Virus record (IMG/VR): IMGVR_UViG_3300020442_000008
Coordinates: 32,001-96,000 of that record
Direction: 5' to 3' (one strand)
Length of the DNA stretch: 64,000 nt
DNA from: a virus
Part shown: positions 1 through 64,000 of the stretch, piece after piece
Layout of the letters: each line of letters starts with the position of its first letter
Numbering within the stretch: position 1 is the first letter of the stretch
Translations under genes and position numbers: made by a program
The notes under the pieces: generated by a model
Seen by the model: the letters and a program-made list of their open reading frames with translations, nothing else
What the model was told of the DNA's origin: nothing
The model's database searches: none

Positions 1-793
1 AATCTCCTAACAAAAAATATAGTGAAAGAGAGAGAATTATAATTGTCCGTGATTTATTAAAATTGGGGTAATAGACATGAGCGCAGTTTTTTAACAAATA
101 AACAAAAGAAAATTGATTAATTATTAAAATCACCACATAATATAATGTGGACGAAGATTTAGAATTTATCAGCCCTAGGGATTACGACGAACAAACTGAT
201 GCATTTAGATTTGAGTTAGATAATTTAGTAGAAAGATTCTTAGAAGAATTTGATTTAAACACTATTACATTGGTTGGAGCATTAACAGAAAAAACAAAAG
301 AGTTGCTTGAAGTAGGGAGTATTGAATTCGAAATGGACGAAGATTTTTTTGACGAAGAGGAGGATGAACTTTGAGGCCATGGAGGGACTGTAATTCTTTA
401 GGTAAACTTTTGATTATATGCTGCTTGATTAATATGTTTTTTTGTATCGAACTCGCTATTATAGGTCACCCCTTAGCGATTTTTAGTGTTTTTTCAGCAG
501 CCTGTTGCGGGTTAGGAACTTATTCTCGCAAGGCAACAAAAGATGTGTAACATATATTTATGAAGATTGATTTAATTGATTTAATTTTTCTTGCAATTGG
601 AGCTTGGGTAGTATATTATATCTATTCCTTACAAAATGCAAATAACGAACTTCAATCTATTATTGACTCTCAAAATACAGTTCTTGAATCTCAAAGAATT
701 TATATACATGAAGTCAACAAAATGCTGGGAATCAACCCCTACTTATATCAAGAGTATTCTCAACCAAAAAAGCAGAATTTCGGACCGATCTAA

Positions 794-1243
794 ATGACAC
801 TTCAAGAATTACTAAAATCAACGAGATATAAACCTGTCTTTAATAAGGTTTACAAACATTATCTATCAGAATCATATACTGTTAGCAAAATTGAAAACAT
901 GGACACTGGATTTTTGCGAGCTTTTGATGAACTAAGAGAGATGACCCCAGAAACCCATGAAGACAAAGATGTAAGCCATTCCACGATTTACATAAAAGAG
1001 GTTCATCAAGATCAAGAAGCCTATATTGATGTATGCTTAAGAAATGAAGATGGAGACGAATACTTCTCATTGGATTTTTTACCTTGGAAATCCTTATTGC
1101 AACTTAATATTGATTCAAATATTAAATTAAATAAAGAAGAGATGATGGCCCATATTTTATGGGAGCTTACCTTTTGGGGGTTTTCTTCTGCAAGCGTAGA
1201 TGCACAAGGAAAAAAATTAATAGATATTGCCGAGGAAGATTAA
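794..1243 (+). CDS. Conserved hypothetical protein (DUF6557-like)
   Basis: 149-aa ORF with 'SLDFLPWKSLL...AHILWELTFWGF' motif, recalled from DUF6557-type proteins. Confidence 0.45.
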   Translation: MTLQELLKSTRYKPVFNKVYKHYLSESYTVSKIENMDTGFLRAFDELREMTPETHEDKDVSHSTIYIKEVHQDQEAYIDVCLRNEDGDEYFSLDFLPWKSLLQLNIDSNIKLNKEEMMAHILWELTFWGFSSASVDAQGKKLIDIAEED

Positions 1244-1855
1244 ATGCCGTACTCTCAAGCAGGACAGGATATTTTTGTTAATCATTTATTTAAAGATTCA
1301 AATAGATTTTTTTTAGATTTTGGCTGCGGGGATGGCATAAACAAACCATGCGGAAACAATACTATGTTTCTAGAGCAAATGGGTTGGAATGGAATCTCTA
1401 TTGACATAAACCCCGATTATATAAATAGATTTAATCAGACGAGAAAAACAAAAGCGTATTGTATTGACTTAACAAAAGTAGATATCGTTAAAACAATGGA
1501 AGAGATTGGTTGCCCAAAATCTATAGATTACTTTTCATTTGATATCGATGATGCAACCTTGCAAGTTTTAAATAATTTCCCTTTTGATTATTTTGAGTTT
1601 AAGTTTATCACCTTTGAGCACGATTTATATAGAGGACAGTATGCTTTAAAGGCGTTTTCCAACAAACTTTTTGAAGATCAAGGCTATAGATTACTATTTG
1701 AAAATGTTTCCTTTTCTGGAGTAAGAGATAACCAATTAGTGGCAGTAGAAGATTGGTACATTAATCCAAAGTTTTTTGATTACCCGTGTATTAAAAAAGG
1801 AGCGGACTCAAGATCTTTGATATATGAGTACGAAAAATTTAAAAATTCAATATGA
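1244..1855 (+). CDS. FkbM-like SAM-dependent methyltransferase
   Basis: N-terminal YSQAGQD, SAM-binding FLDFGCGDG, NNT, GWNGISID, IDYFSFDID, FEHD motifs. Confidence 0.75.
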   Translation: MPYSQAGQDIFVNHLFKDSNRFFLDFGCGDGINKPCGNNTMFLEQMGWNGISIDINPDYINRFNQTRKTKAYCIDLTKVDIVKTMEEIGCPKSIDYFSFDIDDATLQVLNNFPFDYFEFKFITFEHDLYRGQYALKAFSNKLFEDQGYRLLFENVSFSGVRDNQLVAVEDWYINPKFFDYPCIKKGADSRSLIYEYEKFKNSI

Positions 1856-2901
1856 AAAAAATAATTATCACAGGAGTAACAGGTCAAGATGGAAGTCATA
1901 TGGCAGACTATTTACTGAAAAATACAAACCATAAGATATATGGAGCAGTAAGAAGACTTAGCGTTAAAAATCATGAGAATATTTTACATTTAGAAAACGA
2001 ACCTAGGTTTAATTTAATTGATATGGATTTAAATGACGCGCACAGCATAAGGGATGTTGTTCTGGACATAAAGCCTGACTATTTTATTAATTTTGCAGCG
2101 CAATCTTTTGTTGCAGGAAGTTGGAAGTACCCGATTCAAACATGGGATACAGATGCAAACGCTGTTCTACATATATTAGAATCTATTCGTAGATTTTCTC
2201 CGCATTGTAGATTTTATAATGCGGGCTCCTCAGAAGAATTTGGAGATGTAGCATATTCACCTCAAGACGAAAAGCATCCCTTATTACCTCAATCTCCTTA
2301 CGGGGCAGCAAAATGCGCCGCTAGACATATTGTAAGGGTTTATAAAGAGTCTTATGGCTTATACGCCGTCCAGGGTTGGCTTTTTAACCATGAAGGAGTG
2401 AGGAGAGGGCTCGACTTCGTCACAAGGAAAATTTCGGATGCTGTAGCAAAAATTAAATTTTCGATTGTAAATAATTTAGAACTACCTTGTTTTGAATTAG
2501 GCAATCTAGAAGCTCAAAGAGACTGGAGCGATGCAGAGGATTTTATGGAGGGGGTTTGGTTAATGATGAATCAAGATCGTCCATTTAATTATGTACTCGC
2601 AAGTGGTGAGATGCATACGATTAGGGAGTTTGTGGATGAGTGCTTTAAGTGTGCAGGGATCGATGGTTCTTGGAAATTTCAAAATGGTTCAAATAAACCA
2701 GAGGATGAAGTTTTTATGAAAGATACTGGAGAAATTTTACTTAAAATCAATCCTAAATTTTATAGACCAGCAGAAGTGCATGAATTATGTGGAGACCCAA
2801 GATTGGCAGAATCTGAATTACATTGGAAGAGGAAGACCGACTTTAAAGGTCTGGTTCAAAAAATGTATGAACATGATGAGCGGAAACACTTTAATAAATG
2901 A
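1852..2901 (+). CDS. gmd: GDP-mannose 4,6-dehydratase
   Basis: ITGVTGQDGS, AAQSFV, SSEEFG, SPYGAAK, FNHE, FVTRKI, LGNLEAQRDW, RPAEV signatures. Confidence 0.97.
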   Translation: MKKIIITGVTGQDGSHMADYLLKNTNHKIYGAVRRLSVKNHENILHLENEPRFNLIDMDLNDAHSIRDVVLDIKPDYFINFAAQSFVAGSWKYPIQTWDTDANAVLHILESIRRFSPHCRFYNAGSSEEFGDVAYSPQDEKHPLLPQSPYGAAKCAARHIVRVYKESYGLYAVQGWLFNHEGVRRGLDFVTRKISDAVAKIKFSIVNNLELPCFELGNLEAQRDWSDAEDFMEGVWLMMNQDRPFNYVLASGEMHTIREFVDECFKCAGIDGSWKFQNGSNKPEDEVFMKDTGEILLKINPKFYRPAEVHELCGDPRLAESELHWKRKTDFKGLVQKMYEHDERKHFNK

Positions 2902-3832
2902 GAGAATTTTCATTGCAGGACACAAAGGTATGGTTGGTTCTGCACTCTGGAGGCGTTTAAAAGATTACGATGTTATTACGCTAGATAAATCTAAATTAGA
3001 TTTAATTAATCAACAGTCTGTTGAGGAGTTTTTTGCAGAGTATAAGCCAACTATGGTGGTGAATTGCGCAGCAAAAGTCGGAGGAATCCTAGCAAATAAT
3101 TCCTTCAAAGGTGAATTCATTTTTAATAATTTACAAATTTCAGCAAACATCATCAACCAATCGCACAAACATGGGGTAAAGAAATTAATTAACCTAGGAT
3201 CATCTTGTATATATCCCAAGCAGTGCGAAATCCCCATAGTTGAAGAGTCTCTCTTAAGTGGAAAGCTAGAACCCACAAACGAACCGTATGCAATAGCTAA
3301 AATAGCAGCATTAAAAACCTGTGAGAGTTATTTTTATCAATATGGAAGCAACTTCTACTCATTAATGCCTTGTAATCTTTATGGTTTTGGAGATAATTTT
3401 GACCTAGAGACATCTCATGTTTTACCAGCGTTAATGAGAAAGATAGACCACGCAAAGCGCAATAATATAAATTGTGTTGAGATCTGGGGTTCGGGAAAAC
3501 CCTTGAGGGAATTCTTATTTGTAGACGATTTAGCGGAGGCGATTGAATTTTGCTTAATTAATATTGATGCGGAAAATATCTATTCCCAAGGGGTGTCACA
3601 TTTAAATTGTGGCTCAGAAGAAGAGGTTTCAATTATGGAATTGGTTTATTTAATATCTGATGTTATTGGATATAAGGGAGATTTTTCTTTCGATTCCTCA
3701 AAACCAGACGGGACTTTTAGAAAAAAAATGGATAACTCTAGGATGACTGACTCTGGATTCACAGCCAGAACAAAACTAAAAGATGGACTAAAGATGACAT
3801 ACAAGTGGTTCAAAGAATTAAATTTATCTTGA
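2873..3832 (+). CDS. fcl: GDP-L-fucose synthase
   Basis: IAGHKGMVGSA, AAKVGGI, LGSSCIYPK, LEPTNEPYAIAKIA, MPCNLYG, SHVLPAL, WGSGKPLREFL, KPDGT; start moved to ATG 2873/2876, overlapping the gmd end. Confidence 0.95.
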   Translation: MMSGNTLINERIFIAGHKGMVGSALWRRLKDYDVITLDKSKLDLINQQSVEEFFAEYKPTMVVNCAAKVGGILANNSFKGEFIFNNLQISANIINQSHKHGVKKLINLGSSCIYPKQCEIPIVEESLLSGKLEPTNEPYAIAKIAALKTCESYFYQYGSNFYSLMPCNLYGFGDNFDLETSHVLPALMRKIDHAKRNNINCVEIWGSGKPLREFLFVDDLAEAIEFCLINIDAENIYSQGVSHLNCGSEEEVSIMELVYLISDVIGYKGDFSFDSSKPDGTFRKKMDNSRMTDSGFTARTKLKDGLKMTYKWFKELNLS

Positions 3833-3863
3833 CAAAATTGAGTTTTTAGTTCATATTAATACT

Positions 3864-4031
3864 ATGAACGAAAGACAAAAGCGTTATCTTAAAACGAAGA
3901 AAGGGCAGGAAGCTCAGAAAAAAGCTCAGAAAAAGTATGACGAAAATAATCTCGAAAAAAGACGAGAACAAAAACGTGAGTACATGAGAAGAAAAAGAGC
4001 AGAAGACCCTAATTACTGCAAATGGAAATAA
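3864..4031 (+). CDS. Small basic hypothetical protein (55 aa, missing from ORF track)
   Basis: MNERQKRYLKTKKGQEAQKK...YMRRKRAEDPNYCKWK; ATG lies 35 nt after TTGACA at 3829. Confidence 0.65.
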   Translation: MNERQKRYLKTKKGQEAQKKAQKKYDENNLEKRREQKREYMRRKRAEDPNYCKWK

Positions 4032-4033
4032 TC

Positions 4034-4516
4034 ATGAAATATATTATTATATTTATATTGTTCTCTGCTTGCGTGGGGTTTGCATTTGAAGAGTCAATGC
4101 CAACTTATGATATGTATTCTCAAGATGTCAGAGACGAATACAGTCAATATCTAAGAGAGCAAGAACATTTAGTGCTACTATCGATGTTGGATAGTTTTAC
4201 AGATAAAGGTTTTTCCTATGTTGTCATCCACGATTCCGTAGAAACAGAGTATCCAAGCTGGAGGTATTCGGAATGGCTTGGTTATTTTTATCAATCAAAT
4301 TCGATTTGGGTCTTTCACCCAAAACTGCAATGGGTTTATCCATATGCAACCCATAATGGATTTTGGCTATGGGTAGAATCTATCGGCTGGATTTGGACGA
4401 ATAAAGATTGCTACCCGTTTTTTTGCAGGGAAAATGGAGAGAAGCTATACTTATATGACACAGAAGGGAGTGCGATCTTTTACTGCTACAGTTCGCAGGA
4501 TTTAATAAAATTGTAG
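4034..4516 (+). CDS. Secreted protein with Trp-rich domain (Opitutae-like)
   Basis: Signal-peptide-like N-terminus; SEWLGYFY-WVFHPKLQWVY-GFWLW-IGWIWTN-YPF pattern. Confidence 0.6.
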   Translation: MKYIIIFILFSACVGFAFEESMPTYDMYSQDVRDEYSQYLREQEHLVLLSMLDSFTDKGFSYVVIHDSVETEYPSWRYSEWLGYFYQSNSIWVFHPKLQWVYPYATHNGFWLWVESIGWIWTNKDCYPFFCRENGEKLYLYDTEGSAIFYCYSSQDLIKL

Positions 4517-4553
4517 TTTTTTAATACTAATGTGTAATATATTTGCACAGATT

Positions 4554-6824
4554 ATGAAAATATTACTACTGACCTTACTATCTTTTAGCACCTGTTTTGC
4601 AGGCGAGCTTTACTTTAATAACGGAAAAAATCTTAAAGCGGATATACTTGAAGCCAACTCGACTCATGCCTTAATAGAGAGGTGGGAAGATGGGCAACTT
4701 TTTAGAATTAAAATCAATTCATTAACAAAAGATAATCAGGCTTATATTAAAAATAATTTCCCTCCGAGCCACGAAGCTCTTCCAAAATTCAAAAAACCTC
4801 TATCAAGTGACCAATTAAACAGGCACTCGGCTTTTATAGATAGATTAATAGAAACAAAACTAAGATCATATAACCAAAGGCCAAATAAGGATATCAATGA
4901 TGAGATTTTTGTAAGAAGGGCTTACTTAAAAATAATCGGAAGAACACCTTCATTGAAAGAATTTGATAATTTTATTAACAACAGAGATTCAAATAAAAGA
5001 GCTAAATTAATTGACGAGCTATTGGGTAGTGAGGGTTATGTCAGTAATTGGTTTAACTTTTGGGCAGATATATTACGGATTAAAGACAGGCTAAATAATA
5101 GAATATCTGGAATACCTTATAAAAATTATGTTAAGCAATTCATATCAGATAACCGACCCTATGATGTTTGGGTTAGGGAAATGCTATCTTCCTCCGGACC
5201 GCTCTGGGTAGAAGGCAACGAGGGTGTTAGTTATTTTGCTAGGGATGTAAATATGCCTTTGGACAATATGGCAAATACTGTTAGAATTTTTCTAGGGACA
5301 AGCTTGGAGTGCGCTCAGTGCCACGATCACCCTTTTGATCGCTGGACTCAAAAACAGTTTTATGAAATGGCGGCTTTTACAAGCGGTTCAACCAATTTAA
5401 GATTAAAACGGGAGAGCAACTTAAATGAATTAAATAAATTAGTGAGAGAAGAAAGGAGAAAGCTGGAGCAGGCTGAAGAACCACAGAAGTCGCGTCAATT
5501 ACAAAATGCAGTAAGAGATATTGAAGACATCCTAGGTACAGGACTAACAAGTCTTGGAAATGGTAAAATTAATTTACCTAAAGATTATCAATACGATAAT
5601 GCAAAACCAAACGAATCTTTGACTGGAAAAACTATTTTCGGAAAGGAGATAGATATAAAAACATATGCTCCCGAAGCAGGCTCTAGAGAAACATACGCTA
5701 ATTGGCTTGCCTCGGACTCAAACCCTAGGTTTACTGCCGTGATTGTCAATAGGCTTTGGAAGGAAGTTTTTGGCTTGGCGCTGATTGAGCCATTGGATAA
5801 TATGTTTGATGACACATTAGCCACAGACCCTACTTTACAACTGCATTTAGAAAAGGTAATGGTTGCATTGGATTATGACTTGAAAGAATTCTTAAGAGTC
5901 TTATATAACACAAAAACTTTTCAAAGAGAAGCTGTCGCAAGGGATGTCATACCAAAAGATAATAAAGACACGCAAATGCCTGTAGATGTACAATGGATAA
6001 TAGCTGGACCAAATATCGAAAAACAATCCCAAAATGCAGTACCTTACTTTTATCAAGGGCCAATGCTCGAAAGAATGAGCGGGGAACAGATTTGGGACTC
6101 TCTTGTGAATTTAACATTCAGTAATATTGACTCTCGCAAATTAGAACAAAACACAAAAGGTTATGAAAATTTTAGAAATTTTTCAGAAATGAGCGGGGAA
6201 GATTTATTTAATCAAGTTATGGCAAAGATTAATAAAACAGAAAAACCAAATAATCCAAATAAGACAAAGTTTTCTAAACCGATTAATACAGATTGCCCCA
6301 TAAAGCCAGGGAGAGCGATTGACCCAACCCTTCTTGCCCTCAATGAGAACGGAGAAACAGTTGCTTTTTGCTGTGAATCTTGCGTGGACAAATATAAATC
6401 CCAACAAGACGCAAAAAAACAAGAATACCGAAAGAACTTCGTAAAAGATCGTAACTCTGTAAGAGCATCAGAACTACCTTCTCCTGCTCCTATTGGACAT
6501 CTAATTCGTGAGTTCGGCGGGTCGGATAGGGAGCAGATAGAAAATTCAGATAAAAGCGCTTCAGCAACGCAGGTTTTGAATTTAATTAATGGCTTTGTGG
6601 AAACGAGATTACTCAAGAATAAAAATTTTGAAATAATAAAAGCAATAGAATCCAAGAAGACATTAAAAGATAAAGTTGAAGTAGGTTATAAATATATACT
6701 AAGCAGAGAACCAACTTCTCAAGAATTAAGAATTTTTACGGAGAATTTGAAAAACCAAAAAGATGAATATAAAGAAATAATTTGGGCGTTAATTAACACC
6801 CATGAATTTATGTTCGTTAAGTAA
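4554..6824 (+). CDS. DUF1549/DUF1553 (PSCyt2/PSD1) domain protein with CxxCH motif
   Basis: Signal peptide; FIDRLI, FVRRAYLKIIGRTP, FLGTSLECAQCHDHPFDRWTQKQFYEMAAF, NPRF-VNRLWKEVFG-EPLD, DYDLKEF, WALINTHEFMF. Confidence 0.9.
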   Translation: MKILLLTLLSFSTCFAGELYFNNGKNLKADILEANSTHALIERWEDGQLFRIKINSLTKDNQAYIKNNFPPSHEALPKFKKPLSSDQLNRHSAFIDRLIETKLRSYNQRPNKDINDEIFVRRAYLKIIGRTPSLKEFDNFINNRDSNKRAKLIDELLGSEGYVSNWFNFWADILRIKDRLNNRISGIPYKNYVKQFISDNRPYDVWVREMLSSSGPLWVEGNEGVSYFARDVNMPLDNMANTVRIFLGTSLECAQCHDHPFDRWTQKQFYEMAAFTSGSTNLRLKRESNLNELNKLVREERRKLEQAEEPQKSRQLQNAVRDIEDILGTGLTSLGNGKINLPKDYQYDNAKPNESLTGKTIFGKEIDIKTYAPEAGSRETYANWLASDSNPRFTAVIVNRLWKEVFGLALIEPLDNMFDDTLATDPTLQLHLEKVMVALDYDLKEFLRVLYNTKTFQREAVARDVIPKDNKDTQMPVDVQWIIAGPNIEKQSQNAVPYFYQGPMLERMSGEQIWDSLVNLTFSNIDSRKLEQNTKGYENFRNFSEMSGEDLFNQVMAKINKTEKPNNPNKTKFSKPINTDCPIKPGRAIDPTLLALNENGETVAFCCESCVDKYKSQQDAKKQEYRKNFVKDRNSVRASELPSPAPIGHLIREFGGSDREQIENSDKSASATQVLNLINGFVETRLLKNKNFEIIKAIESKKTLKDKVEVGYKYILSREPTSQELRIFTENLKNQKDEYKEIIWALINTHEFMFVK

Positions 6825-6883
6825 AGCGCAAGAAATACACAATATATCTTGACTTTTGCATAAAATTGTGTAATAATATTACT

Positions 6884-8176
6884 ATGAAACATAGTAGTAT
6901 AGATGAACTTGGCAGAAGAGAATTCATAGCTCATGCAGCAAAAGCCTGTTTGGGCGTAGGCTTAATGCCTATGGCAGGAAATTTTATACATGACAGCGTT
7001 CAAGCCTTAACTCCAGGGGCTAGAGTACCCACGGCTCGTCATGTTATATATTTAAATATGGCTGGAGCAATGTCTCACTTAGATACTTTTGGACCGAAAC
7101 CAGATGCTCCAGATATTCAAGGTCCGACAAAATCTATAGCAACAAGCGCAGATGGAGTGATTTTATCTGAAAATTTACCCAAAACTGCACAAATAATGCA
7201 TAATGCAGCGATCATAAAAACCATGAACACAAGCCAAGGTGCGCATGAGCAAGCGAGCTACCTTATGCATACATCTTATCTTAAAAGAGGAACTATTGTT
7301 CACCCAACTTTTGGTAGCTGGGTTTCGAAACTTTCGGGTTCTCTTAATAAAACAATTCCAGCTAATGTAAAAATTGGCGGAGGTGGGGGTGGTGCAGGCT
7401 TCCTAGAATCTAAATATGGAGCTTTACCTATTAATAACCCAAAGTCTGGATTAGCAAATAGCAAAATGGCATCCTATTTAGATCAAGAGCACTTTCAAGG
7501 GAGGATATCGATAACAGAAGCTTTAAATGAAAACTTTGCAACAGATTTCCCGCAAAAACAAATTAGAGCTTATTCTGATTTATATAAAGATGCAATTAAG
7601 TTAATGAATAGTGACGATCTGAATGCTTTTGATATTACAAAAGAATCAGAAATGACATCTAGTTTGTATGGTACAACAAATTTCGGCCAAGGTTGTCTTC
7701 TTGCAAGAAGGCTTGTGGAGAATGGTGTGAGGTATGTTGAGGTCACCAGAGGCGGTTGGGATACCCATGATAATAATTTTGAGAGGGTTGCGGCTAATTG
7801 CGCAGATATAGACCAAGCATTGAGCGGTTTATTAATTGACTTAGATCGCAGGGGGCTTTTGTCGGAAACTTTAGTGGTGTTAACTTCTGAATTTGGTAGA
7901 ACTCCAAACATTAACGGCAGAGACGGAAGAGATCATTGGCCTTACTGTTTTACGGCTTTCTTAGCTGGAGGCGGGGTAAAAGGAGGAATCACTTACGGAG
8001 AAACTGATAAGACGGGAAGGTCGCCAATTGACGGGAGACCCGTTAAGCCAGCGGATCTAAATGCTACTATTGCATATGCACTAGGGTTGTCATTAAATAG
8101 CTTTCAATATTCTCCATCAGGAAGGCCATTTACGATTGCACACAAAGGAGAACCATTAACAGAGATTTTATCATAA
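6884..8176 (+). CDS. DUF1501 family protein with Tat signal
   Basis: GRREFI Tat motif; VIYLNMAGAMSHLDTF, FGQGCLLARRLVENGVRYVEV, GGWDTH, SEFGRTP, GRDHWP, AGGGVKGG. Confidence 0.92.
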   Translation: MKHSSIDELGRREFIAHAAKACLGVGLMPMAGNFIHDSVQALTPGARVPTARHVIYLNMAGAMSHLDTFGPKPDAPDIQGPTKSIATSADGVILSENLPKTAQIMHNAAIIKTMNTSQGAHEQASYLMHTSYLKRGTIVHPTFGSWVSKLSGSLNKTIPANVKIGGGGGGAGFLESKYGALPINNPKSGLANSKMASYLDQEHFQGRISITEALNENFATDFPQKQIRAYSDLYKDAIKLMNSDDLNAFDITKESEMTSSLYGTTNFGQGCLLARRLVENGVRYVEVTRGGWDTHDNNFERVAANCADIDQALSGLLIDLDRRGLLSETLVVLTSEFGRTPNINGRDGRDHWPYCFTAFLAGGGVKGGITYGETDKTGRSPIDGRPVKPADLNATIAYALGLSLNSFQYSPSGRPFTIAHKGEPLTEILS

Positions 8177-8826
8177 TGAAAAAAAAGGTAACCAAAATTG
8201 ACCTAACAGAGGAAATACGAGCAGCTTTGCTCGCAGAGCAAGGTTTCGAAGAAGAAATTTCCGAGGAAGCTTTTGCTGAAGAAAAAAATAAAGGAAAAAA
8301 ATTAAATAAACCCTTTAGAACCCCAGGTGGGCCAAAGAAATTTTCAGTCTATGTTAAGAATGAAAAAGGTAATGTTGTAAAAGTGAACTTCGGCGATCCA
8401 AATATGGAAATTAAAAGAGACAATCCAGAAAGAAGAAAGTCTTTTAGGGCTAGGCATAATTGCGACAACCCAGGTCCGAAGACCAAAGCAAAGTATTGGT
8501 CATGCAAAATGTGGAGCAAAAAACCTGTAAGTAAAGTTTCTAGCAGTCAAGATTTCGAAGATCAAATACTTGATATGCTCGATGAATCTGATAGCAAGCA
8601 AGGGCTTTGGGATAATATCCGAAAAAAGAAAAAAAGAGAAGGTAAGAACTATAGACCCGCGAAACCTGGGGATAAAGATAGACCTTCAAAAGAAGCATAC
8701 GAAAAAGCACAGAAACCAAAGAAAAAATCTAAAGCTTTTGAAACCTGCGACTCTTGCAAAAACCCGAAATCTTGCTCAGAAGCAGGACACTGCGAGAAGT
8801 CAAAGGCGAAAAAGAAGAAATATTAA
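8176..8826 (+). CDS. Conserved basic phage protein (FRARHNC family, DUF6321-like)
   Basis: LNKPFRTPGGPKKFSVYV, VNFGDP, RRKSFRARHNC, YWSCKMW plus GLWDNIR module. Confidence 0.65.
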   Translation: MKKKVTKIDLTEEIRAALLAEQGFEEEISEEAFAEEKNKGKKLNKPFRTPGGPKKFSVYVKNEKGNVVKVNFGDPNMEIKRDNPERRKSFRARHNCDNPGPKTKAKYWSCKMWSKKPVSKVSSSQDFEDQILDMLDESDSKQGLWDNIRKKKKREGKNYRPAKPGDKDRPSKEAYEKAQKPKKKSKAFETCDSCKNPKSCSEAGHCEKSKAKKKKY

Positions 8827-9991
8827 GTGTAACATAGTATGTGTTAAGGTATTTATTAATTCTTTTGCTATTCAGTAGTTGTTCAACAAAAGAATACTTA
8901 ACGCCAGAAATTACAGCCCTCAAGGAAGAAGATAGGGATTGGGTTCAAGTTTATCGCCATGAAATGAAAGTGGCGATGGAGCATGATGATGAAGTCGCTT
9001 GGCATTTTTTCTTTTGGGAACTTTTGAAAGAAAAGTCTCGAATTTACGAAAAATCTATTGACAAATAACACTCATTGTGGTATAGTTATTTCATGTTAAC
9101 AGGCGTACTTAAAACTAGAGACGGAGAATACAAATATAGCCTAGATGTTAATGAAGATGAATTAATTAATATCTATATAAAAGAGTTAATTTTGTATTGG
9201 TGTGAAAAAAACCATCCCGATGTCGTAAGTAAAATAGAATCAAACATAAAAGAGTTAATTTTAAAAGAAAATGAAAATTAAAAAAAAATTAAAAAATGCA
9301 GAGTTTGAATACGATGAAGAAACTAAAAAGTTTTTAATAATAGATAGTGAAGATGGGAGTGCTATTGAATTAAATAAAGTATATGCATTCGCATTTATGC
9401 GGTTCGTGATTCGCATGGCACAAAGAAATTGGCTTAAAACCAAAAAAAATGTTGACAAACATGAGCCAAATATAGTATCATTAATAGATAATGAAGAAAT
9501 CAATCCAAACCAGACCACCATTCAATGGACTCAAGAAGTATCTACAGAACCCTGCACATCCAATGAGTCAGTTTAAAGCATTTATGTTAAATATAAATTC
9601 ATTCAATTTGGTACACGCCTCAGAAGTAGAAGAGTTTTTTTATGAAAAAAATGATGAAGCTGTAGAGGAAGGTGAAGTCGTAGGTATAGAAATAGAGAAT
9701 GAAGACACAGTAGATATTGTTTTGTTTTCGGATATTTATTTTAGCCAACAAAATTTTTAGTAAAATGGAAAGACTTTGGGAATATAGGATCAAATATAAT
9801 CCCGGGGCTGGACACTCCGTCACAGACAGTTATCACTATTATAACGCAGAGAGTGCTTGTGTTGCTTTGAAATATCATGAATACATGATGGAAAGACATG
9901 GATTTAGAGCACAGATTCTTTCCGTAGAAAGAAAGTGCCCTTACGCAAATAAGTGGATCGATGAGACAGATTTACTGAAAGAAAATAGCGA

Positions 9992-10615
9992 ATGAGTTTT
10001 GACCAAATAATAAAAAATCAATCCTTCAAGGGAGACCCAAATAAGCACAAAGGAAAAATAGATGATAATGCTTTAGGCTTTGCTTGGAGACCTAATCAAA
10101 AAAAACGCTCATTGCTAATCAAAAACTGCCAAATAAATGCTAATGGCGTTGCAGAGGGGTTAAAGCTTTCATATATGCACGATGTACTAGTGCAAGATTG
10201 CGAAATAATAGGCGGGTATGAAGATTGCGTAGATATAGTAAGAGGAGGCAACATAACTTTCGAGAATTGTATTTTTATTTCTAATGGAACAAAACATCAC
10301 TTTACCATTAAATGTCAGGTTGAAAATGTCAAAATTGTGAATTGTATTTTTCGAAATAATTTTAATAAAATATGGGATGGAGCATTCGTTGATATGGGTA
10401 ATTGGTCAGATTATGATATAAAAGACCTTCCAAAAACGAAAGGAATTGAAATAATTAATTGCACTTTTGAAAATGTGTCTTGGTGGAAAAAAATCCTAAC
10501 TAGAAGGCTTTACGCAGAGAACGCTATCGTAAAAAATACATCAGGGTTTAATCTAAAAATACCAAATATATTTATTAATTTATTCTGGAACCATCAAAGG
10601 TATTTAAATAAATGA
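9992..10615 (+). CDS. Right-handed parallel beta-helix protein
   Basis: Repeated 'I.NC.I', 'EDCVDI', 'ITFENCIF', 'IINCTFEN' rungs. Confidence 0.6.
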
Positions 10616-11238
10616 ACCTTAAACAAGAACTAAAGAAAGCTAGAAGCGGAGAGTCCAACTTAATAGAGTTTACGGCAGACCCCAAACTATTAGTCCCTTA
10701 CTCAAGAATTAGAGTCACGGAAGATCCATCGTACCCTGGTGCTTTTCCAAAAATTCATAGGAGTCCGTATTCAAATAATAAACTATTAATAGGCAAATAT
10801 GTTTCTATTGCAGAGGGTGTACAATTTTTGATAGGCTCAAACCATGATTGGGAGAGGGTTACGACATATTTGAGCTTTTGCATTGAAAGCGGTATGTTAG
10901 ATGAAGGGTCTATGACTTCATCTGGAAATATTATAATAGGAAATGATGTCTTAATAGGAACAAATGCGGTTATTATGGATGGAGTATCTATTGGTGATGG
11001 GGCGGTTATAGGTGCGTGTGCGGTTGTAACTAAGGATGTTGACCCTTATACTATTGTAGGGGGAGTACCCGCAAAATTTATTAAAAAAAGATTTAATGAA
11101 GAAATAATTAAAAAATTATTAAAACTGCAATGGTGGAACATTGAGGAAGAAATATTAAATGAATTTTCAGATTTATTATTCTCAAGAGATATTAACTCAT
11201 TTATAGCAAATATAGAAAACCTTTTATCGCCACCTTAG
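10612..11238 (+). CDS. CatB/Vat-like hexapeptide O-acetyltransferase
   Basis: [56 protein letters not shown]. Confidence 0.85.
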
Positions 11239-11304
11239 CTCAGATGGTAGAGCACCTCACTTGTAATGAGGATGTCGTCGGTTCGATCCCGACAGGTGGC
11301 TCCA
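11229..11304 (+). tRNA. tRNA-Thr(TGT)
   Basis: GCCACCT acceptor stem, TAGCTCAG D-arm, CTTGTAA anticodon loop, GTTCGAT T-loop, CCA end. Confidence 0.95.
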
Positions 11305-11308
11305 TTTT

Positions 11309-11395
11309 GCGGATGTGGCGGAATAGGTAGACGCTACGGACTTAAAATCCGTTGCCAGTAATGGCGTGAGGGTTCAAGTCCCTCCATCCGTACCA
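11309..11395 (+). tRNA. tRNA-Leu(TAA)
   Basis: GCGGATG acceptor, ACGGA-CTTAAAA-TCCGT anticodon arm, long variable arm, GTTCAAG, CCA end. Confidence 0.95.
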
Positions 11396-11400
11396 AATAT

Positions 11401-11477
11401 GCGAGAGTAGCTCAGTTGGATAGAGCATCTGCCTTCTAAGCAGAATGTCGTGAGTTCGAGTCTCACCTCTCGTGCCA
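11401..11477 (+). tRNA. tRNA-Arg(TCT)
   Basis: TCTGC-CTTCTAA-GCAGA anticodon arm, GTTCGAG T-loop, CCA end. Confidence 0.95.
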
Positions 11478-12553
11478 TTTATTTTTTATGAATTTTCCTC
11501 AAAATATTCTGCTTTTGCTCATCGCTTAGTTTTAAAAACATTTTTTTAGCTTCTATCCAAGCCGTCCTCGCACGAATGTGAGGATTTGCTTGGAAAGTAT
11601 TATCTTCGATTAACTTAACAGTAAGATAATCTATTATTAATTCTTTATCGCATGATTCCATATCAATTTTTACACAAATAAGGGTTGACTTTGTGGAAAA
11701 AATATGAAAGTATTAAACCATTATGAAAAATACAGAATACATTACATTGACAGAGATGTGGCAGGACGAACAATATCTTGAGGTTGTTGACATTATATCG
11801 ACAGAAAATTGGGATCATTCTACTTTGGTAGAGTTTTGTGCATATTTTATTAAATATCTTGGACTAAAAGAATTTAGCGTTTTTCAGAGGCTTGTATGAC
11901 CCCAACAGAACATTTCCAACTCATTTGGAAAACTTACGAGTTTACACTAACTCGTCTTGCGTTCCTAGAGGATGATTACCAATACCTTTTTGCTCAAATA
12001 AATAATAAATTAAGCGAAAATGATAAGCGAATCCCTGTGGATCTAAAACAGGCTTTTATAGAGAATGCTAGAGAGCTTAAATTAATATATGCAAAACAAC
12101 AGAAAACCATTAATGAATTAATTTCTTTTTGTGACGAGCATAGAGCTTGGAAAAATTCGGAAATCATTCCCGAAGGCTATGATATATCAAAACATTCACT
12201 AAAAGAGTTAAGTAGGGTTACAAGGCATCTTGAGGAAGTTCTAGAAGACTCTATGGAAAATGTAGAAAGTTTGCTTGACTTCTGAGAAGTATTGCTCTAG
12301 TGTTAAATTATGAAACGAGGAAGACCAAAAGGCTACTCTCCTTATGTGGAGATTTCTTATGAAGACCTTGCCGACTATGTTGGCAGGAAAACTCTAATTA
12401 AAGTCTGTAAGACTTGGATAGAAGACCTTGCGGAGCAAGCTCATTCATCTAATAACCTATTCTCGCTTAGTAAACAGAGCCATGCAGAAGATGTGCATGA
12501 GGAAGAAGCTAATCAGGAACAACCAAAAATAGAATATGCAATCACAAACTTCA

Positions 12554-13486
12554 ATGAATAAATATTTTCCAGACCTTATTGGTCAAAACGCAGTCAAAAG
12601 AAAGCTGTCTTTTTATATTGATGCTTTTAATAAAACAGGCGTTTGCCCGTTTTTGTTGCTTACAGGTGCTAAGGGCTTGGGCAAAACAGAATTCGCTAAA
12701 GGATTCGGAAAGAATCTTGTAAACAGAGATGGAACTAAAAGAAATTTTCTTGAGATTAATTGCTCAACGATTAGAAATAACGAGCAGTTCTTTGAGCAGA
12801 TTTTCTTACCACTTATTTCCGATAATGAGATTACAATTTTGTTTGACGAATGTCACGCACTCCCAAAAGACTTAACTATGGCTTTTTTAACTATTTTCAA
12901 TACTGAAACTAGAACTAGAAAAACATTTGAATGGAATGAGATGTCTTTTGAGTTTGATTTCAAGAAACAAACATTCATCTTTGCAACGACAGAGAGCGAT
13001 CAGATTTTTCCTCCACTAAAAGATAGGCTGACAAATGTCGATTTTGAACCATATTCAACAGAAGAGTTGGGGCAAATCCTTAGACTTTGTGCCTCTGACG
13101 CACAAATTGAAGACGATTGCTTAGAAGAGGTTTCAAAATCTGTAAGAAATAATGCTAGAAACGCAGTAATGAGAGCTAAAGAAATATCTTTGTATTGTGG
13201 TGCAAAGCGTAGGTTTATTTTTTCGCTAAAAGACTTCAAAGATTTGTGCAAGCAAGTTAGTATTTTGCCTTTAGGTTTGACATATACAGAGAAACAAATC
13301 CTAGAATCACTCAAGAGTGGATCGGCAACGCTTACTGGTCTTGCAGCAAAACTAGGTTTAAGCAAAACATCTATTCAGAAAGATCACGAATTATATTTAT
13401 TAAATAAAAACTTAATTGAAATTGATGGTAAAAGAAAGATAACCGCTAAAGGTATTGATGTCTGCAAGGAGTTAGCAACGCAATGA
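12554..13486 (+). CDS. ruvB: RuvB-like AAA+ ATPase (Holliday junction branch migration helicase)
   Basis: LIGQ, Walker A GAKGLGKT, Walker B LFDECH, FATTE, PLKDRL, Y-EEL, R-A, C-terminal winged helix with E-YLL; start moved to ATG 12554. Confidence 0.8.
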   Translation: MNKYFPDLIGQNAVKRKLSFYIDAFNKTGVCPFLLLTGAKGLGKTEFAKGFGKNLVNRDGTKRNFLEINCSTIRNNEQFFEQIFLPLISDNEITILFDECHALPKDLTMAFLTIFNTETRTRKTFEWNEMSFEFDFKKQTFIFATTESDQIFPPLKDRLTNVDFEPYSTEELGQILRLCASDAQIEDDCLEEVSKSVRNNARNAVMRAKEISLYCGAKRRFIFSLKDFKDLCKQVSILPLGLTYTEKQILESLKSGSATLTGLAAKLGLSKTSIQKDHELYLLNKNLIEIDGKRKITAKGIDVCKELATQ

Positions 13487-13532
13487 TTTTTTTACCTTGA
13501 CTAAACCCAAATAATATCATATTATATATAAT

Positions 13533-13886
13533 ATGAAAAACCAAGATCGGATAGAAGAAGCCCTAGAAGAGGGCAATAAAATTGCAGATGAATTAGATAA
13601 ATTAGAAGCCAAAAAATCAAGCTCAAAACCAAAAGCTCTATCAAGAGAATCCCTCATAGAAGAATTAAACGAAATAATAGAAGAAAATGACGGAGTAATG
13701 ATCGAGGATGAAGATATTCTATTTAGCGAATTGGGTTTAGATAGCTTTGGGGCGACAATTTTCTTTCTTGAGTTAGATGATAGGTATAATTATTGCGAAT
13801 CGGAAAGTCAAGAAGATTTTATGAAAAATACAGACTGGAAAAGGTTAAAAGTAAAGACAATTATTGATAACATTTTATGTTCTTAA
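13533..13886 (+). CDS. Acyl carrier protein-like
   Basis: Acidic small protein with phosphopantetheine site ELGLDSFG. Confidence 0.75.
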   Translation: MKNQDRIEEALEEGNKIADELDKLEAKKSSSKPKALSRESLIEELNEIIEENDGVMIEDEDILFSELGLDSFGATIFFLELDDRYNYCESESQEDFMKNTDWKRLKVKTIIDNILCS

Positions 13887-14728
13887 AAAGTTACACCCAT
13901 ACAGTTCCGACCTTGGAGCTTGATGATTATTTCGCAATCGAAGGGTTAGATCGGGATTGTAATTTTAATTTATTCTACAGAAAACAGAATAAAGATTTTT
14001 TATCATCAATCGAAGCTAATGATGGTTTAGCAGTTATATATTGTCCACCTATACCTTTTGTTGAAGTCGAGTCGAAAGGCTTGGCTATTAATAAACTTCA
14101 GCACACTCATGCACATAAATATGCTTTTGCATTAAAAAATTGCAGAGTAGATTATCTTGAAATTGAAGGTTCGGCTTGTGCTTCTTCTTTAGCGGGAATA
14201 GGAAAAGCTTATAAATTAATCCATAGTGGTGAATTTAAAGATGTCTTGGTCATTACTGACGAAAGGATAAGTAAAGGGGTTTCCGATTTATTTAAACAAA
14301 TGAAAATTAATATAAAAGCGGGAGATGGTTTCTCCGCTCTACATTTGGTAAAGTCAGAGCCGAAAGATTCATTTATTAAAATCACCGACCCTGCTACGGC
14401 TTATCACTACCATACTAATCCTTGGGCTACAACAGAGGAAGGTTACAGAAAGGTTATCGCAAGCGAAGACTATGAATATATTAAGCCTCATGGAACAGGA
14501 ACAGATGTGAATGATGATTCAGAAAAATATTTATGTGAAAACAAAAAAGTGATGTTATCACCCGAAGGAATGAGGTACAAGGATAAATATGGTCATATGC
14601 AAGGTGCAAGTGGGGCGACAGAAATTTGCCAAATGCTAGAAGAACACGCCAATCTGCCAAGGACTTTGTGCCTAGCTGCGGGTTTGGGTAACTTTTATGC
14701 AGGATTGGTTATAGAAAAAAAATCTTGA
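13877..14728 (+). CDS. Compact beta-ketoacyl synthase (FabB/FabF-like)
   Basis: Cys-His-His triad motifs SACASSL, KPHGTGT, KYGHMQGASG; AGDG and GLGN tail; overlaps the ACP gene. Confidence 0.8.
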   Translation: MFLKSYTHTVPTLELDDYFAIEGLDRDCNFNLFYRKQNKDFLSSIEANDGLAVIYCPPIPFVEVESKGLAINKLQHTHAHKYAFALKNCRVDYLEIEGSACASSLAGIGKAYKLIHSGEFKDVLVITDERISKGVSDLFKQMKINIKAGDGFSALHLVKSEPKDSFIKITDPATAYHYHTNPWATTEEGYRKVIASEDYEYIKPHGTGTDVNDDSEKYLCENKKVMLSPEGMRYKDKYGHMQGASGATEICQMLEEHANLPRTLCLAAGLGNFYAGLVIEKKS

Positions 14729-15099
14729 CTTTTAATTAATAATATCATATATTCATAATATGAAATACATAATGATTACATTGTTTTTTATGGCGGGGTG
14801 CAATCATGCCCAAAAACAAATGCACAAGGTAGAGGAAAGCCCTCAAGTACCACCCAACCTACCACCCCATGTTATTGAAATAAATAGCGTCCCACATCCA
14901 TTTAATTTAAATGGATACAACCCCTATGTTGTTTGGGTTAATGGTAAGATGATAAAGCTCACATCAAATCAGAAAAAAGAATTGATTAATATAGTTAAAG
15001 CAGAAAACATTAATCCTGTGTCTGATGCAGACCTTCATTCGGGAGACGGATGGCTTCACCCTCTTTATCCTTCTCGTAAATCTTTTGAACTTGTTTTGA

Positions 15100-15591
15100 A
15101 TGATCTCAACAGATAAAATTCCAACCATTGAGGGCAATCTTTTAGATTTTCCTTGCGAAATAACTCGCATAGCACATTCTTGCAATACTCATAATGTGAT
15201 GGGGGCGGGAATTGCAAAGCAAATAAAGGATCGCTACCCTAATGCTTACGAGTCTGATTGTCACGCTAGATACGAAGACCAAAATAATTTAGGAAATTGG
15301 AGTTTTGCATGGACGGACTCGACTTGTCAAAGAGGGATTTATAATTTATATACTCAATCTCAAATCGGAGGAAAAAGAGCGGTAAATTACGAAGCTTTTC
15401 ACAAGTCTTTAAGTTTTGTTGCGGAGCATTTGCATTATAATTATTTGCACGGAGAAGATGATGTTATACTCGGCTTGCCCTACGGAATTTCTTGTGGCTT
15501 GGCAGGTGGAAATTGGAATGTTATTTATGAAATGATAAATGATATTTTGGCAGATATGCCCTATCAAACTTTTATAGTGAAATATGATTAG
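15100..15591 (+). CDS. Macro domain (ADP-ribose) protein
   Basis: EGNLL, HSCN-MGAGIAKQI, YNLYTQ, PYGISCGLAGGNW. Confidence 0.85.
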   Translation: MISTDKIPTIEGNLLDFPCEITRIAHSCNTHNVMGAGIAKQIKDRYPNAYESDCHARYEDQNNLGNWSFAWTDSTCQRGIYNLYTQSQIGGKRAVNYEAFHKSLSFVAEHLHYNYLHGEDDVILGLPYGISCGLAGGNWNVIYEMINDILADMPYQTFIVKYD

Positions 15592-16557
15592 TTTAGAGGA
15601 AAGAATAAAAGAAGAAATAAATCGGTTAAGCTCATACCATGATGAAAAGACAATTCATTTAATAAATAATGTATTAAGACCGATGCTTCAATATATAAAA
15701 GATCACGATAGACTTATGAAAGAATTACAAAGAGTTGGGAGTAAACATGGATTATGATATTTGATAACGGAATAAATAATGAATTTGAAGAAGCCCACCA
15801 AAAAGGACTACATAGAGGTTTTGATTTGGGTTGGTCTTATAAAGGTAGATATTATAGACAAATGATAAGAGATATGTTAAATAATAAAGATTACTTAAAA
15901 ACAGGAGAAGCGACTTTAAAAAGGATTTTAAAGAAAATGGAACAAGATAAAGATAATAGAGAGAATATTACAATAAATAGTTGGTAAATAATATGAAATG
16001 TCCTATATCAAATAGAGAAGATTTAATTGACGATTGCCACATAACCATCGAATTTGGATATGGAAGCGATAGAGATTGCAGAACCTATACTTTTTCACCT
16101 GTGCATGATGAGGTTGGCAAAAAGATTTTAGAATATATATCTTCGTTAGCAGAAGATGGTTTCGATGTAGAGGATTACGCTGAAGATGTTATGAATGATA
16201 TTTTTGGTGTCGATCAAGATTGGAGCGATGAAGATAAAAGGGAGCATGGATTAGAATGAAACTATCACTCACATTACACGATAAAACTTATAGCGTTGAA
16301 TCCAACGAAGCCTTTGATGGAACGAATGTCAACGAGCTAACAGAACAATTTAAAGGCTTGCTTGTTAATGCGGGATTTCACCCAAGCAATGTAGATAATA
16401 TGTTCAATACAGAATATCAATGGTTCACCGAAGAAGAAAGGCGAGATAATATGCAGGGACATCTCAAAGAGGAAGATATTATGGAAAAACTTTTGAGAGA
16501 TCGAAAAGTTCAAGAGTTTCAAGATAATTTATATAAACCAGATGAAGATTTTAAACT

Positions 16558-16848
16558 ATGAAAATATGCGAACTAGAAGTAAAAGAAAGTTTCGATGGTG
16601 AATTATATTTTCGTTTACCCGATGACCTATTAAAGAGGTTAGGGTGGGAAGTTGGTGATGAATTAAAATTCATACCACAAGACGAAGCATTTATTATTAA
16701 AAAAGTAAAATATGAAAGCGTTGAACTAGAATTTGATGAGGAAGAATTATTCAAATATATGCAGTTTGCACACGAAAAAGGAATTACATTCAACGAACTT
16801 TGCGAAGAAGCAGTCAAAGCAAAATTAGATGAGAGTGGCATTGAGTAA
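16558..16848 (+). CDS. AbrB/MazE-like DNA-binding protein
   Basis: FRLPDDLLKRLGWEVGDELKF swapped-hairpin motif. Confidence 0.6.
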   Translation: MKICELEVKESFDGELYFRLPDDLLKRLGWEVGDELKFIPQDEAFIIKKVKYESVELEFDEEELFKYMQFAHEKGITFNELCEEAVKAKLDESGIE

Positions 16849-17796
16849 AATATTATATCATATTGGAGATTTTATCAGTATCTTTCTTCATTTTAATTTT
16901 TTCAGTTGGTTATATCCATTATATTCTAAAATAATGATTTTAAGTTCTGAGCTTGACAAAGATGGTAAAATATGGTTTAATAAATAAATTATGCACGAAG
17001 CAATGACAGAAGAGATTAATTACCAAAAAGGTTACGATAAAGGGTGGGCAGATGCCCAAGAATATCTTGCTAAAAAATTTGAAAAAATTTTAAGTAAAAA
17101 CGCAAATAAGTCTTACGAAAATGGGTTTAGAGATGGAGCAAATCAAAAAGATAATAAGCCATGTGTTTGTGGCTTTTGGGGTGACAAAAAATGATTAATT
17201 GGATTAATATTGAAGATCAAGTTCCCGAAGAAGGGAAAAGACTACTTTACTTCTTTGAAGGAACAGGTGTTTGGACAGGCTTTTATTATGGTAGGGATGA
17301 AGATTATCCCGATAGAAATAATCATACTTTTGGAAGCAATATAGGCTTTCTAACAGGTGATGTAACTCATTGGTGTTACATTGATTATCCCGAAGGTGGA
17401 GAATGGAGAGAAGAAGCAGACCGAGATTTCTTTGAGCAAGATAAGGAATTAGTAGAGCTTGCGAAACAACCTATAAAAATATGAAAACATTACATAATAC
17501 AAAAAACTGCAATTATAGAAGATACTTGCATAAAAAATTAAAGCACGGCAAAATAAGCGGTAAGTTTTATAAATTTATTTGCAGAAACTTTCCATATCGA
17601 GTTACTACGAGAGAAGTACAAACTGCCGTCAGAATGGTACTCGATGGCAAGATGACTGAAAATAAAGCTATTGCCACTTTGCAAGGAGCAAAAGCAGAAT
17701 TAAAGTATCAACAAGAGTTGTACAAATCAAATATAGAGTGCAGAAAGAAAATTTCAAAAACAACAACTCCATATACAAAACCTTTATAAAAATATT

Positions 17797-18048
17797 ATGC
17801 CATACATACCAAAATCACAAAAACAAAAAGCAGATGACGGAATCATAAAAGATTGCGGATACTTAAATTATTCTATTCACCAATTAATTAATAGATATAT
17901 AGAAATAAATAAAGAGAGCTATCAAACATATAATGATATTATAGGTGCTTTAGATTGTGCTAAAATGGAAATTTATAGAAGACTCGTAGCCAAATATGAA
18001 GATAAAAAAATCCTACAAAATGGGGATGTACCTCCTTACGAAAAATGA
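17797..18048 (+). CDS. Conserved phage protein (DUF6899-like)
   Basis: MPYI...G-LNY...YNDIIGALDCAKMEIYRR...YEDKKI.NGDV. Confidence 0.6.
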   Translation: MPYIPKSQKQKADDGIIKDCGYLNYSIHQLINRYIEINKESYQTYNDIIGALDCAKMEIYRRLVAKYEDKKILQNGDVPPYEK

Positions 18049-18145
18049 AACAAAAGCTAAAAGACATTATAGATTTATTTGGTGCGATAGGAGTAGGTTT
18101 GTTATTGATTTCTTTTCAAATATGGTATATAATTACAGGTAGAGA

Positions 18146-18517
18146 ATGAATAAAAGAAAACCAAAATTTGTAGAGAAGCGTTGGGGATCAGAAACATGGT
18201 TCGCAAATAATGAAACGCATGATTATTGCGGTAAAGTTTTATATATTAAACAAGGGAGTCATACTTCTATGCACTTTCATATACAAAAACATGAAGTTTT
18301 TTATATTTTAAATGGAGTTTTGATTGTTGATTATATAGACACAAATACTGGAAATGTACATTCTGTTACTTTAAATGAGGGAGACTGCATGGATGTAGAG
18401 ATGGGTGAACCTCATCAATTAATTGCTCATGGTGATGGTGTTACGCTTATTGAGGCAAGCACATTTCATAGAGACGAGGATAGTTTTAGGATTCACGATG
18501 AAACGCCAATCAAATAA
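18146..18517 (+). CDS. Cupin domain protein (mannose-6-phosphate isomerase-like)
   Basis: VEKRWGSE, YCGKVL, SMHFH.KHE, PHQL, EASTFH. Confidence 0.8.
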   Translation: MNKRKPKFVEKRWGSETWFANNETHDYCGKVLYIKQGSHTSMHFHIQKHEVFYILNGVLIVDYIDTNTGNVHSVTLNEGDCMDVEMGEPHQLIAHGDGVTLIEASTFHRDEDSFRIHDETPIK

Positions 18518-19182
18518 AAAGACGAACACTAAACCGATTAATAAGTCACAAAATGGCAAAGGAGATTCTCCAAGAAATATATCTGAAGAATTTAAAAAAA
18601 ATTATGAGAAAATTAATTGGAAGAAGAAATGAACTTAATAGAATTGGAAGTTATTTTACTGCTAGGGGGCATTACCCTGTGTTTTTTATATGATTTATTT
18701 AAAAGAAGATGATAAAGTTTGCCAATGATTTTGAAGAATTTTCTTCCCAATCCGAACTCAAAAAAATCTTAAATGAAATATTAGATACTATGGGTGACTA
18801 CCCAAAAGGTAGTGTGCATGGGGGTTTAAGTCCTGTTGCAATAGAAAAAATTATTGCATATATAATGTATAGTGAAAATTGCGACTCATTAGATTTAAAT
18901 ATAACAAAAGCAGATGACGAATATCATCTTAATTTAACAATAAAAGATAAACAATAATGATACAAATAGAAGATTCAAATAACGAAAAATTTTTCATTAA
19001 TCCTTCTCAAGTAATATATGTTAAGGAGAGAATGAATAGGGATGGTACGCTATGGAAAATATTACTTTCCAATGGAGAGTCGATCATAACCAAAAACGAA
19101 CATGGAGCAAATTCTATAATTAATTCAATCACTCCAAAAAAATGATCTTGACAAAAAATAAATTACACCCTACCATTAAACC

Positions 19183-20250
19183 ATGACCAACTTAGGACTC
19201 ACTTGCATCAGCGAAGAACTCAAAGCTAAAGATAAAGCAAAATATTCTTTTCGCACAATGACTCGCAAGCGTTTCAATGATCTATCAGAAAAGGAAGGAA
19301 GAAATGAAGCTATTAAAGAATTGTCTGAACGCATTTATCACAATGTGCTTGTTACTCGTTATATTGTTCGCCATTGTATTCGGAACTCTATATGTCATTA
19401 TCGTCTCAGTTCTGCTCTCTTTCCTTTGCTTACCGATGCAACTTTGGACTTATCACTTGAACTATTACCCGATAAAGTCAAGATCGAAAATGAGCTAATA
19501 AAAATTGGCTTAATAGCTAAAAAATTTAACCTTTCAATCGGTTCGCATCCCGATCAATTCAATGTTCTTGCTTCTACTAATGAAACATCAGTAAATAGAA
19601 CTATTAACGAACTAAATTTTCAATCGAGAGTATTTGATTTAATTGGCTTGCCTCAAACGCATCAAGCACCAATGAACATTCATATCAATGGTACTCCGCC
19701 CGAAATTAAATCAGACACAACTGATCCCGACTCTATTAATAATATGCGTATCAAAGAAATGGCAGAAAGATTTTATAATAATTTGATGCGTTGTGATGAA
19801 GGTGTTTTTAATCGACTAACTATTGAGAACGAAGACAAGGGTTTTTGGAATGTAGATAATATAATTAAGTTTAGTGAATATATATTTAACAAATATAATC
19901 TTAATATTCCTGTTTGTTATGACAATCTGCATGATTTTTGCAATCCATCAGAAGAACGCAATATTATATTTCAAGCAGAGCGTTGTGCATATACATGGGT
20001 AGATCAAGATGATGGAGAATTCATTGCTCCTGTTTTTCATTGGTCAGAAGGTAAGCCCGAAAAACCAAGATCACACGCAGACTACTTTGCACTAGGAAAT
20101 TATCCACCCACTATTGCCATCGAACCAAATAGTGAAGCCAAGTGGGAATGTGAAGTTAAGCTTAAAGATATTGCCATACGAACACTTGTAAAAGGAATGA
20201 AATACAGATATTCAAGAAATATGCTTGACAACAAAGAGCAATTAGTCTAA
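19183..20250 (+). CDS. uvsE: UV damage endonuclease
   Basis: YRLSSALFP, HPDQFNVL, MNIH, RLTIENEDK, YDNLH, FHWSE, RSHAD, EVKLKD. Confidence 0.9.
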   Translation: MTNLGLTCISEELKAKDKAKYSFRTMTRKRFNDLSEKEGRNEAIKELSERIYHNVLVTRYIVRHCIRNSICHYRLSSALFPLLTDATLDLSLELLPDKVKIENELIKIGLIAKKFNLSIGSHPDQFNVLASTNETSVNRTINELNFQSRVFDLIGLPQTHQAPMNIHINGTPPEIKSDTTDPDSINNMRIKEMAERFYNNLMRCDEGVFNRLTIENEDKGFWNVDNIIKFSEYIFNKYNLNIPVCYDNLHDFCNPSEERNIIFQAERCAYTWVDQDDGEFIAPVFHWSEGKPEKPRSHADYFALGNYPPTIAIEPNSEAKWECEVKLKDIAIRTLVKGMKYRYSRNMLDNKEQLV

Positions 20251-21759
20251 GGTTATATTATGCACGAAAACATTACAGAAGAAAAATTTTGGTACGACTC
20301 TTACACAGGAACTTATTGGCTTGCAGATGAAGAATGGGAAGAGCCTAGAGAGTTCACAGAAGACGAATTAATATCAGAAGGAATCTACCTTAACGAATTT
20401 TGCATCAATGAGCATTTATAATATAGAAGTTCCGATTACGGAACAAGAATTGGAAGAGATGATGATGGAAGATAAATCTTTTTCTTGGGTTTTTAATACG
20501 AGCGAAGATGATTCCGTTTCAATTAATGTAAATATTTTTAAAGAAGAATATGACGGCTGAAATAATAGGTGACGATTATCCAACTTATGAAGATTTTGTC
20601 AACATGAGACAACCTAAAATATACACTCGCTTTAAACTAGAAGAATGTATTACCGCTCTTTATCAAATATCAGAAGATATTGAAGCCATGATGCACAAAG
20701 AATTTGATACAGAAGAAGGATTAACAGAAGATGGCAAAATGAATATTTTAATAGGCATGATGGAGTTGCATAAAGTTAGATGCGATGCAACTAAAGAATG
20801 TATGGAAGGTTTAATTAAACAAGGAGACTTAAAATGAATATAGTAAAAGCATTAGAATTAGTTATAGAAGAGGCTGAATTTTCTCTTGCATCAAAAAAAG
20901 AAGTATCTATTGCTAAAAATAGTGCTTTAGTTTTATGTAAAGAATTTTTAGAATTTACAAAAGCAACGGAAGAGGGTTTGTCTACTAAGAAACCCGACTT
21001 TACTCCCGATCCACCTAAACAAAAAATACATGAATCTTGAAGAAGCATTTTCAATAGTTTTAAATGAGGCAGAAATATCTGCTTTAGGAGAGCGTTCGGA
21101 TTATCATTTTGCAGTCATTAAAGCAACTGAAGTTTTGCGTTCCTTTTACGAAGATCATGGGCATCATTTTAAAAATTATGAGAAAGAAGAACACGAAAAT
21201 GTTACCAACTAAAAGATATTTGCATGATTGTTGGGAAACAGGTTTCCCTTTAAAACCTAAAAATTTAAGAACCTTTTACCCAAATAAATTCATCAGAAAA
21301 AGATATTCTTATGCTTTTTGGAAAGATATTATTAATGATTTAAATATATTGCCATATAAAAAGAGAATTGAAGTGGCGAGTAATTTATTTAAAAGATTAG
21401 ATCATCGAAATAAATTTCATAGTGAAAAGCAAGCAAGCTTTGAATTAGAATCAATGGCTTTCTGTTTACTAGAATCAGAGGGATTAATAAAAGAATGAGC
21501 GACTACTCAACAATAGAAGGTTGCATAAGACAATCTTGTGACATAAAAATAAAAACCAAATTAATAAATAAAATGGACTTAAATAAAATAATAATTAATG
21601 TTCTTGAGAAATATCAAGACTCTCAACCCAATATGGCAAGCGAATCTTTTAGAAAGATATTAGCAAAAGAGATAGAGGTAGAGGTAGACAAATACTGCCT
21701 TATGCTAATGAATTCATTAAATGGTTGACAACTGAATAAAATACTATATTATTAATTAT

Positions 21760-21897
21760 ATGAAACAAATAAATGTAAATAAATATATTATTGGAAAGAA
21801 AAAGCTAGGCAAAGGAAAGGTCGGACACAAAGGTGGAGTCGGTAGTCCAACAGGTGCTTTTGGCAATGGAAGCAAATATAACAAGCGAAAGAAATGA
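21760..21897 (+). CDS. Small Gly/Lys-rich protein (missing from ORF track)
   Basis: MKQINVNKYIIGKKKLGKGKVGHKGGVGSPTGAFGNGSKYNKRKK; ATG 35 nt after TTGACA at 21725. Confidence 0.5.
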   Translation: MKQINVNKYIIGKKKLGKGKVGHKGGVGSPTGAFGNGSKYNKRKK

Positions 21898-23973
21898 ACC
21901 AACAAACTTTAAAAAATATAATTAGGTTTCTGCATGAGACAGAATATGATGATGAAAGAGACAGAGAACAACATATTAAAGTTGTAGAAAATATTTTAAA
22001 GAGTGAATCATGCAAGAAGAAATAAAAGATCATTGGAAACATATCAAAGATATTGAAGCGGAGCTTGAATTTCTTTATGTCAGAGAACCCGATGAAGTTG
22101 AATATATTAATCAGTTAAAAAATAAGCTTGACAATTTATACGAGATAATAGATAATTATAACCATGAAACTAACTAAATATCAAAAAGCTAGATTGCTTG
22201 AATATAATTGGGATATTATTACCAATCAAATAGATGGAGAAGAACAGAATTGCTCATGGGTCAGTATTGCACCCGAAGATGGTTCTATATATGGAGAAGT
22301 CGTGAAACATTTTAAGTTATCGGGGGATGGCGAAGATGTTAAATTATTGGTAGTAGCAACTGCTGAAGACTAATGAGCGAAATAAGAGAATTATGGGATT
22401 TGTCATGGACAGATGGATTGATTTTAACTTTGATGTTAATGGCACTATATACATATAAAGTATGGATAGATAACAAATTTAAAAAATGAATTTTATCAAA
22501 AGATTATTGCGTATATATAATTTAAAAAAGTTTTGTTCTTTTAAAATAAGTTCAGAACCAAAATTATCTGCACAACAAATAGATGAATTGATTGAAATAA
22601 ATAAAGAAGCATTAACAAATATAGGAGACGATATGGATTACGATGGGATGGGAAATCATGGTCGCTTTCCACCCGAAAGAAAATGAAGAATTTAATTATT
22701 ATATTTTTATGTTTGACAACTTTCAGTTGTTCAAATAGACTTAAACCCGAAGATACCAAGTTGTCAAGGTCATTAGAAATGCAACAAGAAATCAATGATT
22801 TACTAGAGCAAGATGCACAAAATAAAGCATTAGAGAAAGAGTATTTAGAAGAGATAAGAATTGCGGAAGAAAATAATGACCAAGAAGCATTTAAATTTTA
22901 TTTATCAGAATATGTTAAAGTAGAAAGATTAAAACTGCCCGAATGGATAAAGAAAGAACCAAATTATGTTAAGGGTGGATTAAATATAAAATATTAAAAT
23001 GAATATAGATAAAACTCCAATCAGTAAATATATATTAATAGATACAATGGCTAAACCTTCGTATGCTTACCTTGGTTACGCTTATTTAACGCAAAATGAA
23101 AAAAGCATAAAAAATCGTGCGTTTAAAATGAATCGAGCAAATAAGAAATATATATTACAAGAAGATTGGAAATGAAAATACAATTAGGAATAAGAGGTAG
23201 TGAGGATGCAATTAATCATATTTTAATTAAAATAGATGATCTTGTATTAATGAATAAAGATAATTTATTTCTTTCGGGCGAAGAGAGTAGAATTCAAATA
23301 GGAAAAGGCATTGAAGCTTTACTTGATTCTTTATCTAAAGATCACGAAATATGTGTTAGTGAAAAAGCATCTGACTTAATAGAGCAAGAATTAAATATGA
23401 AGAAAGGTACATTAAATAAATGGAAAAATTAATTATAGTATTTTTAGTAGGGGCAGTAATCTCTTTTGGCTTTACATTATATCTTTTATTTAAAAGTTAA
23501 TTATGAAAAGAGTAGAAGAAGTAAATAGAGAAAAAGTTTTATCTCAAATAATAGATCATTGCAAGGAACTTCTGAAAGATGGAGAATTTCTGTCTAAAAA
23601 CGATTGGCAGACAGATACGCTCTTACTTCATTCAGAGAAATTTCTCAAGCAAGAAAAAAAAGCTTGACACTATCGCTTGCCTAGTCTAGTATTATTACTA
23701 TGAACACGGCACAAGCTTTCTTAAATAGTATTAACGAGTCAATCGCTCAAGGCGAGAAGATTGCAAACTCAATTCCTCGCAAGGGTCTTAACATTTACCT
23801 AGACAAATCAACTATGGTTATGCAACAATTCCACGATCCTAGTGCTTTTGACAAGGCAAAGCAAGCAACTGCTCGTAAAGGTCAATCAAGTATTCTTAGG
23901 ATGCAAATGGATGGAAATGGCAGATTGCAATAAAAAGCTTGACATCATCAAAAAACTCTGACAGACTACAATC

Positions 23974-25161
23974 ATGCAAACACTAGAAAAACTTTACAAA
24001 ATAGACTCTAAGGGTCGCCTTAGAGAATGGACAATGCACATTAATCGTGATACATTTTTTGCGGTTAAAGGTTTGGTCGGCATGAAGCTGACAGAAGACA
24101 AACCTACATTTTGTACTGCTAAAAATATAGGCAGAAGTAATGAGACTACTGATGAAGAGCAGACAATCCTAGAAGCAAAAGCTAAGTGGGAAAAGAAACT
24201 CAAAGAGGGTTACGCAAAGACTCCCGAAGAGGCAGAGACGAGATCGTATTTTGATCCTATGCTTGCACAATCTTATGATGATCGCAAGTCAGAAGTCGAA
24301 GAGGCATACAAACAAGGTGTAGTTTATTGTCAACCAAAACTAGATGGTATTCGTTGCATTGTGCGTAAAGAAGGTAATGATGTTGTTGCTAGAACTCGCA
24401 ATGGTAGACTCATTGATGCAATCCCTCATATCACCAAGGAATTAAGTCCTTATTTTAAAAATAATGACAAACTCGTTCTTGATGGAGAATTATATAATCA
24501 CGATTTAAAACATGATTTTAATAAAATAGTTTCATTAGTAAGAAAGCAAAAACCTAGTAAAACTAAATCAGATACAGATAAATCTTTTCAAAAGAAATTA
24601 GATAAGTTCGATAAAGCACTAAAAGAATCTAAATCTCTTGTACAATATTGGATATATGATATACCCAAGAGTGACTCGTTTAAATGTAGAAATCTTTTTT
24701 CGGAGCGTTTCTTTGCTGAAGATATATTTGAAAGTGATTCTATTAAATTCGTTAAGACTCAAGTTGCATTTGATAATGATGATCTTGATGATATATATAA
24801 ACGATATGTCGGTAGTGGATACGAAGGTCAAATGATCCGCATTAATTCGGGTTATGAGCAAGGCAAGCGTAGTGCAAAACTATTAAAGCGTAAAGATTTT
24901 ATGGATGCAGAGTATCTTGTGACAGATATTGAAGAGGGTAATGGCAATCGTAGTGGTACTGCGAAACATCTTGTTTGTTATTGTCCTAAAATGGATACGC
25001 ATTTCAATTCAAATATTAAAGGTAATTTTGATTATCTAGCAGAAATCCTAGAGAATCGTGAATACTATATTGGTAAATATGCAACGATTAAGTTTTTTGA
25101 GCTTACTCCCGATGGTATTCCTAGATTTCCTTACGCACTTTCTTTCAGAGATTACGAGTAA
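23974..25161 (+). CDS. ATP-dependent DNA ligase
   Basis: PMLA, motif I QPKLDGIRC, LDGELY, YEGQMIR, KRS-LLKRKDF, PRFP. Confidence 0.92.
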   Translation: MQTLEKLYKIDSKGRLREWTMHINRDTFFAVKGLVGMKLTEDKPTFCTAKNIGRSNETTDEEQTILEAKAKWEKKLKEGYAKTPEEAETRSYFDPMLAQSYDDRKSEVEEAYKQGVVYCQPKLDGIRCIVRKEGNDVVARTRNGRLIDAIPHITKELSPYFKNNDKLVLDGELYNHDLKHDFNKIVSLVRKQKPSKTKSDTDKSFQKKLDKFDKALKESKSLVQYWIYDIPKSDSFKCRNLFSERFFAEDIFESDSIKFVKTQVAFDNDDLDDIYKRYVGSGYEGQMIRINSGYEQGKRSAKLLKRKDFMDAEYLVTDIEEGNGNRSGTAKHLVCYCPKMDTHFNSNIKGNFDYLAEILENREYYIGKYATIKFFELTPDGIPRFPYALSFRDYE

Positions 25162-25254
25162 ATTCGTTCTTAACTAGCTTATAATGAGAGGGTTATAAGC
25201 ATTTTCACAAAAAAGCTTGACAAGCAAGCAGTTTTCCTCAATACTTATTCTATC

Positions 25255-26025
25255 ATGCAAATCACACTTACAGAAAAATCAACTCAATTTGAATTAACGA
25301 ATAGTTTCGATCAACTATTATTTCCATTTAAGCATACGCTTGAGCAAGCGAAGGCAGTTCAGAAAACGAATCAACTGAAAGAAGTTGATCGCTTTTTTAA
25401 CAACCTTACACTTCGTCTTGTTAAAGAAGGTGAAGATTATTGGGAATCATTAATTCCCAAGAACGATGCAGAAATGTTTGGTCGTTGGGTATTCGCTATT
25501 ATGAGCGTTCACACTACTTGGGAAAGTAATGTGCGTGGATACGAAATCGCAATGAGCGATTTATCATGGACAATTTCCAAAGATGCGTTGCGTGACATGA
25601 TTGTCAAAGCAAAGGTTGGTCTTTATGAGCGTAGAGAAAGAGGTTTGTGGGACTTGGCAACCAAGTTCAGAGAAAACCCCGATCAGTTCAAGAAGCAAGA
25701 TGACGAGACATGGCAAGAATGTCGCAATCGCTTGATTGGTACGATCTATGGACTTGGCAATGCAAAGACAACTTATGCTCTGTCTTTGAGTTATCCAACA
25801 GAGTCGCAACTTTGTTGCTTGGATGTTCACTTGTTACGCTTCATGGGGCATGATCTCAAGAAGGGTCACGCTAGTTCACTAGAAGCATATCAAGAAATGG
25901 AAAACGAGTGGCTTGCTCGTTGCGACAAGTATGGAGTGTCTCCAAATGTTGCTAGAGAAATTTATTGGAACAAAGTTCAAGGCAGAAGGAACTCACGCTA
26001 TTGGAGTTACTGCCTCGAAAAATAA
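25255..26025 (+). CDS. HhH DNA glycosylase-like protein (OGG/EndoIII fold)
   Basis: R--L--IYGLGNAKT helix-hairpin-helix followed by CLDVHLLR. Confidence 0.65.
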   Translation: MQITLTEKSTQFELTNSFDQLLFPFKHTLEQAKAVQKTNQLKEVDRFFNNLTLRLVKEGEDYWESLIPKNDAEMFGRWVFAIMSVHTTWESNVRGYEIAMSDLSWTISKDALRDMIVKAKVGLYERRERGLWDLATKFRENPDQFKKQDDETWQECRNRLIGTIYGLGNAKTTYALSLSYPTESQLCCLDVHLLRFMGHDLKKGHASSLEAYQEMENEWLARCDKYGVSPNVAREIYWNKVQGRRNSRYWSYCLEK

Positions 26026-26661
26026 TTTTCTTGACATTCAACATTAATCAGTCATACTTAACATTATGAATTATTGGAATACAAAGCAAATACATTGGCA
26101 TGACTTCACTTCTGAAGATATTTTTATTAAAAGAAATAGAGTTAGTAGTCAATTTGAAGATGAAATTCAAACTGCATCATATAAAACCAAAAGTGGTTTC
26201 GTAAGTTTCCTAACAGATGGAAATGGTCGTAACCAATATGGTAGGATGGTTAAAAGAGCAGTTGGAGTTTGTGTTCGATTACATGGATTAAAGGATAATT
26301 ATCCTTGTGCAGAGATTGACTTCGTAAAATATAATATCAACAAGAAATATTCTAATGGAGCAAACAAGTGGACTTCGCCTAATGCTATTGCATATATAAC
26401 AAGCAATCATCAGCATGGACAATACAAGCGTGATCCGATTAGTGGTGATTGGGTTATGGACTATGATCCGCTTGTCGCTAGGGATGACGAAGGTTATCAA
26501 GTTCACTTTTCGGCAAATCAATCTCAATATGGTGGAGATCGTAGAGAGTGCCAAGAAATGCTAGATATATCTTGGGCAGTCGTAGACTTTCTTGTAGAGA
26601 AAGTTTTACCATCTAAAAGAAATGCCTTGACAATGGTTGCGTAATCTGATTGAATACTATT

Positions 26662-26961
26662 ATGACACAAAAAGAGGAAAGACAAATTGCAGAAATTCGC
26701 CAAGCTCACTTGGATAGAATTCAAGAACTAAAAGAAATGATAGCAGAAATGCACCCCGAAGCACTCTTTGCAGATGGTTTTGATCGCTCGATCATGGGTT
26801 ACGATAAAGATGGCAGAGTAATCTACTCTGTTGACTCTATTGTCGAGACTCTTGTAGAGCGTGATGGAATGGATTGGGAAGAAGCTTCAGAACATTTCAG
26901 CTTTAACATAGAAGGTGCTTATGTTGGGGAATACACTCCAATCTATATGTACGAAAATTAG
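26662..26961 (+). CDS. Conserved phage hypothetical protein
   Basis: FADGFD..IMG...EEASEHFSFNIEGAYVGEYTP motif; start moved to ATG 35 nt after TTGACA 26627. Confidence 0.6.
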   Translation: MTQKEERQIAEIRQAHLDRIQELKEMIAEMHPEALFADGFDRSIMGYDKDGRVIYSVDSIVETLVERDGMDWEEASEHFSFNIEGAYVGEYTPIYMYEN

Positions 26962-27201
26962 TGTAAATATATTAACAAAATGAACAAGCTAAAAGAACTT
27001 ATTAATTTAAAAATAGAAGAGATAGAGAACCTTGAAATTGACACTCAAGAAAACGAAGAAAGATACATCCATGAGATTAACTGCTTAGTATATACTAAGT
27101 ATTTACTCTTCGGTGACGAAAATCTTCTCGTTGACTAAAAAAAGTGTTGACATTCAACCAAAATCTGTCAAACTCATTATATAACACTTAGAAAAACTAT
27201 T

Positions 27202-29493
27202 ATGATTATCACACAAGAAAAATCCAAACGAGTCGTATCGTCTCACGATTTCGATTCAGTAAATTGTACCATTGATGCAGAAGATATGCGTTATGTCGCT
27301 TCTCTTCTTCGCAACAACTATTCTAATCCACCTCTCGCAGTTGTGCGTGAGATTAGTGCTAACGCACTAGACGCAAACAAGGAAGCTAATGCTACTCGTA
27401 AAGTAGAGATTACTCTTCCTTCCAAGTTTCAGCCAAACTTTTGCGTTCGTGATTTTGGTAGTGGCTTGAGCAAAGAAGATGTCTTCGGTTTGTATTCAAA
27501 ATATGGTAAAAGCACTAAGCGTAATTCCAATTCGTATATCGGTGCTTTCGGTATTGGCAAGTTTGCCCCATTGTCTTATGGGAATAATTTCACTTGCGTT
27601 TCGTATCATGGTGGAACTAAATCTTCTTATAATATTTTCGTTAATGAAGATGATGATACCAAGATTGTTGAAATGCACCAAGAACCTTCCAACGAACCAA
27701 GTGGTTTGTCGGTAGAAGTTGCTATTGCAGATGAAGATGTAGACAAATTCAGAGAAATTGTCAAAGCGTTCTTTCGTTTCTTTAGCGAAGATGAAATGCC
27801 AAAATTTATTGGCATTGGTGATGACGAACAATTTTTCGACAAGTATGATGTTGTGCTTCAATCCAAAGATGATTCTTGGTTCATCATTGATGACAAACAA
27901 GACTATTGGAGAAGAAGTCATTCGCAATCTCATGCTTTCATGGGCAGAGTGCATTATCCTATCAATACGAATTCTATTGACTTCAAGAATTATGTAGAAG
28001 AGGACTATGACTATGCACCTCTAAAGAATCTATGTGATGAAGATAATGTTTACCTTCGATTCGATATTGGAGAGCTAAAACTACATCATAGTCGTGAGTC
28101 TTTAGAGTATAACAAAGCTACACAAAAAGCTATTGTAGAACATCTTAGGAAAATGTACGATGACATTCAAGAGATTGCCAAGGAAAAACTTGGTGGAGCA
28201 ACTTGCCTATGGGATGCAAAAGCAAAGTATGCACAAGTTATCAATGCTTTGCCATATCAGTTAAGAAGTATTTTTCAGAACTCTTTTAAGTGGAAAGGTA
28301 TTCCAATTTTGGGTGCAACTTTCCATAGAAGTTATCATTACAATGAAAATATTATCATTACTGAATATACTAAAAGCGAAGACAAGGATGTTACTGATGG
28401 ATATAAAGTAAAAAGTCAAAAATCAAGTAGGATAGATGTTCACAAGAACAACCGATTGGTTCTACAAGACATTAAATCCTCTCATGGCAATGCTTTACGA
28501 GCAAGAACTATATTCAATACTGACGATTCTATTGTTGCAGTTTATGTTGTTTCTTACGATAAAAGTGGTGAGACATATATGTTCAATGATGAAGATGGTT
28601 GGCAACTCAACCTTGTCTCTGATGAAAATATATCCTATACTAGCAATATCGAGAAAGCTAAACTAAAGCAAGGAACTAGATCAAGTGGCGAATCACGCTC
28701 ATCCGTTCCAACCTTTCTATACGATCCGCAAGGATATAGAAATTCCGATCAATGGAAGAATGGTGCAGAACGAGACGATCTTGAAGAAGAACTAGATGAT
28801 GATTCACAACTTGTATATATTTCCATTAGTAATTATAAACCAAGTGGAGAAAGTGCTACTGATTTTTATAGCTTAGATTCTCTCAAGCGTGACTACAAGG
28901 GCATGAAAGCTTTGCTTAAAAACTTGGATGAACCTATGATTGATCTGCATGGAATTCGTAAGGCAGATGTTTCCAAGCTTGACAAGTCAAAATGGATTGA
29001 ATGGCAAGATTATCGTATTCGCAAAGCTAAGGGTGCATTGCTTCGCAGAAAAGCTGATATATTGCGTGGAGAGCGTAGACTTGCTTATACAGAGCATCGA
29101 CATGAAATGTCTCATGTGAAAAGTATTGAAGGGTTACTAGCGAATAAGAGCCTTAAAAATATTTTAAACAATAGTCTTGACAAAAACCATGATGTCAGAG
29201 AAGCAATGAATATTCTTGCAGATTCTCAACTAGAAGATGTTGTTGTGTCCACATTGAGTCAACTCAAAAAGTTAGTACATGATAACGATAAAGATTGGTT
29301 CGACAAGAATTTCTCTTCTACATATAAATGGAAAAGCTTTGACTATCTTTGCAAAGATATTTCAGATAAGTACCCATTACTTGTGAACATAAATTCACAA
29401 GTTTACGGATGGGCAAATCTATCCGAATCAAATTTCGGAAAGAACATTGCTGATTATATTTCTATGTGTGATAAGCTAGGGGAAGAGGCATGA
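27202..29493 (+). CDS. rIIA: rIIA-like protein with N-terminal GHKL ATPase
   Basis: YSNP-AVVREISANALDA, VRDFGSGLS, YGKSTKRNSN-IGAFGIGKF, SRESLEY; adjacent to rIIB. Confidence 0.85.
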   Translation: MIITQEKSKRVVSSHDFDSVNCTIDAEDMRYVASLLRNNYSNPPLAVVREISANALDANKEANATRKVEITLPSKFQPNFCVRDFGSGLSKEDVFGLYSKYGKSTKRNSNSYIGAFGIGKFAPLSYGNNFTCVSYHGGTKSSYNIFVNEDDDTKIVEMHQEPSNEPSGLSVEVAIADEDVDKFREIVKAFFRFFSEDEMPKFIGIGDDEQFFDKYDVVLQSKDDSWFIIDDKQDYWRRSHSQSHAFMGRVHYPINTNSIDFKNYVEEDYDYAPLKNLCDEDNVYLRFDIGELKLHHSRESLEYNKATQKAIVEHLRKMYDDIQEIAKEKLGGATCLWDAKAKYAQVINALPYQLRSIFQNSFKWKGIPILGATFHRSYHYNENIIITEYTKSEDKDVTDGYKVKSQKSSRIDVHKNNRLVLQDIKSSHGNALRARTIFNTDDSIVAVYVVSYDKSGETYMFNDEDGWQLNLVSDENISYTSNIEKAKLKQGTRSSGESRSSVPTFLYDPQGYRNSDQWKNGAERDDLEEELDDDSQLVYISISNYKPSGESATDFYSLDSLKRDYKGMKALLKNLDEPMIDLHGIRKADVSKLDKSKWIEWQDYRIRKAKGALLRRKADILRGERRLAYTEHRHEMSHVKSIEGLLANKSLKNILNNSLDKNHDVREAMNILADSQLEDVVVSTLSQLKKLVHDNDKDWFDKNFSSTYKWKSFDYLCKDISDKYPLLVNINSQVYGWANLSESNFGKNIADYISMCDKLGEEA

Positions 29494-29518
29494 AAATGCC
29501 TCTCCCCGAAACTTTTTT
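29479..29518 (+). terminator. Intrinsic terminator-like hairpin after rIIA
   Basis: GGGGA-AGAGGCAT-GAAA-ATGCCTCT-CCCC followed by a T-run. Confidence 0.55.
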
Positions 29519-29573
29519 CTTGACTTTAACTACAATTTCAAATACTATTATATACAACGAAAGATAAAAAATT

Positions 29574-30647
29574 ATGAATGAAAAATTAGCGTACAACTTG
29601 AGTGAAGATTCCATTACTATCTTTTACGATGGAAAACCATACACGATCCGCAAAGACAATGCAAACTTCTCTGCCTTGCGTTCAGCGATTTTTGAGGGAA
29701 GGTTTGATGATGTTCCCGAATTGCTTGATGTCAAAAAGGCAATCGAAGATTTTGTCGAAGGTGATGTCGAGGTTAGAGATGAGGTCTTATATTACAAAGG
29801 CAAGCATAGACTACATGGTGTTGTTGTTGACAAGCTATTGGATATGTTGCGTAGTGGCATGAAGGATTCTACTCCGATGACCAATTACATTGGTCGGCTC
29901 ATGCAGAACCCATCATCCAATTCTGTTGATGAACTTTATACCTTTCTTGGTTATCGGTCTTTGCCAATTACTCCCGAAGGGAAAGTGTTGGGCTACAAAG
30001 GTGTTCAAGCGGATTATTGGAGCAACACAGGTAATGCGGATACAATCGTATTACAAGGTGAAACCAACGAGAGGCATCAAATCTACAATGGTGTTGGTGA
30101 AACGATTGAGATTCAGCGTAGAAGTTGTGATGACAACAAAGATCATCATTGCTCTCATGGGTTGCATATCGGTTCGTATGATTATGCTAATAATTGGGCA
30201 TCATCTGATGGTAAATTGCTTCTTGTGGAGTTTGATCCCCAAGATGCAGTCTCCGTTCCAACCGATTGTGAATTTCAAAAATTAAGGGTTTGCAAGTACA
30301 AAGTGGTTGCAGACATTAGTGACTCTCGCCAAGAGCTAGATAAGGTAGTCTACGAGGCTAATAAGCCTATCTATGGTTCTGATTCAGATTTAGATGATTC
30401 TGAAATCGAAGGAGAGTGGGAAGAAGACCAAGACGATGCAGATTTCGTTTCCAAGCTTGAAGTCAAAAACTATATTGAAAATAAGTTAGAAAGAGGAGAA
30501 GAAGTTACTCTTAAACTTATATCTTCATTGAAGGTTTGTCGGGAAGAAGGTTGGAGAGTAAGGGATGTTGCAGTTCTTGTTGAAGAACTTGGTTTCGATC
30601 TCGATGAAGACCAAAACGACATCATGTCAAATTGGAAGGTTTCATAA
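29574..30647 (+). CDS. rIIB: rIIB-like protein
   Basis: NPS-ELY-FL, LPITPEG-GYKGV, CSHGLHIG, DAVSVPTD, KLRVCKYKV. Confidence 0.88.
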   Translation: MNEKLAYNLSEDSITIFYDGKPYTIRKDNANFSALRSAIFEGRFDDVPELLDVKKAIEDFVEGDVEVRDEVLYYKGKHRLHGVVVDKLLDMLRSGMKDSTPMTNYIGRLMQNPSSNSVDELYTFLGYRSLPITPEGKVLGYKGVQADYWSNTGNADTIVLQGETNERHQIYNGVGETIEIQRRSCDDNKDHHCSHGLHIGSYDYANNWASSDGKLLLVEFDPQDAVSVPTDCEFQKLRVCKYKVVADISDSRQELDKVVYEANKPIYGSDSDLDDSEIEGEWEEDQDDADFVSKLEVKNYIENKLERGEEVTLKLISSLKVCREEGWRVRDVAVLVEELGFDLDEDQNDIMSNWKVS

Positions 30648-31169
30648 TGGACTCAACTCTACAAAAGAACGAATTGTTTGTTTCTCTTAGCAATGCGAAT
30701 TCAGTAGAAGTTGATGCTTCATGGGCAATTCTTAAATACAAGGAAATTGGTATTTACAGAAAGGTTGCTTGTTTGAGTTCCCTATTCAACTTGGACTTTG
30801 AGAGCGTACTAGATACGCTCCCGAAGGACGATGAGGGTAGATTATTGGACTACAAGACAAGGCACTTAATCCATGACGCATTACTTCTAGTATCGTGAGC
30901 GAAGAAGCAGAAGCATATATTCACAAACTCCAATCAGAACTAACTCAAATAATTCAAAAGATTTGCAAGTCTTATGATGATGTTATGAGTCAAGAGCAAG
31001 TTAATGAATACTTGGGTTATCTGATTGAGTCGTTAGAATATTTTCATAAAAGAGGAAACTATCAACGCATGGCATACGATTTGCGAAACGCAATAAATTT
31101 TCTGCCATCAGCATTTCCAACAAATTAATTCTTGACTTTCGGGGCAAATTAAAATAGGATATATATATT

Positions 31170-31580
31170 ATGGGATTAGATCAATACGCTTATAGCAAAG
31201 ATTCAAAAGGAGAAGAGGTAGAACTCGCTTATTGGAGAAAGCACAATCGCCTACAAGGATGGATGGAAGAACTTTGGGAAGCTAAAGGCAGACCAAACTA
31301 CAAACCAACCAATAATGGGGGTCTAGGAGACTTTAATTGCGTGAATCTCTATTTAAGCTTGGAAGACCTTGACGATCTTGAAGAAGTCGTTTGTGCGAAA
31401 GCTTTACCCGAAACTTGCGGATTCTTCTTTGGTGAGGATTCTTTCTCTTGGGAAAATAAAGATGGAGAACAACATAAAGGTTATGATTATTTCTACAAGG
31501 AACTAGATATGGAATTCATAGAAAAAGCTAGAGATGAAATTAATAAAGGAAAAAAAGTATTCTATACTTGTTGGTGGTAA
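31170..31580 (+). CDS. Conserved phage hypothetical protein (MGLDQY family)
   Basis: MGLDQYAY...YWRKHN.LQGWM...FNC...GFFFG...VFYTCWW. Confidence 0.65.
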   Translation: MGLDQYAYSKDSKGEEVELAYWRKHNRLQGWMEELWEAKGRPNYKPTNNGGLGDFNCVNLYLSLEDLDDLEEVVCAKALPETCGFFFGEDSFSWENKDGEQHKGYDYFYKELDMEFIEKARDEINKGKKVFYTCWW

Positions 31581-32027
31581 ATATGTATTCAATAAATATA
31601 ATAGAATTAATAAATAATATATTTATAGGATTAGGTTTGACGGCACTTTTAATATTTGTTTTATTTTTAGCATTTACTTATGATGACTAAAAACAAAGAA
31701 AGAGAATTACTAGATAATATATATAATATAGAGAACGAATTAAAGATAATTGAAAAAGAATTGGATTACATAATCGACAATGCTCCCGAAGATGGGGCAG
31801 TCGCAGAACTCCTAGAGATCGAGCGAGGATACCTTTTGTCGGAACTTGAGATCACCAAGGATTCTTATATGTTACTTACCAAAGATAAATAACTAAATTC
31901 TATATACAATATATATATAAGACTAATATAACAACAAATAACACACTTATTATATTACTTGATTTATTTTAAGTTAATGAATATTATTAATTTATATATA
32001 AATGCTTGTGAATCAAGGGTATTCAGA

Positions 32028-32061
32028 GTGGGGGAAAGTGGGGAAAAGTGGTTCAGAGTGG
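32028..32061 (+). promoter_or_regulatory. Four GTGG boxes at 10-bp period (MraZ-box-like)
   Basis: GTGG at 32028, 32038, 32048, 32058 (GTGGGGGAAAGTGGGGAAAAGTGGTTCAGAGTGG) inside otherwise very AT-rich DNA. Confidence 0.6.
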
Positions 32062-33863
32062 GCTACGCGACTTCAATATATATAAATACTAATACAAATA
32101 TATTCAAATAACAAATGAAATTAAACAAAATAAACAAAATTCTAAATAATATTAATTTGAAATTGCTTGAAATTAAACTTAAAAATAATTTTAATAGTAA
32201 AAATATATCTAATAATTGCGAAATGAAAATTGATAATGAAAATGATTCAAATATAAAACGAAATAAATACGGATTTCCAACTTTATTCAGATAATACTGC
32301 TCTTTTTAATATATTTTAATTGATTAATATATATTAATTGGCTCGTTCGCAAGTTTTCGGTTGACAAAAGGTCGTTTTTCGTCAATACTACTAACATGAA
32401 CATCAAAGAACGCAGTTTGAAGTATGTAGAATTCCATATGTTCGAGACTTTCGGTCATGTATTCGAGCATCAGCTTCAAACCCAAGGGTATTGGCATCAA
32501 GATGGTAACGATATACGATATGAGAGTGTGGTCGAGAACGCAAAGGGCGAAGAGGGCAACCAAATCAGCTACATCTTCCCCATATTTGACCCCGACAATG
32601 AATTTTATGACAAATATAATAAAGATGAGGATGAATGATGAGTGAATTAACACGAAATATAAATGCTTTGTTAGATGAATATAATAATATTAAACAAAAT
32701 AAATCAAATACAGACGACACTATTGAAAATATAATTAGTGATATAAATAAATTAACTAATAATGGTCGAAATGTTAGTGATATATTTACAAATATATATT
32801 ATATAAACGATAATATGGAAGATAAGCGTTGTGCAGTTAGCTGAAGATCAGATTGCAAGTGAGATTTTGGCAAATAAACACAATGCCACTAATATTGATC
32901 TTTATAAACTAGAAATAATTGATAAAACAATTAATGAAATTATATTGATTTATGAAAATAAAAATATAAATGATTTAATCGAAATTATGAATGGTTTTGA
33001 CCTCAATAAATATAGTAGAAGATTGACTGGAACTGATATGTATTTGTGGGAAACTTAATATTGCATTATATATCAAGCAATAAACGAAATTAAGATTGAA
33101 TTTGAGCCAAATAAGATTATATCTCACCTTTATGCCTTATATATCAAGCAGTTATGTCGATAAAATGAAAAAAAATCGACATTTCAAAAAAAAAGTGTTG
33201 ACAAGGGCGACATATTTTGCGATACTTAAACCATGACAACGATTAAAAGCACTCTTGAAACGCTCCGCAAGCAACGCAACCTTGCGGATGAGGTATCTAA
33301 CTTAGGTTCATACATGAGCGGAAACACATCCGAGCTTGTACAACACATAGGTTTTCTAGGAGATAAGATAGAAGACCAAGCACAAATGACTAATGGTTAT
33401 TTAGATGATATAAGATCATCAATAGATAAGAATACAGAAGCTTTACAAAGAATTGCAGATATAATTGCAAGAAGATAAATAATAACACTAATATAAATAT
33501 AATTATGAGTATTGCGAAAAACGCTAGAGCATCACAGATTATGTCGAATGTCAGCAACGGACATTATGTAAAGAACGGAAAGTTTGCGAATTTCGGGTCT
33601 ATTCCCGAAGATAGCATCTACTACCACACTTGGTTGGCAGAGAAGGCAGATCGTAAACGCAAAGAGCGAGAAGCTCAAGCCCTTGCGAAAGGAGTTCGGG
33701 CATGATTGACGCTTTTGATAAACAATCAGTTAATATATGTAAAAAGATTCGGGGTATACTTGAAGCAGAACTCGATCTTAATATAAAGGATCATGGATTA
33801 TGGAGGATACAATGCTTAATACATGATGAACTGAAAGAAAATAAAGAAATTCAAAAAAAGGTA

Positions 33864-33950
33864 TTGACAAATAACTAAATATATAGTATTATTAATACAT
33901 AACAATTGAGAAAGAAACTCAATCAAATAAAATATAATTGATCTTTAACA
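33864..33950 (+). promoter_or_regulatory. sigma70 promoter with boxB-like hairpin and boxA antitermination signal
   Basis: TTGACA 33864, 17 bp, TATTAT 33887; ATTGAG/CTCAAT hairpin; TGATCTTTAACA at 33939-33950. Confidence 0.65.
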
Positions 33951-33965
33951 TTTTTTTAACACTTT

Positions 33966-34172
33966 GGAAGGGCTTATAATCCTTCCTGTGGGTGACTGAA
34001 TAAGCCTGTCGTGAGCGGGCTAAAGTACGCAGACTTCCTGTGGTGGGAGTGCAGAGTCCAATCGGATGAGCAAAAGATGTAGACCTTGTCTAGTCTGTGG
34101 TTTGAAGTAGGTACACCATTGAACTGATGTTCACGCCGAAAAAATGGAGGTATTCAGTAGTCCTCCCCCACA
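33966..34172 (+). ncRNA. Structured non-coding RNA (possibly manA-motif-like)
   Basis: GC-richer ORF-free island; TGTGGG/CCCACA closing stem, several internal hairpins, ACTGAATA/TATTCAGT pseudoknot-type pairing; lies between promoter+boxA and terminator. Confidence 0.65.
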
Positions 34173-34182
34173 TCTATTTACA

Positions 34183-34256
34183 TAGGCAAATATGCGGAGG
34201 TTGTGTGTTGCCTCTAGTGACTATCATCGCCTGTTGGGTAACTCAATAAAAGCCTA
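34183..34256 (+). ncRNA. Second small multi-stem RNA domain
   Basis: TAGGC/GCCTA closing stem enclosing GGAGG/CCTCT, GTGA/TCGC and TTGGG/CTCAA hairpins. Confidence 0.4.
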
Positions 34257-34265
34257 GCAAACTCT

Positions 34266-34300
34266 AAAAACCCTCATCTTTCGAGATGGGGGTTTTTTTT
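34266..34300 (+). terminator. Intrinsic terminator
   Basis: CCCTCATCT-TTCG-AGATGGGGG followed by T8. Confidence 0.85.
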
Positions 34301-34880
34301 GTTTGACAAGATCCACCACCTAGTCTACTATGGTAGCATGATTACATTAAAAAACATACTATCACACTACGGGTACATCAACTCAGATCAACTCGCAGAA
34401 CTTAACGAACACTTCCCTCACATGAAGGTGGTAATTAAATGGGGTGGACTTCCTCGTGAACGAGTCCCTGTTTGGAAGGCAATAGAAACCATCGAGAGAG
34501 TCGAGAGGGAGAACATTGACTATTGCAGAGAGGTATTTCTCTCGGCAACCGATTGCGAGAATCTTCGCAAAGCTTTACATATAGCCACTAATTAACATAT
34601 ATTATGAAGTATCAAGCAGAACGAAATGCAGTTGAGTTTGGTTTATTGGATATTGAAGATAGAATACATGACAATGACCATAGACTAGACTTCGCTCAAA
34701 AACAAGAGATTCAAGGTAGAACAGACTTAATCAGATTACTATTGAAAAGAAATCTACCATTGAAAGCTAAACAACAATTAAAATTCTTAGATAGATATAT
34801 TGATCAATGCTTATATAATGATTATATGATACATGATTATTTATCTTGACCTTTATTCTAAACTTAACTAGTATTATACT

Positions 34881-35462
34881 ATGATAAATCCACTAGAAGT
34901 AACTAACTACAATCGTTCTCAATCCGAACTACAGGAGTTCCTGTTGTTTTGCATCAATGTCGCAGGTAAGAAATCTGCTGTCGAAGCACCCAAGCTAGAA
35001 GTATTCCTGCAGAGGGTAAGAGACCTCACGAAGTCGGACTCACCATTTGAAGGACTCAGGATACTCCAGAAAGAAGGGAACCTGCAGTCCATCATGCATT
35101 GGGCAGCAATCAGTCCATACAGGCAGCGTTACAACAGTTACCAAGATGTTCTATCCCTAGGCAACCTGCGTTCAGTAACACTTCCAAGACTCATGAAGGT
35201 TCGAGGCGTTGGGCTTAAAACTGCACGATTCTTCCTTTCGCATTCTCGTGAAGACTTCGACGAACCAATGCTGGACACACACATTCTACAGTTCCTGAGA
35301 GACCAAGGATATCGTAACGCCCCGAAGAGCACCCCACAAAACGAAGGTATTTATAATTATTACGCAAATGTCTTCAAGATGTTTGCTCGGACACTTGGTC
35401 AATCTGTAACCGACTTAGACTTGACCATCTGGAAACAGTACTCACAAACCACAAACAACTAA
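34881..35462 (+). CDS. HhH/OGG-like DNA glycosylase family protein
   Basis: LLFCINVAGK, LMKVRGVGLKTARFFL, LDTHILQFL, LDLTIW. Confidence 0.7.
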   Translation: MINPLEVTNYNRSQSELQEFLLFCINVAGKKSAVEAPKLEVFLQRVRDLTKSDSPFEGLRILQKEGNLQSIMHWAAISPYRQRYNSYQDVLSLGNLRSVTLPRLMKVRGVGLKTARFFLSHSREDFDEPMLDTHILQFLRDQGYRNAPKSTPQNEGIYNYYANVFKMFARTLGQSVTDLDLTIWKQYSQTTNN

Positions 35463-35637
35463 ATTGGAACTATTAATTATACTGGTAACAGGTATACTTA
35501 TGGGAATAAAATTAGCAATAGAAAGTTGGAAAGATTAATTGCTTAGATATATGAACTAATGAAATTCGAAATAAGTGAATCGCAAATATGAAAATATTAA
35601 ATAACAAGTCAATATATTTTAATCAGAGGGCGCCGCC

Positions 35638-35715
35638 CATCATACTGACTATCAAGGACTTATGAAATTTCGCCAAGTCAAAAACTTGCGTAAGTCTCCG
35701 GCAATCAAAGACTTA
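35638..35715. repeat. Double-palindrome element, copy A
   Basis: Arms ...TATCAAGGACTTA (ends 35662) and TAAGTCTCCGGCAATCAAAGACTTA (35691); 53-bp offset; preceded by GGGCGCCGCCC. Confidence 0.75.
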
Positions 35716-37053
35716 CAACAAAAGTAATTAAAAAGCAAAAAAGGTGTTGACAGGACGACATTCTTTCTCTAGTATAGTATACATGATGAAAAACGATATG
35801 CCTATAAACGAATTATTAAACTTCGATGATCTTGTTTTCAAGCCACATCGCCATGCCGACGGAGTTCAAGCTGTGCTTGACTTGGGAAACGATCTTTCGA
35901 TCTCTGTCGTTGCAAACAATGACGGAGGGCAAGGGTTATATGGTCAAGTCAGTGATGGTCTGTACGAAGTTGCAGTCTTTTACAAGAATGATATGATTCC
36001 TCTCTCTCCTGCAGATGATGTTGTGGGTTGGCAATCTCCTAACCAAATCTCTTATATGATGATGAAGGCTCAAGTAGAAGGGTTTTATTGGGTTGATGAG
36101 CTTAAGGATGCAAAAAGAGAGTATAGAAGAGAATTCGAGCTTGACAATTAATTACCATTAGTATAGGATGATATTATGACAGACGCAGAATTAGTAATGC
36201 AAATCGTTAAAGGAAATCTTGCTTGGCAAGATCCAATGTCTAAGGTTTGCCTCGATCAACATGAGCGACATCCCGAAAAGTTCCCTTTGGGTAGTACCTT
36301 TCAGTCATTCGATGAAGTTTTAGACGACATCATTTTTGACTTGACATCTTTACGAGATGAGCGTAGAATAGAATCATCTTTTCAATCAGCACAACTATAA
36401 CCAAAGAAATTATGTTAACAGATAAAAACCAAATCGCAGAGTTTAGACTCCGCACTCTTCACAAAATGCTAAAGCTTGAAATTCTTGGGATGAAACGCAG
36501 AGGTCAATCGGCTTATGCAATCATAAAGCAAGAAACGGGTCTCACGGGATCAAAGCAAAAAGTTTACGACAAACTAGATGCTTTTCTGAATCCTCAACAT
36601 GATGTAGAAATGGAAAGGGCAATCTACAATGGGTAAGAAGAATAAAGAAAAAGGCATTCCTAGCCAAGAAGCTCATTTGCACTTGCATAAAGTGGCAAAG
36701 AAATCCTCTCACACGGGCAACAAACCTCTTGTTCCACACATTAACAATCCTAATGTTATGGTTACTCAAAAGGTGAGAAAAGCCCAAGAATCGAAAAAAA
36801 ACTCTTGACTTTTAACCCATAATTTGAGATACTTATATCATGTTAGATTATATTGAAGCAAACTGCGTTTTACCGCCACTTGAAAACAAACCATCCTACA
36901 ACGAAGAATCGGGCTTATGGGAACTATACTTTGAGGAGCTTTTACCATCATGGTATGTTAGAGGTGAAGACGAACACCCCGACCTTATCACTCTCAATTT
37001 CGAGACTTGGGATCAAGTCCAAAACACTTTACTACAACTAGAACAAATCAAAC

Positions 37054-37299
37054 ATGAAAGGGACGCTTATGAAGCTACTGAGCAAGATCAAGAATCTGTT
37101 CTCTCCTAAGTACCAAGTGGTATATACCACTCAAGACGGACGGACTGAACGCTATACAATCAACAAACCATCATATGAGTATGAGTTTGGCAACAATCAC
37201 GAAGGAAAGAAAGTCGTTGGCTTTCGCTCCTACTGCCACAATCGGCATGGTGTACGCTCTTTTCGTTACGATAGAGTTGTCGCACTAGAAAGGGCATAA
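37054..37299 (+). CDS. Small WYL-like domain protein
   Basis: YC...GVRSFRYDRV motif. Confidence 0.45.
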   Translation: MKGTLMKLLSKIKNLFSPKYQVVYTTQDGRTERYTINKPSYEYEFGNNHEGKKVVGFRSYCHNRHGVRSFRYDRVVALERA

Positions 37300-37473
37300 T
37301 CCATGAATATAATTGCCTTAAAGAAACAGATTCGCCAACTCGGCTACGAGCTAATGCTTGCAGAAGTTAGCGATTCTTATTGCGAAGACTTCGTAGAGAA
37401 AAGGAAGCTCCACGACTCCTTGCTAGAGCAACTCTACAAGGCGGAAAAAAGAGTTTTCTGATCTTTACCCTCC

Positions 37474-37553
37474 TAAACCATTATCCCCCAAGCACTTGGG
37501 GGATTTTTGGCATAGGCCGGCCGGCCCGTAAGTCCTTGGTATAGAGTGAGTTA
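37474..37553. repeat. Double-palindrome element, copy B
   Basis: Arms at 37474 (TAAACCATTATCCCCCAAGCACTTG) and 37529 (TAAGTCCTTGGTATAGAGTGAGTTA), 55-bp offset; GGCCGGCCGGCCCG core; first arm overlaps a terminator-like hairpin. Confidence 0.75.
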
Positions 37554-37929
37554 AGCAACAAAAAAAATGTGTTTATTAGTCATTTTATGCTTGCAGTTTG
37601 CACCGATTCTGTCATACTTATAGTTATGATAATTAATGAAGAATACCAATCGGATGAAAACCCTAACGCTGAACTCGTTGTCGAGGCAATCATGGATCAG
37701 ATCGCAACTATCCTTATTCAACCTATGCACGACAAACTTACCGCTGAAGATCAACTGACCCTTGGTCTTGTGGCAAATGCCCTAAAAGTATTGGGCAAGA
37801 AAGCTCAAGCATATGAAAACTTGGAAAACGGAGAACTTCCCCAAGATTGGAAAAATTAGTGCTTGACTTTTTATATATTTTCACTTATACTTATATCATA
37901 ACAATCGAAAATCCTAAACTTAAAAAATT

Positions 37930-38727
37930 ATGTTAGATACAACTCAAGAAACTCCTCGTCTTAACCTTCGCATTTGCGGTAACAGATCAACAATCGTTGA
38001 CATGGATGCCGTTCGTAGAGTACCAACTCCACAAGCAACGAATCGTTGGAAACCTATTGCACACTCAAAAGTTGTCGATACAACTCGAAACACTCTTGAG
38101 GATAAAGGTTTTGAAATTCTCAACGAATGTCACAATGTCACCAAAGGTGGCGAGCATTACTTTGGAATGTTCCAAGTTAATCATGCTGACCTTTCCGATA
38201 ATGGCGGTGAGCGTGGTTGCGTTGTGGGCATGAGAAATTCCCATGACAAACTTTTCGCAGCAGGTCTGTGTGCAGGTGACGCACCATTCATCTGTGACAA
38301 TCTTATTTTTCACAACGAAGTTGTCTTCACTCGCAAACATGTTGGCGATGTTTATGGAGAACTCGTAACAAGGGTGAACAAAATCACCGAGTATCTTATT
38401 CCTATGTGGACTCGTCAAAATGATCGTGTGCAAGCCTACAAAGACCTTGCGGTCAATGATCGTGAAGCTCAGCATCTCATTTTCGATGTTTACGAAGCAG
38501 GAATTAAGACTAATTTGATTGGCAAGTCTATGCTCGCTCAAGCGTGGGAGCAATGGAAAGATTCTGACCACAAGGTTTTCCAAGACCGCAATCTCAATTC
38601 ATTGTACAATGCTTTCACAGAAGTGAGCAAAGGACGCAATGTTATGCACTTGCCCAAACGCTCTGAAATTTTCCACAACGCTTTTGATCCTGTCGCAGGG
38701 GTTGAAGCAGTCGAACTTGTCGCTTAA
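37930..38727 (+). CDS. DUF932/DUF945-like phage protein
   Basis: PTP..T..WKPIAH, YFG, GMRNSHDK, ICDNL, RKH, LYNAFTE. Confidence 0.7.
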   Translation: MLDTTQETPRLNLRICGNRSTIVDMDAVRRVPTPQATNRWKPIAHSKVVDTTRNTLEDKGFEILNECHNVTKGGEHYFGMFQVNHADLSDNGGERGCVVGMRNSHDKLFAAGLCAGDAPFICDNLIFHNEVVFTRKHVGDVYGELVTRVNKITEYLIPMWTRQNDRVQAYKDLAVNDREAQHLIFDVYEAGIKTNLIGKSMLAQAWEQWKDSDHKVFQDRNLNSLYNAFTEVSKGRNVMHLPKRSEIFHNAFDPVAGVEAVELVA

Positions 38728-39000
38728 TTTTAACACTAAAACAAAGGATATACATTATGAAATGCCGTAATCTCAACGAAGTACTCGATTCACGCAAAGG
38801 ACGATTTGTTTCCGTCCTTCTAAAGAATGGTCTGAAGCGTGAGCTTTATTCAGCTAAAGTTCACGACTACAATTCTAAAGTCGTCCGTTTCCGTGACACT
38901 AATGGAGGCGAGCGTAGAGTTGACCGCTCTATGGTTGTAAGGGCTAAGGTTGCCGAGCGTTATTTCAAACGCTCAAGGAGTTAACCAAAGCTCTCCTTCA

Positions 39001-39031
39001 AAAAACCCTTGGGAAACCAAGGGTTTTTTTT
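39001..39031 (+). terminator. Intrinsic terminator
   Basis: AAAAACCCTTGG-GAAA-CCAAGGG followed by T8. Confidence 0.85.
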
Positions 39032-39037
39032 GTGCCC

Positions 39038-39117
39038 TAAGTTATTTACTATCAAGGACTTCCAGGCTTGCCGGCCCAGGCAAAACTTGGCGTAAGTCTT
39101 TGATTATCAGGTGTTTG
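39038..39117. repeat. Double-palindrome element, copy C
   Basis: Arms at 39038 (TAAGTTATTTACTATCAAGGACTTC) and 39093 (TAAGTCTTTGATTATCAGGTGTTTG), 55-bp offset; GCCGGCCC core. Confidence 0.8.
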
Positions 39118-39173
39118 AAGCTTAAGAAAAAAAAGTGTTGACAGGTGCCTAGTTATAGTGTTATAGTATAGGT

Positions 39174-39575
39174 ATGATTAGAACAAAGACAGACTCTCGC
39201 TACGACATCGACTATGACCGTAAGGTGTTCGTATATAAAAACCTTCACAAGAATTGCTGGAGCATCCGCCAGGACGGGTTAGTCAAAGCTCATTCAGATG
39301 GTTCACCAATTTGCTTATATTCAGCAGTCATGAAAGTTAACCAAAAAGGTCGAGAGCGTGTGATTCGAGAAAAGAGTAAAAATGTTCATGCAGGTATTTT
39401 GGGTTACCTTAGATTTCCTATGATGGAAGTATGGCACGGATGGGTTGACATGATCGAGATTACATATAACCCTTACAAGTATCATTCTTTTGTAGATGTT
39501 GAAAACAAGAAGACAAGATACTTCGCAAGCTTCTGTAAACTTTATCAAGATAAAGTTTTAGTTGATCGTTATTAA
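39174..39575 (+). CDS. Conserved phage hypothetical protein
   Basis: VYKNLHK.CWSIR...GRERV.REK.KNVHA...YNPYK motif. Confidence 0.6.
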   Translation: MIRTKTDSRYDIDYDRKVFVYKNLHKNCWSIRQDGLVKAHSDGSPICLYSAVMKVNQKGRERVIREKSKNVHAGILGYLRFPMMEVWHGWVDMIEITYNPYKYHSFVDVENKKTRYFASFCKLYQDKVLVDRY

Positions 39576-39613
39576 GGGTTGACAAGTTAATTTATTTTTA
39601 TTAGTATAGTATC

Positions 39614-40354
39614 ATGATTAAAACAACACTTCTCACATCAGGTAATCAAAAAATTCTCAAAGGAGAAAAAATGGGTTACATCACGAAAGGCATCCACCTT
39701 GCCCCTGCCAATCTTGCGGGCTATGAAGTTTGCCAATGGCGTTCCAAAGGATGCACTGCTTCTTGTCTCAACACGGCTGGTCGTGGGCAAATGAACTCTG
39801 TTCAGCAGTCACGCATTGCCAAGACAAAGCTATTCTTCGAGCAACGCAAAGATTTCATGATTAAGCTTTGCAAAGAAATTGCTTCGACCATTAAGTCGGC
39901 AAGCAAGAAAGAGATGAAAGCAGTTTTCCGTCTCAATCTCACAAGTGACATTAAATGGGAGGATGTTTACATGAAAGATCCAAACTATAACATTTTTGAA
40001 TACTTTTGTGCAGAACAATTCTACGACTACACAAAGTCATTTAAGAGAATGTGTGCTTATCTTGGCAAGCCATTCACCAAAGATGAAGCAAAGTTTCCGT
40101 CCAATTATCATCTAACTTTTTCTCGTTCAGAACACAACGATAAGAAGTGTGAAATGGTTCTTGCTATGGGTGGCAATGTTGCCGTGGTGTTTCGCAATCA
40201 ATTACCAAAGACTTGGAAAGGTTACGAAGTTGTTAATGGTGATGAAACTGATTTGCGTTTCCTTGACAAAAAAGGTGTTGTCGTTGGGCTTATCGAAAAA
40301 GGTATGGCAAAGAAAGATGAGACAGGATTCGTGCAAGAAGGTATTGACTCTTAA
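39614..40354 (+). CDS. Gp88-like phage protein (Cys cluster)
   Basis: HLAPA, C-W-S-GC-ASCL-AGRG, RLN-TSDI-W, FYDYTK, NYHLTFS-SE, GD-TDLRFLD. Confidence 0.7.
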   Translation: MIKTTLLTSGNQKILKGEKMGYITKGIHLAPANLAGYEVCQWRSKGCTASCLNTAGRGQMNSVQQSRIAKTKLFFEQRKDFMIKLCKEIASTIKSASKKEMKAVFRLNLTSDIKWEDVYMKDPNYNIFEYFCAEQFYDYTKSFKRMCAYLGKPFTKDEAKFPSNYHLTFSRSEHNDKKCEMVLAMGGNVAVVFRNQLPKTWKGYEVVNGDETDLRFLDKKGVVVGLIEKGMAKKDETGFVQEGIDS

Positions 40355-40666
40355 TTGCAATTTGATATAATTATAGTATGAGAAAAACAAAATTCATATT
40401 GACTTTATCAAACGACAAAATTCCAATCATTGCAGAAGTTTGTGCTTTAAGAGTTTTAGAGAATGATGAAAAAGTATTAGGCAAAGCTTGCGTGGAAGCA
40501 AACATTAAGTCAAAAAACTTCATAGACATAACAAGAAAAGCCAACTATAAAGAAGGAAAGTTATATGCTCATGCGGATTATGTATAAGCGAAAAACCGCC
40601 ACGCAAATAGAAGAATGACAAATAGATAAATAGCAAATAGTATATATTTACCAATAAAAAATTCCA

Positions 40667-40746
40667 TAACCTTTTCATTATCAATGACTTATGGGATTTT
40701 TTTGCTAGGCCAGGGTTTGCGTAAGTCTCCGACAATCAAGGACTTA
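40667..40746. repeat. Double-palindrome element, copy D (at the strand switch)
   Basis: Arms at 40667 (TAACCTTTTCATTATCAATGACTTA) and 40722 (TAAGTCTCCGACAATCAAGGACTTA), 55-bp offset; second arm nearly identical to copy A. Confidence 0.8.
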
Positions 40747-40748
40747 CA

Positions 40749-40916
40749 TCACGAGAAAAAAGGATGCTTGACCACTGAAGACATCGGGACACAAACCCGC
40801 CTCTGTGAGCGGTAGACCCTCGCAAGGACGAAGGTCTCGGCTCCGTCTTTGTAAGTGCCCTCGACATGGAGGATTCGCTTTTTATAGTCTACCACGACAT
40901 CATTTTTTTTAATCAT
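40749..40916 (-). CDS. Small hypothetical protein (55 aa, missing from ORF track)
   Basis: MIKKNDVVVDYKKRILHVEGTYKDGAETFVLARVYRSQRRVCVPMSSVVKHPFFS; innermost gene of the - strand block. Confidence 0.6.
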   Translation of the reverse strand: MIKKNDVVVDYKKRILHVEGTYKDGAETFVLARVYRSQRRVCVPMSSVVKHPFFS

Positions 40917-41699
40917 AATTTTATCCTATTCTATCGGCTCAACTCGCCTTTGATCAATTCTTTTATTAATGCGAACAATCCCACAACACCTAGCAATGTG
41001 ACCAATTCCATTATTTATTTGTCTGAAGGAACAAAGTCAAGCTCACGATTGTCAAGGATGTATCCTATGACTTTATTGACCTTTTCGATTGTATCGTCGA
41101 GGGTCTTTTTGGAATGTTCTGTGGCTTTCATTTCTTCAAGCACGGAACGCAAGAACTTGAGATTTCCGTTTGCGGAAGCAAGCTTCATTGCGGTATTGTC
41201 GAGGAGTTTTTCGTCTTTGAGTGTTTCGATAATCATAAGTCTATTCTAAGGATTTAAGGTTAAAAGTCAAGCTTTTTTTTTCACTCCCACTCGGAGTGAT
41301 GACCGAAGTCGATGTCCTCGACCTCTTGGAAGTCAAGGAGGGAAATCCTGTCTTGCAGGTCTCCGATTTCGTTGCGGTACGCAACGAGGTCAGCGGAGGT
41401 GAGGACGGAATCCGCGATGATTTCGCGGAGGAGAGAAATTTTGTTGAGCATTTCGGATTTTGTCATAATTTTTTGTGTTAGGTTTTCTTTATTTTATATT
41501 TACAATGTATCAGAGTTTTGCGGAAAAGTCAAGAACTTTTTTTACTTTTTTTCAATTTTGGAATTACGAATTTGCAGAGGATTTTTTCTCTTTCTGTGAG
41601 TTGGGCTTTTTCAATCTTAATCATACCTATAATGTAGCACAAAAACCCCGAAAAGTCAAGAAAAATCTTTAACTATTTTTTTGCACAATTCTCCTAGCG

Positions 41700-41779
41700 T
41701 AAGTTGTTCTTTACCAAAGACTTCCGGCATAGCCGGCAGGGGCGACCGGCGCCCTAAGTCTTTGATGGTGTGTGACTTA
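41700..41779. repeat. Double-palindrome element, copy E
   Basis: Arms at 41700 and 41755 (55 bp); core CGGCATAGCCGGCAGGGGCGACCGGCGCCC. Confidence 0.85.
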
Positions 41780-42085
41780 GAACACGAGAGATTCAAGATT
41801 CTGATTTTGAACGGCAAACCAATCGGATGGGTTAATGATGTGACCGTTTAGTACAGGCTCAAAGTTGACCTGATGAACTCCGGCATTGACTATTCCGTTC
41901 ACTCGCTCACGAGTGGTTGGAGTGTTCCAGCCAGCCAGAGACCATATCACAAACCCGCTTGCATCACGCTTGATTATAGCGTTGCCATGCAACCAAACGG
42001 TGTTGCCGTCAGTGCGAGTGTTGCCAACTGTCAAAGGTTGGCGAGATTCAAAAGCTTGTTTTATTTGTTGTGTTACTTTTCTCAT
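41777..42085 (-). CDS. Conserved phage hypothetical protein
   Basis: GNT....VWLHGNAI...LAGW.TPTTRER.N motif. Confidence 0.6.
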   Translation of the reverse strand: MRKVTQQIKQAFESRQPLTVGNTRTDGNTVWLHGNAIIKRDASGFVIWSLAGWNTPTTRERVNGIVNAGVHQVNFEPVLNGHIINPSDWFAVQNQNLESLVF

Positions 42086-42272
42086 TGTTATATATTAAGA
42101 TTTTTTTTCGGGTTTTGCAAGTAAAAAGTTCAAGAAAGTTTCTTGAGCCTTTTGGTTGTCCAGGAGTTCGTCAAGTTCAATTTGTGCATTTATTACCATC
42201 TGCTGGCTTTGAATGTGTCCTGCTTCTGCGATAGGGTTGAAAACCCTGATGAGTTCTTTGAGTTCTTTGATT

Positions 42273-42431
42273 CTATCCATGGCTTGAGAGAATTGGGGCT
42301 TGGGTTTTGACTTGTAACTGCTTTGCTTTTTTCATGGCTTTTGCGTGAGTCTTTGCGTTGTCTACGATTTTCCCAAAAAGTCGGATATCGAACCAATTTG
42401 AGAAGTTTGGGTTTTTGTCAACATTTATCAT
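42273..42431 (-). CDS. Microprotein, paralog 1 (52 aa, missing from ORF track)
   Basis: MINVDKNPNFSNWFDIRLFGKIVDNAKTHAKAMKKAK...; own leftward promoter; paralog at 45066-45239. Confidence 0.7.
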   Translation of the reverse strand: MINVDKNPNFSNWFDIRLFGKIVDNAKTHAKAMKKAKQLQVKTQAPILSSHG

Positions 42432-43042
42432 AAGCTTTTATACTATATCTTAAGGTTTAAAAAGTCAAGCTTTATCTCCAACTTTTTAGAGAAAAATTTG
42501 TCTGATGTGCCGAGACGGGCAAACCTTGCGTTGGCAAGTCTTTTGCGAAGTCATCAAAAAAGGCAACCGCTTCCGATAGCTCGTCAGCGTGGATTTGCTC
42601 CTCAAGCTTTTTCAACTCGTCCTGTGCATGGCTGAGATGCAACGCCCGAATGGAACGCAAGGATTCCTTGCGAGAGCGGTTGAGTTTGTCTTGCCAAAAG
42701 GCAATTTCCTTTTGGAGCTTTTCTATCTTTTCAATTTTATTCATGCCTACAATATATCTCAAAAAGGTTGGGAAGTCAAGCTTTTTTTACATTATTTTTC
42801 ATCGCAATCTTGTTTTGCAAATCCCATTCGTCGAGCCAAGCTTGGTTTTTTGCCAAAGCATCCTTGGCAATTTCAACCACGACAGGGTCGCTATCGTGGG
42901 CAATGGTCTCCCGAAGGAATACCATATCGGCTTTGACTTTAGAGATGAGTCTTATTGAATTAAACATACCTATAAGGTATCAGAAAAACCGACATTTGTA
43001 AAGCCTAAAATTAAACTATTTTTTTGCACGATTCTGCTGTCG

Positions 43043-43122
43043 TAAGTCATTGTTAGTTAGAGACTTCCGGCGCAGCCGGCCTGGCCGGCCAGGCCCGCAA
43101 GTCCTTGGCTAACAAAGGTTTA
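43043..43122. repeat. Double-palindrome element, copy F
   Basis: Arms at 43043 and 43098 (55 bp); core CGGCGCAGCCGGCCTGGCCGGCCAGGCCCG. Confidence 0.85.
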
Positions 43123-43570
43123 GGTCGTTTTTTCGAGGCTTTCGACCCATCTTCCGACTAGCTCTATATCGTGAAAAATGTGGTCAATCGGCTTATCTTC
43201 GCATTCGTCGTAATGCTTTGCCTCGTCGAAGTAGTAAGTGCAAACGATTTTTTGAATGGAATTGATAACAGGTTCAGGTATGTCTTGCATTTTCATTTTC
43301 ATTTTTAGTTTAACTCGTTAAAGTAGTTTTCTTCAATGATTTCTGTACCGATAAACTCACGGCATCGAGATAGGTCTTGCTCTAAGTAGTACCGAACGGC
43401 TTTGGCTACAATTTGATTATCTTCCTTGTAGGGAAGTTCGTCTTTTACTCTCGCCACTATGGCGTCAATCCACTTTGGCACGATGTCTTTTTCAATTTTC
43501 ATGAGTATGATTTTAGTAATTTTTGAGCCGATTGCAAGATTTTTTTTCGTTTTAGTTAAGTTTTTTTTGG

Positions 43571-43690
43571 TTATCTGCGGGGAGCCAAGTCCCGCCGTTT
43601 ACGGCTCTTAGTTTGGGATTTTCATTTTCATATCTGCGGGGAGCCAAGTCCCGCCGTTTACGGCTCTTAGTTGGGAATTTTCTTAATCAT
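43571..43690 (-). repeat. Tandem duplicated unit: 7-codon minigene plus structured GC-rich segment
   Basis: Two copies of TATCTGCGGGGAGCCAAGTCCCGCCGTTTACGGCTCTTAGTT, 59-bp period; - strand reads MIKKIPN* and MKMKIPN*. Confidence 0.85.
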
Positions 43691-43760
43691 ACCTATAACA
43701 TAGCACAGAAACTCAGAAAAGTCAAGAAAAATCTTTAACTATTTTTTCAGATTTGTGTCG

Positions 43761-43840
43761 TAACTCTTTGAACTGGAGCGACTTGCGACAGATTTTCGGG
43801 GGGCGACCGGCGCCCTAAGTCTTTGATTACCAAGGCTTTT
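43761..43840. repeat. Double-palindrome element, copy G
   Basis: Arms at 43761 and 43816 (55 bp); core ends GGGGGCGACCGGCGCCC. Confidence 0.85.
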
Positions 43841-45065
43841 CGTCTTCTTTCATATCTTGCCACATGAGATAGAAAACTACAAGCCAAGGAGAGAATAGGA
43901 TAATTTCGATCATAATGTTATTTTTTGCGTTGTTCGTGCAGTATGGTCTGAAGCTTTTTTCGGGCTTCTTGGACTGCGTGGAGAGCGTCGAGGATCGCGA
44001 TGCCTTGCGTGATGCTCAAGGTTTGGTCTCCTTCGGTGTTGGTTGACCCAGCAAGAAAGTTGAGATTGCCTTCTGCTTTAGAGAGAGCAAGTCCGAGATC
44101 CAACTCGGGAAAATCCATTTTGCTTGATTCGTTCATGCTACTGATTTCGTTTTGATTGTTTGGTGTTCGCTTTTTAAAGCTTTGGTGATCTTGCTCATGG
44201 CAAGGGCGTTTAAACTAATTTGTTTTAAGAATGTTTCAATCTTTATCATATTACTAATCTATAAAAGTTTTGGGCAAAAGTCAAGTTTTTTTTAAATTAT
44301 TTTTCCCATATTTGGTTGATGTAAAAAACGGCTTGATCTCCTTCTTTTGGAAACATTCCCCTTTGAAGTTGCACTTTTGTTTGCAACTTGCGAACCATAG
44401 CAAAAAACTTGCGTCTAGCTTCAGGCTTGTCTTCAGCTTCAACGGAGAGAATGTTGTTTGTCATGTGCGTATCAACAAAGGAATTTGTGTTTGTGTTCCA
44501 TAAAGGAAGCTTTTCCTTGCTATCAATGGAAGAGACATGAATGTTTGCAGTGAATGTTTTATTTTTAATCATGTATATAATTTAAAGGATTTCTTTGTAA
44601 AAGTCAAACTTTTTTTTAATTATTTTACAGCTTGTTTGATCATTTCAAAAGTCCAAACGTGACCTCCTGGGCATTCCCAAAGGTCGAAAGCCTCGGACAT
44701 CGGGCTTGCTTGGATACGCTGAAGACCATTTTCTTCAATGAATTTTTGTATTTCTTTAGTTAACATATTTTCTATTATAAGGATTTAAGGTTTAAAGTCA
44801 AGCGTTTCTTTCAACGGATCTCCAACCATAACGAGCGACTTCGTCATTATAGCGAGCTTCGGGAAGCCTTGATTTTAGGCTTTTGATATTGGCGAGAATC
44901 ATCTCGCGAGTGTGACCTGTGGCGGGCACGAAGCCTTTACCACTTTCGTAGTGATGTTTTTCGAGGCTAGACTCGAGCATTTGAATGTCGAACTTTATTG
45001 ATTCTGTTTCTGTCATTTTCATATTTACAATCTACTATATTTTTACTAAAAAGTCAAGCTTTATT

Positions 45066-45239
45066 TTACTTTTTTTTACTTATTCTTGCACCTGTGGTGA
45101 TGGTGTTTGGAAGTTCTTTTTTAAGCCTTTCAGCTATTTGCATAGCTTGGGCGTGTGTCCTTGCGTTGTCTACTAGCACATCATTAACTAGCACATTAAA
45201 CCATTCTGAGAAGTTAGCATTTCGTATTATCTTAATCAT
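45066..45239 (-). CDS. Microprotein, paralog 2 (57 aa, missing from ORF track)
   Basis: MIKIIRNANFSEWFNVLVNDVLVDNARTHAQAMQIAE... Confidence 0.7.
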   Translation of the reverse strand: MIKIIRNANFSEWFNVLVNDVLVDNARTHAQAMQIAERLKKELPNTITTGARISKKK

Positions 45240-45310
45240 ACTAACAACATAGCACTATATGGGGCAAAAGTCAAGTATTATTTTACTTTTTTTTTATTTT
45301 TTTTCTATTA

Positions 45311-45390
45311 TAACTTACTGATTATTAAAGACTTACAGCATAGCCGGCAGGGGCGGCCGGCGCCCTAAGTCATTGGCTATTAAGGGTTTA
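45311..45390. repeat. Double-palindrome element, copy H
   Basis: Arms at 45311 and 45366 (55 bp); core CAGCATAGCCGGCAGGGGCGGCCGGCGCCC, nearly identical to copy E. Confidence 0.85.
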
Positions 45391-45612
45391 GAACTCGTCC
45401 ATCAAGAACTCGTCAAGTGCATAGGTGTCTAGGTCGGGGTCTTGGTAGCTTGCACCATCAGGTGTGTTGTATGTGCCCGATTCTACTAGATGATTGGCTA
45501 GATCTTTGTATTGCACAAAACGCCTAGCGAGTTTATATAAACTCTCGTCGTTGCCTAACCATAGGGCAACATTCCATGTTGCCCAATTTGCCCAGCCGTT
45601 GTAATCGCTCAT
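45388..45612 (-). CDS. Conserved phage protein (YNGW-NW-TWNVALW family)
   Basis: MSDYNGWANWATWNVALWLGNDE...TPDG; start moved to 45612. Confidence 0.7.
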   Translation of the reverse strand: MSDYNGWANWATWNVALWLGNDESLYKLARRFVQYKDLANHLVESGTYNTPDGASYQDPDLDTYALDEFLMDEF

Positions 45613-45616
45613 GGTC

Positions 45617-45778
45617 TTATGCGTTAGGGTTGACAGCGAAAAGCCCATAACGACGCGAGCCGTCATTGTGCTTCATGCGAGAGCGTAGGAGACGCTCAGC
45701 GTCACGCCTCCGCAACGCTATGGATTCGACTTGCCAAACGGCGCCCGCTTGGTTGAGGATAGACTTAAGGATGTACAT
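45617..45778 (-). CDS. Small basic hypothetical protein (53 aa, missing from ORF track)
   Basis: MYILKSILNQAGAVWQVESIALRRRDAERLLRSRMKHNDGSRRYGLFAVNPNA; AGAAAGG upstream. Confidence 0.55.
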   Translation of the reverse strand: MYILKSILNQAGAVWQVESIALRRRDAERLLRSRMKHNDGSRRYGLFAVNPNA

Positions 45779-46142
45779 GTTAACCTTTCTGTTGAGGGTT
45801 TAGGATTCAAAAATTTCACGCATTGCACCGCTCACGCAGTCCATGTCAACGAGGTTCTCGTCGTTGTCGAAGTCGTCGTCTTCTTGTGCTTCGACTGCAT
45901 CAAGAGAAACGAATTCGTCTTCGATGTCACGCTCGGATGCGTGTTGCACTCCATGTTCAAGGGTAAACTCTTCGTTTGCGATTTGCTCCTGTATGTCAGC
46001 GAGCAAGTCAGCGAATTGACCTGTGACTTTGTTGTTGTTCGCTTCAGCGAGTTCAACGGCTTTACGGATTGCTTCGATATTATTTTCGTTATTCATAGTT
46101 ATGTATATTAAGGATTTTTTGAAGAATTGCAAGAAAAAAGTT

Positions 46143-46253
46143 TCAGCAAAAGCACTTTTTTTTGTGCTTCGCTTTGCGTGGAAGCACTTTGTTTTTAAGC
46201 TTGTGAGGTCTTGCCTTGGTGAAGACCATTGGAATTCGTACTTTTACTTTCAT
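46143..46253 (-). CDS. Very basic microprotein (36 aa, missing from ORF track)
   Basis: MKVKVRIPMVFTKARPHKLKNKVLPRKAKHKKKCFC; leftward TTGACT promoter just upstream. Confidence 0.55.
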   Translation of the reverse strand: MKVKVRIPMVFTKARPHKLKNKVLPRKAKHKKKCFC

Positions 46254-47053
46254 GATTATATTCTAAGGATTTAAGGTGTGGAGTCAAGCTTTATTATGCA
46301 ACCCACTCCACAAGCTCAAACTTGCGAGGCAAGCCAAACTTTGCAAGATCTTTGTTGAGATCTTCGACGGATGCGTGGTGTTCGCATTTCATCATGACAT
46401 TACGCTGTACGATCTCGCCGCTCTTGCGGTCAATGATGTTGACCTTGGCGATGAAACCATTTACTTGTTTATCATTTTTTATCATACCTATAACATAGCA
46501 AAAAAAACGGAAAAAAGCGAGAAAAAAAACGCTTATTTTGCACATTAAAGCTGAGCTAATGAGCTTATTATTAAGGCTAATTATACCCCCCCGGTGCCCA
46601 AACCCCCACCCTTTTGTGAAATGAAAAGGAATCTAAGCTTTCAGATTTTGGCGGGGGGTGGTGTTTTTCAATATCTGAATCGTTTCCGTTTTAATTAACA
46701 AATGGGCCGACCAAAAAAAATCCACGGGGTGTATTTCTAGGTATGGCTGATGAACAAGAAATGTATTGGTTGAAGAGTATGCAATTCCAGCTCCAACAAA
46801 AGGATCGGGAAATTGCTGATTTGCTAGTTATCATAGACACACTTCAGACTAACATGAGGAGCGTGTCTACATATGTCCCTGAGGATAAGATTAAAGAAGT
46901 TACAACCCAGAGTTATAACTGGAGCCTTAATTGGAGACCAGGGCAAGATAAGTCGTAGTGCCTTAATGTCACATTGTGACACGCACGGGGGTCGCTAAAG
47001 GGCATTTTGTCACTTTGGCGACCCTTTTTGCTTAATTTTAAGGCTCTAAAAGT

Positions 47054-47069
47054 TGGCATGAAGATTGCA
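47054..47069 (+). promoter_or_regulatory. sigma54 (-24/-12) promoter of hsp20
   Basis: TGGCAT-GAAGA-TTGCA fits TGGCAC-N5-TTGCW; ends 13 nt before ATG 47083. Confidence 0.7.
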
Positions 47070-47082
47070 ACTATATACGCAT

Positions 47083-47469
47083 ATGAAATATTCACTTATT
47101 AATCAATTGTTTGAGCAGGCGAACCTGCTTAATGCCATGGACGACAAAGTTTGTAACGTCATCGATTCTAGTTTGGACTCCTATAAATACAGGACAACCT
47201 TAAATGAGCAAGAAAATGAATACATTATTCATGCTCAAGTCCCAGGACTAAGCAAAGAAGATATAAATATTACTTTAGATAATAATATTTTAAAGATTTG
47301 CGGCGAAAAAGCTATAAATGACCATATGACATGTTCAATTAATAAAGAACTTTCGCTTGGAAGAGATATTAATGCATCAAAAATAACTGCAAAAGTAGAG
47401 AATGGAATACTAGAACTTAATATTCCTAAATCAGAAAAATGCAAAACTAAGAAGATTAAAATTAATTAA
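47083..47469 (+). CDS. Small heat shock protein (Hsp20/alpha-crystallin)
   Basis: Y-I-A-VPGLSKEDINI, L-I-GE, I-AKVENGILELNIPK, KKIKI. Confidence 0.92.
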   Translation: MKYSLINQLFEQANLLNAMDDKVCNVIDSSLDSYKYRTTLNEQENEYIIHAQVPGLSKEDINITLDNNILKICGEKAINDHMTCSINKELSLGRDINASKITAKVENGILELNIPKSEKCKTKKIKIN

Positions 47470-48327
47470 TTATAATATATCTTTTATTTCTGAGTATTTT
47501 TTGGAAAAATCCTCTCCCCATGGGTAGCCGAGCTCCTTGTGGAGCATTTGTGTCCGAATTTCCCGGAATTTTTGACTAGTTGCGGTTGGGTTGATGCCAG
47601 CAGAATCATGTTCGAGACTTCGGCGGTCGCCCTCGATACTATCTTGAGGTCTATAAGCGTATACTGGTATGCCATTTTTACTTGCCCTTAAACAAAAAGC
47701 TATATCATCTCCAATTAATCTTATATCATCCGTTATATCTTCGGCAAACAGATATTTTAATGAAGATCTATTAAAAGCCATACCTCCGCAAAGGTAGTCT
47801 ACCTTCTTGAGCATTGGTTTATCTGGATTCCTATGGTTTTTTAAGCTATAATAGGTTCCAAACATATCTGTAATCCCCTTAAAGACTAAAGATGTTTCTT
47901 CGTCAAAATCAGGTTGTCGGTTTATATTATACTTATAGGTTTCACTTCTGTCTAAAATCCAGCCATAATTTTGCACCAAACAGTTTTCGTGATGTAAAAT
48001 GCTCACCATTGCCCTACAATAGTCTGGCATAGGGAATCTATCGTCATCCAATGTTATTATTTTTTCAGTTGGAGCAGATAAAGCGACTTGATATCTTCCA
48101 ATGTGCTTAAAATTTAAATCAGAATAAGCTGTATAAACATTATTCATATTTTTTGTTCTATCTAACCATACTTTCATAAAGTTAGATTTTTCATCTGGAA
48201 GCCCAAGAAAACAGCCGATTATATACTTCGGCGGCAAACTCTGACTAAAAACCCGATCTAATTGCCTATTTAAAAGCTCTTCTGTTTTATTATAATAATT
48301 AAGTATAAGAGTATAATCTGTATCCAT
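47470..48327 (-). CDS. GT-A fold glycosyltransferase
   Basis: Q-L-P start, GRY, ITLDDDRFP (DxD), VDYLCGG, GDDIAFC. Confidence 0.65.
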   Translation of the reverse strand: MDTDYTLILNYYNKTEELLNRQLDRVFSQSLPPKYIIGCFLGLPDEKSNFMKVWLDRTKNMNNVYTAYSDLNFKHIGRYQVALSAPTEKIITLDDDRFPMPDYCRAMVSILHHENCLVQNYGWILDRSETYKYNINRQPDFDEETSLVFKGITDMFGTYYSLKNHRNPDKPMLKKVDYLCGGMAFNRSSLKYLFAEDITDDIRLIGDDIAFCLRASKNGIPVYAYRPQDSIEGDRRSLEHDSAGINPTATSQKFREIRTQMLHKELGYPWGEDFSKKYSEIKDIL

Positions 48328-48342
48328 GGATAATAATACACA

Positions 48343-49098
48343 TTACTTTTGTACAAAACCAAATATACCTAGACCATCTCTTTCTACAGGATCATAGAAC
48401 CAACTTTCGTGGCTATCTTTTAATATTTCATTTAATTTATTGAATAATGTGGATTGTGTTGGCGCATCTGGGCTGTAATCCTCGAATCCGTGCCATTCTC
48501 CCATGATAGCCTTTGTTTTCTTGAGTATATCTAGGTCTTGGCAGTCATCTCTAAGGAAACCGTTTTCTCCGCCCTCACAGTCTAACTTCAATAAATCTAT
48601 ACTCTCTATATTATATTCTTCCATTAATGATCTTAAAGTATAATGCTTAACATCAAAATCTTCATGTAATTTATATACTTGTTCTTCTGCTTGTTCAACA
48701 CTTTCTTTAGTAGGTATTAATTCATTAGTAAGAAAACCTCCACCAGTAGCTTCTTTAACACTTCTATAGAAATATACTTTATCAGGATAATAATTAAGAA
48801 CACCTCTAATAAGAGTATTGTTATTATTTTCTAAATTTAATTTGCACATTTGATAATTGTCTACGTCAGGCTCGACAGTATACGTTCTGCAATCGGGAAA
48901 TAGGGAATGACAACGCTTGGAAAAGCTACCTATGTGTCCTCCAATATCAACTACAACTTTCGGCGCACAGTTGATAAACTGATTGATGGGGTAATTCTCC
49001 TCACTAAACACTTCTCCCAAAACATTCTTATCTTCTTGTTGAAAATGCTCTCTAATTTTAAATGGAATATTGTTGAATAAAATATCTTTTGTTTGCAT
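48343..49098 (-). CDS. FkbM family methyltransferase
   Basis: VVDIGGHIGSF, VEP..DNY, IDLLKLDCEGGE, GEWH. Confidence 0.88.
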   Translation of the reverse strand: MQTKDILFNNIPFKIREHFQQEDKNVLGEVFSEENYPINQFINCAPKVVVDIGGHIGSFSKRCHSLFPDCRTYTVEPDVDNYQMCKLNLENNNNTLIRGVLNYYPDKVYFYRSVKEATGGGFLTNELIPTKESVEQAEEQVYKLHEDFDVKHYTLRSLMEEYNIESIDLLKLDCEGGENGFLRDDCQDLDILKKTKAIMGEWHGFEDYSPDAPTQSTLFNKLNEILKDSHESWFYDPVERDGLGIFGFVQK

Positions 49099-49277
49099 AT
49101 AGTATTATATTGTTTGATTCAGAAAAGATACATAATATCTTTTATATTTTGTTTTTAATGCCAATCAGGCGATTTCGGCGAGAGCCGAAGATAAATTTTA
49201 TAGATTTAATCATAATTAATAATATTATTTGGAATCGCCTCGGAAGTCTTGGCATATAGTTTCAAATGCTAAATGAT

Positions 49278-50804
49278 TTATCCAATTTTTTGATGAACAA
49301 TAATGGTTTCCGGATAATTAGATTCTAGGAAATAAAGCGGGAGTTTCGCATCTTTTGCTTGAGATAGGTTTGAAATCAATTTTATATCCTTGAGTTGATT
49401 GGGTTCTTCGTCTGGATAAAATATAGGGAATCCTACAGCGCTTTGAGCAAAGGAGTGAATTGCCACATCAAAGCTTAAAAACTCTTGGTTCCCAGATCTG
49501 ACGGATTCAGAAATTAATCTAATCGCCCCATCAAGAAGATATTTCAGCTTGGTTCCGGTTTTATATACCGCAACACCGTTTAAATGTCCAGACCACGGCT
49601 GTATAGAGCCTAGCGGAGAAAGACAGCCTTTTGGTCTAGAGCCTGCAATGGTAAAATCATTATCGCAATATTCAATAAAAGGATCTAACCATTTTTCTTT
49701 AATATTCCTGGTGTCGGTTTCTAGCATAAGTATATTTTTATAATCCCCATGCTTTCCTTCGAGAATGTTGAACATTGCTTCAAAGAATAATTTATTAGGT
49801 CCAGAAGAAAAGCCTAAAATAGGAACATAATTATTTTCTTCTTTAAATTTTCTCTGATCCGACCCAGGTAATATATAGATATCCTCTTTTGGATCTATTT
49901 CCGCAGAGAAGAAACATATAGAATTAATATTTTTATGATATTGAAAGTATTTGCTTTTTTCATCTATTATTTCTTTATTTGTATAAACTATAATATCTAC
50001 TGCATGATTGTCTGAGGCGGTTGATGAAAAATATCTAGAAAACAACTTATATAGCCTTCCATCTTTTATTTCTGCTTCGGTTGTTAATATTAATAATAAT
50101 AATTTGTTTGAGAATGTTTTTTTAAGCCGATCTCCAGGCTTCTCCCAGAATTTGTATTCTGGAGATTTTAGGATCGCCGCCTCCTCTTCTCTGTCGAGCT
50201 TTTCGCTTGATTTAAAGAAAAAGTTCTCAGTCTTTTTTACTGCTTGAAATCTTTTATGGGCAATGGGATGGTTAACTCTTTTATCTTTGCAATTCTCTAT
50301 ATACTTCGGTAATGTACAGGGGATTGTATTAGATTCTGGCATGTTATTAATAAGTTTTTGCGCCCCAGATTTATTTATAATATAACAGACGCTTCCTTCA
50401 TGGTATATGCTGGCAAGATCTATGTAGTCCGAATCTATTTTGAGTGGAGAATTTAATAAACCAAATAGATCTGTGACCGAATGATAGTTTTCTGCGATAA
50501 TGTAAAACTCCTCTTCTGATTTGTAAAGCTGATTCCATAGAAAAAAATGAGTCAAAAATCTACCATATTCCGCAGGTTTCGCTGAGAAGCTTATATTATC
50601 CTCTTGTGTTACTGGATTTAACTTTATCGAGAAGGAGCCTGAGTGGTCATAGTCTGAAAAAGTACAGAACTGCTCGAAAATCTCAAATTTTGATTTAAAA
50701 ACTGGATCGACAAGTAGCGTGTTTCTTATCTCTGATATCCCTTCTTCACGGGATTCAATGTCTGAATGATTGATATAAATTATTTTAAATTTGTTAGTTT
50801 CCAT
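49278..50804 (-). CDS. Two-domain glycosyltransferase-like protein
   Basis: N-part resembles GT25 (EYGRFLTH-LW, YIINKSGAQKLI); C-part has GPN-LF, MLETD, HLNGVAVY, FDV. Confidence 0.5.
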   Translation of the reverse strand: METNKFKIIYINHSDIESREEGISEIRNTLLVDPVFKSKFEIFEQFCTFSDYDHSGSFSIKLNPVTQEDNISFSAKPAEYGRFLTHFFLWNQLYKSEEEFYIIAENYHSVTDLFGLLNSPLKIDSDYIDLASIYHEGSVCYIINKSGAQKLINNMPESNTIPCTLPKYIENCKDKRVNHPIAHKRFQAVKKTENFFFKSSEKLDREEEAAILKSPEYKFWEKPGDRLKKTFSNKLLLLILTTEAEIKDGRLYKLFSRYFSSTASDNHAVDIIVYTNKEIIDEKSKYFQYHKNINSICFFSAEIDPKEDIYILPGSDQRKFKEENNYVPILGFSSGPNKLFFEAMFNILEGKHGDYKNILMLETDTRNIKEKWLDPFIEYCDNDFTIAGSRPKGCLSPLGSIQPWSGHLNGVAVYKTGTKLKYLLDGAIRLISESVRSGNQEFLSFDVAIHSFAQSAVGFPIFYPDEEPNQLKDIKLISNLSQAKDAKLPLYFLESNYPETIIVHQKIG

Positions 50805-50898
50805 TTATTAATGTTTAAGGTTATATATTCTACACGTTGTTGCGTTTTTTGCAAGTAAAAAATATTATATAAGTGTAATTTTATTAAAGGTTTAAGGA

Positions 50899-51390
50899 AT
50901 GTACGATTTAGATAATTTAGCTACAGATAAAAAGCAGGGCTATATCAGGGCTTTGTCTCATTCAGATATCAATATGTTAATGACTGATTTGATCGATGAA
51001 GATAAATTTTTTGCTCAGTCGAATAAGTACATTTCTCACCTTGATATGATCGCTAAAACAGTGATGCATTCTGAGGTTGGTTACAGTATAATTGATCCTG
51101 ATGGAAATTTTTGTTCCGCTTTCGGGGTGATTCCTCTAGAAAAAGCTGATACAGCACTCATATGGTTGTTGAGTTGTAATAATTACAAGAAAAATTATAA
51201 TAAAATACATGTTGCGAAAAGATTGTTAGATTTATCCAATAAAGTTCTTGATGAAGTGAATAAAAAATACAAATATATACTGTGTCATATAGAGAAAAAT
51301 AATTTCATTGCTGCTCGAAGAACTAAGCTTATGGGGTTCAAGAAATCAAAGGAGTTGGATTTTGTAGACGAGTACATAAGGGAAGTGTAG
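50899..51390 (+). CDS. GNAT-like acyltransferase (T7 gp13/DUF2833-like)
   Basis: AFGV-P, LIWLL, I-K-N-A-R-K-MGF pattern. Confidence 0.5.
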   Translation: MYDLDNLATDKKQGYIRALSHSDINMLMTDLIDEDKFFAQSNKYISHLDMIAKTVMHSEVGYSIIDPDGNFCSAFGVIPLEKADTALIWLLSCNNYKKNYNKIHVAKRLLDLSNKVLDEVNKKYKYILCHIEKNNFIAARRTKLMGFKKSKELDFVDEYIREV

Positions 51391-51391
51391 C

Positions 51392-54300
51392 ATGGGAGGT
51401 AGTGGTTATCAAATTCACGGCTTACCCGGCGGTTATGCTCCCGCAATTTCCGAAAAAGGGGTTGATATATATGGTGGACCTAGAGGTTCTTTAGCGGGCA
51501 CTCTGCCGTCTTGGATTGCATGGTGGACCACTGGCTTCAGGTATCAGCCTGGGCATATTGTATATATGCCTGGCGTGTATGAGAGAGATTATAATGTGGC
51601 TGGGCAAGTTATAAACCAAGGATCTTTTTCTCCTGGACAGGCATACGACGATGGCAGAGGAAACCTGTCTTATAAAAGAGACGAGCTTGCTTGGGATCAA
51701 GATATCCAGGTACAAAGCCTTCAAGAAGGAGGAGATCTTACAGGAGGAAGCATGTCTAGGGGCGCCGGTTCAATCAAGTCTGAAGGGGCTAAGCAGTACT
51801 TTGAATATGGATCTCATACATTATGGGTTAAATTATTTGGAGGTCAGGATAATGCGGCGACAAACGACTCTTCATTAACAAAGGATGCAGATTTTTTTGA
51901 TGTAAACAAGCGGCGAAAAAACGGGTGGTATTGTTTTTACGAGCTAATGAGGGAAACAGATCCTATTGTTGGAGGAAACCTTGAAATCGCTTTTCCTGGA
52001 AATTATGATATACAAAGTAATCAGTGGGACAGTAATAAAAAAAGATATACAGTTAAAGTAAATAACCAAGAAACTTTAAAGGTTGTCTATGGTTCCTGGG
52101 GTGAAGATCTTTTTAGACAAATTCCTTGCGAACCAAATAGCGCTACAGAAATCGCAGTTTTTCACGATGAGACCATATTGAACATGTGTGATACTTTTGC
52201 TCTTCTAGCTTCAACTCTTGCAGCTAGCAAGCATTTAGTAAATTTTGTTGTATGTAAAAGTGTTCTTAGGTCACCTGGATCTTTAGGAGAAGATGAATCT
52301 GCAAGCCCTGTTGAGGTTGCAATTCTTCCGACCGATAAAATTACTATCGGAGGAAATGTTCTCAGAAGCCCTCAAAAGGTTGCCATTAGGGATACGGTTG
52401 ATAATAGTTTTGATAAGGATAGTAGTTTTTTTGAAAACGACAGCGGTTCAGATGAAGAAATAACGATGCTCTCTGCAGGTTACCCTGGAATTATGAATCC
52501 TGAGGCATTATTTCATGCCGCTCGAAACGCAGACGATTTTGATGCAAAAATAAGCGATATTGCCAAGGGTAATGTTGTAGGAAGTGACGTTATTGTGGGC
52601 GAGCAAATTCTAGCAGATTCTGAGCAATTATATTTAGATAAAATAAAATTTGGTAAAATGCCTGCTTACGATCCTAGATTTGGTGAAGCTGCAACTTCGT
52701 TAAATAGTTTTATAAGTTCTGTTTATAATTTTTCCCTACCCATGTCAACTAGTGCGAGCATTGATTTCTGGGAAGCAAATATATTATACAAAGTTGGCAA
52801 GGTTGTAAGGCTGTCTCCCAACGCAACCGAATATAATGCGGCAGAGGCGGAGAAAAACTTTAAAGATGTTGTCTGGGTTTGTAAAAAAGAGCATACATCT
52901 GGCGTTTTTGCTGGAGAAAAGTGTCCGCCTTTGGGAAGTGGTGGTTCTCGCTCTGTTCCCGAGGTTTTTGAAAACACCTATTGGAGAAGTTATGGAGTCT
53001 TGGCGAATCAACCAAATTCATCGCTTCTTCAGTTGAATGATTTATATAGAGATTCTGAAATATTTGTCCCCACAATTAATGTAACAAAAAGTGCTTCTGA
53101 AAATCTAAACCTTGGAGAAGCTGATTTTTCGCGAAGCTTACTGGGTTCTTCTAGGAGAATTAGAATGTCTGAAATGTCTGGAGGTTGCAGATTGTATGCG
53201 AGTTTAACCATTTCACCTGCCAAAAAATTTGACGTAAAATATTATCGAAAAAGAAATTCATGGGGAAGAAGAAGAACCGTATCTTTTAGATTTCCACCTC
53301 AGAGGTCCGATGCAGCTCAAGCAGACTTATGGTTGTATGCCAATAACTTCAGGAAGGATCATGCAGGATCTATAAATTTTGCAGTTACATTTGTTGAGCA
53401 TACTGGTTTTGTTTGGGCTCAGGCAAAAAGGAGAAGAGGTTCATTTTTTGGAGTTTTACTGGGAGTGGCTTTTGCGGTTGTTGGAATCCTTAATCCCGCT
53501 TTATTTCTTACTGCAGGTATGCAATGCGCTGCGTGGGGTTTTGGTGGCGGGCTTGCTTTAGGGGCTTTGGGTGGAGCGGTGGGATTAGGTATTGGTACTG
53601 CTCTAGGGGCAAGCGCTGAAGCGGTTTACGCAAACCTGGGAAAAGGGGTTGGTAGAAAAAAAGCTTTTACTAGGCAATCTTTTTCTAAAATCGTGAGTAA
53701 GGTTGCTGCTGATGCACCATCTTTGGACTATGTTCTTCAACGTGGTCAAAGCCCAGACAATGGAGTTGTTATAGGAAAAAATAGTAGTGATGTTGCGCAA
53801 GATATGTATGATAGCAGTAGTGATACTAAAAACGAAAATGATATAATTAGATTTAATTTTGGTAATCTTTATCCATATCTATATGAAAGCAAGCATAATA
53901 ATACAATTCATGTTACTGGAGAATATCAGTTTATGATCCAAGATTTGAATTCAGCGCAAACAATAAAGGTTGATTTTAAGTATGAAGAAATTAGCCGCAG
54001 AAGATCTAGGAATTTTAATGATTCCTTTGGTCAAACCTTTTCAGGTTACCCGCGAGGAACACCAGAAAGCCCGCATGCTAGTGCAAGCTCAACCCTTTAC
54101 AATGCATACGTAAGCGCAGCAAATGATATTATTAGCGGAAGCACAAGTTCTGGACAAAATCTTAAGTTAATTGCAACAAGAAATTATTTTAATTATCTAT
54201 TAATTGGCCAAGAAAATGTAAGAGACGCTAATGATCCCCTAAAAGCTTTAACGATGTGGTCTGTCGATTTGAGTAATGCTCAATTTAATGCTTTGATAGG

Positions 54301-57300
54301 TATGATGCAAACGGGTTTTAGGGATTTGGTGTTTTCTGGGGATGGCAGTTTCGCTGATCAGGATGGACTTAGTGATTATCATGAGTTTTATACAGAAAAC
54401 CCTCCTATTGCCGCTGCGGAGAATGAAGCTGCACCAGGTTACCAACTAGAAATAGAAAACAACAGTATCAAGGCTGTGATCAAGGATCCAGGTTTAGAAA
54501 CAGAGCGTAGGGTGGGAGTATTAACCAGTGTATCACAGACCCAAAGTTTGGATCGCGAAGAAGCAGAGGTGCTTGCGAAAGGTCTCGTTCCTGGGGAATT
54601 TAAATTAGGAAAAGAATTAAGTGAATCGACCCCTCAATATATAAATTTTTTAAACACTCCGTCTATTACTGATTCTATAAAGTGGGGGGATATTCAAAGC
54701 GGTATAAAGATTAATGGTGGTAGTGTTATTGAGCATGACTCTAAATTCTACTTCGTAAATTCTACTTTTATTAAGGGCAGTCAAAACTTGACTGATGTCG
54801 CAACTCTGGTTCCAGGCTCCTCGTCTAGTATATATACTGCAGACTCTTTCTCCCCAAGTTTGACACTCACTAAACAGTGGCAAAAAATGATTGAGTCCGA
54901 GTTTTACTTAGAGAGAGCAATAGATCGAAGCCCGACCTATTCTGTCGTGGGTAGAAAACTAGATTTTTCATTTATTGTTAAAGAAAGCGCGGATTCTTCA
55001 TTGATTAATTTATTCTTGTTTGGTTTTTCTGATTTTGTGCCGAGGTTCTCTATGAGTAATTTTAGAACTTATTTTGTAGATTCTGTGGCGACGATTAGTA
55101 TACAAAGGCCAATCAAAGATATCAGCGGCCAGTTGCTTGGAGAGGGTACGGCCAGTTGGTCTCAAGCAGATACAAAAGATACTCAAGACCACGTATTTAG
55201 ATTAAAAGAAGATATTCCTGACAAGGAAAATCCTAATATAGGAACCATTCCTGGCTTTAAGGATGAAACTTCTTGGGAATATATTGGAATGCCTCCTGAT
55301 TTATCGAATAATGCTTTTGATTGGTCGTTACCAGTATTAAATGAAATCAGTGAGTTTTCCGCAGGAGACGACCTGCTGACTGGATCCAGAACGCGTTCCA
55401 TAGGCTTTTTAACTTCTAATTCAGAAAGGTTTAGGCTTGTTTCTAGCGATACAATAGAAGACGTTTTGGCCAGATCTGATGCGAATTCTATTAATTTTCC
55501 ATGGATCAAAAGAGATTCACAAGAATCAGGCGGAACATATATATCTAAAACGGATCGGAATGGAGACTTGGTGCATCTTTTATGCCCATATAATTCAACT
55601 AATCAAGATCAATGGGGACCTAGTAATGTATCATCCGTATGGAAAAGCGTAATGAATTCAATAATCGGTGCATCAAATGTATCGCATTTACTAGATGCAT
55701 ACCTTACAAATGAATTAGATACTGCTCGCAGTTTTTCGGATGGCGCAGTAGATCTAACTCATATTCAATTTGTTATATCACCTGTAAGTGATATAATTTC
55801 CTCTCTTGAGGTTTGGGATGCAAGTAAGAATTACAATAATGGAGATGTCGTTGCCGTGCATCATACAAATTACCATTACGTAGATAAGTCTACAGGAAAC
55901 ATTAACTCACGAAGTAGTCAGTTTGGCAAGCTTTGGATGTTTGCAAAAGCAAGAAAAAATATAGTTGCAAATACAAACATTCCTTTGTTTGATGATAATG
56001 GAGATCCTGGAGCTGCTTTAGGAAAATCCACTTCAGAGCTTGCGACCATGGTTTTACCAATAGAAACAAAATACTGGGAATGTGCAACAGCGAGAGAGGG
56101 TACTGGTAAGGAGGCAGTGACTAGCGCTATTGGCTCTAAGAAGTTATCTAAATCTTACTACGGAACAGATTTGGATGTTAAAAGTTACGGCATCTCAATG
56201 GGTTCTCCAGACACTTACCAACAGAAGGACAGGGCGACGAAGACCACAGTCGCATACGTTCCTCAGCAAAGAATGATTTACAACAATAACGTAAACACCG
56301 ACTTTCAAAACGTTAATAATTTAATCTTTACCACAACTATATCTGAAGACGCCAAAATCGTAGGTAGACTTCCTGCGGAATCTATATTATATACAAACCA
56401 GGGAGGAACTTGGCCTGGTACAGTTGGGGATAAAGCTTCCACTTACTTATCTAGAGTTGATTGGGCGAACTTATATCCCGAGAATCAATTGATAAGCTTA
56501 TTTCTTCAAAGAACTGTAAATGCCGGAGCCAAATGGACAACCTGGCTAGACGCGTATGGTGAGTTGGCTTATGGAGAGCAAAATAAAGCCAAAGCATACG
56601 AGACGGTTACTTTTTCTCAAGGAGATGAATTTAATCAATTTCAAACGATTCCAAATGTAACACTTGGCGTTTCTAAAGACGACGGTACAACATTTTCTTC
56701 GTATGAAGCTTTTAGAAATTTTGACCCAAATTACCCCGTATTTCACAAGGGTTATACCGTACCTATTGGAATCAAAGCTTCAGTTACTAACACGGCAGGA
56801 TTGATCGTGAAGCCTTCGTCCACCGATGGCTCAAACCTTTATGGCTACGCCTCTTGTTTGGCTGGTCCTGGTGAAAGCATAGTAGGTGGGCAATACGGCA
56901 AAATTACATATGTTCACGAAGGTTCTGGCAGTGAAAATGTAAAAATTATGGATTCTTCAGGTAGTGTTATAAACAATGTGGAAATATCTGAAAGATTTCG
57001 ATCACTAGTGGCTGGAGATAAAAGCGGGGTAATAGGATATGGTCCAGAATGCTTAACTACTGAGTTCAATATTCATAGTATTTCTGGGATTGATATGGCC
57101 AATTTTACTTCAGCTTTGTCGGTTAAATTACCTGAAAAATGCGCAACTCGTGAAATTGCAGATTTATGTACGCAGAAGTGCGTACTGGTACTTGGAATAA
57201 GAGATGGAAACGATGGAACTACTCTAAATAGAACTAGATTTAAAAATTTTTATACTGGAAGTGGTATAAATTTTGAATTTGATAATTGGTTCGCAAGAAG

Positions 57301-60300
57301 AGATTCTAGTGGAAATTACAAGGATTCATTTGGAGAGTCCTGGCCAGATTCTATGAGGACACATGGCGAAGACGATGAAATCATAAAGGTTGTTTCCAAG
57401 CTGAATACAGTTTCAGAAGCGGTAACTGGACTTATTGATGTTTGTGGGGCAGGGGAAGCGGATTCTCATAAAGATAAAACGATAAAGTTGTCTGATACGG
57501 AAACTCATTATCATGGATTTGAGCAAGAGTTCTTGCCTTATGATGATATAGGCTTGGCGTATATAACTGAAATATTGAAGGGTGCTGGGCAATTTATCGG
57601 ATCGCAAGTCGGCGCAGGTTTTAATGCAAGTGGCACTTATATAGGTGGTTCAGGATTAACCCAGACAACCATGGCTACTGCAGAGTTTATGGCGATATCT
57701 CAGCCAGCATTTGAGGATGGGTTGATGCACGGAAAACCTCCTGGCTCGGATAAAATTTATTTTTATTCAAATTCAAATTATGATTTTAAACTTGATGTAT
57801 CAATTCCATCTCTTTTGTATAAAAAATATGTTAATAATGATGATCCTTCAGATGTGATTAATAAAAACTATTACGATACATTGTTTGATAGTAATTCTCC
57901 AGGAGGAGGAGATGCAAAAAATGATTTTTATGAAGAATACGTATTCTTGCCTGAATTTAAAATTTATTTAAATAATAATTTACAAAACACCTATAATCAG
58001 TCTAGTTCTGAATTTAGTGAAATAAATGGATATATAGGAAGATTTACTTTAAATAAAGCGAAATTAGGAAATCCTTCTAATAATAGTATTATTAAATTTA
58101 CTATTGATGACGGAATAACCTGTCCACATGGGGCTAATTTCAAAGAATTGAGTTTAACCGCCAAAGTTGTTCAGCCTCCGTCTTTTAGTGCAATGGAGAA
58201 TAATATCAATGGAAAGTTATATTATTATACAAACGATGATCATCTTTATTCTTTTGGCGTGGCTTTTCCGAATAGTAGCACCTTTGGTGGAAGAGTCGTT
58301 ATTAATGACGGCGTCTCAGGGGATCAATTTTTCGAATCATCCAGTGGAGCTCCGAATGTAGATTTCACTGGGCCTGGTGCTGGCTCAACGCAAGTAACTA
58401 TTACTGTAGATGATGGAATACCTTTTGGGTTCGGCAAGGCCAGAACGGGTGCAGCGGGACATAATTTAATTTACCCCTCTAATTTTGATCCTGTTCAGAT
58501 TTTTCCTGTTGCAAAAATTCCTGTTGGTGATATCTTTTTAACTTTGAGTACGACCGGAGATGGTTTTATAGCAAACAAGACAATCGGTACACCTCCAGAC
58601 ATAGAAGTTGTGGATATTATGAAGCAATATATTTATAATAAATATGACCACGAATACTCTGGACTCATTGCAAACATTCCCGCCTTTGCGGTTGATGATG
58701 TCACTGATCGAACGCATTTCGTGTCGAGCTCTTCAATTACAGGTGAAGCAGCGGGGTCTTCTACCCAATTAGCGCTCTATTTTAATCCGTTTTTCTTTTT
58801 TTCCGCGGGTCAGGGCCTAGTTACGTTAAAGGAAGATATGTTTCCAGAGGAGGAAGAGGGAATTCAGAATTTTACAATTCAAGACGGAACATTTTTAAGT
58901 TCACCCAAGTCTTCGGCGGTAGTGCAAATTCCGTATGTTAGAATAAATAGACCTCACGCAACGATTACTGGAATTGATTTTAGTGAAACTTTTAAACTTT
59001 GGAATGATTCACCATTGGTTGCATCTGGAGAATTCGAAATTGAAGGGCTTATTAGTTGCTCTGAATTTGCTAACATAAAGATCACAACTGATAGGGGCGA
59101 ATACAATCTTTCTGACGAAGATGGTTTGGAAAATCCTCCTGATGGTGGCTTTACAAATTTTAGGTGGAATTTTACTGATTACAATTTAGATTCTAGTATT
59201 AATGGCGAGGCGGATCTTATTGATGGATTGTATGTAACAATTTTAGATCGAAACCGAGGGACTAACGAAGGTACAGACACTTGGGAAACATATAATTATA
59301 CCACCTCAGAAACAATCGACTTGTTTCTTGATAGTAATGAATATAAAAGTAATTATGCAAGTGGAGACATCGTTACCACTGATCCGTTAAAGAGAATTAG
59401 GTTTAGCAAGAGCATTAGCGGAATTCCTCTTACCGTTCGAATACAGGACAATGTTTTGAAAGATAATGGAATCATTGAAACCAAGGATATCGAGCTACCT
59501 GGGCAGATGAGTGTTGCAAATATACCAATTTATAGCAAGCTTAAAAGTTTATTTAAGTATGAAGATCAGAGTGATAGCTTGATTAAAAATAGAATGGGTG
59601 GTCAGTTTAATATAGTTGACAAGGATTGGAATCCTGGATTTGCTTCGCTTGAAGACTTTCAAGTCCGAAGGTATTCTGCTGCAAATAGTGCTTTGCTTTA
59701 TTCTTCTTATACTGTATTAAGCTCTCTTCGAATTAATTATCATCATAGTGCAAATGTATCACGGACAAAAAATATTTTTGAAACCGGAAATAGGACAAGC
59801 TATGATGCACACGACGCTAGGATAGCTTATGATTCCGCAAGGCATGGTAATAATGAACCCAACGTATGGGCAGAGAATTCAGGCACCGAAGACTGGAGTC
59901 AATATTGCACCACTGCAATGTCAAATGGAGCGATCGATTTGTGTCCGAATGCTATGGGCGATTTAATTTGGTCAGATGATGCAAAATGGCTAAGGCATGA
60001 AGATGTCGACCCATCTTCCCCAACGTCGCCAGATGAAAGGGCTTATGACGATTTTGTAATTTGGCACCCTAAAGACCACAAGGGAGAAGATAACTGGGAA
60101 ATTGTTGGTAGGTCAGATAAAGATGATAATGATGAATCTTCCATGAGACTTCCTGATTGGGTGGGAGATGACGACGGTCTTGTTTCGTCAGATCAAGACT
60201 GGTTTTCTACAACAAGACTCATGGGGTGGCGTGTAACTTGCCCTCATTTGAGTTTTATAGGGAATTTGGCAAACTGCGCGCAGGATACAGAAAAGCGTTA

Positions 60301-62935
60301 TGTTCACCTTCATAAAAATGGATCTGCTGTCTGGGGAGGATTAAGCTTGTCAGATATCTGGAAAACTGACTCTTCAGGAGATACTTCGGAGAATTGGTTT
60401 GGTTATGATAGAAAATCATATATCGGATTGCAAACTGGGCAGGCCTCAAGGATCACCAAGTTTGTTTACGGTCTTTCTCCTGGGGTTACATATAGATTAT
60501 ACCTATCCGCAGCATACAGGCCTGATTATGGACCCTCAGGGGCTAGGGTTTATATTTGCGAACCTGACCAATCTCAATCCGAATCAGGCGATTTAAATAA
60601 TGAATTGATTGCTTATGGAGAATTTACTTGCAATGCTTCTAGATCTATAGATTATAATGCAAAAAATCATTTTGGCGGAAGAGGGGTTCAAACAAACTTT
60701 GTGAACAATAAACCTTTTTCTGGAAATACTGCCGAGGGCTCAACGACTATAACTAATGATAGCGAGGCAAATTTACATAGCAAGGTGGGGGAAGATGGAT
60801 TTAGATTATATTATGTAGAATTTACTCCCACTCTAGGATCTGGAGTAGTGGAAATAAGAATCGAGAATGCATTTGTTGATGGATTGTATAACGGCGTGGG
60901 CAGGGGTGATCTTTCAAGTTATGATTATACTTGGCAAGCTCCCACTCAAGGGCATATGTTTGATGTTTCTGAAGGATGGTTTTCTTCATCAAGGAAAAAC
61001 TGGACTGAGTATTCTGGCATTTGGGCGTCAAATGGAATACAAGGTAGTTCTGGAGATCAGACGGTTTTTATTGGAGATGTGTTTATTCGTTCGGTTAGGC
61101 CTCTTTACGTAGAGTCTTTAGAGTTTAATGCTTCTTGCGACCAAGGTGGTTACGAAATTATTGTTAAAAATGGAGACACTGAAAATTCTGCAATTCCGAA
61201 AACTTATTTAAGGAGTCCTGACGCCCATCGGGATATATTTAAGAAAATGGCGGATTCTGGATACAGCGGCCCAATCCTTGACATGTTTGGAGAAGATTAC
61301 GACTCGTTTGGGTGGTTTGAGAACGGCACCGATTACGAAGTAGATATAGTTCGCCCGCATCCATATTTATTAAATTGGGATCCTTTTGCAGTTGATGCTC
61401 AAAATTTTCCAGCAGTAGGATCAAGCCAGGGGTATATTGCTAAGAAGTTTATTCCAGATGTTTTTGGTGATAGCGAGCATGGCGTATATGATCTTGATGC
61501 GGTCGTCGATGAAGAGTCTGTTGAGGCACTTTACGAAATAATGCTAGGTAGAGCTTCCGACGAGGCCGGAAGGAATGCAAAAATCAACAGTCAAATGACA
61601 GTTGACGAAGTTATAACAGAAATGTTAGATAGCGCAGAATACGCAAGCAATAAAGCAAGTCTTAATCTTCCGGATGATCCTAGACCCGAAATGTCAAAAG
61701 ATAGACCCTTTCATCCAAATTTAATGCCAGGATTTTATCTAGGACACACATGCTTTTTTAGCGATGGAATATGGAGAATCTCTAAAGATCACCGAAAATA
61801 TTCTAACTCTGATTATACAAAGCGTAGGCCAGGCTACGATAATTGGAACTGGGCGGATGATTACGATGCTTATGTGCCTAAGTCAACCTCAGATAATTGG
61901 GAAAATATTAGTGATCTTAACGCTGCGCAAATCTTTTCTGATGCAGCTGCTGGAACTGGAGCGTATCACAATAGCTCGTTAAACTCGGTAAGAGTTTATG
62001 ACTCGTCTAAATTTACTGAGAGTGATAAAGAAATGATGTGGAGCGCCCATTTCTTGGATTCATTTTTCAGAAGACCCTTTGTTCAGGAACATCTAAAAGA
62101 GGAAACGATTGATTACATAGGAGACTTGGGAAGAATTAATAATTTTCCATATGCAATGCTTATTGGCGAAAACCCTCAAGCCCGAGATGAAGGTGATTCT
62201 TCAGAGCAGCCAGAATTTAGATTTGGAGACGTTTTTGAATTGGCCGCTTCTGATATCAATAAATGGACTAATGCTGACGGCTGGCTTCAAGCAACCATGT
62301 CCACTCCAACCGATGTTGAAAGACAATGGCATATTCCCCTTGGCTTCTTCTTTTCTCCTGTTTATTCTGGAGCTCTCAGTAAACTGGGAGGTATTTACTC
62401 GTCAAACTCAGATGCGGAATTTGTAATATATAAAGGCGGCTGGGGCCAAACCGTGGGTCCAAACTATCCAATTGTCCATGCGTCATTCTATGATTCTGCT
62501 ACGTCGCTATGGACGGCGCGATATGATCGTGAGGAATTTTTAATGGACCCAATCGGCGCAAGTCTTTCTAGTAGCGGTGAAGCTTTAAATGCAAACCAAA
62601 CCAAAAGAATGATAGGCAACTCAAAACATTCCGTGTCTTACGCTTTTGGGATCGGAACTGCCATCGAGTTTTCCTCAAGGGGAGAATCAAGACTTTCTAG
62701 AATAGAGCTTCCAATTAATATCGGTCAAAATGGATCGGGTATAGTTAGTCGTATTGGCGATAATTATTATGGCGGGGCGAATCCAGTTCCGCATTATGGC
62801 TTGGCACACGAAGTTAATAATGCGGGCTACTTTGATGATTACGATTCATATAATTCAATAACTGATAAGTATAAATATACCTCATCAAGCTTAAGCTTAG
62901 CTTTCAGCGGAAGACAGCGTAGAAATTTAATTTAA
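51392..62935 (+). CDS. Giant 3847-aa protein, probably virion/tail-associated
   Basis: Uninterrupted 11.5-kb ORF; W-x4-Y-x2-G-x2-V (CBM5/12-like) motifs, Gly-rich hydrophobic segment, DUF4214-like segment. Confidence 0.6.
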   Translation: MGGSGYQIHGLPGGYAPAISEKGVDIYGGPRGSLAGTLPSWIAWWTTGFRYQPGHIVYMPGVYERDYNVAGQVINQGSFSPGQAYDDGRGNLSYKRDELAWDQDIQVQSLQEGGDLTGGSMSRGAGSIKSEGAKQYFEYGSHTLWVKLFGGQDNAATNDSSLTKDADFFDVNKRRKNGWYCFYELMRETDPIVGGNLEIAFPGNYDIQSNQWDSNKKRYTVKVNNQETLKVVYGSWGEDLFRQIPCEPNSATEIAVFHDETILNMCDTFALLASTLAASKHLVNFVVCKSVLRSPGSLGEDESASPVEVAILPTDKITIGGNVLRSPQKVAIRDTVDNSFDKDSSFFENDSGSDEEITMLSAGYPGIMNPEALFHAARNADDFDAKISDIAKGNVVGSDVIVGEQILADSEQLYLDKIKFGKMPAYDPRFGEAATSLNSFISSVYNFSLPMSTSASIDFWEANILYKVGKVVRLSPNATEYNAAEAEKNFKDVVWVCKKEHTSGVFAGEKCPPLGSGGSRSVPEVFENTYWRSYGVLANQPNSSLLQLNDLYRDSEIFVPTINVTKSASENLNLGEADFSRSLLGSSRRIRMSEMSGGCRLYASLTISPAKKFDVKYYRKRNSWGRRRTVSFRFPPQRSDAAQADLWLYANNFRKDHAGSINFAVTFVEHTGFVWAQAKRRRGSFFGVLLGVAFAVVGILNPALFLTAGMQCAAWGFGGGLALGALGGAVGLGIGTALGASAEAVYANLGKGVGRKKAFTRQSFSKIVSKVAADAPSLDYVLQRGQSPDNGVVIGKNSSDVAQDMYDSSSDTKNENDIIRFNFGNLYPYLYESKHNNTIHVTGEYQFMIQDLNSAQTIKVDFKYEEISRRRSRNFNDSFGQTFSGYPRGTPESPHASASSTLYNAYVSAANDIISGSTSSGQNLKLIATRNYFNYLLIGQENVRDANDPLKALTMWSVDLSNAQFNALIGMMQTGFRDLVFSGDGSFADQDGLSDYHEFYTENPPIAAAENEAAPGYQLEIENNSIKAVIKDPGLETERRVGVLTSVSQTQSLDREEAEVLAKGLVPGEFKLGKELSESTPQYINFLNTPSITDSIKWGDIQSGIKINGGSVIEHDSKFYFVNSTFIKGSQNLTDVATLVPGSSSSIYTADSFSPSLTLTKQWQKMIESEFYLERAIDRSPTYSVVGRKLDFSFIVKESADSSLINLFLFGFSDFVPRFSMSNFRTYFVDSVATISIQRPIKDISGQLLGEGTASWSQADTKDTQDHVFRLKEDIPDKENPNIGTIPGFKDETSWEYIGMPPDLSNNAFDWSLPVLNEISEFSAGDDLLTGSRTRSIGFLTSNSERFRLVSSDTIEDVLARSDANSINFPWIKRDSQESGGTYISKTDRNGDLVHLLCPYNSTNQDQWGPSNVSSVWKSVMNSIIGASNVSHLLDAYLTNELDTARSFSDGAVDLTHIQFVISPVSDIISSLEVWDASKNYNNGDVVAVHHTNYHYVDKSTGNINSRSSQFGKLWMFAKARKNIVANTNIPLFDDNGDPGAALGKSTSELATMVLPIETKYWECATAREGTGKEAVTSAIGSKKLSKSYYGTDLDVKSYGISMGSPDTYQQKDRATKTTVAYVPQQRMIYNNNVNTDFQNVNNLIFTTTISEDAKIVGRLPAESILYTNQGGTWPGTVGDKASTYLSRVDWANLYPENQLISLFLQRTVNAGAKWTTWLDAYGELAYGEQNKAKAYETVTFSQGDEFNQFQTIPNVTLGVSKDDGTTFSSYEAFRNFDPNYPVFHKGYTVPIGIKASVTNTAGLIVKPSSTDGSNLYGYASCLAGPGESIVGGQYGKITYVHEGSGSENVKIMDSSGSVINNVEISERFRSLVAGDKSGVIGYGPECLTTEFNIHSISGIDMANFTSALSVKLPEKCATREIADLCTQKCVLVLGIRDGNDGTTLNRTRFKNFYTGSGINFEFDNWFARRDSSGNYKDSFGESWPDSMRTHGEDDEIIKVVSKLNTVSEAVTGLIDVCGAGEADSHKDKTIKLSDTETHYHGFEQEFLPYDDIGLAYITEILKGAGQFIGSQVGAGFNASGTYIGGSGLTQTTMATAEFMAISQPAFEDGLMHGKPPGSDKIYFYSNSNYDFKLDVSIPSLLYKKYVNNDDPSDVINKNYYDTLFDSNSPGGGDAKNDFYEEYVFLPEFKIYLNNNLQNTYNQSSSEFSEINGYIGRFTLNKAKLGNPSNNSIIKFTIDDGITCPHGANFKELSLTAKVVQPPSFSAMENNINGKLYYYTNDDHLYSFGVAFPNSSTFGGRVVINDGVSGDQFFESSSGAPNVDFTGPGAGSTQVTITVDDGIPFGFGKARTGAAGHNLIYPSNFDPVQIFPVAKIPVGDIFLTLSTTGDGFIANKTIGTPPDIEVVDIMKQYIYNKYDHEYSGLIANIPAFAVDDVTDRTHFVSSSSITGEAAGSSTQLALYFNPFFFFSAGQGLVTLKEDMFPEEEEGIQNFTIQDGTFLSSPKSSAVVQIPYVRINRPHATITGIDFSETFKLWNDSPLVASGEFEIEGLISCSEFANIKITTDRGEYNLSDEDGLENPPDGGFTNFRWNFTDYNLDSSINGEADLIDGLYVTILDRNRGTNEGTDTWETYNYTTSETIDLFLDSNEYKSNYASGDIVTTDPLKRIRFSKSISGIPLTVRIQDNVLKDNGIIETKDIELPGQMSVANIPIYSKLKSLFKYEDQSDSLIKNRMGGQFNIVDKDWNPGFASLEDFQVRRYSAANSALLYSSYTVLSSLRINYHHSANVSRTKNIFETGNRTSYDAHDARIAYDSARHGNNEPNVWAENSGTEDWSQYCTTAMSNGAIDLCPNAMGDLIWSDDAKWLRHEDVDPSSPTSPDERAYDDFVIWHPKDHKGEDNWEIVGRSDKDDNDESSMRLPDWVGDDDGLVSSDQDWFSTTRLMGWRVTCPHLSFIGNLANCAQDTEKRYVHLHKNGSAVWGGLSLSDIWKTDSSGDTSENWFGYDRKSYIGLQTGQASRITKFVYGLSPGVTYRLYLSAAYRPDYGPSGARVYICEPDQSQSESGDLNNELIAYGEFTCNASRSIDYNAKNHFGGRGVQTNFVNNKPFSGNTAEGSTTITNDSEANLHSKVGEDGFRLYYVEFTPTLGSGVVEIRIENAFVDGLYNGVGRGDLSSYDYTWQAPTQGHMFDVSEGWFSSSRKNWTEYSGIWASNGIQGSSGDQTVFIGDVFIRSVRPLYVESLEFNASCDQGGYEIIVKNGDTENSAIPKTYLRSPDAHRDIFKKMADSGYSGPILDMFGEDYDSFGWFENGTDYEVDIVRPHPYLLNWDPFAVDAQNFPAVGSSQGYIAKKFIPDVFGDSEHGVYDLDAVVDEESVEALYEIMLGRASDEAGRNAKINSQMTVDEVITEMLDSAEYASNKASLNLPDDPRPEMSKDRPFHPNLMPGFYLGHTCFFSDGIWRISKDHRKYSNSDYTKRRPGYDNWNWADDYDAYVPKSTSDNWENISDLNAAQIFSDAAAGTGAYHNSSLNSVRVYDSSKFTESDKEMMWSAHFLDSFFRRPFVQEHLKEETIDYIGDLGRINNFPYAMLIGENPQARDEGDSSEQPEFRFGDVFELAASDINKWTNADGWLQATMSTPTDVERQWHIPLGFFFSPVYSGALSKLGGIYSSNSDAEFVIYKGGWGQTVGPNYPIVHASFYDSATSLWTARYDREEFLMDPIGASLSSSGEALNANQTKRMIGNSKHSVSYAFGIGTAIEFSSRGESRLSRIELPINIGQNGSGIVSRIGDNYYGGANPVPHYGLAHEVNNAGYFDDYDSYNSITDKYKYTSSSLSLAFSGRQRRNLI

Positions 62936-62964
62936 TTTATAAAAACATATTCATATAATATTGT

Positions 62965-63777
62965 ATGGATCATATAATGCGAGGTTTATTAAATGCTAAT
63001 GTAGTGGAAGTGCAATATTTTAAGCTAGGCTTTTTTCCTACTCGAGGTCTTTTTACTTTAAATAAAAATTTTATTAAAGAGCCTGAGCGCTTAGACGATG
63101 TGGACGGGGATTCGTTCTTTTCTGCTTTTGATGTCTTAAGGGGTAGGGTCGTGAATTTTGATAGCGAAGAGCAGATTTTGTCAACTAATGTATTTAATCC
63201 TCATGGATTAGATCCAATGCAGCTATGGCAGAAGGGGTTCTCTGCAGATAAAAAAGATATTGAGCGGGCTATAGATGAATTTAGAGGCAAGCGCCTGCAA
63301 AGTATAACCAGTGTGGGAGATGTTTCTAAGTTAAGTTCAAAGAGCAAGGCAACGTTAGTGGACTTGTTTATGGCCACAGGAAATTCAATAACTGACCCAA
63401 TTGAGCTTAGTAGACATATAGAGGATATATATTTTGCTGACCCTACGATAAGAACAATGACTCAGATTAGGTATGGGTTTTTCTTTGCTATGGATTACGA
63501 CTGGAAAAGCGAGAAGGAAGCTTTAAGGTTTGCTGCAAAAAAATGGTTTTCATTAATAGATGTATACAAAGAGCTGTTTCTACAAACCGCATCCGATAGA
63601 ACAATAAAAAACATTGAAAATATAAAATACCCAGACGCTGATCAATTTGATACTTACGAGAAAATAATAGACTATTGGCCTTACGCTTTAACTCCAAGGC
63701 CAGTTGAGATATTAGAATCTCACCTGGTCGCGATTTATGAAACTAGCGAATCAACCCTCTCGGATAAGGCTTCGTAA
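62965..63777 (+). CDS. Hypothetical protein
   Basis: 270-aa ORF directly after the giant gene; C-terminal YWPYALTPRP. Confidence 0.6.
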   Translation: MDHIMRGLLNANVVEVQYFKLGFFPTRGLFTLNKNFIKEPERLDDVDGDSFFSAFDVLRGRVVNFDSEEQILSTNVFNPHGLDPMQLWQKGFSADKKDIERAIDEFRGKRLQSITSVGDVSKLSSKSKATLVDLFMATGNSITDPIELSRHIEDIYFADPTIRTMTQIRYGFFFAMDYDWKSEKEALRFAAKKWFSLIDVYKELFLQTASDRTIKNIENIKYPDADQFDTYEKIIDYWPYALTPRPVEILESHLVAIYETSESTLSDKAS

Positions 63778-63998
63778 CCCGCGTTCCAAAACCTTACTCC
63801 TCCTAGAAAATACTTCTGAAAGTTTTTTTCACTTAAATTTTTATCAAGACAAATTATGTTATCCGTTAAGCTAAAAAGGTTATTTGCGTCGTTTTTCGGG
63901 CGACCGCTATACATAATACTTGTTGCTGGAAACTTCTTCATTAGTTTGTTTATGTCTGTTTTTTTCTCAGAAAATAGACCTAATCTATCCAGTAATTC
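63735..63998 (-). CDS. Partial hypothetical protein running off the window end
   Basis: Frame open from the window edge (ELLDRLGLFSEKKTDINKLMKKFP...) to the stop at 63735. Confidence 0.5.
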   Translation of the reverse strand, partial: ELLDRLGLFSEKKTDINKLMKKFPATSIMYSGRPKNDANNLFSLTDNIICLDKNLSEKNFQKYFLGGVRFWNAGYEALSERVDSLVS

Positions 63999-64000
63999 TT

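What the first reader, a model, noticed from the sequence alone, without database searches (positions are those of the whole stretch)
35638..45390. Eight dispersed 80-bp 'double palindrome + GC core' elements with fixed 55-bp arm spacing, organised around the strand switch
Seen: each element is two 25-bp imperfect palindromes (consensus TAAGTCnTTGnnnnnCAAnGACTTA). They flank a 30-bp core that is mostly GC-rich in this AT-rich genome (GCCGGC, GGCGCC, GGCCGGCC words). Arm starts: 37474/37529, 39038/39093, 40667/40722, 41700/41755, 43043/43098, 43761/43816 and 45311/45366 (all exactly 55 bp), plus 35638/35691 (53 bp). Arm sequences vary but geometry is fixed. Copies A-C lie 20-40 bp upstream of rightward promoters, E-H lie upstream of leftward promoters, and D sits where the two transcription blocks collide. 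Established: several half-arms match the IHF consensus WATCAANNNNTTR. Inference: a protein-binding architectural system for the early region (enhancer/silencer array, DNA-entry or staging signals, nucleoid-protein anchor), or recombination sites delimiting 0.7-1.9-kb gene cassettes. I recognise no described element with this design.
Basis: partly seen in the sequence, partly recalled or inferred. Interest (0 to 1): 0.88.

Follow-up and report, generated by a model that had tools for sequence, protein, structure and literature searches.

The report
Paired-palindrome boundary repeats in phage
Eight 80-bp repeats, each made of two palindromic protein-type sites held at an exact distance around a GC-rich centre, mark the borders between small early-gene cassettes of an uncultivated marine phage, and the same design recurs in many related phages, each genome with its own fixed spacing.

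Summary
Eight elements lie at the stated coordinates, and there are no others in the 128.6-kb genome. Arms fit cgTAAgtcnTTGA-N3-TCAAngacTTAcg. Seven have 55-bp spacing and one has 53.

The design is widespread. 307 elements were found in 69 of 127 viral sources examined. Spacing is exact within a genome but differs between genomes, from 40 to 60 bp. Elements are extragenic in 279 of 307 cases, about 1.1 kb apart. Cores are 78% GC against 40% for the loci.

Variable arm positions show no compensatory pairing, so the arms read as DNA sites for a protein rather than hairpins. Half-sites resemble the IHF consensus. In one spacing class the core is a canonical terminator.

Marine metagenome contigs from three studies carry an in-register F-by-G deletion of one cassette. 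Other joints fall at promoters. No recombinase, transposase or HU/IHF gene was found.

Best reading, at about 0.4: a nucleoprotein boundary module between early operons that also serves as a cassette junction. The closest known kinds are T4-type PeSLs and bacterial REPIN/BIME repeats. It is a new variant with unproven function.

The parts
35638..35715 (.). Element A: arm 1 35638-35662 (left half degenerate), core 35663-35690 (28 nt, GC 0.39), arm 2 35691-35715. Spacing is 53 bp.
   Evidence: A rightward TTGACA-17-TAGTAT promoter lies at 35747-35775.
37474..37553 (.). Element B: arm 1 37474-37498, core 37499-37528 (GC 0.70), arm 2 37529-37553. A CCCCCAAG/CTTGGGGG hairpin plus T-run overlaps arm 1 and the start of the core.
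   Evidence: The hairpin appears in the fold. A weak rightward promoter lies at 37597-37624.
39038..39117 (.). Element C: arm 1 39038-39062, core 39063-39092 (GC 0.67), arm 2 39093-39117. A hairpin plus T-run at about 39003-39036 precedes it.
   Evidence: A rightward promoter lies at 39138-39167.
40667..40746 (.). Element D: arm 1 40667-40691, core 40692-40721 (GC 0.50), arm 2 40722-40746. It sits where the rightward and leftward gene blocks converge and has no adjacent promoter.
   Evidence: Equivalent convergence-point elements occur in L006, L007, L008, L009, L011 and L013.
41700..41779 (.). Element E: arm 1 41700-41724, core 41725-41754 (GC 0.83), arm 2 41755-41779. The stop codon of minus-strand gene 41777-42085 lies in the last 3 nt of arm 2.
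   Evidence: A leftward promoter lies at 41659-41631.
43043..43122 (.). Element F: arm 1 43043-43067, core 43068-43097 (GC 0.90), arm 2 43098-43122. The stop codon of gene 43120-43302 (minus strand) lies in arm 2. F is the left partner of the in-register F-by-G deletion.
   Evidence: Joint 43082->43801 is seen in runs X2, X4 and X9.
43761..43840 (.). Element G: arm 1 43761-43785, core 43786-43815 (GC 0.73), arm 2 43816-43840. G is the right partner of the F-by-G deletion. Its right half is identical to that of E over 28 nt.
   Evidence: A leftward promoter lies at 43725-43697.
45311..45390 (.). Element H: arm 1 45311-45335, core 45336-45365 (GC 0.83), arm 2 45366-45390. The stop codon of the conserved gene 45388-45666 (minus strand) lies in arm 2.
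   Evidence: A leftward promoter lies at 45274-45246. The same gene abuts the last element in L006, L007 and L008.

Best explanation
The eight elements belong to a widespread family of extragenic boundary repeats. The family is found in the early, sigma-70-promoter-dense gene-cassette region of a clade of uncultivated marine phages.

Each element has two 25-29-bp palindromic recognition sites for a sequence-specific DNA-binding protein. Each half-site reads CAA-N4-TTR, often WATCAA-N4-TTR, which is the IHF-type signature. The two sites are held at a distance that is exact within a genome, on either side of a GC-rich core.

Inferred mechanism: a dimer binds each arm. It could be a phage-encoded factor that co-evolves with its sites, or a host IHF/HU-type bender. 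The two bound arms, together with the stiff or hairpin-forming GC core, form a complex of about 80 bp. This complex separates adjacent strongly transcribed early operons, by limiting read-through or by acting as a topological or promoter insulator. In some lineages the core is itself an intrinsic terminator.

As conserved linkers between otherwise unrelated cassettes, the elements are also places where cassettes are gained and lost by recombination.

Shown: the repeat family, its geometry, its extragenic boundary position, the lack of pairing covariation, and population variants joined at elements. Inferred: protein binding, the identity of the binder, and the insulating or terminating effect.
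For: Reality and confinement to one region:
- 10 arm matches against 0.05 expected.
- Only 8 profile hits in 128.6 kb.
- In relatives G002-G004 the arms cluster in one 15-18 kb region: 10 of 10, 10 of 13 and 17 of 17, against 0 for a reversed-pattern control.

Geometry:
- 253 of 346 arm pairs sit at their source's modal spacing in 62 sources.
- Shuffled sources give 0 pairs.
- Modal spacings run from 40 to 60 bp.

DNA site rather than hairpin:
- At the variable N4 positions 156 of 440 pairs are complementary, against 165-178 in shuffles.
- Inner-arm complementarity disappears when shuffling is done within genomes.

IHF-like half-sites:
- Position 25 is A or G in 101 of 110 arms.
- 279 of 614 arms hold at least one exact WATCAANNNNTTR.
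- WAT precedes CAAN4TTR in 36% of arm half-sites, against 6.8% outside elements.

Boundary position:
- 279 of 307 elements are extragenic, against 21% for random placement.
- The median distance between elements is 1,109 bp.
- In all 7 mapped genomes the elements lie between operons and one lies at the convergence point.

Core:
- GC is 0.78 against 0.40 for the loci.
- The spacing-58 class has hairpin plus T-run terminators (z = -2.28).

Early region:
- 22 of 50 strict sigma-70-like promoters of the genome lie at 64-80 kb, where the elements are.

Cassette junctions:
- The F-by-G joint is seen in 3 runs from 3 studies, and there is an E..H replacement.
- Leftward cassettes are permuted in L006, L007 and L008.
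Against: - No binding experiment exists.
- No DNA-binding domain was found among 40 small ORFs of the region (Pfam). No HU/IHF gene is present in the genome. The host is unknown, so whether it has IHF is unknown.
- Spacings of 40-60 bp between lineages do not keep one helical phase. That is awkward for a purely host-IHF architecture.
- Only 55 of 307 elements have a strict TTGAC-N16-18-TAnnnT promoter within 90 bp, and the distances vary from 6 to 57 bp. A fixed promoter-architecture role is therefore not supported.
- Overall the cores fold barely better than shuffled cores (z = -0.36; 134 of 289 have z > 0). A terminator role is therefore not general.
- Cores of A and D are not GC-rich.
- The viral scan that found the family required TTGA..TCAA..TTACG in at least one arm per source. 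This biases the T before CAA in those arms.
Confidence: 0.4

Rival explanations
1. REPIN/MITE-like selfish repeats. The two-arm unit is a small non-autonomous mobile or gene-converting element that spreads within the cassette region. The genome-specific spacing reflects copy-and-replace (concerted) evolution, with no function for the phage.
For: - The design matches REPINs: two conserved inverted ends at a fixed distance, with a less conserved spacer whose length matters, in extragenic positions (passages of PMC3116915).
- Copies within some genomes are nearly identical, as in L223, L222 and L161.
- Spacing changes between fairly close relatives while all copies in a genome agree. Sources whose GP88-like protein is 75-78% identical have spacing 41-42, against 55 here.
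- Solo arms and half-elements exist: L006 13562-13609 and L007 5513.
Against: - No RAYT (PF01797), rve, resolvase or tyrosine recombinase is found in the 95%-complete genome.
- Copies are confined to one 10-18 kb region instead of being scattered through extragenic space.
- REPINs show frequent compensatory changes. These arms show none.
- Cores within G000 are mostly unrelated in sequence yet equal in length, which points to selection on length.
Confidence: 0.18
2. Dedicated site-specific recombination sites (integron- or res-like). An unrecognised phage recombinase binds the arms and exchanges strands in the core, inserting and excising early-gene cassettes.
For: - The F-by-G joint (43082->43801) removes exactly 718 bp, the F-to-G period. 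It lies at the 15|15 centre of the 30-nt core with only 2 nt of ambiguity, and it is seen in contigs of 3 runs from 3 studies.
- F-left plus G-right reconstitutes an E/H-type core, and G-left plus F-right would form a complete element on a circle.
- All 6 L006 cores carry CCTAG(G) exactly at the core centre.
- The E..H interval is replaced by 103 nt in one contig.
Against: - No known recombinase or transposase family is present.
- The F/G/E/H pattern is one historical event.
- L006 has an F/G hybrid whose switch lies inside arm 2, not at the centre.
- Change-points between paralogous elements fall at element edges or in arm 2: -4, 0, 53, 64, 65, 74, 79 and 81, in 8 pairs.
- Several joints are promoter-to-promoter or at gene ends, for example 45048->41524 and 42447->42773.
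- Models of the conserved neighbours DUF932 and GP88-like matched no recombinase or nuclease fold (best E 0.11 and 0.16).
Confidence: 0.12
3. RNA-level element. When transcribed at the 3' end of an operon, the inner half-arms pair around the GC core into a long hairpin. This hairpin would stabilise upstream mRNA, be cut by RNase III or attenuate transcription, like REP 3' hairpins or the T7 early RNase III sites (both recalled).
For: - Single-strand folds of the eight elements are more stable than dinucleotide shuffles for most copies and strands. F has z = -4.8/-3.5 and E has -2.0/-3.75. F folds as one continuous hairpin pairing arm 1 with arm 2.
- The spacing-58 lineages have true hairpin plus T-run cores.
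- B carries a terminator hairpin.
- Minus-strand genes end inside arm 2, so the element is probably transcribed.
Against: - There is no compensatory covariation within arms or between arms.
- The conserved letters are sequence-specific, and the outer half-sites have no role in this model.
- D and G have z near 0 or positive.
- Cores overall have z = -0.36.
- Rfam finds no family match in the elements.
Confidence: 0.12
4. Plain host-IHF upstream activator sites for the adjacent early promoters (recalled examples: lambda pL, ilvPG), with no role for a phage factor or for the core.
For: - Exact IHF consensus is enriched.
- In G000 seven of the eight elements lie 20-43 bp upstream of a promoter -35 hexamer.
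- In L011 and L013 arm 2 ends about 30 bp before TTGAC in several copies.
Against: - D and its equivalents in relatives have no promoter.
- 252 of 307 family members have no strict promoter within 90 bp.
- Most promoters in the region have no element.
- This model does not explain the palindromic double sites, the exact genome-specific spacing or the extra conserved letters (GTC/GAC, flanking CG).
Confidence: 0.08

Closest known systems
PeSLs (promoter-early stem-loops) of T4-type phages (Arbiol et al. 2010, PMC2839356; Comeau et al. 2014, PMC4122927)
   Same: - Repeated intergenic composite motifs in hyperplastic regions full of small ORFans.
- Strong sigma-70-like promoters with an AT-rich upstream region.
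[quoted passage not shown]
- Recombination between copies deletes, inserts or circularises cassettes (passages and section 14 read; abstract).
- Here too there are small early genes each with its own promoter, G/C-run cores, and population variants joined at repeats and at promoters.
   Different: - PeSLs have no paired 25-bp palindromic arms and no fixed arm-to-arm distance, and their stem-loop sits in varying positions relative to the promoter.
- These phages are not T4-type. The polymerase is DnaE-like and there is no close cultured relative.
- Only 7 of about 24 promoters in the region carry an element.
REPINs / REP-BIME repeats of bacteria (Bertels & Rainey 2011, PMC3116915)
   Same: - Two conserved imperfect-palindrome units in inverted relation at a fixed distance (71 bp for one group).
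- A spacer less conserved than the ends, whose length matters.
- Extragenic placement.
- BIMEs combining palindromic units with an IHF site, gyrase binding and mRNA 3' protection. This point is recalled, not read here.
   Different: - REPs are GC-rich palindromes around an AT-richer linker. Here AT-rich arms flank a GC-rich core.
- REPINs show compensatory changes and go with a RAYT transposase. Here there is no covariation and no RAYT.
- Here there are 8-20 copies in one region of a phage genome, rather than hundreds scattered over a chromosome.
IHF binding sites
   Same: The conserved letters are CAA-N4-TTR with a preference for W-A-T before CAA and a purine at the last position.
   Different: - Each arm holds two such half-sites in inverted orientation, with only 5 bp between TTG and CAA.
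- Further letters (GTC/GAC, flanking CG) are conserved.
- Binding was not tested and the host is unknown.
Integron attC sites and serine-recombinase res sites (recalled)
   Same: Imperfect inverted repeats of conserved geometry at cassette borders. A cassette whose two ends would reconstitute one site on a circle.
   Different: - No integrase or resolvase.
- Cassettes carry their own promoters and lie in both orientations.
- No structure-based conservation.

Membership tests
PeSL (T4-type promoter-early stem-loop) | Sigma-70-like early promoter with an AT-rich upstream region as part of the repeat | tested here: inconclusive
   Seven of 8 G000 elements have a promoter 20-43 bp away. D has none, and only 55 of 307 family members have a strict promoter within 90 bp.
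PeSL (T4-type promoter-early stem-loop) | Stable GC stem-loop acting as terminator or attenuator | tested here: inconclusive
   The spacing-58 class has clear hairpin plus T-run cores (z = -2.28). Overall core z is -0.36, and 134 of 289 cores have z > 0.
PeSL (T4-type promoter-early stem-loop) | Copies mediate indels and shuffling of ORFan cassettes in hyperplastic regions | tested here: met
   The F-by-G in-register deletion is seen in 3 runs and there is an E..H replacement. Cassettes are permuted relative to L006, L007 and L008. Promoter-to-promoter joints are also present.
PeSL (T4-type promoter-early stem-loop) | Host genome is a T4-type myovirus | tested here: not met
   The polymerase is DnaE-like and the best cultured hits are at most 34% identical. 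Terminase is at most 26% identical to cultured phages.
REPIN / REP-BIME | Two conserved inverted units at a fixed distance, extragenic | tested here: met
REPIN / REP-BIME | Hairpin kept by compensatory changes | tested here: not met
   156 of 440 complementary N4 pairs against 165-178 expected. Inter-arm tests are likewise null within genomes.
REPIN / REP-BIME | Cognate RAYT (Y1 transposase) in the genome | tested here: not met
   PF01797 gives 0 matches at E <= 1 in G000.
IHF binding site | Match to WATCAANNNNTTR | tested here: met
   6 of 32 half-sites in G000 match exactly. 279 of 614 arms in the family hold at least one exact match.
IHF binding site | Bound and bent by IHF of the host | not testable with these tools
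   The host is unknown. There is no HU/IHF gene in the phage.
Integron attC / site-specific recombination site | Cognate integrase or resolvase | tested here: not met
   PF00589 and PF00239 give 0 matches. rve gives 0.
Integron attC / site-specific recombination site | Crossover at one fixed position of the site | tested here: inconclusive
   One event lies exactly at the core centre. The L006 hybrid switches inside arm 2. Eight change-points are not centred.
Intrinsic (Rho-independent) terminator | GC-rich hairpin directly followed by a T-run | tested here: inconclusive
   Present in B and in the spacing-58 lineages. Absent from E, F and H.
Virus-borne mini-CRISPR array / solitary repeat unit | Near-identical direct repeats flanking a spacer | tested here: not met
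   The two arms of one element are far from identical, for example in E (read from the sequences printed). The arms are palindromic, not direct repeats.

The most novel reading that the evidence does not exclude
The elements are the att-like sites of an unrecognised, phage-borne cassette exchange system. An unknown recombinase, possibly one of the conserved proteins of no known function that always sit among the elements, would bind the two arms at a genome-specific distance and cross over in the core. This would give an integron-like turnover of self-expressed early (host-takeover or anti-defence) genes across a large clade of marine phages.
Probability: 0.12. Interest if true: 0.9.

Novelty: new variant of a known kind. 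Interest (0 to 1): 0.62.

Why it matters
Early ORFan regions are where phages keep host-takeover and counter-defence genes, and how those regions are wired and reshuffled is poorly understood outside T4-type phages.

This family has a sharply defined, easily searchable marker of cassette borders: two palindromes at a genome-specific exact distance. It occurs in a large clade of uncultivated marine phages, which makes two questions testable:
- Which protein reads a bipartite site whose spacing drifts between lineages while staying uniform within a genome?
- Are cassette gain and loss targeted to these sites?

If the arms bind a host IHF/HU-type protein, they would also hint at the host of a phage group that has no cultured member.

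Tried and rejected
- Arms as hairpins (RNA or cruciform): rejected for lack of covariation.
- Rfam scan of 34.0-47.0 kb at E <= 1: no match in the elements.
- CRISPR-like repeat-spacer-repeat: rejected because the arms of one element are dissimilar and palindromic.
- N4-type hairpin promoters for the 3,847-aa ORF: that ORF has no Pfam or PHROG match. Every gene already has a sigma-70-like promoter. Not pursued further.
- Known recombinases, transposases and HU/IHF in G000: none.
- DNA-binding domains among 40 small ORFs: none. The hits were HSP20, DUF7249 and Kyano_Gp96.
- Fold of the conserved neighbours: DUF932 (pLDDT 81.5) and GP88-like (pLDDT 88.2) gave no PDB match below E 0.1. GP88-like looks weakly like partial TIM-barrel / radical-SAM enzymes. 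Nothing was learned about the elements.
- Cultured relatives: none by DNA. A GP88 homologue occurs in pelagiphage HTVC134P, but that genome has no paired arms.
- Host inference: the epimerase search gave only 58%-identical Ignavibacteria hits, which is uninformative.
- Scan of bacterial genomes with the arm pattern: 120 stretches (truncated), mostly single palindromes in Bacteroidota MAGs, with only 9 of 120 holding a pair at 38-62 bp. Chance matches in low-GC genomes cannot be excluded. No conclusion drawn.
- Test for a preferred crossover at the core centre across the family: confounded by lineage-specific half-core motifs.
- RNA contigs of run X19 cover 12 of 30 bins. Contigs cannot show transcript ends, so no use was made of the pieces that stop in A and B.
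- Joint 40588->45318 has only 20 letters on one side and was not counted.
- Supplementary files of the PeSL papers were not seen. They may hold PeSL alignments relevant to the comparison.

Full report
**Setting.** The window is bases 32,001-96,000 of a 128,598-bp IMG/VR virus record rated 95% complete. It encodes rIIA/rIIB, an ATP-dependent DNA ligase, a DnaE-like polymerase, a large terminase, T4-like tail-fibre domains and a 3,847-aa ORF with no family match. No cultured phage is close. There is no DNA match. The polymerase is at most 34% identical to cultured phages and the terminase at most 26%. The stretch is held by marine metagenome runs of several studies.

**The observation.**
- The arm pattern with up to 3 mismatches matches 10 times in the window, all in the elements, against 0.05 expected.
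- A profile of the eight copies finds only those eight in the whole genome.
- The exact word TAAGTCNTTG occurs 10 times, all inside elements.
- Spacing is 55 bp seven times and 53 bp in A.
- Core GC ranges from 0.39 (A) to 0.90 (F).
- All eight align in one orientation. Because the design is quasi-palindromic, polarity is weak. In relatives the best-scoring strand is mixed.

**Surroundings.** The region is the densest patch of strict sigma-70-like promoters in the genome, with 22 of 50 at 64-80 kb of the record. A rightward block of small genes (to 40,587) meets a leftward block (from 40,749), and nearly every gene or gene pair has its own promoter.
- A, B and C lie upstream of rightward promoters, with gaps of 31, about 43 and 20 bp.
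- E, F, G and H lie upstream of leftward promoters, with gaps of 35-40 bp.
- D lies at the convergence point.
- The minus-strand genes next to E, F and H end with a stop codon inside arm 2.
- B contains a hairpin plus T-run, and C is preceded by one.
- Most promoters have no element.

**Relatives.** The DUF932 protein between B and C recovered nine IMG/VR loci at 98-46% identity. All have the same layout: two convergent blocks of small genes, elements between operons and one element at the convergence point. Spacing is 55 bp in L005/L006, 52-53 in L007-L010 and 46 in L011-L013. In the records behind them the arms are confined to one 15-18-kb region.

- Of 127 sources examined (7 + 120), 69 hold at least two elements of one spacing, 307 elements in all.
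- In the 62 sources with at least three arm pairs, 253 of 346 pairs sit at that source's modal spacing out of 50 possible spacings, and shuffled sources give none.
- Modal spacings are 50 (26 sources), 52 and 58 (6 each), 48 (5), 41 and 51 (3 each), and 55, 46 and 42 (2 each), plus six values seen in one source each.
- 279 of 307 elements are extragenic, against 21% for random placement, and the median distance between them is 1,109 bp.
- Many of these stretches also carry GP88-like (22), L5-gp82-like (18) and DUF932 (17) genes, so this is one broad clade with a shared early module.

**What the arms are.** Over 110 arms from seven genomes the consensus is cgTAAgtcnTTGAnnaTCAAngacTTAcg. The four variable positions of each half are not complementary beyond chance: 156 of 440, against 165-178 in shuffles. 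The apparent inner-arm complementarity vanishes when shuffling is kept within a genome. The arms are therefore conserved as sequence, not as pairing, which points to a protein reading double-stranded DNA.

Each half reads CAA-N4-TTR, and the last position is a purine in 101 of 110 arms. WAT precedes CAA in 36% of arm half-sites, against 6.8% elsewhere in the same loci. In total 279 of 614 arms hold an exact WATCAANNNNTTR, and in G000 6 of 32 half-sites do. This is the IHF signature (recalled consensus).

Three features go beyond it: the inverted doubling, the extra conserved letters, and the lineage-specific preferences at the 'N4' positions (GTCn here; AAGC/AACA in L008). Together with the genome-specific spacing, they fit a phage factor that co-evolves with its sites at least as well as a host factor. 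No HU/IHF gene and no DNA-binding domain among 40 small ORFs was found.

**What the core is.** Cores are 78% GC in loci of 40% GC. In the spacing-58 lineages they are textbook terminators, GCGACCCC-tetraloop-GGGGTCG-TTTT, with varying loops (z = -2.28). Elsewhere they are GC-rich, often with G-runs followed by C-runs or GCCGGC-type words, but they fold hardly better than shuffled cores (z = -0.36). Between orthologous elements of G000 and L006 the cores diverge almost completely while their length stays 30 nt. Length and GC content, not sequence, are kept. All six L006 cores carry CCTAG(G) exactly at the centre.

**Recombination.** Against L006, L007 and L008 the rightward block is colinear, but the leftward block is permuted and differs in content. 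Contigs of three marine runs from three studies, 97-100% like G000, join 43,082 to 43,801. This skips 718 bp, exactly the F-to-G period, and the joint lies at the 15|15 centre of the core with 2 nt of ambiguity. The hybrid core is E/H-like on both sides. E and G share 28 identical nt from the core centre into arm 2, and E, F and H share the left half. The F-G cassette therefore looks like an insertion into the centre of an E/H-type element, or its precise loss. Another contig replaces the whole E..H interval by 103 nt.

This is one well-defined event, not a rule:
- L006 has an F/G hybrid that switches inside arm 2.
- Change-points between paralogous elements lie at element edges or in arm 2.
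- A family-wide test for a central switch is confounded by half-core motifs.
- Several population joints are promoter-to-promoter or at gene ends.
- No resolvase, tyrosine recombinase, rve integrase or RAYT is encoded.
- The conserved neighbours DUF932 and GP88-like gave confident models without any informative fold match.

**Reading.** The shown facts are as follows:
- This is a real, widespread family of repeats.
- The repeats are extragenic and lie at operon borders.
- Their geometry is exact within each genome.
- The arms are conserved as sequence rather than as pairing.
- The cores are GC-rich and sometimes terminators.
- Cassettes are gained and lost at the elements.

The most economical mechanism is a bipartite protein-binding boundary module between early transcription units. 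Its conserved linkers also channel cassette exchange, much as PeSLs do in T4-type phages. I put this at about 0.4. The rivals are a selfish REPIN-like repeat (0.18), a dedicated recombination site (0.12), an RNA-level 3' structure (0.12) and plain IHF activator sites (0.08).

**Known kinds.** PeSLs share the setting, the promoter/AT-rich/GC-stem-loop composition and the shuffling, but they lack the paired arms and the fixed distance. REPINs share the two-ends-at-fixed-distance logic, but they have compensatory pairing and a RAYT, both tested and not met here. Four literature searches returned no description of this design. The library does not cover subscription journals, and supplements were closed.

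**Verdict.** This is a new variant of the known kind 'extragenic palindromic boundary repeats'. The genome-specific exact spacing is the most surprising feature, and the function is unproven.

Noticed in passing
window 33966-34176 (+): A full-length manA RNA motif (RF01745, 84.4 bits against a gathering score of 55.2). It lies just downstream of a TTGACA-17-TATTAT promoter (33864-33892) and upstream of a strong hairpin plus T-run (34266-34297). It looks like a stand-alone transcript in a phage that also carries a nucleotide-sugar epimerase (window 2780-3832).
   Followed up: partly
window 34300-46300, both strands: Many early genes look leaderless. The ATG lies 6-7 nt after the -10 hexamer of the promoter-like site at, for example, 35775/35783, 36169/36176, 36833/36840, 39167/39174, 39607/39614 and 40371/40378 on the plus strand, and 45246/45239, 45029/45022, 44579/44572, 44256/44249 and 41243/41236 on the minus strand.
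   Followed up: no
window 43572-43691 (read on the minus strand): Two tandem copies of a 59-nt unit (91% alike, score 205) lie in the 5' part of the leftward transcript that starts next to element G. Each unit holds interleaved GAGCC/GGCTC and GCGGG/CCCGC words, which suggests a pseudoknot-like RNA. There is no Rfam match. A population joint falls at 43631.
   Followed up: no
window 40603-40640; also L006 about 12675-12700 and L009 about 14438-14480: AAATAG-type short tandem repeats (period 7-8) lie directly upstream of the convergence-point element D and of its equivalents in two relatives.
   Followed up: no
window 51392-62935 (+): A 3,847-aa ORF has no Pfam match above cut-off and no PHROG match.
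   Followed up: partly
window 39614-40354 (+): The GP88-like protein (PF17338) has three invariant cysteines (C40, C47, C51) across 21 homologues. A confident model (pLDDT 88.2) resembles partial TIM-barrel / radical-SAM enzymes only weakly. Homologues sit at the left end of many pelagiphage podovirus genomes.
   Followed up: partly
window 32000-47500: Among 40 small ORFs there is one HSP20 hit (1.9e-15), one Kyano_Gp96 hit (7.5e-8) and one DUF7249 hit (6.3e-14). From memory, HSP20 genes are common in marine cyanophages, and Pfam names Kyano_Gp96 as a Kyanoviridae protein. Which ORF carries which hit was not resolved.
   Followed up: no
Genome-contig loci L254-L373: Single palindromes of the arm type (for example TTGATAATCAA flanked by TAA..TTA and CG) turned up mostly in Bacteroidota MAGs (Saprospiraceae, Emticicia, Microscillaceae) and in Fibrobacter. 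The scan was truncated, and chance matches in low-GC genomes are not excluded.
   Followed up: partly

Follow-up and report, generated by a model that had tools for sequence, protein, structure and literature searches.

A tandem array of two minigenes, each followed directly by a GC-rich RNA segment that is predicted to fold into a pseudoknot, lies in the early-type region of a marine phage genome. Units of the same plan recur in marine phage relatives, in which both the heptapeptide frame and the pairing of two crossing helices are retained through sequence change. Judged from these sequences, the module appears to be a device, not described before, with which the phage engages host ribosomes at an early stage of infection.

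The array and its early-region setting

The array was found in a stretch of 64,000 nucleotides, hereafter the window, which belongs to a marine virus record of 128,598 nt with an estimated completeness of 95%. The record also contains three tRNAs (Thr, Leu, and Arg), a manA RNA, sugar-nucleotide genes, and DNA-repair genes. Between 40.4 and 47.4 kb, the window comprises a leftward early-type region with 12 promoters of the form TTGACT-N17-TAnnnT on the minus strand. Because an ATG lies 6–7 nt downstream of most of these promoters, we deduced that the early mRNAs are leaderless; many genes of the region start with ATGATTAAG or ATGAAAATG. In the phage genome, GGAG is found upstream of just 6 of the 94 long ORFs, 59 of which end in TAA, and the phage scarcely relies on Shine-Dalgarno sequences.

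A sequence-only reading of the window had described tandem 'KIPN-stop' minigenes and an identical RNA behind a leftward promoter, and our analysis confirmed this arrangement on the minus strand, where all of the features described here are located. The early promoter (43697..43725) is of the sigma-70 type, TTGACT-17-TATGTT with a TG-extended −10 element (9/12 matches), and it has a near-twin at 41659 that drives an ordinary small gene; an A-rich stretch upstream is common to both. Six nucleotides past the −10 element, at the same spacing as in the other leftward early genes, begins minigene 1 (43667..43690), a leaderless ATG plus six codons and TAA that encodes MIKKIPN in a frame kept in the relatives. 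It is followed by the 35-nt GC-rich pseudoknot 1 (43632..43666), whose helices S1 and S2 covary in the relatives. Its parts are S1a (43666-43662), L1 (43661-43655), S2a (43654-43650), L2 (43649-43646), S1b (43645-43641), S2b (43640-43636), and the tail AGAT (43635-43632). Minigene 2 (43608..43631), again an ATG plus six codons and TAA, encodes MKMKIPN and has neither a promoter of its own nor a Shine-Dalgarno sequence; pseudoknot 2 (43573..43607) repeats the sequence of pseudoknot 1. In the window, a second in-frame stop lies two codons past the first stop of the minigene, and no U-tract terminator lies behind S2. Beyond the array, an A-rich spacer and a promoter-like site, TTGCAA-16-TAAAAT at 43537..43510, together occupy 43510..43572 and precede an early gene of 65 aa without a family match (43305..43502).

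A repeat search returned the two units as 59-nt direct copies with 88% identity. The 35-mer is present in two copies with 0 mismatches, against none in 100 shuffles, and the 128,598-nt genome contains no others when up to three mismatches are allowed. The stretch that is truly identical between the units is 41 nt long and includes AACTAA, and the five mismatches all lie within the leading 18 nt of the unit; by a simple calculation, the chance that five random mismatches would all fall there is (18/59)^5, or approximately 0.003. The Ile and Pro codons of the two minigenes differ synonymously, just as had been reported.

The surroundings of the array differ among related phages. The 72-aa gene upstream of it has 28 relatives in IMG/VR, of which just one (L026) carries the element in this position, as an array of three units, and the closest relative (L003) has a promoter and a small gene there instead. 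We therefore regard the early region as a mosaic of promoter-gene cassettes, of which the element is one. The 65-aa gene downstream has its own promoter-like site, and hence the array need not regulate it. A homologue of this gene sits behind a one-unit array in L092; when the gene was used as bait, 15 pattern matches were obtained in viral contigs, none of which was a confirmed relative. A weak SAM-II match between the array and this gene (43503-43554) was dismissed, as it scored 18.2 bits against a threshold of 44 bits.

Distribution of the module among marine phages

How widely does the module occur? A covariance model (R1) built from 57 units recovered 85 units at 40.8–73.8 bits from 34 marine loci, and the next best match scored 16.6 bits; the second unit of the window (window:43570-43631) scored 65.8 bits. 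Sixty of the 85 units are distinct, and together the units make up 36 arrays (28 distinct) of one to five units each, with a unit period of 58–63 nt. Pattern scans turned up units in 29 contigs from marine metagenomes and in four viral ones.

Outside these loci, the searches returned nothing comparable. A strict minigene pattern had no matches in prokaryote genomes (185,579 species, one genome per species). A relaxed pattern gave at least 120 genome-contig matches and 19 new viral-contig loci (at least 139 together), and no knot lies behind any of them among the matches listed. A knot-core pattern gave 43 stretches, 40 of which are chance matches in GC-rich contigs. The exact 35-mer was absent from the viral contigs, and a blastn search with window positions 42800-44600 had no match among isolated phages. 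The sequence-only reading had recommended a check of the unit against Rfam; with Rfam 15, the window units matched no family at the gathering threshold and none at E-values up to 10, and in seven further array loci no match fell on the units at E-values up to 1. The module is thus a covariation-supported motif that is missing from Rfam. A weak alpha_tmRNA match beside the array in L088 (18.5 bits) was dismissed since it did not recur elsewhere, and ARAGORN called no tmRNA.

The arrays have a characteristic layout. All 85 units, with their promoters, ATG, and stop, are on the early-gene strand. A recognisable promoter lies within 70 nt of the array in 20 of the 28 distinct arrays, and the others begin at a contig edge or have weaker hexamers. 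The first ATG is located 6 nt past the −10 element, and hence leaderless, in eight distinct arrays, the window included, and 20–29 nt past it, behind a purine-rich leader, in 12; the internal ORFs lack a Shine-Dalgarno sequence. Knot classes are mixed within arrays in a recurring order, with the CGCCC class often last, and this order hints, against a view of the knot as a bumper and nothing else, that the identity of the RNA matters.

What follows the array bears on the idea that the module is a cis-acting leader, that is, a translation-coupled attenuator or stabiliser of one or more downstream early genes that senses, for example, the supply of ribosomes or charged tRNA. Its position at the 5′ end of the transcript would suit such a role, as would the window, in which the stretch from the array to the 65-aa gene contains no called terminator-like site. 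By inspection, 9 of 25 judgeable arrays have a gene directly downstream, with neither a promoter nor a hairpin between; this gene varies among phages, which argues against a leader, as does the lack of a U-tract terminator after S2. In the other 16, the array is succeeded by a new promoter, ahead of which lies a GC-rich palindromic segment in 12 arrays and an A-rich stretch in 4 (the window included). Because these 16 arrays end in a palindrome and/or a new promoter, we consider that the module is usually a short transcription unit of its own rather than the leader of one gene, and a cis-acting role strikes us as improbable.

No protein family is common to all of the array loci. Neighbour clustering yielded a 146-aa family found in 17 array loci and in none of the array-less loci, two sets that were sampled differently, and the family is absent from the window region. 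When 10 neighbouring proteins were compared with PHROGs, two families only were matched, both of unknown function. Three marine metatranscriptome runs contained 5–6% of the sampled words of the region. Short contigs from RNA libraries X1 and X3 cover units, and X2 covers the upstream gene; such contigs, which give no ends, strand, or level and may include DNA carry-over, are weakly compatible with transcription of the arrays.

Conservation of the frame and of the RNA structure

The frame is maintained almost without exception. Exactly an ATG, six codons, and TAA are present in 57 of the 60 distinct units; of the remaining three, two retain an in-frame ATG at a distance of 18 nt upstream of the knot, and the third has lost its stop. 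TAA occurs in 59 of the 60 and is never substituted by TAG or TGA, and in every parsed unit 0 nt separate it from S1. Column entropy is maximal at the third positions of codons 5–7, at which the alternatives ATT/ATC, CCC/CCA, and AAC/AAT are seen in six of the eight possible combinations. These three wobble positions toggle independently, which makes it unlikely that the codon differences in the window reflect a 1-nt register slip, a caveat entered when they were first noticed. Of the 34 pairs of frames (among 36 distinct frames) that are a single base apart, 21 are synonymous, compared with an expected fraction of 0.178 (p = 1.5e-8, for pairs that are non-independent), and a minimum spanning tree of the frames contains 21 synonymous and 31 non-synonymous codon changes (p = 1e-4).

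The family encodes 18 peptides, of which MIMKIPN, MKMKIPN, and MIKKIPN are the most common. Divergent peptides (MLLKVSN, MLLKLSN, MLLKRPN, MFNQIYN, MLKQIYI, MQTKMDN, MKMKMDN, and MKTKTPN) are unchanged in length, and MLLKVSN, MFNQIYN, and MQTKMDN retain both ATG and TAA. The C-terminal residue is Asn in 32 of the 36 distinct frames and Thr or Ile in the other four; the four frames that lack Asn speak against a heptapeptide reading. The frame, which is of the type Met-x-x-Lys-Ile-Pro-Asn, appears to be under selection at the codon level, and the synonymous excess could reflect a constraint on the tRNAs in the ribosome rather than on the free peptide. A repetitive protein gene was rejected, as the unit period of 58–63 nt is not a multiple of 3, and a CRISPR-like mini-array was rejected because conservation is higher in the 'spacers' than in the 'repeats'.

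The RNA behind each frame has a uniform order of parts: S1a (5 nt), L1 (4–8 nt), S2a (3–5 nt), L2 (3–4 nt, mostly A..U), S1b (5 nt), and S2b (3–5 nt), with 0–1 nt between S1b and S2b and a tail that ends in GAU or GAC. The complementarities GAGCC/GGCTC and GCGGG/CCCGC, already noted in the window, are both present and cross each other. Seven versions of S1 (GAGCC, GCGCC, GCACC, GCACT, GGGCT, CGCCC, and CGCTC) were found, each with its exact complement, as well as about ten versions of S2. In the R1 and MAFFT alignments, the CGCCC and CGCTC classes are one column off register, and we therefore counted pairs on a five-class subset and on the alignment of a second model, R2. In the R2 alignment (50 distinct units), which is fitted to S1 and not to S2 and comes from a model that recovers only 58 units, pairing in S1 is 100% and 5/5 pairs show double-sided changes; for the structure as a whole, double-sided changes are seen at 8/10 pairs and pairing amounts to 90.5%, as against 68.1 ± 1.3% in shuffles (0/500 reach the observed value) and at most 51.4% with slid partners. 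The five-class subset (36 units) independently agrees: S1 has full (100%) pairing, 3/5 of its pairs show double-sided changes, and pairing over the structure is 90.5%, compared with 79.2% in shuffles (0/500 reach it) and at most 54.7% when slid. S2 is paired in 79.7% of cells at a fixed register, because some classes bear a 1-nt bulge. Taken alone, each helix is of moderate stability, with medians of −6.9 (S1) and −4.2 kcal/mol (S2) and values in the window of −6.7 (S1) and −8.9 kcal/mol (S2). Nested MFE folding of the window units on the minus strand was no better than that of shuffles (z = 0.06 and −0.28), a result that is uninformative here because the method is blind to pseudoknots.

Both crossing helices of the unit thus covary, as expected of a pseudoknot-type structure. 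The suggestion of a pseudoknot or a switch is borne out as regards the crossing helices; the loop geometry is not that of a classical H-type knot, with 3–4 nt between S2a and S1b and 0–1 nt between S1b and S2b, and for this reason the helices may alternate, as in a switch, rather than coexist. A better fit on the plus strand, which had also been suggested, is not supported, given the orientation of the promoters, ATG, stop, and units, and a U.G pair in S1 that is possible on the early-gene strand only (unit L095:6337-6394). The loops show little conservation of either sequence or length, with the first and last bases of L2 alone fairly constant, which points to a structural rather than a ligand-binding role.

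Could the array simply be a recent, functionless duplication of the 5′ end of a gene together with a GC-rich stem? The knots of the window are indeed identical, and the minigenes begin with ATGATTAAG and ATGAAAATG, as early genes nearby generically do. Against this stand 28 distinct arrays with a preserved frame and compensatory changes in both helices, and such a neutral origin, named at the outset as the outcome that would undo the proposal, seems to us exceedingly improbable. The sequence-only reading had hinted at selection on both peptide and RNA and had called for a search of relatives for covariation and for conservation of the KIPN frame; both were found in marine phage relatives.

Possible functions of the module and their meaning

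We tentatively rank first, at somewhat less than an even chance, the explanation that the module is a ribosome-loaded, self-stabilising early array of heptapeptide genes, with the knot in the role of bumper and insulator. Each minigene would be translated, with the AU-rich stretch of 24 nt amid the GC-rich knots serving as the sole unstructured initiation site in a genome poor in Shine-Dalgarno sequences. The mRNA entry channel of the ribosome holds approximately 11 nt past the P-site codon inside the ribosome. Because S1 starts at the first base past TAA, the ribosome would unwind S1 while codons 5–7 occupy the P and A sites, and it would terminate with its front against the S2 hairpin. The knot would thereby keep the ribosome on the short frame, shield the RNA, and separate adjoining units; its hold on the ribosome is conceivable because ORFs of 2–8 codons can be retranslated without ribosome release, according to a study of mccA (PMC6495379). 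The same study gives approximately 71 rounds of retranslation per ribosome binding for the 7-codon mccA ORF, and fewer for longer versions. The array would in this case form an early RNA, stable and loaded with ribosomes, that yields abundant N-formyl heptapeptides, mostly ending in Asn, by a logic like that of mccA with its ribosome-controlled hairpin, minus the MccB enzyme.

The likeness to mccA extends over several features. Most MccA precursors are of 7 aa, with an N-terminal Met and a C-terminal Asn and otherwise unconserved (PMC6495379), and the array ORFs likewise have seven codons, an N-terminal Met, and in most copies a C-terminal Asn, with the other residues variable; their length falls within the range given there for retranslation without ribosome release. 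Both systems also have a strong promoter and a structured RNA directly behind the ORF, and the mccA-bound ribosome controls the hairpin behind mccA and makes the RNA very stable, as PMC4231749 describes. The differences are as follows: the structure in the arrays is a pseudoknot without a U-tract, whereas that of mccA is an intrinsic terminator; the array units are tandemly repeated and lie in an early phage gene context; and the strong Shine-Dalgarno sequence of mccA is absent from the arrays, whose first ORFs are leaderless or have a purine-rich leader. A search for MccB/ThiF (PF00899), whose control matched in 14/14 genomes, gave no match in the 128.6-kb genome, nor in four further viral records with arrays (fragments with an estimated completeness of 8–76%). 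On present gene content, the module would thus fall outside the microcin C system for want of the defining enzyme; the host may encode such an enzyme. As regards modification of the peptides, the phage has no ThiF/MccB-like gene, and such a pathway would hence be one without its enzyme.

A wider formulation, which we consider a doubtful possibility, describes a new class of phage translation-hijack element, a leaderless early RNA of tandem minigenes on pseudoknot bumpers, on which host ribosomes would cycle. The result would be either a flood of formyl-heptapeptides or the capture of ribosomes, tRNA-Asn, or release factors within minutes of infection, and the knot classes of an array would set the kinetics or the partner of each unit.

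The act of translation, and not the peptide, may instead be the output. In this case, the module would be a trap for ribosomes, tRNAs, or release factors that serves host shut-off or translational reprogramming: early in infection, and driven by a strong promoter, the knot would stall ribosomes carrying chains of 5–7 residues and thereby tie up ribosomes or release factors or cause peptidyl-tRNA (Ile, Pro, Asn) to drop off. A precedent of a kind exists in phage lambda, since the bar minigenes, which are two codons long, act through translation itself, by tRNA sequestration, and bar-type toxicity involves peptidyl-tRNA drop-off that worsens when Pth is limiting. The array units resemble bar in being very short ORFs on phage early transcripts; to our knowledge, bar has neither conserved repeat arrays nor a conserved downstream pseudoknot, unlike these units. 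The knot starts directly after TAA, so that its unwinding would coincide with the conserved codons 5–7, up to five units per array follow strong early promoters, and TAA is the sole stop used, all of which would suit a trap; toxic minigenes are described as working through tRNA sequestration in PMC2490762. The translation of the phage itself would starve as well, however, and family searches detected neither a Pth nor an RF-1-domain gene in the phage. Its three tRNAs are those for Thr, Leu, and Arg, not Ile, Pro, and Asn, and the module tolerates frames made up of very different codons (MLLKVSN, MFNQIYN). We therefore regard a trap as unlikely, below both of the foregoing formulations.

Phages are known to carry pseudo-ToxI mimics, and the RNA itself might be the effector, with the pseudoknot array titrating a host or phage protein such as a type III toxin, in the manner of a pseudo-ToxI decoy against abortive infection, or another RNA-binding protein. 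The role of the minigenes would then be confined to attracting ribosomes, which would shield the AU-rich linkers against RNases and Rho. A promoter, tandem pseudoknots at 58–63 nt, and a palindrome in 12 of the 25 judgeable arrays reproduce the layout of type III antitoxins, and distinct knot classes are conserved across phages and stand side by side, as though each had its own partner. The type III antitoxins ToxI, CptI, and TenpI share with the arrays a promoter, tandem small pseudoknots, single-stranded tails, and often a palindrome, and some of their arrays have units of approximately 60 nt, as PMC3401426 reports. The same source describes their repeats without a translatable ORF, whereas the frame in the phage arrays appears to be selected at the codon level, the linkers being conserved translatable ORFs and the repeats belonging to differing sequence classes. 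An L1 of 4–8 nt and poorly conserved loops would also be unusual for a specific protein-binding RNA. No toxin gene was found: none of the 10 neighbouring proteins matched PADLOC, and a ToxN search of the genome (PF13958), uninformative in that its control likewise matched nowhere, gave no match. A mimic that stands alone would have no need of such a gene. Because type III antitoxins lack the ORF and the arrays mix pseudoknot classes, an antitoxin mimic fits worst of the four functions proposed in the sequence-only reading (the others being a trap for ribosomes or release factors, a minigene like bar, and a peptide that inhibits defence), and we judge an RNA effector in general to be quite unlikely, somewhat more so than a trap.

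Two further comparisons help to place the module. The STAXI motif is a pseudoknot that occurs in two or three tandem repeats on mobile DNA, near DNA-handling genes (PMC2864571); the tandem repetition is shared, whereas STAXI has no associated minigene and its Rfam model does not match the units. Recoding signals likewise place a pseudoknot a few nucleotides past the decoding site. A −1 frameshift or readthrough signal would be marked by a conserved slippery site 5–9 nt upstream of the knot or by a conserved extended frame; in the arrays, the spacer after the stop is 0 nt, a slippery heptamer is confined to some units, and a unit period that is not divisible by 3 leaves no conserved extended frame.

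A search of the literature, of incomplete coverage and without supplementary tables (Table S1 of PMC6495379, on the known precursors, included), yielded neither an account of such a module nor any of its three main peptides. A translated minigene that is coupled to a downstream RNA structure is known already. Apparently new, and without precedent within the literature searched, are the tandem heterogeneous arrays, the pseudoknot that abuts the stop, and the stand-alone early phage transcription units.

If this interpretation is correct, one of the smallest possible genes serves phages as a repeated, ribosome-engaging module, and minigenes, heptapeptides of the mccA type, and stop-proximal pseudoknots, which are otherwise separate themes, would be linked. 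The 'dark matter' among the early genes of marine phages would also gain a family that combines RNA and peptide. With approximately 60 nt per unit, the module offers a compact natural system in which a terminating ribosome meets a structure directly after the stop, and in which reiterative translation may be studied. Whatever its function, the module marks one marine phage clade with leaderless, Shine-Dalgarno-poor early genes.

Leftward early region and its promoters

The leftward early-type region of the window (40400-47400, - strand) contains twelve near-identical promoters of the form TTGACT-N17-TAnnnT, with A-tracts upstream. Because an ATG lies 6-7 nt past most of these promoters, the early genes are leaderless. 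The region includes small paralogous genes, such as 45239..45066 and 42431..42273 (both - strand), which share an NFSxWF..DNA+THA motif.

Boxes of the type CAA(A/G)GACTTA(C/G) recur on both sides of GC-rich palindromic segments, which are positioned between early cassettes and downstream of the arrays of seven-codon minigenes with abutting pseudoknots. The boxes occur at 43740-43830 in the window (- strand), at 3310-3385 in its closest relative, L003, at 3830-3900 in L026, which carries a three-unit array, and 3′ of the arrays in the loci L040, L056 and L098. The boxes may constitute a phage-specific terminator or processing module that lacks a U-tract.

Protein families near the arrays

A leaderless, extremely basic (Lys/Arg-rich) ORF of 36 aa, for which no Pfam match was found, is located at 46143-46253 (- strand). 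Its family was present in 19 of the 34 array-bearing loci and in 5 of the 27 array-less loci, two sets that were sampled differently. A second family, of 103-146 aa, is represented by L093:67-507 and its relatives, and lies within about 1 kb of the arrays in 17 array-bearing loci; no member was found in the window region. The reading frame that defines this family may be an artefact, or else the family may be a neighbour specific to one lineage.

Other genes and possible clues to the host

A manA RNA motif (33966-34176, + strand, 84.4 bits) is preceded by a strong promoter at 33864, and genes for GDP-mannose dehydratase and epimerase are found at 1852-3832. A single ORF of 3847 aa (51392-62935, + strand) gave almost no Pfam signal, with only a weak match to DUF4214.

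Shine-Dalgarno motifs are rare upstream of the long ORFs of the whole 128,598-nt virus genome (GGAG in 6/94, AGGA in 8/94), which implies that the host initiates translation independently of such motifs. A DUF1549 (PSCyt2) and DUF1553 (PSD1) protein is encoded adjoining a DUF1501 protein at 4530-8176 (+ strand). Since this gene pair is typical of Planctomycetes and Verrucomicrobia, it is unusual for a phage, and it may be a hint to the identity of the host.
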